Below the pieces are notes generated by a model. That model saw only the letters and a program-made list of their open reading frames with translations, was not told where the DNA came from and ran no database searches. Made by a program: the position numbers and the translations under genes. DNA of 64,000 bases from Octopus bimaculoides (taxonomy: Eukaryota). The DNA lies in NCBI RefSeq assembly GCF_001194135.2, contig NC_068981.1:125133778-125197777 (forward strand), given 5' to 3'. Of the stretch, positions 1-64,000 are shown one piece after another (positions within the stretch are counted from its first letter, which is position 1; each line of letters starts with the position of its first letter).

Positions 1-37
1 ATATATATATATATATATATATATAAGCTATATATAA

Positions 38-427
38 GCATGGGCGTGGCTGTGTGGTAAGAAGCTTGCTTCCAAGTCACATGGTTCCAGGTTCAGTCTC
101 ACTGTGTAGCACTTTGGGCAAGTGTCTTCTAATACAGCCTCGGGCTGGCCAAAGCCTTACAAGTGGATTTGACAGCCGGAAACTCAAAGAAGCCCATCAT
201 ATACATATATGTATATATCTATGTGTATGTGTCTTTGTCCGTCCCCCTCATAACCACTTGACAACTGATTTTGGTGTGTTTACATTCCTGTAACTTAGCA
301 GGTCAGCAAAAAAGTCCAATAGAATAAGTACTAGGCTTTAAAAAAATAAGCCCTGGGGTCAATTTGTTTGACTAAACCCCTTAAAGGCAGTACTCCAGCA
401 TGGCCACAGTAAAATGGCTGAAACAAG

Positions 428-430
<3 letters not shown>
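38..430 (+). mobile_element. tRNA-head SINE, family A, near full length
   Basis: A-box-like tggctgtgtgg, B-box-like ggttcagtc, internal (TA/TG) tract, 3' ccagcatggccacag...gaaacaagtaa. Other copies at about 3120-3270, 5385-5740, 6795-7148(-), 14100-14215(-), 15805-16010(-), 19465-19620(-), 26030-26180, 28285-28635(-), 34430-34560, 39040-39300, 39805-39955, 40260-40500, 51108-51260, 53745-53900, 61908-62020(-), 63060-63157(-). Confidence 0.85.
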
Positions 431-458
<28 letters not shown>

Positions 459-621
459 CATCTAGATTTTCAGTATGTTGGAGAAGCAACCCATTGCTAA
501 TCCCTGTATATTTATGATGATAAATGATCTTACCGATAAAGGTTTTTTTCATACTAAACTACTTGGCAAAATTGTTAATTATTAATTCTATTACTAATTG
601 ACGATTCCCTGTCCTTATTCT

Positions 622-677
<56 letters not shown>

Positions 678-845
678 TATGATATGTATCAAAAACGAGT
701 ATAATAAAGTGTAACACTCAACCAAAAGTTGGGCTCAGTAGTGGGTTCAACACTCCACTCCAATATACAGTGGAGTGATGCATAGCATCAACTTGGGATA
801 GATTAGTGCATGGAATATGAGCCAAGTAATAGAAATAATAGTAAT

Positions 846-1082
846 AAGGCAGCAAGCTGGCAGTAATGTTAGCACACTGGGCGAAATGCTTAGTGGTGTT
901 TCGTCTGCCATTGCGTTCTGAGTTCAAATTCTGCCGACGCCGACTTTGCCTTTCATCCTTTTGGGGTCGATAAATTAAGTACCAGTTACACACTGGGGTC
1001 GATGTAATCGACTTAATCCCTTTGTCTGTCTTTGTTTGTCCTCTCTATGTTTAGCCCCTTGTGGGCAATAAAGAATTAAGAA
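846..1082 (+). mobile_element. tRNA-head SINE, family B, well-preserved copy
   Basis: aaggcagcaagctggcag...gttctgagttcaaattctgccgacgccgactttgcctttcatcctt...aataaag with CpGs retained. Many dispersed copies occur in the window. Confidence 0.85.
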
Positions 1083-1392
1083 ATAATAGTAATAAATAAT
1101 AGAAATAATAATGATAAAGAGGAAACAGGTGTAGTGTTCAATGCTTCATAGAATATACATACACTTCAGCAAAATGCTAAAATAATTACATGTTAGTTGT
1201 AGAAACATGCAATGAAGCACTTCTTTTTATCAGTGTCCTACAGTAAATACAACAGTCAATGTTAAAACACCATGTATAACAAAAAAGACTAAGAGGAATG
1301 GGAGATACTGTGAAATTCCAAAATTCCCACTCTCTCTTCTTTGAACAGTCACATCTCAGTTTGCCTGAGAAGAAACAAGGTAAAGAACCCTT

Positions 1393-1702
1393 TTGGTCAT
1401 GAATGACACTGGGATTGCACCTAGAAAGTTCCCTTCTAAGGCACAAGTCCGGGCAGGTTGTTTGTGGAAGACCAGCAGTCGCTCATGCATACTAGTCTCC
1501 CTTCTCTGTGCCATTGACATTATTCAGCAGAAAGACAAAGGGTGATACAGCTTGGCACCAGTGATGTTACAACTTGTTTCTACAGCTCAGTGAAATAAAA
1601 TGCCTGTCTTGCTCAAGAGCTCAACACACAGCCCACTCTGGGAATCAAACTCAGTACCTCATGATTGTGAGCCCAACGCTCTAACCACTGAGTTACGCAC
1701 CT
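1393..1702 (-). mobile_element. SINE family D (tRNA-like head toward 1702)
   Basis: The segment gggattgcacctagaaagtt...gaagaccagcagtc recurs at 13933-14095. A related head with a different body occurs at 27112-27390(+). Confidence 0.7.
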
Positions 1703-1998
1703 TTGAGAAGAAACAGTACAACTATTAATAAGAAGAGTTGAATTTAATGAATGCCATATTTCAAAGCTCTAGCATCACTCCTTTGTAGTCAACCTATGAA
1801 CTTCTCAACCCATCCTTGTATATACTGAAAAGCCCAACAAAACCTTTTGGATATACTCATAGACAATATATGTGATATAGAATATTCTGAATGAAGTGCT
1901 CCAGTGTGGCTGTACCTGCAATCATGCAAAACAAACTATACTAAAGAACATTGATGTACAAGTGAAATATTCAGGATGCTACATTTTTGTCCAGTGTG

Positions 1999-2206
1999 TT
2001 AACCATTCTCCCAGCTGGCCACATTAATAATGGTTTCAAATTTTGGTAGAAGGCCAGTAATTTCGAAGGAGTAGGTTAGGTGACTGCATTGACCCCAATG
2101 ATCAACTGGTACAATTTTATCAACTCTGAATGGATGAAAGGCAAAGTCGACCGCTGCAGAATGTATAAAAATGGATGAAATGCTGTTAAGCATTTTGCCC
2201 AGCACA
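1999..2206 (-). mobile_element. SINE family B
   Basis: Reverse-complement copy containing ggatgaaaggcaaagtcgac. Confidence 0.75.
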
Positions 2207-2238
<32 letters not shown>

Positions 2239-2241
<3 letters not shown>

Positions 2242-2383
2242 GTTGGCATTAGGAAGGGCATCCAGCTGTAGAAACTCTGCCAAATTTAGATTGGAGCCTG
2301 GTTTTGCCATCCGGTTTCATCAGTCCTCAGTCAAATCGTCCAACCCATGCTAGCATGGAAAGCGGACGTTAAACGATGATGAT
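2239..2383 (+). mobile_element. 5'-truncated RTE-type LINE 3' tail ending in (GAT)n
   Basis: About 3 mismatches in about 143 bp versus the reverse complement of 63158-63320, whose upstream part encodes an RTE ORF end. Flanked on both sides by (TA)n. Confidence 0.75.
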
Positions 2384-4266
2384 ATATATATATATATTGT
2401 TGCTAAACCCCAGCTCAGCCCTAAATGGGTAGATTTATAATCAAAGATAATACTGTGATCATTCCATTTTCATCTTCTCATTTTTTTCAGCCAGTGTATC
2501 CAAGATTACATTATCCAACATGTTTAAGGGAGATTTGGTTGTTATTTCCAATTAAGCAAACAACCACAGTCAAATATCAAATGGCTGCCAATATAATAAA
2601 CAAATTATTTTTAAAGTCCTTTTTATTTATTCATTGTGATGAATCAAAAAACATAATATGTGGAAAAAGGTAAGGGTTACTGATAGTATGCATAAATCTG
2701 AATTGTTGAATCAGCTTGTTCCAACATAATTTGAACCAATAAATAATTTATTCTGTAAATTAAATGTACAATATATTCTAACATGAAAATGCAATTTTGT
2801 CATTAAAGAAATTAAACCTCAATTCTTTTTTTTTTCTTTTTTTTTTTTTTGAAGACACTGACCTTCTGATCTTTGAAACAAGCATCTACTAAATCAACCT
2901 TGGCCTGCTCAGGAAATGGATATCATGTTTCCGCTTTGAAATAAATTATTTAAAAAGCTTTATTTTAACTGATGTCAGGAATACAGAAAATTGTACATTG
3001 AACACAAATTTAATTTTCAAGTCACTCAGCAAATCCCTTATAGAATGGTGGTGACTTGGTGACAGCCAATTCTTCAATCAAACCAAGTAAGCTATAGGTT
3101 TCAACAGAAAAAATTAACCAGCATGTCTGTGTGACTAAGAAGCTCACATTGCAACCATGCTATTTTGAGTTCAGTCCTATTGCACAGCACCTTGAGCAAG
3201 TATCTTTTACTAAAGCCCCTGGCTGACCAATGCCATGTGAATGAATTTGGCAGAGAGAACTGTGTGGAAATTTTGGTACAAGGCCAGTAGTTTTAGGAGG
3301 AGGGGATAGTGTAGTTGATTATGCTGATCCCAATACTTGACTGGTATTTTATTTTATTGATCCTCAGAGAGATCAAATGCAAAATTGATCCAGGAAAAAT
3401 TTGAACTCAGAACATAAGTTGGTAGAAATAAAATAAATATATAAAAAACAATATTACAATTAAAGAGAATATAAAAAATTTATTTCAACAGATTTATTCA
3501 TTTGTACAATTTCATTTTGATTAAACATTTTCATAGAAATCACAGGTATAAGAGGCAAGAAAGCTTTCAGCTGAGTTTTATATTCAATAAATATAGAGAT
3601 GATAGCCATCAGAAGAGATAAAGCAAAGAAACATTTGGTGTAAAATCTTATATAACACAGTACAGTACTTACATTGTACTTTTTAACCCTAGCAAATAAT
3701 AAGGAATTTATAAACTATTTATTTCACATATGTGAGAAATCTAATTAAACATTTGATGTTTGCATATTCTGTTTGATTATTCAAGTTAAGGTTGGAATTA
3801 TGTAGTAAAAAGGTGTAATAGTCATATCAGCCAAACACAAACACACACAGAGACAGAGAACAAAAATATTCTAAATGCAGTATTAAATGGTGCTCATATT
3901 TCATTAAAAAGATTCATTATAAATGCACTTAAATCAGCTTGAACCTATCAAAATGTCACAAGTCCACTTGTTTAAGCTACAGCCATATTTTTCTCTTGAG
4001 AATTTTGAATTTAAAAACTAATGAATCAAACTCTGTATTTCATGATGTTCAAAAATACAAATTAAATTGACTGAAATACATTTATAATAAAATAATCTTT
4101 TGAAATTAAATCCTTGATGAATACTGCTTAAAATTTGTTTTGAAAATATTTAATTTCAATAAAGTAGCCTATGTGCTTCTAGACTAATTAACCAATGGAT
4201 ATTTGCTGCATGATGGCAAATCTGATCATAATTCATAATCAGTCTTATCTATCAATAAGTGATTAA

Positions 4267-4488
4267 CCCTTTTGATAAAAATTCACCTGAGACTGCTCTG
4301 GGCTTTAGATAAAAACTTCCTATTTTAAATGGAACTACATTAAAACCGCTCATGAAAATTTCATGCAAATATATGTTCCAAAAACACAAACTTAATAATT
4401 ACAGTTGCTTCACTAAATTCTTCATTACGTTCAAAGTTAATTGAAACAAAGGCAGTGTATTTCAATAAGAATATGGTAAAAAAATGGG
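4267..4488. mobile_element. piggyBac-type MITE (family F)
   Basis: TTAA|CCCTTTTG...ATGGG|TTAA termini. A second copy starts at 62682. Confidence 0.7.
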
Positions 4489-5051
4489 TTAATCCTATTG
4501 ATTACATGGGAAGGTGATAAAAGGAATGATATTTTCATAGCTTTCTCTAATAGTAGAAATGGTGTGATTTAAGTAAAAACAGTAAAACTAGTTAAAACCT
4601 GCTTCTGTCTTACAATGTCTAAGAGTTTACTCTATACTGCAGAGGGACAAAATAGTCATAGATGATGCAGTGCTTATGAGCTTTATAGGACTTGAAAGGC
4701 TGGTGGGATGGATACAATCGATGTTCAATTTGAACAACAACAGGTTAGTATCTGCAAGGAGGGAGTTCTGGGAAGATTTCAGTCTCAGAGAGGAAAGATT
4801 GAACAAAGTATTTAGTGCAGGGTCTGAGAGATGTAACATAGTAAAAGTAATTAGAAAAAGAGAGATGTTTGGAAGTAATAGAGTCAAGTGCAGGGAGCAG
4901 AGGTCATCATATTAGTGATAGAAGAGTGAAGGAGAGTAAACAGTGCATATGCAAAGCTAGTGGTTGAAGCTTATGGGTGAATAAAACTTAGTCGATCTGT
5001 AGATTGGTCTGACCTATGATATTAATTGGTGTAGATACAGCATTATTGGTT

Positions 5052-5106
<55 letters not shown>

Positions 5107-7159
5107 TAATATTTAGCAGAAGTATTGCATCAACATAACTGCACTATATATCTATATATATATACACATATATAAAGTACTATTGTAGTATGACTCTTAT
5201 TGAGGATTGGCTGAAGTATTTCCTGACCCTTAAGAGGAATCCTAATCTTTGTGGTTGTAATTTTGGCAATGTTATGCATGCATGTGTGTGTGTGTGTGTG
5301 TGTGCTTGTGTTTGTATGTACAACACTTTGAATCTATAAACTGTGAGTTGTGGTCACTTCCTAACTTGTTACGCACAAGCAGGCCAGGCATGTCTGTGTG
5401 ATTAAGGGGTTTGTTTCACAGTCATGTGGTTTTTTAGGTTTGGTACCATACATCACACATTCGGTAAGTGTTTTCTACTATATAGCTTCTGATGAACCCA
5501 TGATTATGAGTCAAATTTAGTAGATGGGACCTGTACAGAGGCTCATCATACATATGTACAGGTGTGTGAGTGTGTGTGTGTGTTTACATTTATGTCCCAT
5601 AATTTAGTGTTTCAATAAATAAGGATCATTAAAACAAGTAACAGATGCAAAAATACGAACTGGGTATATAACTGAAGGCTGTACCCCAGCATGGCCACAG
5701 TGCAATGATTGAAACCAATAAAAGAATAAGAAAATAAGAATATATGTGGTAGTCATGAAAGATTTCAGAGGCTTATGATTTGAGGGGATTTAGTTGTATA
5801 TTGTTTGCAGATGGTTGAATTGTGAAGCACAAATTCATTTCCTTGATATATGCAATAGTTGAGACAAGTTGTTACATTACTATTGAAAGAGTCTCTCAAA
5901 ATGTCCCTCTGTTTGTGAATTCAATATTTCCATGGCATGAGGTGCCCAGGCTGCAAGAGAACGATGCCTTTGTATAAATGTTTAAGGAGGAGGGAAGTAA
6001 AGTATGTTCAGCAGAAAAGTCTCGAGCATTCAGTTAATAATAAGTTGTTTGTGAGTCACAACCATCACCACCTCCACCATCATCATTATTTTTACACCCA
6101 CCTTCCATACTGGCAATGGGGTGCAATGGTCCTCACAGTTCACATCAGTTCTTACTGGAAGCCAATTCCCTCACAAACGTATGAGAGGACTATATGTTTC
6201 GTTGTGGGCTTGGTTGCTATAGATGTATCCAGTACACTCTCTACTTTAGAAAGAGTGTACTGGGTACATTTTATCATGGCACTAACATTTGAGAGATTGT
6301 TATATCCTTGAGAAGAAAGGACTAAAAAGAACTACCTTTCAACCTTATGCTTTCTCTACTCATTTACCAGAAAAGCAAAAGGTACTCACTACTTTAAGAT
6401 GTTTATGTTTGTACAAAAACATTGTGAAAAGAAAGGTGAATAGGAGAGTGGGCAATGACAGGAGTCAGAATAGGTGGGTGAAAGTAGCAAGAGTTTAATG
6501 ATGGAAACACAAAATGATCGGGATAAGATGGGAGAGAGAATGAGAAAAAGGGTAAAAGCTAAGTGTATTGGGTACAAACAAGTCTAATCTAGCCTCTTAC
6601 ATATGTCTCGTGATAGGCAAGAGAAATAGCCTGACGTGGATGATGGTTGGGGAATTATATGTAAGTGAGTCCTGGACTGTTGTGAAATGAGAGATTAGAA
6701 AAATTGAGAAATAGAGAGAAATGCAACAGGGAAATGAATAATGAGATGAGAGGATGTCAAAGATGCAGGGGGTGGTTGCAGATGTAGACTTGATAGTATC
6801 TTTTATCATTTACTTGTTTCAGTCTTTGGACTGCAGCCATGCTGGAGCACTGACTTGAAAATACAGATCCCAGTATATATTAATTTTTTAAAGTCTGATA
6901 CTTCTTTCAGTCTCTAGTATCAAAGTACTAAGTTATGGGGATGTAAATAGACCAACACTGGTTGTCAAGTGGTGATGGCGCATAAACAGAAAGACAAACA
7001 CACATAGACATACATATATATGACAGACTTATTTCAGTTTCTGTTCACAAAATCCATTCACAAGGCTTTGGTCAGCCCAAGGGTATAGCAGAAGACATTT
7101 GCCCCAGGTACCATGCGGCTGGGAAGCAAACTTCTCACACAGCCGTGTAAATATAATTT

Positions 7160-7236
7160 ATCTATCTACACACACACACACACACACACACAGATATAAA
7201 TGTGTGTATGTATGTATATGTGTCTGTGTATGTATG

Positions 7237-7294
<58 letters not shown>

Positions 7295-7446
7295 ATAATA
7301 GCAATGATATATACATATATACATATGTATACACACACATACATATGAGTATATATACACACATATATAGGTATGTGTCTACATATAGATGCAGGTGTAT
7401 GTATGAATCTATCTATCTATATATCTCTCACTTTCTCTCTCCCTCC

Positions 7447-7521
<75 letters not shown>

Positions 7522-7660
7522 ATACTTACATATACAAGAGTATATATTCATATACACACATATATAGGTATGTGTTTATGTATAGACGTGGGTGAGTATG
7601 TATATCTACATGTATGTATATCTACATGTATGTATATCTATTTATGTGTATGTGTGAGTA
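7160..7660. repeat. Compound microsatellite (CA, TATG, TA, CT)
   Basis: Directly visible. It produces the YIYI/HTHT/CVCV pseudo-ORFs in the track. Confidence 0.95.
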
Positions 7661-10600
7661 TGTATACAATGCAATAAAGAAACATGCATATATTACTCTT
7701 TAATAAAACTATGTTGACAGTATTCAATCCAATGAGAGAAGTAGGTGTGTATTACACATATAATGGATTTTTGCTCGTATGAATAGAAATTTAGAAGCAA
7801 AATTTAATTAAATGGTATCATTCTTGAAGCAGAATCTTTAAAATGACTTAATAATGGTGATATTAGCAACATCAACATACAAAGAACAAATATATTTGGT
7901 TTTATTTGTTTTTTCTTAAGGATTTATAAAAATTTGAACATGAAAAGAGCATGTTATATAAATTTTTAGTTTACAAGAAAAATAATAAAAAAACATATAT
8001 ACATTTAAAACCTTATGTGCATATTTTAAGTACATATGTATACTGGCATATACAAAGCTTTAAATTATACAAACTGGGTGGGTGTTGTTCCTGATGATGA
8101 TAATAATGTTGATGATGATGATGATGATGGCTATGATAATGAAGATGATAATAGATAACTGATCAACTTTACTTCAATAGCCCAAATGGTAAAATAAAAA
8201 AAAAATAAATAAAGGGAAGCTAACATCACAAAGTATCCATTGGCATTTCAATCTATAGCCATTTAACCCTAAATTGGTGGGGCATACTAACCTGAATTTC
8301 AGGTCTTTTTTTATTGAGAATAAGATGTTTATTGATTTTACTATTACAAGAATTAAGTCAGGTGACTATATAAGATGCTCCTCTGCTGGCTTAAGTATAT
8401 TTGGTTTATCCAGGAGTATTTGTAAAGAGACAACGCAGAACAGAGCAATAGTGCATTTTGAAGGAGGTGTATCACATGTTGCTAGCATTGGTATACATAT
8501 TGAAAGATGTCAAAACATCAGCTGTAGGTATTCTTTGTTTTTGGTATCGATATGTTAAAATTGAAAGTCTTTTCATAATTTTTACAAACACTTCAAATGA
8601 TGAAATGTTTTTGTTGAGCTTTATTAGTGAAAACACTTTTTTTTTTTGTTAATTATAATCATCTTATTTTTTTCTTCTCATTTGTATATATATATTAATT
8701 ACACATAATTTACATAGTGACTGAAGCTTTATTGGTGGCTGGCATTTTCAGACAGATGAATCTGACCATCAGCAAAACTTTGAAGTCAGTCCCTCCTTTC
8801 TTCGAAAAATTAAATCGCACACTCTTCATGTATATACTGAGTGCTTTTGCAGTTAATGTTTGAATGTCTTAGTGTATAACTCTACATAAAACATACACAT
8901 TAATATATGGCACATATATAACAAAAAATAAGGAAAACAGACTGTAGAAAATCATGTACAACCTATGCTCTATGGTCTTAATTAAAAACTGGTGTTCAAT
9001 TCTAGTTTCATGGGCATTTGATAGATGAGTATATAAATCTTCTGGTAAACAAAACATTATTTCTAACAGGTAGGACAGCTGAGATAATGAAAATTAAGTG
9101 TACTGTACAAATTCATAGCAAAAACACCTGCAATGGATTTGAACTGAACATATGAATTAGAGATCCACTGAGGATACCCTGCTGATAGTTTATAATCAAA
9201 GTTACAAATGAAACTTCATCATAGTTTCTGAAATTAAACTCTCATAGAGAATTTCTAAAACAAATAGAAAAATATTGAAACAAAATGAAATACACATACA
9301 TAAACAGTGTTGATGAGAAAAAATTTTTTTAAATCGAGAACCTGGAAAAAAAAAATCTTTTCTTTCAGACAAAAAGTTACTCCTGAAATAACAGGGTTCT
9401 TTTCTCAACATGGCAAGGAGACTCATATTAAAAAAAAAAAATCTTCAAATTTATATTTTTTCTCATGTGTACCAGTCTGGAGTTTATGTTTCATTTTGAT
9501 AAAATGTAAAACATTTGCTATTTGATCATAGATGAAGAAACAACAGAATTTAATATATCTATATAACATAATTGGTAAAGCATTTTATTTGGTGAAAGTG
9601 TCACCAATTTTAAAATGAATCAACTGATTTTATTTTATTGGTTTCCATCACTGAACTCTGGTCATGCTGGTCCACAGCCTTGTTAAGGTACAGTGAATTA
9701 TGTCAACACTAGCACCTAATGGTTGATTTTTCTCAGCGTATTTCACTGAATCAAGAAGAATGAATGGCAAAGAGTATCTGTGCAGAAATGGGATTCAGAA
9801 TGTAAAGGGACATAACCAAATAACAAAACATTTTGATACTTGACTCAATCTGCCTTCAATTGCCATTTATATAAAATGTAAAGAAAATTATATTTAACAA
9901 GAAAAAAAAATAATAACTGATGATATAGAAATTCATGTTACAGATATTGCATATCAATAATAATGAGAGAGAAGAACAATGGTCATGTAATAAAGATGCT
10001 GAACTACTGGTTGCAAGTTCAAATCTTCCTATGACCATTGCCTTGTATACTTCTGAGCAAGACACATAATTATTGCTTGCTTCACTTTACCTGAAATAGG
10101 TTTCCCTTCTGTTATTTCATAGCAGAATGGTTGGAAGAACTTCCAGTTAGAAAAACATTAAAGTTCAAAAAAAAAAAAAAATGATTAAAAAAATAGCAAA
10201 ATACATACACACATACAGTCATGTCCACACAATCTTACACATAGATTTATATGGACACACATATGCACAATCATGCAAGGAAACAAATTATAAAATTTTA
10301 AATAAAAAATAAATGTATATAGTAAAATGATTGCACTTTCAGTTCATATTTTCATAAATGTAAACAATTTAATGTATATTATCTCTTTCTCTATATGTAC
10401 CTTTGTGCACACATATACACACAAATATAATTTGTTCAGATGCTTTTCAATATCCACAAATCAACACTTCTCATGCATGCACACACACATAAGCACATAT
10501 ATATCAATATTTTCTAATCACCTGGGAGACTGTAAACTAGAATCTGATGGTCTTAGAAATTGAAGTGGTGTATATTAAGCCATGTGATAAGGTAGAGACA

Positions 10601-10977
10601 AGTGTTTTAGGTAGAACCTTCCATAGGAAGAGACATAATAAATGTGTAGGAAGGATGAAGACACATATACACTTTAGTAATGAACTGGAGGGACAAGTAT
10701 TCAACACTAGGAAGGTGGTTGAATATTTTTAAATAGAATCTATATTAACTTTGTAGATCTCAAGGTTTCACGCCGATAGAAATTAACAAATTTTCAACTT
10801 GGGTCCAACCAGGTCATTGATTTTCATCAGTATATGACCTTGAGTTCTAGAGAGTGAAATTTTATTAAAAAGTGTGTGTGTGTGTGTGTATGTGTTTTTA
10901 CATACATACATATATATATAGTGTGTGTGTGTTTGTACATACACACACATGCATTCATACATTTATATGTATAAATG

Positions 10978-11023
<46 letters not shown>

Positions 11024-11033
11024 NNNNNNNNNN

Positions 11034-11082
<49 letters not shown>

Positions 11083-11270
11083 TACACATCTATATCGGCG
11101 GTAAAACGTAAATCCGAAAAAGAAGCACACTCGAAGTTATAAAGCAGTATATAATATAAATAAAGCTCAATGAGACTGGTTCATGGGATTAACTTGGGTT
11201 TCACATCCATAAAGCGCTTAACTTAAGCACTTTTGACAAGTTGTAGTTCACCTGAGCACTGTATACAATA

Positions 11271-11488
11271 ATTACTATCCAGCAAGAATAAAACACCATA
11301 AAAGGTAGAACTATAAATATACAAAGCGGATGTACACAAAGTATGATCATTGCTATAGCAGCCAGTAAGCTATCGGTGCTATGTAGAGCTTCACTGCTAT
11401 TTCTAGCAATGATCGTACTCTGTGTACATCCACTTTGTACATTTATAATTCTACCTTTTAAGGTGCCTTATTCTTGCTGGATAATAAT
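11271..11488. repeat. Inverted repeat, 85-bp arms (11271-11355 / 11404-11488), foldback family X
   Basis: Arms aligned by hand: 9 mismatches in 85 bp, 48-nt loop. Confidence 0.85.
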
Positions 11489-11864
11489 ATCATTTTTAAT
11501 AATATTTATACTTCTTGCATATCTTTAAATCACTGATCTTGGTTCTGATTTTGACTGGGGCTTTCAGACCAGTAAACAAGGGCTTTCAGACCAGTGGATA
11601 CTTTAAAGTTTCATCATCAATGGTAGATTCAACCGAAGATAACTAGTCAGATTCACGCTCATGCACATGATCTGAAAAGTTTGAAACTGTAGTATTGAAT
11701 TATCCTTCATTCCTCTAATGGTCTCTGTAGAGGCAAGACAGAATTTTCCTATATTCACTGCCCGCAAACATCTCTGCCTGTAAACATTCAGTAAAGCTCT
11801 ACATAGTGCTGATAGCTTACCAGCTGCTATTTCTAGCAATGATCATACACCGTGTACATCCGCT

Positions 11865-11923
<59 letters not shown>

Positions 11924-12163
11924 TGTATGTATGTTTGTATGTATACATATATATCATCATTATCGTTCATCATTGGAAGGCAGATGTTAAACGATGATGA
12001 TATNNNNNNNNNNNNNNNNNNNNNNNNNNNNNNNNNNNNNNNNNNNNNNNNNNNNNNNNNNNNNNNNNNNNNNNNNNNNNNNNNNNNNNNNNNNNNNNNN
12101 NNNNNNNNNNNNNNNNNNNNNNNNNNNNNNNNNNNNNNNNNNNNNNNNNNNNNNNNNNNNNNN

Positions 12164-12242
<79 letters not shown>

Positions 12243-12249
12243 GATAGAT

Positions 12250-12500
12250 AGATAGATAGACATAGCCAGTCGATGGGGTTACCCTAGGTTTCATGTCCGT
12301 AAAGCATTTAACTTTACAGCATTTCTTCAGACCCTAAACCTGTTGGCCTATGGCCTCTCTGCTAGAGAGTCCTTGAGAGGTCATAAGTACTTGCTAGAGA
12401 AGCCATGGGCTAAGGAGTCTAAGGTCTGAAGAAATGCTGTAAAGTTAAGTACTTTATGGATGTGATCCCATAGACCAACCGTATCTATCTTTATCTATAT
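12250..12500. mobile_element. MITE-like hairpin element
   Basis: gtaaagcatttaactttacagcatttcttcagacc (12299-12333) is nearly complementary to ggtctgaagaaatgctgtaaagttaagtactttat (12423-12457). Weaker pairing continues inward and outward. Confidence 0.7.
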
Positions 12501-13340
12501 ACTCTACTGATCTACAACCAAGAGTATGCTTCGTTTTCAGATTTATGTGTTACTGATGATATATGTGTGTGTATACATATACACACATCTATCTATGTAT
12601 CTATATATGTACGTACGTACATGCATGCATGCATACTTACATACATCAGTAGTGTCAGGAGGAAAGATGGTATTCAAGACCTTCCTGACAGGTGAGGTTG
12701 ATGTTGTTTTGTCTTAACTAAGCAGAACTATGACCAAAGTCATTCAGTCTTGACCATCACATTTTATCTTCAGACAGTGTATTTTGAATTAACCTTATTC
12801 ATTGTGTCCTGCCATTTTAAAATGATTGTGTGTGATATGTAGACTTGGATGGTATTTCTAGCAGATCAAATGACCATGTAGAAACTTGCTTATTGGTTGT
12901 GAAGTAGATGTGGTTGATTGGTGTTTAACTTGAACTTCCATAGGGGGACACCCATGAGGAAAATGTGAGCAAGGAATAGTTAGATGGTAGGGGATGTAAG
13001 AGGGCTGCCTGCAGTTTTGGGTAGGGCTTGGGTTAAGTGTTCTGGGGAAGAGGTAGTAAGATACAAGAGGGGAGACAAGGAGAGATGGGTACATAAGATG
13101 GAGAAGTATTGAGGTGGTACTCAGCTAACTACATTGAAAGAGCAGAAACTGCTAATGAAGCAGTGTAGAAAGTAAAGGTTTAAGATTTTTTTTTTAATGG
13201 TTTAGTCAGTGGAAGAAGGATTATATTCATAATCCTCTACAGGGACCCCCATGACAAGTGGTAGGAAGGGGGGGGGCTGAAAATCCAAAACATGAAACTC
13301 TACATCATCTCATGGCACAATAACATACACCTTTTCGATC

Positions 13341-13346
13341 TTTATT
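13341..13346 (-). promoter_or_regulatory. Candidate polyadenylation signal (AATAAA) for FAM20B
   Basis: AATAAA on the minus strand 55 nt after the stop, followed by a GT-rich stretch (gtgtatgttattgtg). The hexamer is common in AT-rich DNA, so support is weak. Confidence 0.3.
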
Positions 13347-13400
13347 CCAATCACAATTCTTGTCGATTGCTTGTCACTGCAAGTGAGGGTCCATCTTTTT

Positions 13401-13644
13401 TCATGTTTCAACATGTTTCTCCGGAATGAGTTTTTCTTCACTAATAATTACATTAGGCATGCCTTGTTCTTTCACACAATTATCAATAGTTGTTAAGAGC
13501 TGATGCAGGCGTCTGTCAATAGCACGTAAATGGAACTTGTTCAGAATAGGGGAGATTGGATCAAATAAGAGGACAGCTTCTAAAACTTTGGACAAAATAC
13601 CATTTTTCAACATTTTCAACTGATCATAAGTAGACTGTCGAATT
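13401..13644 (-). CDS. FAM20B: FAM20B-like terminal coding exon (244 bp including TGA)
   Basis: tttttctcttcag|A ATT CGA CAG...; encodes IRQSTYDQLKMLKNGILSKVLEAVLLFDPISPILNKFHLRAIDRRLHQLLTTIDNCVKEQGMPNVIISEEKLIPEKHVET*. Similar to human [34 protein letters not shown]...DQRL. Stop at 13401-13403. Lies in ORF 13401..13727. Confidence 0.94.
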
Positions 13645-15353
13645 CTGAAGAGAAAAAGAATGCAATAAATAAATGAATAAATAAATAAATTGAATAAATA
13701 ATAATATAAGTAAATAAAAGGAAACACATTTTACAGCAATCAAAAATTAACAATCCCATTAAAAGCCAAAATGACAACACAACTTCCTCTCTTCTTCACT
13801 CTGGGATGAAGAGTAAATTCTCAAACAATATATTTGTTCCTCTTAAAGGCATTTTACTTATCAAATTCTTCAACTAACTCTCCATTGAATTAAAACTATA
13901 TGCATGCATATGTATACATATTGGCTGATAAGGACTGCCTTCAGTCAAGAATGACCATGAGTTTGCACTTAGAAAGTTACACCTAAAGAGTTAGCCTCCA
14001 AGGCACAAATCCAAGCAAGGTTGTTTATGGAAGACCAGCAGTTACCCATGCATATCAGCCTCCCCTCTCCATGCCACTGATGTTATTCAAGATGAATTTT
14101 AAGCCTGATACTTGTTCTATCAGTCTCTTTTGCCAAACTGCTAAGTTACGGGGATGCAAACACACCAAGACCAGTTGTCAAACGGTGATGGGGGACAAAC
14201 ACAGACACAAAAACATATATATATATATATACACATATATAAATATAGAATAGTGGTACAACAAGGCACCAATGTTTACTATCTAACTACCTAAGTACCT
14301 ATCTATGAACATACACACACACACACATATATGCATACATATACAAATGTACATCATTCAACCACGGTAGTGGTTAAATGTATTCTTAAGTCCACCATTT
14401 TGTCAATCGCAGCAGCTTCCAAGCTCCACCAATAATTCAGTTCTCAACTGTTAACAGTTTTAAAGAGGACACCTCCTGAGCTATACTTTGGCATAAATAG
14501 TTTGAGATTTGGTTCGGTAGAAAAAAAGTTACATCAAAATATCTGCGACCTCAAAGGGGGCAGTAAGGAACCTATTCACCTTCAATTAACATAAACTTTT
14601 TAATTTTAAAATAAAAGTATACTTTTCTTAGGCTTAAATGATAGAAAAATGTATGAGGAATTCAGAGTTGTTAGTCGCATTGAATAAAAATTAGTAGAAG
14701 AAAAATTATGGAGTGAAATGCCACGAAATTTCGTGCCAGTAAGTAAGAGAGTAAGGAAGTAATGCTTAGCAATAAGAATAGAGAATATATTGCTAAGATG
14801 GTGAGCTGGCAGAAATGTTAGCGCACTGGGGGAAATGCTTAGCGGTATTTCACCTGTGTTTACATTTTGAGTTCAAATTCCGCCGAGGTCGACTTTGCTT
14901 TTTATCCATTTTGGATCTATTCAATTTGATATACAGATTATTTAATTAATTTTTTTTAACTAAACACTTTGAAATTTCTGATACTGGTACAATGTGTCAC
15001 ATACAACAGGGTTTACTCTTAATATTTTTGACAAAATTTTGTATTTTAGAAGTTATTTTGTCACAAGTTACAGAGTGACAATGGACAAATTTGTGTTTGA
15101 TAAGTGCCAATACATGAAACTCTCAGCTTTTGATTTACTCTCTAACTTCTGTCGATGATATATATATGCATATTATACATATATGTGTAAAAAAATCTCA
15201 TTATACAATCAAACCAATGAAAGAGCCTCTACCTGGTCGTTTGACACGCTAAGAATAGCAGCCAATGTATCCCCCTACCCAGTATTTTATAAGGTAAAAT
15301 CCTAAATTATTAATTGATACATTATTAATTATCTTATAACAGCAATGCCTGGA

Positions 15354-15742
15354 AAAATGTGAGCATGAAAAGTAATATTCTTAAGATTATAAACCTGGAA
15401 AAGTACAGGGCAAGTTATTACACCTGTATAGTTGACAAATAACACTATACTTATTTAAGTAGAATTTGGCTAATTTATTACCTTAAATAAAGAAAAAAGT
15501 GACTAATTAGATAAACTTACAAATTAGCTGAACAGTTTTGTACAATAAATTTAAAAGAACTGTAAAGAGTGATAAATTAGAAGAACTGGCATTCTTTGCT
15601 GCAATATTTTAAGTAAAAAGTTTCTTATTCTTTACTTTACATGAAGTAATAGTTTGTCCTATACTTTTCTGGGTGTAATAACTTGTCCTGTACTTTTTCA
15701 GGTTTATAATGTTCAGAATATTACTTTTCATGCTCACATTTT
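15354..15742. mobile_element. MITE with about 71-bp terminal inverted repeats
   Basis: 15354-15424 vs 15672-15742, about 5 mismatches, with an AT-rich non-coding interior. Confidence 0.75.
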
Positions 15743-16019
15743 GCCATGTAATATATATATGCATACATAATTACACATACATGTATCAGTGTATATATAT
15801 ATATATACTTTTACTTGTTTTAGTCATTCAACTGTGGCCATGCTGGAGTACCGCCTTAAATTTTTAGTTGAATGAATCAACCCCAGTACTTATTTTTTTA
15901 AGCCTAGTACTTGTTCTATCAGTCTCTTTGGCCAAACTGCTAAGTTACAGGGATGCAAACACACCAAGACCAGGTGATGGGGGACAAACACAGACACAAA
16001 AACACACAAACATATATAG

Positions 16020-16632
16020 ATATAGAATATTGGTACAATAAGGTACCAATGTATACTGGAAATAGCAGTCGATAAATTTACAATGCTATAGTAAAGCTTC
16101 ACTGTATACATAGTGGCAAAAATGTGTGTGGGCAGCGAACATAAAAAATTTTGTCTTACCTCAAGAAAGAACATTAGATAAATGGACAACCCAGAATTGG
16201 ATAATCTAGTACCTAGGTTTCAGATTCTTCAAATACATTTGTTAGCATAAATTTGATTAGTTTTCTGTAGCTAGATTTACCTGGACAATATTTCAAATGT
16301 TGCTACATCAATGCCAGTATACTCACCTGAATGCCTAGCCGTTAACAGAACTGAGAACAGTGAATATTGTCCAGGTAAATCTAGCTGAAGAAGATTAATC
16401 AAATTTATAACAAATGTATTTGAAGAGTCCGAAACCTAGGTACTAGATTATCCGATTCTGGATTGTCCATTTATCTAATGTTCTTCCTAGAGGTAAGACA
16501 AAATTTTTTATGTTCACTGCCCGCACACATCTTTGCCAGTATGTATACAGTGAAACTTTACTATAGCGTCATAAATTTATTGACTGCTATTTCCAGTAAA
16601 CATTGGTGCCTTGTTGTACCACTATTCTATAT
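16020..16632. repeat. Long foldback hairpin (arms 16020-16292 / 16363-16632), family X
   Basis: About 23 mismatches plus one 3-bp indel over about 273 bp, 70-nt loop. The ORF track shows mirror peptides (MSIYLMFFLEVRQNFLCSLP...) on both strands. Confidence 0.92.
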
Positions 16633-16712
16633 GTATACTTCTACCTTTACAATGCTTTATTTGACTGGAAAGTAATACATCTGTATTGCAATATTAAAAT
16701 TTTTCATTGTAT

Positions 16713-16769
<57 letters not shown>

Positions 16770-17475
16770 NNNNNNNNNNNNNNNNNNNNNNNNNNNNNNN
16801 NNNNNNNNNNNNNNNNNNNNNNNNNNNNNNNNNNNNNNNNNNNNNNNNNNNNNNNNNNNNNNNNNNNNNNNNNNNNNNNNNNNNNNNNNNNNNNNNNNNN
16901 NNNNNNNNNNNNNNNNNNNNNNNNNNNNNNNNNNNNNNNNNNNNNNNNNNNNNNNNGAAATAAGAGGAAAAGAAAAAAGAAAAATTAATATTAATAATAA
17001 GGCAGAATGCTAAAACTGAAAGCATATTTTAATATAGATGTGTATAAGGAGGATTAAAAAGGATTTCTAACCAGCTTTCATTGCATAGCAAATTTTCAAG
17101 AAGAGGGAAAATGAAAATAGTGTTTTTTTACAAAAAAATAAAAAATATATAAAAAAATAAATATACCAATACATTATATTGTCTTTGAGCTTTGAAAGTT
17201 CAATGGTAATCCATGTAGATAATTGTTAGAAAGATTAGGATGCATGTATTTAAAATTAGTGTTCTGTTTAAAAAAGGCTGAATGTTTATGTGTCAAACAG
17301 GAAGTGTGGTGTCAAACAGGAAGTGTGAATAAGGGGAGACAATTCTATGGGTTTTATACTCTTTAATTGGAGTTCTGGACTCTTTGTCAACAGGAAGTTT
17401 ATGTCTGTTCTTAGAGAAACAAGAAGTAAATTTATATGTATTTCATTGGGTGGGCGAGAGAAGGGAATATGGTCA

Positions 17476-17690
17476 CCAAGGAGTTTGTATGGTAAGAAGT
17501 GTTTGGTATTTCTCTATGAAAAGATTCTCCTTGTTGATTCTTTCTTGTGTAGAGATTCTGTCTTTACATTGATAGAAAGGGAATATAAGGAATTTAGGAT
17601 TTCTATTTCTGGCACAAGAGTCTATGTAGCCACTGAGTGGAATTTGACGGTGTTGTGGAAGATTTATTTGTTCTTTAAAGAGTAGCAGTA
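17476..17690 (-). mobile_element. Penelope-like element remnant, GIY-YIG C-terminal region
   Basis: KEQINLPQHRQIPLSGYIDSCARNRNPKFLIFPFYQCKDRISTQERINKENLFIEKYQTLL resembles the C-termini of Penelope GIY-YIG endonucleases (H.QQI...HxxxC...FxIFPF...RxxKExxFIxK). Recognised from memory only. Confidence 0.5.
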
Positions 17691-18600
17691 ATGAAACCGC
17701 TTGGATACCCAACACCTGCGTGGGGTGGGGGGGGATGTGTGCAAGAAAAACATTTATGGACATGAACTTGTGCAATGTTACACCTCTGAATTTTTTTAAT
17801 TTGTGATAATGACTCAAGTCGTTACCTCTAAAATTAATTTCCTTCGCATTTTCTCTCTTTTTCAATATTCAATTAAAAGAGAGAATATGTTGTTACTAAC
17901 AATGTTAAAACTTTAGTAACTTGATCGATCTGTCATTCAACCAGGATTTCAATTTCATTTGATACACACTTCGCTATCATTTATATGGAGAATTGCAAGC
18001 ATGGCATATAAAGACGACTTATTTTAATAGAAATTTTATGAGTAGATTTCCGTAAATGTTTCTCTTGTGCACCCACACCCCTAACACACATATACGCATG
18101 CAGATATACATGGATTAAGTCCTATTTTGGAAGTATGTTAAGGTTTTTATTATTTTGGAATGAAGAACACAAACATAGGTGCTGAGCCAGTGACTCAACT
18201 TGTAGTATTTTGTTGGGATTAATCCAGTGAACTGACAGCAAAATAATTGCTTCTATCAGAATCGTTTACCTTTAAAGTGAAAAAACAAAACTGGTGTATA
18301 CGACACACAAACACACGAGAGATAAGTACAGGACAGTCCATTCTATTGTTGTTTGTTAATTCAAAGCCCTAAGTTTTCCTATCTTGACGTTGAAAGCTCG
18401 AAACAGGGAGTAATAAACAGTCGACAACTTAGGAGAAGTTAGACTTCTTTTGATATTTTGTCCCGAACTTGTGTCTCATTATAAGTTTACGTATTTTTCA
18501 CTCATTGTTGATGTCCTGTTCTTATTGTGCTATTTGTCCTGTACTTATCTTTTGTGTGTTTACATGTTTTTCGTTCATTGGTGATGTCCTATACTTAATG

Positions 18601-18645
<45 letters not shown>

Positions 18646-19015
18646 CACACACACACACTATACTATGTGTGAGAACTGAATATGTGACCTCAAATCAGTA
18701 GACACCCCACAGTTACATTTTGACAATTCACAACAATATTGACCACTCCAAAATATTCCATTTCTTTATTCTTGATGGACTTAACTTTCCTTCCTCCTCC
18801 ATTCTTAAGTACTATTTACTGTTAGTCTTATCTTTACCTTTAGCTTTATCTTTATTTCATTTACGTATTATTTATTTTTCCCCTTCTTCATTTTCTTTGC
18901 ATTCTCTCTTCCTTCTTCTCCTTCTTCCTCTTATACACATATGTGTTTTTGTATTTTTACATATTTTTCCTTTTTTGTGTGTATACTTGTAAGGAAAAAC
19001 TTTTGCTATTTAAGC

Positions 19016-19278
19016 GAACTTAGAATGTAAAGACAGATGAAACGCTGCTGAGCATTTTGCCCAGCATGCTAATGATTCTGACAGCTCAATAATAATAATA
19101 ATAATAATAATAATAATTATTATTATTCTTTCAACCATAGGCACAAGGCCTGAAATTTTGGGGAGGGGGATAGTTGATTGCATCAAACTTAGTGCATAAG
19201 TGCTACTTAATTTATTGACTCCGAAAGAATGAAAGGCAAAGTCGACTTAGGCAGAATTTGAACTCATAACATAAACAT
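19016..19278 (-). repeat. Local near-perfect duplication of 20654-20910 (two SINE halves around an AAT tract)
   Basis: Identical on reading except for two AAT units (263 vs 257 bp). Confidence 0.85.
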
Positions 19279-20369
19279 ATACTTTTCAGATTGAAAATGG
19301 GTTATGTGAAGTTTGAAACTCATATCAGGGTCACTCTTTGTAAACATTATTAAAATAAAAATTATTCCCCAAAATAGCCATCTCTACTCATCTTTTCAAA
19401 TGTATATATATATATATATAGAAAGAGAGAATATATATGTGTGTGTATACACACACATAAATGGGCTTCCACACAGTTTCTGTCAACCATATTCACTCAC
19501 AAGACATTGGTTGGCATGGGGCTATGTTAGAGGATGCTTTTGCATGATGTTATGCAATGGAACTGAACCTGAAACCATATTGTTGCAAAGATGAGCTGCT
19601 TAATCACACAACTCTGCCTGCACTTATAATGAATATGTAAGTACTGAAATATCTTCCTTCATTAAAAATGAGGTTAAATATTCGTAGAATTATAAATCTG
19701 ATCAATCATCTCAGACTTTTAGCCTGTAGCAGTTCAGCTTCTTCTGATTCACATATTTTATTGAACTTTAATTTCATGAAGCCAATGTGAGAAAGCATCT
19801 ATGTGCTCCCTCAACCTGATAGAAATTGCAACCAAATTCTCTCAAATTACATTTTATTTTCATAAAAAAGGGGAAGGAAGTATTGAATAATATAGACTTG
19901 AGTTAATATAGACTTTTAGTTGAATGACTCAACCCCAGTACTTATTTTTTTAAGCCTATATAAATATAGAATAATGGTACAACAAGGCACCAATGTTTAC
20001 TGGAAATAGCAGTCGATAAATTTACAATGCTATAGTAAAGCTTCACTGTATACAAACCAAAGAAAATATGTCTCCACTGGGTTTTATTGTTTTCTATTGC
20101 TGAAACTATCTGTCAATTGCAAGTCCTGAGTAAAAATATAGTCCAACATATCCCTAAAAGAACTGACTGGTCATGCCTGGAATACCTTTGGTCATGAGTT
20201 TGTTAAATTAAATTTCTCCTCAGACAAAATAACAACAATATTCCTAGAACACCTATTTTATTTTAAATAAGCTAACTTGCTTTTGCAACAAGATGAAGCC
20301 AATGGCATTATGATTTTGACAATGATGATGATGCCATCGACTACTACTACTGCTGCCGATAATGATGAT

Positions 20370-21376
20370 AAGAAGAAAAATTCTTTCTAATTTTGTTGCA
20401 AAGCAGGCAATTTTGAGTGGGATGGAGTGCAAGTTGATTACATCAACCCCGGCACTTGACTGGCACCTACTTAACCAACACCAGATCACCACCTTAATAA
20501 TAATAATAATAATAATAATCCCTTCTACTAAAGGCACAAGATCTGAAATATTGGGAGACGGGACCAGTCAATTATTTCAACCTCAGTGTTTCACTAGTTC
20601 TTAATTTATCAACCCTGAAAGGATGAAAGGCAAAGTCGACCTCAGCGGAATTTGAACTTAGAATGTAAAGACAGATGAAACGCTGCTGAGCATTTTGCCC
20701 AGCATGCTAATGATTCTGACAGCTCAATAATAATAATAATAATAATAATTATTATTATTCTTTCAACCATAGGCACAAGGCCTGAAATTTTGGGGAGGGG
20801 GATAGTTGATTGCATCAAACTTAGTGCATAAGTGCTACTTAATTTATTGACTCCGAAAGAATGAAAGGCAAAGTCGACTTAGGCAGAATTTGAACTCATA
20901 ACATAAACATGGACGAAATGCCACCATGCTACTGATTCTGCTAGCTCAATAAAAATAATAATAATAATGGTCTCAAATTTTAGCATAAGGTCAGCAATTA
21001 TGGGGAAGGGTGCTCAACTGGTACTTATTTTATTGACTCTAAAAGTTGAACCCAGCAGCATTTGAACTCAGAACATAAAATAGGATTAAATGCTGTTATG
21101 CAATTTTTTACAGCATGAAAACAATTCTGCCAGCTTGCTTCCCTAATAATAATAATAATAATGGTTCAAATTTTGGCACAAGGCCAGCAAATTTGGAAGT
21201 AGAAGGTAAGTTGATTACATGGACCCCAGTGTGTAACTGGTACTTATTTTATTGACCTCAAAAGGATGTAAGGCCAAGTCAGCCTCAGCATCATTTGAAC
21301 TCAGAACATAAAGATGGACAAAATGCCACTAAGTATTTTGCCTGGTGTGTTAATGAGTCTGCCAGCTCACCACCCT
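20370..21376 (-). mobile_element. Head-to-tail array of five diverged family-B SINE units separated by (AAT)n
   Basis: Units at about 20370-20495, 20520-20725, 20760-20947, 20969-21144 and 21163-21376. All but the internally deleted first unit carry ggcacaagg / gaatttgaactcagaa / ttctgccagctc variants. Confidence 0.85.
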
Positions 21377-21388
21377 AATAATAATAAC

Positions 21389-21857
21389 TGGGACTTTGAC
21401 TTCAGGACATACAAAATGTTAGAGCTCTGAAGGCTGGATATAGTAACCTTTGAGAGGGATAAACAAGAGTGCCTAATAATCAATGTGGCAGTGCCAGGAG
21501 ATCAACATATCGTAAAAGAAACAGAAAAGGTTGATATATATAGAGACCTGAGAATTGAGATTGCCAAGATGTGGCAGCTGTGAGAGTCAAACATAAAGGT
21601 TGCTTGTTGCCCCTGTTGTGATTGGAGCATTGGGTTCAATACCACCCAACCTGAAGAAACATCTGGAAACTTTAGAAATACCCTATAATCTTGGTGTATT
21701 GTAAAATACTGGCTTTACTTGGAACTGCATGCATGTTGTGTAAAGTACTGTCTGTCTGAGGTCTCTGTTGGGAATTGACAGACAGTACAAATTCCTGGGA
21801 AACCCCACAATATCTTCAATCTACCACATCACAGTATTGGACATTGTGTGATGTCTT
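21389..21857 (+). mobile_element. 5'-truncated R4/Dong-clade non-LTR retrotransposon (restriction-like endonuclease domain plus 3' UTR)
   Basis: WDFDFRTYKMLEL*RLDIVTFERDKQECLIINVAVPGDQHIVKETEKVDIYRDLRIEIAKMWQL*...PVVIGALGSIPPNLKKHLETLEIPYNLGVL*...LLGTACMLCKVLSV*. This matches the RLE pattern WD...RPD...D(V/I)AVP...KxxKYxDL...IGALG, with stops and frameshifts. It is bounded by TAA repeats on both sides. Confidence 0.8.
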
Positions 21858-21858
21858 C

Positions 21859-21910
<52 letters not shown>
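21858..21910. repeat. (AAT)n microsatellite about 40 bp from the splice donor of the 60-bp exon
   Basis: Directly visible. Confidence 0.95.
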
Positions 21911-21915
<5 letters not shown>

Positions 21916-21951
21916 GAGAATGACTGAAAAAATAGAAAGAAGAAATCTTAC

Positions 21952-22011
21952 TTGCAACATTGATACAAAGGAGCAAGGATCGAATATTCATCATGATACG
22001 GATTGCCAAAA
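21952..22011 (-). CDS. FAM20B: FAM20B-like 60-bp coding exon
   Basis: cttctag|T TTT GGC AAT CCG TAT CAT GAT GAA TAT TCG ATC CTT GCT CCT TTG TAT CAA TGT TGC AA|gtaaga = (S)[19 protein letters not shown](K). Matches the family motif [20 protein letters not shown]. Phase 2-2. Confidence 0.95.
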
Positions 22012-22609
22012 CTAGAAGTTGAAGAAAAGATAATACATTAAAAGACAAAGAAAAACAAAAGAAATTTACATTGATATCCATTCAAACAACACAGATTTAT
22101 TATAAACAGACACATGGTCTGAGGCTTTGTTTCTTTACATGAATGTGTTTGGTGGTGGTGGTGGTGGTGATAGTGGTTTTAATGAAAGTGTGTTGTGATG
22201 GTCATTCATTAAGGTGGAAACAAAAGATCAGTATTTTTGTTTTTTTTCTATAATTTTTGTTCAATGAAGATGTGAATTTGCAGAGAATGTGGAGTTGGTT
22301 GACTCAATCACAGTAGATTTCTAGCAAACTGAGACAGCTCTACATGGTGTTTCAATCTGTTAGAAATAGCAGCCAAATTACCTTATTACATTGTACAGTT
22401 TTTAAAAAAAAAGTTGGGGGGAGGATACATTGAATAATGTAGTCCTAGATACACTGGAACAAAAATGTGATGATTATAACTGGAACACCTTTCTTCATAG
22501 GTCTACTTAATCAGGGCTAACCTGGGGTTAAACAATACCATTGATAACTGGTGCTTGGTTTACAACCCACCTAACCATCGTATGGATGAAAGAGAGAGAT
22601 GGTGTAATT

Positions 22610-22824
22610 TTTTTCTACTCTAGGCACAAGGTCCAAAATGTTTTGGGGAAGGGGCCAGTCAATTAGATCAACCCCAATACGCAACTGGTACTCAATTTAT
22701 CAACCCCGAAAGGATGAAAGGCAAAGTCGACCTCGGGGGAATTTGAACTCAGAATGCAAAAACAGATGAAATATGGCTAAGCATTTCACCTGGCATGCTA
22801 ACATTTCTGCCAGTTCGCCGCCTT
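22610..22824 (-). mobile_element. Complete family-B SINE with 15-bp target-site duplication
   Basis: agagatggtgtaatt at 22595-22609 and 22825-22839. Similar TSDs flank the + strand copies at 37726-37941 (aatatttctttt) and 55509-55731. Confidence 0.88.
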
Positions 22825-23024
22825 AGAGATGGTGTAATTCTGGCTCAAATGTTTTTACAAAGAAGAATAATGATAATTGAGGTTATATACTGCTAATTAA
22901 GATCTAGCAAATTAACTGATAAGATTTGCATCACTCACTTAGTATCAATTCTTTGAAGCAATTAAGAAGCTTCTGGATGGCAGGAAAATATAATTCTTCC
23001 TCATATCACACATTTCTATCTTAA

Positions 23025-23239
23025 TCCTCTAGCATTCATCAAATGTAATATTTATTCACATTGATTTGAAGTAATCATGCATTATCTTGTAGCTTTGAGA
23101 TTTTGATGATGTGACTGTATATTTTTAAAATGACATTCATTGTAGGGTAGGCATGAGAGGCCAAATCTGGCTGGTTTGAACATACCATAAAGTAGGCAGA
23201 ATATTTTGCCTAGCTATGTCTGGTTTAAAGGCTTAAGGG
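23025..23239. mobile_element. piggyBac-type MITE (family E)
   Basis: TTAA-flanked; tcctctagcatt...aagggt. Same family as 36497-36715 and 62474-62677, with a fragment near 27430-27530. Confidence 0.7.
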
Positions 23240-36715: not shown

Positions 36716-38741
36716 TTAAACTAATACCCAGAAGCTGTGAACTTAAGATGTGAATTCACAAACTTATGAGTTAAAACCCTGCTGCAATATTGTTGTTTAA
36801 CCTAGAAAAATTGATCAAAGGTAGTCTTATCATTACCATCTCATCTATTAGTGTATACCTAACACATAGTGTATATCTAAAAGTTAGATAATTCAAAGAG
36901 TCTCTTTTGAAGATGGTAAGGTGTGAATGAGGGAGAATCAAACTGCCTTTTCTGGCATACAGGCTTCTTCACTGTTAATTGATCTAATATTATTTTATTG
37001 GAAATGAAACAAGTGTTTAGATAAAGATCATGGTGTAACATGAGGTAGACAATATGTCTGGCTGACAACCAGTTTCATTCTGATAGCACTACTGATCGTT
37101 ATTGTTTTCAGTATTTTGTACATTTTGAGGAGACAAGCAATAGCAATAAAGAAGTATTGTTGAGCCAATGCAGTGTGGTTAATGTTCAGTTTGAATTGTT
37201 TCAGGTTTATTAATGGGCAGAGAAATGTGAATCACAAGGAGACAGAGGCATGAGTTGGGCAAAGTATTTACTCAAAATCTGAGAATTAGATACAGTTTAT
37301 GGCAGTGTTTGGAGGCAGGGTGCATTTGAGATGGAGAAATAATTCTGGGAAGGAGTTTCAGTAATCTGTCTAAGGTTAAGTTAGAGTATTTAGTAAGGCT
37401 CTGACAGGTGAGTCATGGTAGAGCTAACATAAGGAGTATAGGTAAAGAAATCTATAAAAGATGAAGATTAGAATGCATGTAACATTAGTGCTTTTATAAG
37501 GGACATTAGGAATATGGAGTGAAATGAATTATCTTCAACAAGGGTTTGAAACTTGGGACTTTCTAAAAGTGTGAGAAAGATTAAATATGTGGGGTATCCC
37601 TAGTGGTCAGCTGTCATTGGCGAGACAATCTCTTCTCCATTAAGTTAAATTGAGACAGATTTGTAAGTTTGAAGTATAAGTCAAAAAGCAAAGAAGAAGG
37701 CATGCATAATTAATATTTCTTTTTCTTAAGGTGGCAAGCCGGCAGAATTGCTAGCATGCCAGGTAAAATGCTTAGCAGTATTTCATCTGACTTTATGTTC
37801 TGAGTTCAAACTCTGCTGAGGTCAACTTTGCCTTTCATTTTTTCAGGGTCGATAAAATAACTACCAGTTGAACACTGGGCTCAATGTAATCAACTTACCC
37901 ACTAGCCCAAAATTACTGGCCTTGTGCCAAAATTTGAAATCAATATTTCTTTTCCTCACACATTATAAATATCTTAACATTTCAAGTAAAACCTAACTCT
38001 ACAATTTCATATGTGTGTATGTGTTTCTGAGATCCTTTTGCATGAATTCTCTACTTTAACCAGTCCTTTTCTTTGAATATTCACATGCTACAATGTATGT
38101 TATCTCCCCTGTAGCAGTGTTTCCATTCCCAAAGTGGTCGTATGCAATCTCAAGTAACTGCTAAAAGATAATTGTTATTTTGTTTAAATTCACACTATGC
38201 TACCATGGAGCTGTTTTGGCATTGAACAGTCATTGTTTTCTAGCCTGTTATGTGCTTCATCAATTCCACAAGTTAATCATTGTCATAGATAAAGGAAGCA
38301 ACATTGATTTAATAATCTATACTGAAGTATTCAGATGCTGAAAATTTTGTTTCAATATATGATGTGTTAGTTGCTCATCAACAGCACTGCATTTACAACT
38401 GCATCTCACTACCTGCCTATGGCTAACCATGCTTAAATCTGATTATTTATTGACTGAAAGTCATAAATAACATAGAAGGAATGCAAGCAAGATATAGATG
38501 TGCAAAGTCTGTCTGTCTATCTGTGTCTCTGTATCTATTTAGACTTGCTTAATTTCTGATAGAACAATATTAGATCAATAAACAAAGGAGCCTCTTTGTA
38601 GTCACTTAATCTGTTGAATAAAGACACATTGGATAATGAAGTCTTAGCTATAAACTTTATCTAAATAACAAATGGGATAGTCATGGCCAGAACACCTTTC
38701 ATTCATTAGGACTGACCTTCCTAGGGTGGAATAACAACAAA

Positions 38742-38780
<39 letters not shown>

Positions 38781-39561
38781 TGTGTGTGCATGCAAGTGTA
38801 TGTATCTTTCGCTAAAGTACATGAGCAAAGAATACATATGTAAACAAGAAATGTGAAGAAGTATTGCTTTACAAATGAAATCTCTTGTGATAGTTGTTCT
38901 GAAATGAATAACAGACACTTCTTTACCACTCATGCTGTCAGAAATGAAAACAGTTAGTGGCCTACTGGAAACCCCGAACCTATATTCCTGCTGTTCATCA
39001 ACTACAATATAAAATAAACAAAAATAAATAAATATGAAATCCCAAACTTGTGGTTTCAAGTTCAGTCTCATTGCATGACACCCTGGGCAAGTGTCTTCTG
39101 CTATAGTTTCAACCAAGCAAAGCCTTGTGAAAAGGAAACTGAAAGAAGCCCACTGAGTATGTGTGTGCATGCATATGTTTATGAATGTATAAATGGCATG
39201 TACATGAATGTGTCTCCAAGTGTGTGTGTTGTGTGTGTGCGTGTGTGTGTGCATGTGTGTGTTTCTTTGTTTTGACACCACCTGATAGCTGTAAATGAAT
39301 GTCACAGTCATACAAGTGGTGTCATTCATTTCCAATCTTTGGTGGAAACTTATTCAGCCATGGGGAAATATTATTACCTTGCTGCTGGGAAACAGGTGAG
39401 GAGTGATGACAAAAACTGCGTCCACCCAGAGAAAATCTACCTAAACAAATTCCATCTAACCCATGCAAGCATGGAAAACTGGATGTTAAAATGATAATGA
39501 TGATGATGACAACGGTGACATAGAAAACAAACTGCAATGAAAATGAATTGTATAAACTTAC

Positions 39562-39730
39562 TTAGCTAGTTTGTTGTCAATGTATGTTCTGCCCCATGGA
39601 TGTCTGTAAAGTTGCATTTTATGAGAGATCCAAAGAACAATGGTACCTTCGAGGGTGGTCTTCTGGGCACACACACCACTTTCTTTCCCTTTGCAGTAGT
39701 AACATTTTCCATAAAAGCAAGTGTTGTTAT
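39562..39730 (-). CDS. FAM20B: FAM20B-like internal coding exon (169 bp), Cys-rich insertion domain
   Basis: ttttccag|AT AAC AAC ACT TGC...CTA GCT AA|gtaagt. Encodes (D)NNTCFYGKCYYCKGKESGVCAQKTTLEGTIVLWISHKMQLYRHPWGRTYIDNKLA(K). CFYGKCYYC and RHPWGRTY are FAM20B signatures. The phase fits both neighbouring exons. Confidence 0.95.
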
Positions 39731-40262
39731 CTGGAAAAGAAAAAGATCAGTAAATAAATGCTTACTGTCTTGTACATTAATATAGTATACTAGACATGGG
39801 TATGGCTGTGTCGTAAAAAGTTTGCTTCCCAATCACATAATTCTGGATTCAGTCCTACTGCATGACACCTAAGACAAATGTCTTCTAATATAGCCCCGAG
39901 CTACCAAAGCCTTGTGTGTGGATTTGTTGGATGGAAACAGAAAAAAGCCCACTGTATGTACATACATATGTACATACATACATACATACATATGTACGTA
40001 TGTACATACATACATACATATGTACATACATACATACATGACACGTCCCATGCCAGTGACACATAAAAAACATCCAGTACACTGTGTGGAGTGGTTGGCA
40101 TTAGGAAGGGCACCCAACAGTAGAAACCAAGCTAAAACAGACTGGAGTCTGGTGCAGCTTTTCAACTTAGCAGTCCAGTCAAACTATCTTACCCATGCCA
40201 GCATGGGGAACAGATCCTAAAGAAGAAAAAGAAAGAAGGAAATATATATTTATGTTCACGGG

Positions 40263-40295
<33 letters not shown>

Positions 40296-41164
40296 TTCTT
40301 TGTGTTTGACCCCACCACTGCTTGAAACCAGTGTTGGTTTGTGTACATCTCTGTGGCTTAGCAGTTTGGCATAAGAAACCAATAAAATAAGTAACAGGCT
40401 TTAAAAAAATAGGAACTTGATTCAACTCATTCAACTAAAGCCCTTCCAGGTGGTGCCCCAGCATGTTTGCAGTTCAATGTCTAAAACAAGTAAAAGATCG
40501 GAAAGACTGGTAATCACTACTGCATCATAAACTGTTCAGTTATACCCGGATCCATTTATCATGCTCATATTTTTATATTTTAAACTTAGTGTTTGAGTAA
40601 TATTCAATATTTATTAAGTATAATGGCTATGATGTTAAGATACTGGATAACTGAATGAATGTTCATGAATTCAAACCTTACTAATGCAGTCACTGTGTTA
40701 TGGTCCTGGATGTATAACATATTACATTTCTTGACATATCATTCAGCAAGTTCTATCATGCTTTATTACAGAAATTATTGGTAGTAAAAGTACTGAAATG
40801 TTAATATTTGAACATACTAATTATTTAAACATGGAATCAAGATCAAGATATGCTAGAGTGTCATATACAAGCTATGATAAGTGGTGCTTAATATTTCCCA
40901 GACATATCCCTGACATTTAACATTTAAAATACAATTGTTATTACTTACTTAGGTAAATAATTCAATGAGAGAGCTGAAAACAGTGCTGGTTCAAAAAAAT
41001 GTTGGAAAAATTACTGGTGTAAGCAACAAAAGCAAGAGATATACAGCCCTATTGCAAATGTCAGTTTGTTATGTTAAGCTGAGTAGTAAAATATAAGAAG
41101 CGCCAAGACAAACCAATAGGGTGATCTCAATAATGTTTGGATAAACTATGTATCATGATGGGTA

Positions 41165-41320
41165 GGTAGAGAGAGAGAGAGAGAGAGAGAAGGAGAGAGA
41201 GAGAGAGAGAGAGAGAAGGAGAGGGAGAGAGAGAGAGAGAGAGAAGGAGAGGGGGAGAGAGAGAGAGAGAGAGAAGGAGAGAGAGACAGACAGACAGACA
41301 GAGAGGCAAACAAACAGACA
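41165..41320. repeat. (GA)n/GAAG/GACA purine tract
   Basis: Directly visible homopurine mirror repeat. Confidence 0.95.
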
Positions 41321-42919
41321 ACTATTTGTGAATATAGTGGTGCAAAGGAGATATCGGATTTATTTTGATGAAAAGCTTACTGAAAATGTTGCTAATGATT
41401 TGTCCAAAACAACTAGAGGGCAAGTGTTTCAGCAAAGTATGAATGATAATAATGAATAATGTGAGGCATACAAAGAAGTTGACCAGTGTGAAATGAACTA
41501 GATTTGTGCTTCAACATCAGGATTCTTTGAAGCCCTTTATAAATATTTCTCTATTTGTGATTGGTCACAGATATTGTGAGTTTCATAAACATAGTCAAGG
41601 AGACTAAAGAACCGAAGAGGAATTAATACAAAAGAAATTCAATGAAGACCTGTACTCTCTATGTCCTCAAACCAAGAGTACTGAAACCGCTACACATGGG
41701 AAGTATGTAATTTGAATCATGTGTGAACTTACAACTAGAGATTACACTGAATTTTAAGAGTTGAGATTTCATGTGAAGTAGAGCCAAGAGTTGCTGATGC
41801 TTATCACTTAACCACAATGAAGAAATTTTCTTTATGTTAAATATATGGTTATAAATTTGCATTAAAGGGAAATGTTGACTGAGAAGGAAATGCAAACTAT
41901 GATACAAAAAGAACCATTTTTGATCTGTTTATAAATTAAAAAAAAACAACAAAATAACAAACATGTTAGATAAAAAAGCTGTAATATTGCAACAAATTTA
42001 TTTACATTACAGGATAACAGAAAAAAACACATTGAAGTAAGAATTTTAGACATTTATTGGTCAATACAAACTTCACAAAAGCCATCTGTCTGATAGACCA
42101 ACGATTGAGATCTTGTTTTTGATTTTGTTTTCTTGTTTTAAAGCACTCTAGAGACAGATCAGTGAGAAATTATGCCAATAATGGTGACAGTCTGCGATAA
42201 AAGTCATAGTCACATTGGAACTGATGCATTAAATATTAAACATATAATGGTAATTCAAATCCATTGTCCCTTGCAGACACCACTCTGCTAAAGAATTATA
42301 AGGCTTACGCTAAATTGAAAGCAAAGATATTTCTCCATTAGTAGTTACTGAATTATGGAAAATGATTGAGCAAGGCTTACTAAAGCATATTCTACCAGGT
42401 AGTAGCTAGTAGATATCCTCTATTGTAGTTGTACAAATACTAAATGGAGATTAATATTTCTGTGGTGATTTTTCAGTAGTCTTTAATTGCAATATATAAA
42501 TAATGAAAATTTCACTCATTAGCAGGAATTAAATTATTTGCAAAATTTGATTGGTAAGGTGCTTACTATCAAATTCCAATAGGTGATGATCTTTAAAGAA
42601 ATACCAATACCCAACTGGTTTGTAGAAGTTGACAAGAATGTATTATGGGATAAAAACAGCAAGAGCCATTTTTCAACATGTAATAGAAAAGACCTTGGGG
42701 GATGATATAAAGAAACAAAATAATTATCAGGATGAGAAATGCTGAAGGCAACTACCAAGGAGAAATTGAAACTGAAGACCAAAGTTAATTATATTGGATC
42801 AACTGAGAGATGCGGGTATGACTATAAATTCAGACAACTGTACCTTTAACAGTAACTAGATATTATTTGGGGACATTTTTGTTTTGAAGGAAAGTGTTTC
42901 TCAAGACTAACATTTTGCA

Positions 42920-44310
42920 CATCATCATCATCATCATTTAATGTCTGTTTTCCATGCTGGCATGAGTTGGACAGTTTGATTGAAAACTGCTAAGCTGGGA
43001 AGCCACACCAGGTTCCAATCTAATATGGCATGGTTTCTACACCTGAATGTTCTTCCTAACACCAACCACTCCAAGAGTGTAGTGGATGCTTTAATGTGCC
43101 ACTGGCACAAGTGCCAGTTACTTGACCATGGCTGTGATCTCACTTGGCTTGACAGGTCTTCTCAAGTGCAGTATATTACCAAAGGTCTCAGTCACCTGTC
43201 ACTGCCTCCATGAGGCTCAATGTTCAAATGGTACTTTTTACGTGCCACCAGCATGGGTACCAATTACATGACACTAGCATCAGTCATGACTATGATTTCA
43301 CTTGGCTTGATGAGCTTTTTCAAGCATGGCAAAGATCTCGGTCACTTGTCATTGCCTCCACGAGACCCAATGTTAAAAGATCATGCTTTACCACCTTGTC
43401 CTATGTCTTCTTGGGTCTACTTCTTCTACAGATTTCCTCCACCATTAGAGTTCGGCACTTCTTCATACACCTGTCCTCATCCATATGCATCACATGACCA
43501 TATCAGTGCAGTCGTCTCTCTTGCACACCACATCTGACGCCTCTTTTGCCCAACTTTTCTCTCAAGATGCTTACACTCTGTTGAGCATGCACACTGACAT
43601 TACACATCCAGCAAAACATACTAGTTTCATTTCTTTCAAGCCTATGCATGTTCTCAGCAGTCACAGCCCATGTTTCACTGCCATGTAGTATAACTATTTG
43701 CACACAGACATCATACAATCTACTTCCATTCTGAGAGCCTTTGTTACCAACAGGTAACAAAGAGGTAGAAGCTCTCTGAACGTTCCCCAGCCTACTCTTA
43801 TTCTAGCAGCTACACTCTTGGAGCATCCACCCCCACTATTGATTTGATCACCTAGGCAACAGAAAATTTGATGGATTCTATTTTCTGTACATTTGTAGGG
43901 TTAATTGAACCTGTGCACCTTCCACACACAGAAACTGTTTTTCCTGTCAATTTTCCTCTGATATTCCTGCACCTCTTATGTGTCCATAGCTTACACCAGG
44001 TACGTCTTATGGAGTTTCTACCCACACCTTCTCTACAGATTGAGCAGGACTATCTACCTAAAGGGATTTATGATTTGTCTGCTCTCCTACTTACTAAGAC
44101 TCTGATTTTTGATAGATTAACTTTAAAGTCCTTTGATTCTAGACTCTACTTCTATGTCTGAAATTTCTTCTCTAGTTCTGGTAAGGATTCAGCTATAAGA
44201 ACAAGGTCATCAGCATAGAGGAGCTCCCAGAGGCAGCCCATCTTAAATTACTTTGTTATTGCCTGGAAGACTATGATGAACAAGAGACTTTCATCACCTG
44301 GTCCAGCAAT
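42920..44310 (-). mobile_element. 5'-truncated RTE-type LINE (RT core through 3' UTR and (GAT)n tail)
   Basis: LLFIIVFQAIT..WELLYADDLVLIAES (YADD at 44206-44217), then ILHGSETWAVT...LERNE...ILREKLG.RGVRCGVQERRLH*YGHV. The 3' UTR is shared with 2239, 58330-58800 and 63158. Confidence 0.85.
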
Positions 44311-44589
44311 TTGATACCTCTGCAATTATTCCTGTCTAAGATGTCACCTTTTGCAATTATTCCTGTCTAAGATGTCACCTTTTCCTTTGTAACAGTTGAC
44401 TATAATGCTGCTACACCAATTGTTAGGTGTGACTCTCTCATGGACAACCTGATTATCTATATGGGTGACTAGACTATATCTTACTCTGCCAGATACTTTT
44501 AGCATCTCAGTGGGCCAGGGGCTTTCCTTGTCTTCATATTCTTGATTGCTTTTGCCACCTAAATTAGAATCATTTTTAAGAATGGTGAA

Positions 44590-45760
44590 AGTTTATGGTC
44601 CATATTTGTAAAAATATTCTAAAACAGTCAACTCCTTTGTGAAATTGCACAAGAAAAGTGTCAAATTCAATGTTCAGAAAAAGGTATTCAAGAATTAAGA
44701 AAGTGCACTCATGGAGTATCCTGTTGTGTGGTTATTTGATGCCAACTAGGACAACACATTGACTACTGATATTAGTGAGCATTCTTTATAATTAACTATA
44801 TTGCAGGATAACCACCGAGTGCTATATTTATCAAACAGAGTAATTTCTGCTAAATCAAATTATTTGAATATTGAGAGAGATTCTTTAGAAAAATGGGTGG
44901 ATGACAAATCATGCCTATCATTTTTACAAAGTAGAAAATTCCTACTTAAACTCAGTCATAAACCTTTTGAATTCATCTTTAACCCATGTCCTGAACGTCT
45001 TACAATTACATCTTCAAGGATACTGAAGTGAGCCATTCAGCTCATGGTATTTGATTTTGATACTGCATATGTTGAAGGAAATGCTTCAGTCACTGCATTT
45101 TTATAGTTATATTTTAGATTGCAACCGAAAAACATCAGTTTGGATGATGATGAAGATACATTAGATAGGAACTGATGAGTACGTCTTGGTCAACTAGCTT
45201 CAGTAATGCTGCATGATTGGCCACTGGATAAAATCATTTCCAAAAGAAAAAAATGTCTGGAAAATCCTATAAGCCTGTTCAACATACATTAACTCTAGAA
45301 ATGGTATCCTTTGCAAAAGTGACTTTAATGTTACCCAACAAGGATTTATGAAGCAAATAATTATTAAAAGTGTTCCCAATGATATCCATTGTGACACTAT
45401 GGAATTACTACATGCAATCCCTCTATGTTTGAAACATGCCAATTAGGCTATTCATACAATGTTCGGGAACTACATGCATAAATGTTCCAAATATGCAAAG
45501 ATAAAGATTTTTTGAAAATAGGCTTCATTCAGGGACTAATGATTTTTATACAGATATATCATACCCATATTAATAGTATTGAATTGATTTTTGTACTTGT
45601 AGATTCCCTTACAGGATGGCTAGAAGAAATTTGTACACCTGATTAGAAGAGTTCAATACAAAACAGGCTAGATTCTCTTTCTTGGTCAATGTTCCCTTGA
45701 TAGTCTCTGTCCCTGACTACAGAAAATTGACTACATTCCTTGCAAAACACAGACATCATC
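44590..45760 (+). mobile_element. Ty3/Gypsy LTR-retrotransposon pol remnant (RNase H, partial integrase)
   Basis: LQDNHRVLYLSNRVISAKSNYLNIERDSL...FLQSRKFLLKLSHKPFEFIFNP...SSRILK*AIQLMVFDFDTAYVEG matches the Gypsy RNase H pattern (PVxYxSR...NYSxIERE...GRKFxLxxDHKPL...RLxRWAxxL). Heavily decayed, and no LTRs were seen. Confidence 0.72.
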
Positions 45761-48700
45761 TCCAATCAAATGGGTTCACAGAGTGGATGGTTTAGCAATT
45801 AAAATGGGCTTAAAGGCATTTACTCACCAAAGAGAAAAGTTTGAATTGTTTTACCTTAATTATTGTTTAGTTATTTTATGATTCCCCTGTTTTTCTGCTT
45901 TGGTAACATGTCAGAACCATGTTTCCTTAAGTATATCCTATTCCTCAAATCAGCAGACGTGATATAAAAAAAATAATGATTTAATATAAGAAATGGAAAA
46001 TTCTTTGATGCTAGCTGGAACCAATACAGCTATCAATCATTAGAACTTCAGCTTATGGAGACCAAATCAGGCCTAATCTCAAAATACTTGATACTATCAA
46101 GGTTGATGGTAAAAGTGGTGACAATGACCATTTTAGTAGTGGTGCACCTCCAGGTATGAGATGCACTTGTACAAGTGATGTGAAATAACAAATGGAACAA
46201 GAGAATCAAACCTGCAATAATAGAATCCATAGGAGTACTTAGCCTAGCCAGCCTTTACTTTAAAGGGAGATGTGAAAATGATAGAGTTATAGTAAGGTCT
46301 GAAACTAATGAAATGAATATTATATATTGTGAATACTGCATGCTGTAAATATGTCTTTGATATGTTAATATTGGTGCGTAATATTTATTTATTTGCAAAT
46401 GATTACATATGTTTCAGGCAATCATTAGTTTCATGGCTATTTCTAACCTGCCAGGTGATTAGGATTTCTGAATGTAAAGGTTCTCATGTAAACATGACAA
46501 AGATCATATGGAAAATCTACAATATTTACAAGAAAGTCAATGCTTATTAGAATTTGCTTCCAGTTTATTTAATATGAATAGAATAGATTGCCAATATATT
46601 TAGAAAATTTGTAAATAACTTGTTAAAATATAATAATCTTGTCATCAATTTCACTCCACAAGCTGCTAACACCCTTTTGCTATAAAGGAATGGAATATTT
46701 AACATATTATTAGGAATTAAAGTATTCATTAATCTATGCAGAAGATAAGTCTTTGTTAGAAAATGAAAGGAGAATCAAAGTAAGTTATTTGCAATAATCT
46801 TAGCATCGCAATTTCTCTAGCGCTGAATATGACAGCTTTAACAATAGCGATATATTAAATCAAATAGCAATGTATAGCATGTGTTTAGTAACATTCCAGG
46901 TTTAGTAATGGAGAGTTTGAATAACAGAAATAGATAGTTCAAGCAGGCCATTAATACAACAGTTGGTGGCATAACGATAAAATAAAGAAGCCAGCATTCA
47001 TAAAAGTGAAAGTGCTAAAACTGATAATAGAAACTGAGCAGGGTTACTTTGCTTTCAATTAAACAAGTATCAACTAGTCGATTGAATAAATATAACTTTC
47101 AGAAAAATAAACAGTCAGTTTTAGATATATATTATAAGAATCAATCTGAGTCACAAAAGAGAGAAGTTCAGTATCTTTGATTGGTGAAAAGAATATATCA
47201 CTTTACATTGAAAGGTATTAATTCTAAGATATAAATAGCTGTCATTGTTATTTATATTATCTCTTACCTATGCTGGCATAGCCTGAACATGACTTATTAA
47301 GATGGAGTTCAAAGCAGAATTACCTTTGTTACCAACTCTTTTGTCTTTTTCAAGTGAATTATTTATTTTATTTGATTGGTCTTCACTTGTTAAAACCTAT
47401 TAAACCACTGAACTGTGGGATATATCATTGAAACAGTGTCAATGAAAAGACATATAGGAGCAAATACACACATACACAGAAGCTTCCCTACAACTTCTGT
47501 CAACAAAATTTTACTCCTAAATTCTAAACCTGAAATAACTACACATTAAAAACTCTAGGAAACAGACAGACAATACTCCAATATGACCTCAGCCATAAAA
47601 TAAACTGAAAAACAGAGTCAGTAGAAAGTGACTTAAAAAACCCCATAAAAATTACTGGTCCTCAAAATATGTAGGTTAATCATTTGATAAAACTTTTGAT
47701 AGATCATATACAACTATATACTGATTCTATATTCTGTTTAAGAAACTTCACCATTTAATAGTTAAATATGGTTGTAAACAGCCAATACCATTCTTATTGA
47801 TGTAAAATAAAAAAAAAGTTTCCTTTTGAGGGTTTTCCCTGCAATATGCTGCAGTGGCACAATACTAATGCATTGATTTCTCTTTTGTTTTTATTCTATT
47901 GTACATGGAAGATATCAACAATTACAATAATCCCTACCTCTCTGATAGCTGGTAAAAGTTACTTTACTAACAATAATGATTTTTCTTTTCTGACATTGGG
48001 CCAAAGCCAGAAATTTGTAACGAAGGTAATGAAAGTAATCAATTGTATTGAATATACATCAACACAGTATTTACTTTATCAATCTCTGTGGAATGATAAG
48101 TAAAAATGAAACCCAGTGAGATTTGAACTCAGAAAGTATTGTGTGATAGAACTTAATACTACAAGTAATTACTCCCCACCACCCTCTCTTACCACCAACT
48201 CTCATTTATCTAACAATGATTTCTAACAAGAAAGGTCACACATTTTGGGAGAGGGTACAATCAATTAAATCAAGCCCATTAAAAGACTAGTACTTTAATT
48301 GATCATAGTAGAATTGAACTCACTCCAATAATAATAATAATTTCTTTCATTGCTTTATAGCTGCAAAGTTTCAGGGAGTGTGGTGGTACACTAGGGTGGG
48401 GTATGAATGATTAAATTGATGCCAGTAAAAAATTAGTAATTACTTTATCACCAAATATATGCTTCAGACTAACACTGTATGCTGACTTTGATAAATACAG
48501 AAATATATTTAGTCTAGTATTGTAGTGTTTCTATCTTTCCATTGCCTTTAATCTGATAAGATCCTCATTTAGTCTGGATAACAAAAATTTGGTTGCTTAG
48601 TCAAGTGGACATCTGACTCATTAAATTAACTTGTAGTATTCCCAAGACACATGCACCCTTAACAGAGCTCCTAAACCAAATCAGTGTAACACAGTACGTG

Positions 48701-51351
48701 ACAAGATGGGACTTTTGAATTACATATATAATCCCTCTGATTGACTTCCATACTGTTTCTATCTACCCATTTTCACTCACAAGACTTGGATCAATAATTA
48801 TGGTAAAGACATTTATGTACGATGCCAATCAGTAGGATCGAACCTGAAAACTCATGATTGCAAAGTGAACTTCTTAATCACTCAACCAAGACTGTATTTA
48901 CACTCTTAGTTCAAGAACAACATCAATAACAGTGAAGATGGAGAGATGGATGTTGATTACTGTTGTTGCTTAGCACAGGCTAGTATTGATTGAACAAACC
49001 TATGATTAAAGTTTATTTCTGTCATCTCATCTTTTTGTATATCATGAACTAATGTGTAAGAGGTAGATAGGATGTTTAGGGAATAATGGCATGTTTGGTG
49101 GATGTGTTTGTCATGATCAAAAGGCAACAAGTCCTCTCTCATTGCTCACTTCTTGGTACCCCACTCTGACTTATGTGGCTTCAAGAAACAAGAGCATGAC
49201 AAGTAGATTAACCCAGGTGAGGATCAAATCCTCAATAAAAGCACATGCTACCTTACTATGGGAAGACTGCCTCTAGTGTATTCAATGGGGGAGATCAGGC
49301 CTGTCTCGAGTTGTCTGGTTTTTATCTTGACTCTTACTTAAGGTAGGCCTAAATGGGAGAGTAAAGCTGATGTGCAAATCTTCCTGACCTAAATCCAATT
49401 TACCCACAAATTATGATCCATTTTGTCCTCCTTTTCCTTTATGATGAAAGTAGTGTAATTTGAAGGAAATTGACTGCCTTTACAGTAGGCAAACACAAAG
49501 GTTCCTTCACTGACTCATGTTATTAATTTTTTTTCAAAGGTACCAGTCTACACTTAATTCAGAAAAGATGTGACAGACGTAACAAAACAATCTTTTTGAA
49601 TATTGGGTTGTTAGATAACTTCATTTGTTTTTTCTTTTTTTTTGTCATTATTTTAATCATTTCCAGTGTTATTTCAACTAACATGAAAAATATTTTTATC
49701 ATAATGTCTTATGGGTTCTTTGTAGCTCTATTCTTCCTCTACAAAGTTTTGTTTATCGTTCTTGGAATTAGAATAAACTTGACCTCTTTTCACACATGAT
49801 GGACAGCCAAGTAGAAAATAAATGAACAAATTTATCTGATAACCTTTTGAAAATTACCAATAGAGTAGTAGCTGTTCACATGCTCTCAGTAAAATGGATT
49901 TTAACTCTAAACTGCTTTCACATTAAAATTAGGCATGATTACATAACAAATTGTATCAACTGGTATTTAATGAAAGGTAAACTCAAACAATTCTAGTAAA
50001 ATATTACAAGGCATTTTGTCTAATACTCTGATAGTTCTGCTAATTCATTGTTCATGTGACACAATCCTAAAAATTGCTGTAAAGTTTGTGTATCTGAGAA
50101 AAAAAAATATTTGTTCTGATTCTAACAAAACAACTTCATCAAAAATGGTAAATATATTAATGGCATTAAACTAGTTCTATTAACCAGCATTCATATGAGA
50201 AAGCCCTCACTAAACTGGGGGAAACAAAAATTCACATGAGTACCACTTAAAATCAAAAAGTGAAAACTAAATGCTTGCTCTGCTTACATACAAAATTCAA
50301 TAATAATAATAATCATAAAAAATACAGGAAATGTTTTGCCAACTTTTTTTTTAGACTTCATTGTTCATAGCCAACTGATTTTTTTATTTCAAATATAAAG
50401 GAGAGGTATTAAAGTCTAAAAATTCATGGTTCCATTTAAAAGCTATAATTAAAATTACATTAGCAGAAACATCTAATGTCTTGTCATCTCAGCCAACAAA
50501 AGTTAATGACCAATAAAATGAAATAATGTTCAGCTGGAGAGAAACAAAATTTTATTTATTAATTTTGTTTTCAAGTTTTGAACATCCTTTTACAACACTA
50601 ATAAGCTACAATTAAGAATAATTTGTCTAACCAATAACAACAGGGAATTACTGAAAGACCCCCTCCCCCCCAAAAATATCACATACTCTTATTGTTAGAA
50701 TTGTTTAACAAGGGTGCAAGGGTGGCCTTTTGATAATGAAGTGTACTTAAGAGCTATATGATTTCAAGTTCATGACATGTTGGGCAAGAGTCTTCTGCCT
50801 TAGCCTCAAGTCAGCCAAGATCTTGTTAGTGAAACCTGGTAAATATAAACTGTGTGGAAGCCTGCCTGAAGGACCTTTCTTGTTCTTAGGTGGAAGACTT
50901 AGATTGTCACACAATTTAATACCATTACCTAACCCTAATGTACATTTAGTAAAAGTTCATATTTTTGCAAATATTTGAAGTAGGTCTGACAATAACTTCC
51001 TTACTTCTTCTCACCAGTCTCAGCAGCTCTGAAAATGGTCATGGGCATCGTTCTTCTTCCTGCAACCAAACTATTAAGGAAAAGGGAAGAAATTCTGAAT
51101 TGGCACAGGCATGGCTGTATGGTAAGAAGTTTGCTTCTCAACCACATGGTTTTGAGTCTACTCCTACTGTGTAGCACCTTGGTCAAGTGTCTTCTACTAT
51201 AACCTCAGGCCAACCAAAGCCTTGCGAGTGGATTTTGTAAACAGAAACTGAAAGAACCTTGTTGTGTGCGTATGGGCATGCATATAGAAGAATATATTAA
51301 TCAAAGGAATTCTAACTTTGATTTTCATGTTTTATTTACAATTTTTTAATA

Positions 51352-52544
51352 AGATGATATAATATAATTAAATGATAGAATATTAGATGTCCATTCTGAC
51401 TGAACTAGTACTTTCATACATTAAACTATGCAATCTTCAGGCCCATATAGTAGTGGTGACAGTTATGTTTTACAATTTACAACTGTAGAGAGATGGCTAA
51501 ACTGTGTGCCTTAAATACATTCCTATAGGCTCCAGAATATCAATTTTTGCAAACTGTATTCTGACCAATCAGTGTGTGGCTTCACTAAATTACTTAAGTC
51601 GATTGGTGTTTGGTTTAGGCATCACGGTTTGTTGAACATGTCAAGAGACCTGCATTTTGACCCTGGCCAAAGCAGTAATTGTTTGGCTAGCCAAACAATT
51701 ACTGCTTTGGCCATCTCTGTCAGTTGACTATAAAGCTGAGAAGAAAAAAACAGATGTGTTTCTTTTGCTTAGTAATAAATGTGATAAAAAGACATAATCA
51801 CAATAAAAGGGAATGGTTCTAAAGATAAAAATATATTGTAGGGTCATTAAATAATCTCAAATAGATGGATAAGCTCATTTCTTTAGAATTTCTCTGTCTC
51901 TGTCTTCCTCAATGACTACCAGTATGACCTTCATAAAGCCAAATATATTGGTGACTTATTCTCCAATGTCAATCACCTGATGGTCCTTGTCTTCACAAAA
52001 TTTGATGAAAACAGTGTTGTTACACTCAGTATCAAAAAGGCATTCAACTGTGTTAAGTACACAAATCTGGTAAATGCTTGCCTATGGACTCCATCCATCT
52101 TTCTTCTCTTGGATCAATGGTTTTCTATCGGGTTTTGTGATTCAAGGTTCAGTTTTGTGTTCTGCATTCTTCCTCCAATACATCAGCAAACTTTGAGTTT
52201 TCACTGACAAGAATCACTGCTTTGGCCAGGGTCAAAATACAGGACTCTTGGCATGTTCAACAAACCATGACACCTAAACCAAACATCAATCAACTTAAGT
52301 AATTTAGTGAAGCCACACACTGATTAGTCAGAATACAGTTTGCAAAAATTAACATTCTGGAACCTATAGGAATGTATTTAAGGCACACAGTTTAGCCATC
52401 TCACTACAGTTGTAAATTGTACAATATAATTTTCAGTACTACTACATGAACCTGAAGATTGCATAGTTTAATGCATAAAAGTACTAGTTCAATCAGAATG
52501 GACATTTGATATTCCATCATTTCTATAAATTATCTTATATCATC
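51352..52544. repeat. Inverted repeat, about 330-bp arms (51352-51680 / 52212-52544), around a 500-bp spacer
   Basis: About 30 mismatches (mostly transitions) plus a 5-bp indel. A perfect 48-bp palindrome lies at 51665-51712. Confidence 0.92.
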
Positions 52545-52729
52545 TATATATATAAAAATGAGAATGTGTGTCTGTCTGTCTTGCAGAGTTCGAGCCCACG
52601 GCAACATAATATCTCCTCCACTATTTAAGTATTACGTGTCAAAAGTGAAACAAAAACACTCATGTCAAATACTTTCACTTTAAAAATGAAACTATTCTAC
52701 TAACTGAAACAATCACATTTTGATACTGT
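52543..52729 (+). mobile_element. Helitron-like 5' end running into the assembly gap
   Basis: a|TCTATATATATAAAAATGAGAATGTGTGTCTGTCTGTC is the typical TC start of non-autonomous animal Helitrons, and CpGs are retained. The 3' hairpin/CTAG end is not visible. Confidence 0.5.
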
Positions 52730-53701
52730 NNNNNNNNNNNNNNNNNNNNNNNNNNNNNNNNNNNNNNNNNNNNNNNNNNNNNNNNNNNNNNNNNNNNNNN
52801 NNNNNNNNNNNNNNNNNNNNNNNNNNNNNNNNNNNNNNNNNNNNNNNNNNNNNNNNNNNNNNNNNNNNNNNNNNNNNNNNNNNNNNNNNNNNNNNNNNNN
52901 NNNNNNNNNNNNNNNNNNNNNNNNNNNNNNNNNNNNNNNNNNNNNNNNNNNNNNNNNNNNNNNNNNNNNNNNNNNNNNNNNNNNNNNNNNNNNNNNNNNN
53001 NNNNNNNNNNNNNNNNNNNNNNNNNNNNNNNNNNNNNNNNNNNNNNNNNNNNNNNNNNNNNNNNNNNNNNNNNNNNNNNNNNNNNNNNNNNNNNNNNNNN
53101 NNNNNNNNNNNNNNNNNNNNNNNNNNNNNNNNNNNNNNNNNNNNNNNNNNNNNNNNNNNNNNNNNNNNNNNNNNNNNNNNNNNNNNNNNNNNNNNNNNNN
53201 NNNNNNNNNNNNNNNNNNNNNNNNNNNNNNNNNNNNNNNNNNNNNNNNNNNNNNNNNNNNNNNNNNNNNNNNNNNNNNNNNNNNNNNNNNNNNNNNNNNN
53301 NNNNNNNNNNNNNNNNNNNNNNNNNNNNNNNNNNNNNNNNNNNNNNNNNNNNNNNNNNNNNNNNNNNNNNNNNNNNNNNNNNNNNNNNNNNNNNNNNNNN
53401 NNNNNNNNNNNNNNNNNNNNNNNNNNNNNNNNNNNNNNNNNNNNNNNNNNNNNNNNNNNNNNNNNNNNNNNNNNNNNNNNNNNNNNNNNNNNNNNNNNNN
53501 NNNNNNNNNNNNNNNNNNNNNNNNNNNNNNNNNNNNNNNNNNNNNNNNNNNNNNNNNNNNNNNNNNNNNNNNNNNNNNNNNNNNNNNNNNNNNNNNNNNN
53601 NNNNNNNNNNNNNNNNNNNNNNNNNNNNNNNNNNNNNNNNNNNNNNNNNNNNNNNNNNNNNNNNNNNNNNNNNNNNNNNNNNNNNNNNNNNNNNNNNNNN
53701 N

Positions 53702-53750
<49 letters not shown>

Positions 53751-54211
53751 CTTTGTGTCTGTGTTTTTTCCCCATGACAGCTTGACAGCTGGGATCAGTG
53801 TGATTACATCCCCATATCTGAGTGGTGCAGCAGAAGAAACTGATAAAATAAGTATCAGGCTTAAAAAAATAAGCTAAATTCACTCAGCTAAAATTCTTCA
53901 GAATCATTATGTTCCAAAGTAGAGTACAAGTTTTCAGGTCATGTCTCTTGTTTAAGAATACAGTCCTCCCTTACTCCAGTTTGTCTTGAAGGTCCCATGA
54001 AAGGTCATGAGCACTACCTAGCTCCTGATTAAAAGATTAAAAAAAAAATTATTGATACTGTTGTTACCAATGCAGCAATGACTGACAACAACAACAGCAG
54101 CAGCAGCAGTTTAAAAACTATTTTCCATTACATGGATACGTCTACATGTTACACATGCTATTGTGAAAATTTTAATATGAAAAGTGATGAAAGAAATTCA
54201 GTCTTACTAAC

Positions 54212-54321
54212 CTTTGTTAAAAAATGTATCTAACAATCTTGAACTTGCCACAGGAATAACCTCAGTCTGCAAGTTTAAATAACGGCCCACTGTCAAAGGT
54301 GTCCTGCGAAAGCCAAGAATT
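54212..54321 (-). CDS. FAM20B: FAM20B-like xylosylkinase, internal coding exon (110 bp), first visible in the window
   Basis: Minus strand reads polypyrimidine-ttcag|A ATT CTT GGC...AAC AAA G|gttagt. Encodes [36 protein letters not shown], similar to human FAM20B [33 protein letters not shown] as I recall it. Entry phase 2, exit phase 1. Absent from the ORF track because it lacks an ATG. Confidence 0.93.
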
Positions 54322-54421
54322 CTGAAATAACAAATGAAAAAATTGTGTATTTGCAAATTTGTAGTTATTAGTTACTAGTTAGTAATGTACCTAAAACCAT
54401 ACCAATGAGCATACTTAAGCG

Positions 54422-54911
54422 CATCTCTATCAGTAGACTATAAAGCTGAGAAGAAAAAAACAGATGTGTTTCTTTTGCTTAGCAATAAATGTGATAAAAA
54501 GACGTAATCACAACAAAAGGGAATGCTTCTAAAGATAAAAATATATTGTAGGGTCATTAAATAATCTGAAATAGATGGATAAGCTCATTTCTTTAGAATT
54601 TCTCTCTCTGTCTTTCTCAATGACCACCAGTATGACCTTCATAAAGCCAAATATATTGGTGACTTAATTTCCAATGTCAATCACCTGAAGGTCTGTGTCC
54701 TCACAAAATTTGATGAAAACAGTGTTTCAGCATCAAAAAGGCATTCAATTGTAGTACGTACACAAATCTGTTAAATGCTTGCCTATGGACTCCATCCCTC
54801 TTTCTTCTCTTGGATCAATGGTTTTCTATTGGGTTTTGTGATTCAACATCCAGTTTTGTGTTCTGCATTCTTCCTTCAATACATCAGCAAGCTTTGAGTT
54901 ATCACTGCCAA
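54422..54911. repeat. Direct repeat of 51712-52210 (about 490 bp)
   Basis: About 28 differences including two small indels. Confidence 0.92.
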
Positions 54912-57900
54912 CAACACTCACTCCTACACAAATGATATCACTCTTCATTCTTCTCTAACCTTTTACAGCCAAATATCATCCATATTCAACCTAGACATCT
55001 TGCACCATGATGGAATGATAGAATATTACTGATTCTAGGAACAAAGGTTTTGTAAACATGTCCCAATGGAGTCATGCCAATCTTGTCTCTTCAACAGCAT
55101 AGATACAGTTTCTACATTTATGTAGGAAATGTCATATCTCCCACCCATCTAATGTGAACAACATGCGACTAGAACCTTCAAAGTCATTACAAATGCAAGG
55201 CATCACCATCAGTGAGGATCTTAGTCATGAATGCATATATTCTCCATATCAAAAATGGCATCACAAAGTAAATAGTCTACCTTTTCAGGGCCAGATAATA
55301 TATTTCATCCCCACCTTAACTATTAACCCTCTCAAAAGCTCAAATGAAACCCACATTGGAATACAGCAGGGCAAGGAGTGTTTTGCAAATATATACAAAT
55401 AGTGATTTCTGGTTGTATTTAAATGATGATGAAGAGAAGTTAATACAGGGTGAAGTTAGGCTGTCTTAGTCTGGTTTAGTACAAGTTGTAATATTTTTAC
55501 TGTACAATAAGGCTGCGAGCTGGCAGAATCATTACCACACCAGGCAAAATGCTTAGTGGCATTTCAACAGTCCTTACATCCTGAGTTCAAGTTCCGCCGT
55601 GGTTGACTTTGCCTTTTATCATTTTGGGGTGGGGGGGGTCAACAAATTAAGTACCAGTTGTGCACTGGAGTAAAGGTAATCTACTATCCCACTTCCCCCA
55701 AATTGCTGGCCTTGTGCCGAAATTTGCAATCAATACTTTTACTGAACATCGTCAACACACCAAGGTGATGTTAATGCAGTTGTTGTTCTCCTTACTGTTT
55801 AGTTCCAAACCAGCTATAATTGAGCAGATATATTCTATGATCAAAGTAATTCTAAAAGTGAACATCTCTCATTTTCCCTTTTCTCTTTCATTTTTCACAC
55901 TGCATATCTAGGACTATATGGAAACTAAATTACCAACATATAACACAAGGGTGTGATATAAAGAAAGATTTGGTTGTCATTCCTGCAGGTCAGCTGACCA
56001 CATAGAAGCTCTCTTATTGATTTGTTATTCACATAGTATATAAGTAAGGTTATTATAGTATCCCAATATCTAGGTGATATATGTGGATAAGATTACTACA
56101 GTACTAAGACATAATGAAAATGTTTAAATGAGTTCAGTACAGTAACAAACCTTACCAAAAGGTCCAGGAGACATTAATGTTATACAGTATCAAGATATCT
56201 TAGCGGGGTTAATACAGGTGGGTTGATATATACATTCAAACTCAAGATAAAATGCAAAAACACTGGTGCAAATGTAATACCAAAAACAATATTTTTTTTG
56301 TATCTACCTCTACAACGATAACTATTTCTTTGATAGACTCAATGTTAGATAAATCACCTCCAATGTATTACTGATATTATCAATCTTATTATAGCCATAG
56401 AAATGAGAAGCAAAGTTGAATTTGACAAGGTTCAAACAATAAGGATATAGAATGATGTATTAGGATGTAAGAGAATAGTGAACAAAATTTAGTGTGATTT
56501 TCTACCATTTGTTATAGACTCACTAATCATGGATTACTACATATAATCAGAGCAAGAACTAAGATGGAAAAGATGGTGTAAAATCTAGAGACCAGGGATA
56601 ATTTCTTCAATTTATTTATTTACTTCATTTATCTTTTAATTAGGAAGGAAGGCAACACCCAAGAGCTTTTCCAGAGTTTTAAGTACTGTTGGGCAAGAAA
56701 AAGAAGGTATACTCAAATTGAAAACTTGGCCTGAATTATTACAGCAGATGTTATCCCAGTTGACTGGTGGTTGTGTTAAACCAAGTGACAGATTACGACT
56801 ACTTCTAATGGAAGCTATGACAATATTTGGACTCAGAACACAAGAGACTGGGATAAATATTGCAAGGCATTCAATCAGGCATATCTATACTCTGCTCCAG
56901 ACTGGTACTTTTTTAACAACCCCAAAAGGATGAAAGGCAAAATTAACTTTTAGTACACTGCATTTTTTCCAGAATTGTTTCCCCTGTTACTACAAAGGAG
57001 AAAACTCATACAGTGGCATAATGCACCTACAGTGTGCTAAAGGTTAAGCTTGACAAGACTTGAACTCAAAATGGAACAAATATATTTTAGGCCCTTTATT
57101 TCAACACTCTAATGAGTCTACAATTTCATCACCTAAGTTACTTTATGACATATAACTCACTACTTCATTCTGTGACCAAATTCTGTCAGTGCCAAAATTA
57201 TATTTCTTCTGCCCCGGGTCAAAATTCAACCTCTAAAATAAGTACCGGTAAAACAACATAAGATACTGGAGTACATCCAATCATTTGAATCACTACAGAA
57301 GGACAAACATATCTCTGGTTAAAAGAAATCCATACTTTTGCTCTAAACATAACACTTATACACACAGACACACTGTGGTATAGATTCAGCTGTAAACAAG
57401 TCATAACAGAGTAAAGAAATAACATCAATAGATATACATACTTCATTCTATATAGGAGTGTGTTCCTCATATGTAAATGAGTATATGCACTATACACACA
57501 CCTACAATAAATAGGACATACTATTTTATGGCCTTATTGAAGGTTACAATTACAACTACTACTATAACAACCATAACTTTCACTACTGCTATTATTCTTT
57601 TTACAGCATAAAACAACTGCTGCTGCTGCTGATGACGATGACAATGACGACCATAACACCAGCTATAATAATAATTTCTAGCTTTAGCACAAGAGCACAC
57701 ATTTAGAGGAACAGAATGCAGTTGAGCTAATCAACCTCAGTTACTTGCACGATACTTGCTTTTACTGACCCACCCCCATCCAGATGGATGAAAGGCAAAG
57801 TTGATTTCAGCAGGATTCACAATTAGGTTGTATAAAACGATGCAGCTAAATACAGCAAGGCATTTTTATCAAACATTTTATTGATTCAGCTAATGATTGC

Positions 57901-58329
57901 ATTTCACAAGCAGGGACAACATATAAGACAAAATACAAAATTTATTACAGAAACATATTAGTCATAAAGCTTATATGTATGTATAAACAAATACATATGT
58001 TAGTCATATATATACACATGAATACACAGTATACCACACACACAAAATTAGACAAAGTAAGCACAAATTTGAAAGAGGAAAGGGAAATAGGCCCATGAAG
58101 GGACTAAAAGCTATGTTTCTATTGCTTGTCAAGAGACTTTATTATTAATTATTCTATGGAAAACCTGGCATTAACTCGTTTGTTGTTTATTGTACAGTTT
58201 TTTAGAGTTGTTATAGAAAGCATACTGACATATGGGTGTGAATGCTGGATGCTTATGAAAGCAATCAAAATCAAGGTAAGTAGAACATATACCACGATGA
58301 TAAGGTTTCTTGGGAACAAGATTTACTGC

Positions 58330-58800
58330 ACAGAAGACCCGTCAAGTCAAATGAAATCATAGTCATGACTGATGCTCATGTCATGTAACTAGCACTCATG
58401 CTGAAGGCACATAAAGAGCACCTTTCAAGCATTGGGTCTCATGGAGGCAAAATGACTGAGTTCCTTTCAAGCATTGGGTCTCATGGAGGCAAAATGTTTG
58501 AGTCCCTTTCGAGCACTAGGTTACACAGAAGCAATGACCAAGACCTTTGACATTATGTCGTGCTTGAGAAGAAGACCCATCAAGCCAAGCAAAATTGCAG
58601 TCGTGGCAGATACTGGTGTTACGCAAATGGCACCCATGCTGGTGGTACATAAGAGCACCCATTACACTCTCGGAGTGGTTGGTGTTATGAAGGGCATCCA
58701 GCCATAGAAAACTATGGCAAATCAGACTGGAGTCAGGTGCAGCCTTCTAGCTTACTAGCTCTGGTTAAACCATCCAACCCATGCCAGCATGGACAATGGA
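58330..58800 (+). mobile_element. RTE 3' region with internal tandem repeats
   Basis: A 34-bp unit cctttcaagcattgggtctcatggaggcaaaatg at 58421 and 58463, a partial third copy at 58504, then the shared 3' tail. Confidence 0.65.
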
Positions 58801-59029
58801 CATTTACAGAAACCATCAAATTATTTACATTATTTACAGAAACCATCAAATAATGCAAACTTAAGTTTGTGACACACTGTTGGCAAAGAACTAATGAAAT
58901 TGAACAACAACTATTACAATTTTAAGTCAACCAGTCCAAGGTAAAATGAGAAAAGGGAAATCATGTCAAACAGCACTAAATGTCAAGATCTATAGTGAAA
59001 TCAAGTGTTATTGTTGCACCCCATCAAAA

Positions 59030-59373
59030 TCACTGAAAAACCGGGTTTTGAGTTGCTGGAACACCCTGCATACACAGTCCAGATCTTGCTGCCCCATCTC
59101 CTTTGACTATCACCTCTTTTGATTAATCAAACATCCTTTATGAAGTGTTGATTTGCTACAGACAAAGAAGCACATGAAGTGGTGTATAAATGGCTGTGTG
59201 ACCAGCTGAAAATCTCCTTCCCTGATGGAATACCCAAGCAATGTGGACCACTGGAAGACGTGCATCAAAATGCAAGGAGACTATGTTGAAAAATAATGTA
59301 TTGTTCAACCCCTGATTTTGTTTTAATAAATTACAGAAACAAGAATGCATATAATTTTTTACTCATCCTTGTA
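59030..59373 (+). mobile_element. mariner (DD34D) transposase C-terminal remnant and right TIR
   Basis: GFELLEHPAY-SPDLA-(S)DYHLF...DGIPK...W..CIKMQGDYVEK* across frameshifts, ending ttactcatccttgTA. Confidence 0.75.
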
Positions 59374-60299
59374 AAACAACACATCTATCAAAACTAACAC
59401 CAGAAACTATCATCATCACATTCATGGTAGCTTCAGAGCTGCCACTATTAATATTAGCATGGTGAAAGACAAATGTGGAGAAGATAGAAAAGCTGAAAGA
59501 TCCTTTGACAATACATAAAGCCAAAGAAATACTAAGCAATGCTTATAACAAACCACAAATCAGATTTATAGATGTTTCAGTTAGGAACATTTATATATTG
59601 GTACAGAAAATAAAAGTGAAGGAACAGGTTTTGAAAAAACTAGAAGAAAAGAGACAGAAATGGTAATAAGAAATAATACTAGATGACTAGAAGAAAATCA
59701 GATACACTTAACAATAAGTGAAGCAGAGAGTAAGATGTTGGCCAATGTTCTGTGAAGAGGGAACAAATCAATGTATCAGTATGGATCAAGACATAGCTAA
59801 CAGAAAAGTGTGTATGGAAAAACAATGGCATACTCACACTTATTGATGCTGAGAAGAAAGGGGCAAAGAAATGCTGGTATGCATACATATATATGTGCAT
59901 GCAACAGTGCTCACGGGAGCATATTTGCATGCATGTGTGCATGTATGTAAGTGTGTGTCTGGGAGAGAGACAGACAGACAGACAGACAGAGAGAGGACTA
60001 CTTTTAGCTGACAAAAAGTTTTAGTAGGAGAGAATAAAGAACTCTGCTTCCATGTGGGAAATGGCCATACACAGTATACAGAAAAGGCGTATGTAGGAAT
60101 TGTGTACTGTATACCCAATATACATGGGTATGTAAGTGATGCTGGGTACATAAGTGATCACAGGCAAACTAACAGAAAAGAACTCTGAATACAGTTGATG
60201 TAGTAGAGTAACAAGTAGTGAAAGAGCTTATTTAATGAGTTCCTTCGACTCCTTAGAAGGACTTCCAAAAGTAATTGATAATAGCAGTTGAGGTGGGGG

Positions 60300-60835
60300 G
60301 TTCCAAAGGCATAATCTAAGTAAGAATGAGTTGGAAAATGCTTGAAGAGATATCGCATTTGCTGGCAACAAAGGTACTCACTTATCCTCTCTGAGTGAAC
60401 AGTAGTTTGCATGATATTTGCATAAAAAATTCAATATTGCATGGTAGCAAAACATAGGCAATGAATGCAGATGAATGAAGGCTGGAAAAATATTGAGGCT
60501 AACTCTCTTCACTGCATTCATAATATCAGTGTGACAATGGGACACAAATGAAGTGGGGATAAGAGAAGTCCGCTGTATTGGACAAGAGGGAAGTTTCCAC
60601 TGTTATGGACATGATGTAGTTGAAGGGCAATGATTAAATGTAAAAGGTGTCAAGCAAACTGAGTAGAAGTAACTATTGGAAAATGAAATGCAAGGAAGAC
60701 AATGTGAAGAAGTGGTGAAACTAATCTCAATGGGTGAATTTTCATGAAGATGACAACTGACATGGTACTGAGTTGAAAAAGACTAGTCCAACATGAGAAA
60801 GCATAGCAAAACAGACAAAGATGATGATGATGAAT
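60300..60835 (+). mobile_element. Old RTE LINE 3' remnant
   Basis: GIREVRCIGQEGSFHCYGH is similar to GIRGVRCSVQERRLRWYGH, and the region ends in (GAT)n. Confidence 0.55.
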
Positions 60836-61088
60836 ACCCACACATACAGATGAAAGACAAAAATAAAAAGAATGTATAATAGAATTCAATAAAACCTGTG
60901 GTATTAAAATTTTAAAAAAACATAAACAAAAAGGAAACAGAAATTTAAAGCTTATTCAGTTGTAAATGACCGATTGCAATAAATACATTGCAGTAAGTAA
61001 ATAAAAAACATAAAACATCCATGCTCATGTCTGAATTGTAGATGTAGCTATATAGAAATAGTAATACTGTATATATCAATATATAGAT

Positions 61089-61172
<84 letters not shown>

Positions 61173-62473
61173 TTTTGATTTGGTGTTAGGATGCTGCTGT
61201 AGAAAACTAAACTTGACAGAATCAATTACATTTACTCTTAGAAGCAATTTTAACAGATTTTGTTTCCGTCAAGTAGAGTTGAATAACAATAAAAAAAAAA
61301 TAAAGTAAAAAGAGTTGTGAACATTTGCACTTTAAACAGAGTAATTCTACAGCTTTAAGTAATACAAGATGTGATACAGGGTTGTTAATTTAATAAAAGC
61401 TTTGAATGAGTAGAGAGCAGGTAGATGACAATTACAGCTAGTATTCAACTACATAAATGTGATGGCATAAGTATAACATGCAAGTTTCATACTTGGAAAT
61501 CCATATAGTTGTCGATATTACTTATCCTCAGGCCAGCTCTGACTGAGCGGACTTATGATCAAAGGCATTCAAGCCATAACCAACATGCAATTTCATATAT
61601 CCAGAATACATTGTTAAAAGTATCCATCTATATTTAAGATGGTAAGGTGTACTATGGAGGGAGATTTGGTTGCTTTTTCTATCAGCTAAAGTGACGGAGA
61701 CTATTTCATTGAGAAACCAAACTATAAATGGAGAGGATTTTATTGTCAATTAACAGAACACCACTGTTATTGACTACTGCAAATATAAAGGTGTTTGTTG
61801 AGAGAGAGAGAGAAAGAGAGAGAAGAAAGTCAGTTTTTATTTCATTTTCTCTAATATGAGAGAAATGAGCAGTATCACTCCCTTGCTGACAATGACAGTA
61901 GGGGTAATACTCTTTTTACTCTTTTACTTGTTTCAGTCATTTGACTGTGGCCATGCTGGAGCACCGCCTTTAGTCGAGCAAATCGACCCCAAGACTTATT
62001 CTTTGTAGGCCTAGTACTTTTTCACAGGCTGATACCTTCAGAGAAAACGAATATGGACAGAAAAAGAGACGCAGACATCTGAAGTGGAATGATGGGGTGA
62101 GGTGTTTAGTGTGGGATTTTGGTTAAAAGATAATGCAGAGTGACGACAAAAGAACGAAAGGTAGGCACAGGACAGAAGAATGATACAGTATGTCAGTGTA
62201 CCAGTGATTGAAGCATGTTGGTAACTGATATTTGTCAATCAATCAATTAGCTTTCATTTGAATAAGGTAAACAATGTTTGTGAATGGAACAGTGAGCAGT
62301 ATTCCATTATGGATCATATTGTCATGTAGATGGTCAGAAATAGTTTAAAGACAAAAATTTTTTTATTCTTAAAGTGGCTAAGAAATTCTTATTTTTGAAC
62401 AGTTTATTCTAACATCAGCTCAAATTTCATTCAAAAGAAAAAAAATTATTTCTAGAGACAGCAACTGTTTTAA

Positions 62474-63157
62474 CCATTTAGCATTCAGATTATTTTGTCA
62501 AATGTAACACTTTTTCTTTCACACTGTTCTTAATCATGCATTATCTCATAGCTTTGGAATTTTCATGATGTAATTGTATATATTTATAATGGCATTGAAG
62601 GTAGGTGTGAAAGGCTGGATCTGGTTGGTTAGAACATAAAACAAGTAGCATATATGGGTGGTTTAAATGCTAAAGGGTTAGCCCTTTTGATATCAACCTG
62701 CCTGAGACTGCTCCTGGGTCTATGATACAAAATTCTTGTTTTTAAAGTGATCTGAATTAAAAACAACCATGAAAATTTCATGTTAATTTATGATACAAAT
62801 TAAGGCAACAAGCTGATAAGATGTTAGCATGCCAGACAAAATGGTTAGTGGCATTTCCTCTGGCTTTACATTCTAAGTTCAAATGCCTTTCATCCTTCTT
62901 GGGGTTGGTAAAATAAGTAGCAGTCAAGTGCTGGGGTTGATGTAATTGATTTGCTTGTCCTCTAAAAATTGCTGGCCTTGTGTCAAAATTAGAAAGAAAG
63001 AATTTATGTTCTAAACACTAGATTAATAATGACAAAAATTTATTTTACTAAATTCTTTATCTCTTTTATCTTTTATTTTAGTTGAATGAATTGATCTCTA
63101 CTTATTTTTCTTTTAAGCCTGGTACTTATTCTATCAGTCTCTTTTGCTGAACCACTA
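62474..63157. mobile_element. Nested cluster: MITE E + MITE F, interrupted by SINE B, followed by a SINE-A fragment
   Basis: E at 62474-62677, shared TTAG at 62678-62681, F from 62682. SINE B at about 62800-62995 is flanked by aatttatg. Confidence 0.72.
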
Positions 63158-63655
63158 CATTCATCATCATCATCATCATCGTTTAACGTCCGCTTTCCAT
63201 GCTAGCATGGGTTGGACGATTTGACTGAGGACTGGTGAAACCGGATGGCAACACCAGGCTCCAATCTAAATTTGGCAGAGTTTCTACAGCTGGATGCCCT
63301 TCCTAACGCCAACCACTCAGAGAGTGTATTAGGTGCTTTTACGTGTCACCTGCACGAAGGCCAGTCAGGCGATACTGGCAACGGCCACGCTCGAAATGGT
63401 GTCTTTTATGTGCCACCCGCACAAGCCAGTCCAGGGGCACTGGCAACAATCTCGCTCGAAAATCCTACGGGAGCCAGTCAGGCGGTACTGGCAACGGCCA
63501 CGCTCAAAATGGTGCATCTTATGTGCCACCCGCACAAGAGCCAGTCCAGGGGCACTGGCAACGATTTTACTTGGCTTGCCGGGTCTTCTCACGCACAGCA
63601 CATTTCCAAAGGTCTCGGTCAGTAGTCATCGCCTCGGTGAGGCCCAATGTACGCA
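63158..63655 (-). mobile_element. Young 5'-truncated RTE LINE
   Basis: ORF end RTLGLTEAMTTDRDLWKCAVREKTRQAK*, CpG-rich 3' UTR with a 113-bp tandem unit (63360, 63473) and a (GAT)n tail. Confidence 0.82.
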
Positions 63656-64000
63656 CATTATGGGTAGATAAACACACTGAAATCAGTGTACTTCAAGAGA
63701 AATTTGGTAACAACAAAAGGGTTAAGATGAGAAATTTCATAGTCCTAAAGAGATAGCTCAACCTTTCTCATGGTAATATCACTGATTCTATAAGGCAAAA
63801 AGGCATGGGAGTAAGAGCAACTAAATTTGTTAATCATGAAATTTACTCAAATTTCATGATTTAATACTCTTCAGAATGTGAAATTGTTTGATTTTGGAGT
63901 ACACACTCTCTGAAGTTATAAAAGAGTGGATGAAGTTTCAGTTTGCATTATCAAATGGAACTACAGGCATCTTTCAACTTATGTCATATGGTGTTATGCT

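What the first reader, a model, noticed from the sequence alone, without database searches (positions are those of the whole stretch)
51352..54911. Foldback rearrangement that captured a copy of the neighbouring intron and brackets a FAM20B exon
Seen: arm A (51352-51680), a perfect 48-bp palindrome (ggccaaagcagtaattgtttggct|agccaaacaattactgctttggcc, 51665-51712), a 500-bp block B' (51712-52210) and reverse-complement A (52212-52544). B' is a direct copy of 54422-54911, which lies on the other side of exon 54212-54321. The B'/A junction has microhomology (atcactgc ends B and also begins the right arm). Both duplications are diverged to a similar degree (roughly 6-10%). Inference: either one multi-step template-switching event (FoSTeS/MMBIR type with fold-back priming) or a long-TIR element that captured host DNA (Pack-MULE-like). 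Possible consequences are a 330-bp dsRNA stem in the pre-mRNA and direct repeats that could delete the exon by recombination.
Basis: partly seen in the sequence, partly recalled or inferred. Interest (0 to 1): 0.72.

Follow-up and report, generated by a model that had tools for sequence, protein, structure and literature searches.

The report
Intronic palindrome split by copied neighbouring DNA
Inside a long intron of a FAM20B-like kinase gene lies a roughly 700-bp DNA palindrome interrupted near its centre by a 500-bp copy of intron sequence from about 2.7 kb away; it is a real scar of DNA breakage and repair (or of a hairpin-shaped mobile element), with no sign of a function.

Summary
Inverted arms 51349-51683 / 52209-52543 are 335 nt and 89% complementary, traceable to 51342/52557. 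A perfect 48-bp palindrome lies at 51665-51712. Block B' (51712-52218) is 92% identical to B (54422-54918), and the two bracket a 110-nt minus-strand FAM20B exon (54212-54321). The N gap (52730-53701) lies inside a ~14.5-kb intron. It touches none of the repeats, and the exons either side are consecutive in protein alignments, so no exon is hidden.

New here: B' is flanked by a perfect 12-bp direct repeat (ACTGCTTTGGCC; 17/20 if extended). Deleting B' plus one copy restores a spacer-less 701-bp palindrome with about 35 perfect base pairs on each side of its axis. Four other whole-length hairpin repeats occur in the window. A and B show no coding remnant, no convincing TSD and no further copy in 64 kb.

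Best reading (about 0.45): a pre-existing palindrome, probably a hairpin-type element, broke near its centre and was repaired with a short fold-back fill-in plus filler templated from the neighbouring intron. A single multi-step template-switching event is not excluded (about 0.2).

The structure is ordinary in kind, so interest is low to moderate.

The parts
51342..51688 (.). Left arm A of the palindrome, up to the symmetry axis at 51688|51689. The high-identity part is 51349-51683.
   Evidence: 335 nt at 89% complementary to the right arm. blastn extends it to 51342.
51665..51712 (.). Perfect spacer-less 48-bp palindrome with CTAG at its centre. The right half (51689-51712) is a 24-nt inverted copy of the inner end of the left arm.
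   Evidence: 24+24 nt, 100%. Rfam gives only sub-threshold miRNA-like hits that reflect the hairpin.
51701..51712 (+). Left copy of the 12-bp direct repeat ACTGCTTTGGCC flanking B'.
   Evidence: perfect 12/12. My own count from the sequences printed gives 17/20 when extended leftwards.
51713..52215 (+). B': inserted copy of intron block B. It forms the 525-nt loop between the arms.
   Evidence: 92% identical to 54423-54915. No Pfam domain in any frame. No protein relatives.
52216..52227 (+). Right copy of the 12-bp direct repeat. Its first 3 nt (ACT) are the strict microhomology between the end of B and arm A'.
52216..52557 (.). Right arm A', the reverse complement of A.
52730..53701 (.). Assembly gap of estimated length inside the same intron, followed directly by a (TA)n(TG)n array.
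   Evidence: The exons either side are consecutive.
54212..54321 (-). 110-nt FAM20B-like coding exon bracketed by B' and B.
54422..54918 (+). B: the presumed parental intron block. It starts 101 nt from the exon's acceptor.
   Evidence: No TSD around it beyond chance.
51108..51274 (+). Head of a composite tRNA-like SINE lying left of the structure. It may be the same SINE copy as the tail after the gap.
   Evidence: hmm positions 4-170, E 2.9e-37.
53717..53873 (+). Microsatellite-preceded tail of the same SINE family, in the same orientation.
   Evidence: hmm positions 160-311. Head joined to the post-gap sequence gives a full-length SINE, E 1.6e-60.

Best explanation
Two layers of events. First, a roughly 700-bp spacer-less palindrome (A.A') existed in this FAM20B intron. 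It was most likely a hairpin-shaped, MITE-like mobile element of a kind common in this region, or otherwise an older fold-back inverted duplication. Second, the palindrome broke close to its symmetry axis, as long perfect palindromes tend to do through hairpin or cruciform formation.

The break was repaired by end joining with DNA synthesis. One end carries a 24-nt inverted fill-in of itself, of the hairpin-opening or local fold-back type, and this produced the perfect 48-bp palindrome. A 504-nt filler was then copied from intron sequence about 2.7 kb away (B). Synthesis was primed or annealed at an imperfect 10-13-nt homeology (strict ACT) at the right junction and joined with no more than 1 nt of homology at the left. 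This left 12 bp (17/20) duplicated on both sides of the filler.

The insertion turned an unstable spacer-less palindrome into a stable inverted repeat with a 525-nt loop, and that is probably why it survived. Both layers have since decayed neutrally to 7-10% divergence.

Shown: the geometry, the flanking repeat, the restoration of the palindrome, the microhomology, and the hairpin potential of the transcript. Inferred: the order of events, the break, the repair pathway, and the mobile-element origin of A.A'. No function is indicated. The likely consequence is a long intronic dsRNA stem, a plausible ADAR or Dicer substrate.
For: - B' is flanked by a perfect 12-bp direct repeat. 12-mers repeated at a spacing of 505-525 bp occur at only 30 of 1.33 million positions in the window, mostly in microsatellites.
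- Removing B' plus one copy restores a 701-bp palindrome with a 100% central bin, about 35 perfect pairs on each side of the axis.
- B'/B divergence (K2P 0.066) is lower than A/A' divergence (0.097), in the direction expected if the palindrome is older, though not significantly (p = 0.17).
- The parent copy B is only about 2.7 kb away and in the same orientation, as expected for templated repair synthesis.
- B has no TSD of its own, no coding remnant and no other copy in 64 kb, so it looks like ordinary intron DNA.
- Four other whole-length hairpin repeats lie in the window, and the 16-kb one has extra terminal copies, so hairpin-shaped mobile elements exist here.
- All four have degenerate centres, whereas the restored A.A' centre would be perfect, which is the unstable state.
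- Literature: non-spaced inverted repeats are breakage-prone, a 320-bp repeat with a 0- or 12-bp spacer stalls replication but one with a 52-bp spacer does not, and 'centre-break palindrome revision' is an established outcome (PMC3300023).
- Literature: 5-34-bp fold-back fill-ins and templated insertions form together at repaired breaks (PMC11724301).
Against: - A single age for all parts cannot be rejected: 29/325, 31/493 and 0/24 differences give chi-square p of about 0.14 (own arithmetic from the counts).
- The 12-bp repeat is not independent of the palindrome geometry. It is also produced if a polymerase leaves the A' template, copies B, and returns about 12-16 nt behind its point of departure.
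- Arm A has no second copy in the window and no convincing TSD: only a 3-bp ATA in AT-rich flanks, and no 8-bp match when the printed flanks are read by eye. Its mobile-element origin is therefore unproven.
- The restored perfect centre differs from the looped centres of the other hairpin repeats.
- There are no reads, no outgroup and no genome-wide copy number.
Confidence: 0.45

Rival explanations
1. One multi-step replicative template-switching event (FoSTeS/MMBIR). A nascent strand copying a unique A switched strands at the self-complementary CTAG and copied back 24 nt. It then jumped to B about 2.7 kb away and copied about 500 nt. Finally it returned to the A template at the TCACT microhomology, copied all of A in reverse, and rejoined in the AT-rich flank.
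For: - The CTAG centre and the microhomology at the B'/A' junction are typical of such events.
- Inverted microhomology of 2-8 bp is typical of fold-back junctions (PMC3907307).
- The divergences of A/A', B/B' and the 48-bp palindrome are statistically compatible with one age.
- A and B each have exactly two copies in 64 kb.
- The restored centre is perfect, unlike the looped centres of the resident hairpin repeats.
Against: - It needs four switches, including a return to within 12-16 nt of the departure point.
- The left B' junction has no more than 1 nt of homology.
- Classical fold-back inversions carry a spacer of 0.7-70 kb.
- If the SINE head (51108-51274) and tail (53717-53873) are one element, neither arm is ancestral unique intron DNA.
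- A/A' is nominally more diverged than B/B'.
Confidence: 0.2
2. A long-TIR non-autonomous DNA transposon whose internal region is B', either native or captured before it moved (Pack-MULE-like transduplication; the reader's second option). On this reading B at 54.4 kb is the parental fragment or a fragment of another copy.
For: - Long inverted termini enclose an unrelated 500-bp block.
- Hairpin or TIR-type repeats are frequent in the window.
- The block may sit inside a split SINE, which would make it an insertion.
Against: - No TSD of 4-11 bp at either candidate end pair (own reading of the flanks printed). Only a 3-bp ATA in AT-rich sequence.
- No other copy in the window.
- No transposase-related sequence.
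- A parent copy 2.7 kb away would be an extraordinary coincidence in a large genome for an element that transposed after capture.
- The 12-bp repeat flanking B' and the restored palindrome point to an insertion into the element, not to a native interior.
Confidence: 0.12
3. B is a dispersed retroposon (a SINE or a 5'-truncated LINE 3' fragment). One copy inserted by target-primed reverse transcription into the palindrome with a 12-20-bp TSD, and the copy at 54.4 kb is an independent neighbour.
For: - A 12-bp perfect (17/20) flanking duplication is in the TSD range of LINE-mediated insertion.
- Microhomology at one junction is common at the 5' junctions of such insertions (established knowledge).
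- LINE remnants occur in this intron.
Against: - No poly(A), microsatellite or other tail at either end of B'.
- No TSD around B above the control rate.
- No reverse-transcriptase or other coding remnant.
- No third copy in a window that holds at least 13 SINE heads.
- Two same-orientation copies within 3 kb would be a coincidence unless the family is very abundant.
Confidence: 0.1
4. Assembly artefact: a chimeric or hairpin contig, or a collapsed or duplicated haplotype.
For: - The assembly is a gapped short-read-style scaffold with six N gaps, and the gaps checked abut microsatellites.
- Perfect palindromes are hard for assemblers.
- No reads could be laid on the region.
Against: - The arms differ at 29 sites plus indels, and the B copies at 31 sites plus indels, with a natural transition-rich spectrum. 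Artefactual duplicates would be near-identical.
- The whole structure is internal to a 17.9-kb gap-free contig and lies 172 bp or more from the gap.
Confidence: 0.05

Closest known systems
Centre-break palindrome revision (Cunningham et al. 2003 Mol Cell Biol 23:8740, as cited in PMC3300023)
   Same: A long spacer-less palindrome is broken at or near its axis and rejoined with a small asymmetric deletion or insertion that stabilises it. Here the interruption lies 24 bp from the axis, and the result is a spaced inverted repeat.
   Different: Described for transgenes and somatic cells, mostly with small central deletions. Here the evidence is a germline-fixed, old event with a 504-bp templated filler, and the break itself is inferred.
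Local fold-back fill-ins and templated insertions at repaired double-strand breaks (PMC11724301)
   Same: A short (5-34 bp) inverted duplication of the break end occurs together with an insertion copied from another locus, using microhomology at one end and end joining at the other. The 24-nt inverted copy plus B' fit this pattern.
   Different: Those events were measured in yeast at an induced break. Here the insert is larger than most of them, and its template lies only about 2.7 kb away in the same intron.
Fold-back inverted duplications and MMBIR/FoSTeS complex rearrangements (PMC3907307)
   Same: An inverted duplication with short inverted microhomology at the turn-round point, and junction insertions in a minority of cases.
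   Different: Human fold-back inversions have a disomic spacer of 766-70,466 bp and are megabase-scale. Here the arms are 0.35 kb, the axis is spacer-less, and the 'spacer' is foreign DNA.
Hairpin-type MITEs, foldback elements, and Pack-MULE-like transduplication
   Same: Long terminal inverted repeats make up most of a non-coding element, with host DNA between them. Similar whole-length palindromic repeats lie nearby (16015-16637 and others).
   Different: No TSD, no second copy of A in 64 kb, and no similarity to the other hairpin repeats. The parent fragment is adjacent, so capture followed by transposition is unlikely.
Inverted intronic repeat pairs (e.g. inverted Alus) as long dsRNA or ADAR substrates
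   Same: A stem of about 335 bp, about 95% paired, is predicted in the pre-mRNA. 16 of the 29 arm differences are G.U on the transcribed strand.
   Different: Editing or small-RNA production at this locus was not tested, and the stem comes from one palindromic unit rather than two independent insertions.

Membership tests
TIR DNA transposon / MITE / foldback element | Terminal inverted repeats | tested here: met
   335-nt arms, 89% complementary.
TIR DNA transposon / MITE / foldback element | Target-site duplication directly flanking the termini | tested here: inconclusive
   Only a 3-bp ATA at 51352/52545 in AT-rich flanks. The 8-bp flanks at either candidate end pair match at about 3/8 or not at all (own reading of the flanks printed). 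A 2-bp TA-type TSD cannot be judged.
TIR DNA transposon / MITE / foldback element | Multiple dispersed copies in the genome | not testable with these tools
   No further copy in the 64-kb window. Nothing in the metagenome or viral collections. This genome is absent from the protein collection.
TIR DNA transposon / MITE / foldback element | Sub-terminal or internal sub-repeats (foldback or IR-DR type) | tested here: not met
   No direct repeats inside the arm, and no tandem repeats.
Pack-MULE-like transduplicating element | Host-derived fragment between the TIRs | tested here: met
   B' is 92% identical to intron block B.
Pack-MULE-like transduplicating element | 9-11-bp TSD and Mutator-type termini | tested here: not met
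   No TSD of that length at either candidate end pair (own reading of the flanks printed). The termini are AT-rich and unlike any I can name.
Pack-MULE-like transduplicating element | Element mobilised after capture, with the parent fragment at an unlinked locus | tested here: not met
   The parent copy lies about 2.7 kb away in the same orientation.
Fold-back inversion / MMBIR complex rearrangement | Inverted duplication with microhomology at the breakpoint junctions | tested here: met
   CTAG at the axis. ACT (relaxed 8-10 nt) at the B'/A' junction, and no more than 1 nt at the A/B' junction.
Fold-back inversion / MMBIR complex rearrangement | Ancestral state with single copies of each segment | not testable with these tools
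   No orthologous intron or second haplotype could be obtained.
Fold-back inversion / MMBIR complex rearrangement | All junctions of the same age | tested here: inconclusive
   K2P 0.097 for A against 0.066 for B, and 0/24 differences in the central palindrome. Homogeneity is not rejected.
LINE-mediated retrocopy (for B') | TSD of 7-20 bp | tested here: met
   12-bp perfect flanking repeat.
LINE-mediated retrocopy (for B') | 3' poly(A) or simple-repeat tail | tested here: not met
   Neither end of B' or B carries a tail.
LINE-mediated retrocopy (for B') | Other family members with their own TSDs | tested here: not met
   B has no TSD above the control rate, and there is no third copy in the window.
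FAM20B (glycosaminoglycan xylosylkinase), host gene | Fam20C-type kinase domain, closest to FAM20B among the paralogues | tested here: met
   PF06702 on the homologues. 5XOM FAM20B scores E 1.7e-78 and 267 bits, against 211 bits for FAM20C and 182 bits for FAM20A.

The most novel reading that the evidence does not exclude
The A.A' unit is an active or recently active hairpin-shaped mobile element of cephalopods that acquires neighbouring host DNA at its fragile centre, which would be a repair-driven, in-situ form of transduplication. Alternatively, the resulting 335-bp intronic dsRNA stem is used (hyper-edited or diced) to modulate FAM20B expression.
Probability: 0.07. Interest if true: 0.55.

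Novelty: new member of a known kind. Interest (0 to 1): 0.27.

Why it matters
If the reading is right, this locus is a clean, naturally fixed example of how a perfect palindrome is 'defused' in an animal germline. Each step of the repair is still legible: the fold-back fill-in, the templated filler from 2.7 kb away, the microhomology and the flanking duplication. That is useful as an illustration of palindrome instability and of how host DNA ends up inside hairpin elements.

It does not point to a new kind of system, and nothing suggests that it changes the FAM20B protein.

Tried and rejected
- Orthologous introns: the host exon pair found only FAM20 relatives of 73% identity or less. The closest, a Logan contig (L001), lacks this intron altogether.
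- Exact look-ups of 20 mechanical ORFs, from A, B', B and from within 10 kb of the structure: none is in the 15-billion-protein collection.
- A 3559-aa composite of all six frames of both arms and both B copies: no hit at E <= 1.
- Pfam on the B frames: nothing.
- Exact DNA scans with stretches conserved in both copies: metagenome contigs twice and viral contigs once, all with 0 hits.
- Rfam: only sub-threshold miRNA-like hits on the 48-bp hairpin, rejected as meaningless.
- TSD searches at the outer ends of the palindrome and around B: nothing above chance.
- Independent insertion of two inverted copies of a repeat: rejected, because the arms meet at an exact symmetry axis.
- Haplotype or duplication artefact: rejected on divergence and on position inside a gap-free contig.
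- 'Excising the palindrome alone rebuilds the SINE' failed. Only the microsatellite part of the SINE matches the palindrome's right flank.
Full report
GAP FIRST

The N run 52730-53701 (972 N, length estimated) lies inside an intron, so reading frame across it is not an issue. The host gene runs on the minus strand. The exon to the right of the gap is 54212-54321 (acceptor tttcag|, donor |gttagt). The next exon downstream starts at 39732. The two join in frame as ...FFNK|DNNTCFYGKC....

This junction aligns without any gap to a homologue in which the two parts are contiguous. The five in-window exons together align as one uninterrupted stretch (query 1-242, chain 144-389) to solved FAM20B. The gap therefore hides no coding exon, and order and orientation across it are sensible at gene level.

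The gap is followed immediately by (TA)n(TG)n, and other gaps checked in the window also abut such arrays. That is the signature of short-read scaffolding. None of the repeats touches the gap: A' ends 172 bp before it and B starts 720 bp after it. Only the quoted B'-B spacing (2710 bp) depends on the estimated gap length.

THE OBSERVATION

- Inverted repeat: 51349-51683 / 52209-52543, 335 nt, 89% complementary. BLAST extends it to 51342/52557, E about 1e-127.
- Perfect palindrome: 51665-51712, 24+24 nt.
- Direct repeat: B' 51712-52218 versus B 54422-54918, 92% identical.
- Copy number in the window: A and B have exactly two copies each in the 64 kb.
- Divergence: A/A' has 29 substitutions in 325 sites (23 transitions, 6 transversions; K2P 0.097). 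B/B' has 31 in 493 (17:14; K2P 0.066), plus 7-nt and 2-nt indels. The two rates do not differ significantly (Fisher p = 0.17).
- Gene label: FAM20B is supported, with 5XOM glycosaminoglycan xylosylkinase at 267 bits, FAM20C at 211 and FAM20A at 182, and PF06702 on all homologues.

B' is bounded by a perfect 12-bp direct repeat, ACTGCTTTGGCC, at 51701-51712 and 52216-52227. By my own count from the printed sequences, it is 17/20 when extended leftwards.

Deleting B' together with one copy restores a 701-bp palindrome. The central bin of its self-alignment is 100%, with about 35 perfect pairs on each side of the axis and no spacer. The axis is GGCT|AGCC.

Across the whole window, only 30 of 1.33 million positions have a 12-mer repeated 505-525 bp away, and most of those are microsatellites. 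This repeat is not statistically independent of the palindrome, however. It is the overlap between the 24-nt right half of the perfect palindrome and the inner end of arm A'.

THE JUNCTIONS

Left junction: the homology to B starts at C 51712, so at most 1 nt is shared.

Base 52215 (C) is B-like and base 52219 (G) is A-like. The strict microhomology is therefore ACT, inside an imperfect 10-13-nt stretch that resembles both templates (8/10 to B, 9/10 to A).

This combination, one nearly blunt junction and one with microhomology, is typical of synthesis-dependent or alternative end joining.

IS A OR B A MOBILE ELEMENT?

For B, nothing says so:
- no Pfam domain in any frame;
- no relative among 5.8 billion predicted proteins for any frame of A, A', B' or B;
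- no tail at either end;
- no TSD around the 54.4-kb copy above the control rate;
- no third copy in a window that holds at least 13 heads of the local SINE family.

For A the picture is open. It has no second copy in the window, no sub-repeats, and no TSD beyond a 3-bp ATA in AT-rich flanks.

The window does contain four other whole-length palindromic repeats: 16015-16637 (623 bp), 11271-11488, 15350-15746 and 12291-12465. The first has additional terminal copies at 19957-20063 and 14238-14280. Hairpin-shaped mobile elements are therefore common here. None resembles A. All four have degenerate, loop-like centres (45-60% identity in the middle against 85-95% in the arms), whereas the restored A.A' centre is perfect.

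CONTEXT

A composite SINE (tRNA-like head, internal TA/TG microsatellite, tail) has a head at 51108-51274 and a microsatellite plus tail at 53717-53873, in the same orientation. Joined together, they make a full-length copy (E 1.6e-60). The whole block between them, including the palindrome and the gap, may therefore be an insertion into that SINE's microsatellite. Orphan heads and tails are frequent in this window. By my estimate such a pairing arises by chance roughly once in ten heads, so this is only suggestive.

MECHANISM

The most economical account has two layers.

First, a spacer-less palindrome A.A' existed. It was a hairpin element, or the product of an older fold-back.

Second, it broke near its axis. 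Such sequences are known to be breakage-prone. A 320-bp inverted repeat stalls replication with a 0- or 12-bp spacer but not with a 52-bp spacer, and 'centre-break palindrome revision' is an established outcome (PMC3300023).

Repair left two marks:
- a 24-nt inverted fill-in of the left end, in the size class of the local fold-back insertions seen at repaired breaks (PMC11724301);
- a 504-nt filler templated from the nearest available homeology, block B in the neighbouring intron.

The repair converted the palindrome into a stable inverted repeat with a 525-nt loop.

It is compatible with the CTAG axis, with the microhomology, and with a single age for all parts (chi-square p about 0.14 from the counts). 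Classical fold-back inversions do differ in carrying a spacer of 0.7-70 kb (PMC3907307). I cannot separate the two models without an outgroup or a genome-wide copy number.

Capture followed by transposition (Pack-MULE-like) is unlikely, because the parent copy is adjacent and there is no TSD. A retroposon origin of B' is unlikely, because there is no tail and B has no TSD. An assembly artefact is unlikely, because the copies differ at dozens of sites and the structure is internal to a 17.9-kb gap-free contig.

CONSEQUENCES

The transcribed (minus) strand of 51342-52557 folds into an almost continuous stem of about 335 bp, with MFE -617 kcal/mol. Of the 29 arm differences, 16 are G.U wobbles on that strand and 7 are A.C (binomial p = 0.09), so roughly 95% of the stem is paired. 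That makes it a plausible substrate for ADAR or Dicer, but this was not tested.

B' and B are direct repeats around a 110-nt exon whose loss would shift the frame. At 92% identity and with a longest identical run of 47 bp, recombination between them is possible but should be inefficient.

VERDICT

The structure is real and well preserved, and it is mechanistically instructive. It is ordinary in kind: a repaired palindrome in an intron, with no evidence of function.

Noticed in passing
window 41-351, 5387-5648, 6880-7148, 28357-28636 (full copies); 51108-51274 and 53717-53873; 39797-39974 and 40228-40411: A composite SINE family with a tRNA-like head, an internal (TA/TG)n microsatellite, and a tail ending GGCTTTAAAAAAATAAG. 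Two head/tail pairs in the same orientation are separated by extra DNA at the microsatellite, about 250 bp in one case and about 2.4 kb in the other. The larger one contains the palindrome and the gap. The internal microsatellite may be an insertion or rearrangement hotspot.
   Followed up: partly
window 16015-16637; 11271-11488; 15350-15746; 12291-12465; also 19957-20063 and 14238-14280: Four further whole-length palindromic (hairpin-shaped) repeats of 175-623 bp, 70-84% self-complementary, all with degenerate centres. The 16-kb one has extra terminal copies, so it is probably a mobile hairpin element. None is similar to arm A.
   Followed up: partly
window gaps 11024-11033, 12004-12163, 16770-16956, 30467-30839, 34615-34839, 52730-53701: Six assembly gaps. 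The BLAST hits show (TA)n/(TG)n dinucleotide arrays next to them, and the sequence itself confirms this for 52730-53701. The gaps probably mark unresolved microsatellites. The inverted-repeat pairs reported between 30.6 kb and 34.8 kb are N-versus-N artefacts.
   Followed up: yes
window 51352-51676 versus 52216-52545: The arm differences are strongly transition-biased, 23:6 against 17:14 in B/B'. On the transcribed strand, 16 are G.U-compatible and 7 are A.C (p = 0.09). This could reflect weak selection or a mutational asymmetry that keeps the RNA stem paired. It is not significant.
   Followed up: partly
L001 969-1274 (Logan SRR32575148) versus window 54212-54321 / 39582-39732: In the closest FAM20 homologue found (73% identity), the sequence across FFNK|DNNTC is one continuous ORF, with a break after CYYCK instead. 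The roughly 14.5-kb intron that hosts the palindrome is therefore absent from, or placed differently in, that organism.
   Followed up: no
window 43503-43760 (-) and 58126-58362 (+): Mechanical ORFs with motifs that I recognise from memory as LINE reverse-transcriptase C-terminal remnants (..LHGSETWAVT.., ..LTYGCECWML..). This suggests decayed non-LTR retrotransposons in the FAM20B introns. They were not run against Pfam.
   Followed up: no
window 13443-13643, 21954-22025, 32622-32807, 39582-39732, 54212-54321 (all minus strand): Five consecutive FAM20B kinase-domain exons are spread over about 41 kb. The N-terminal exons were not found in 54322-64000, so the gene probably extends beyond the window.
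   Followed up: partly
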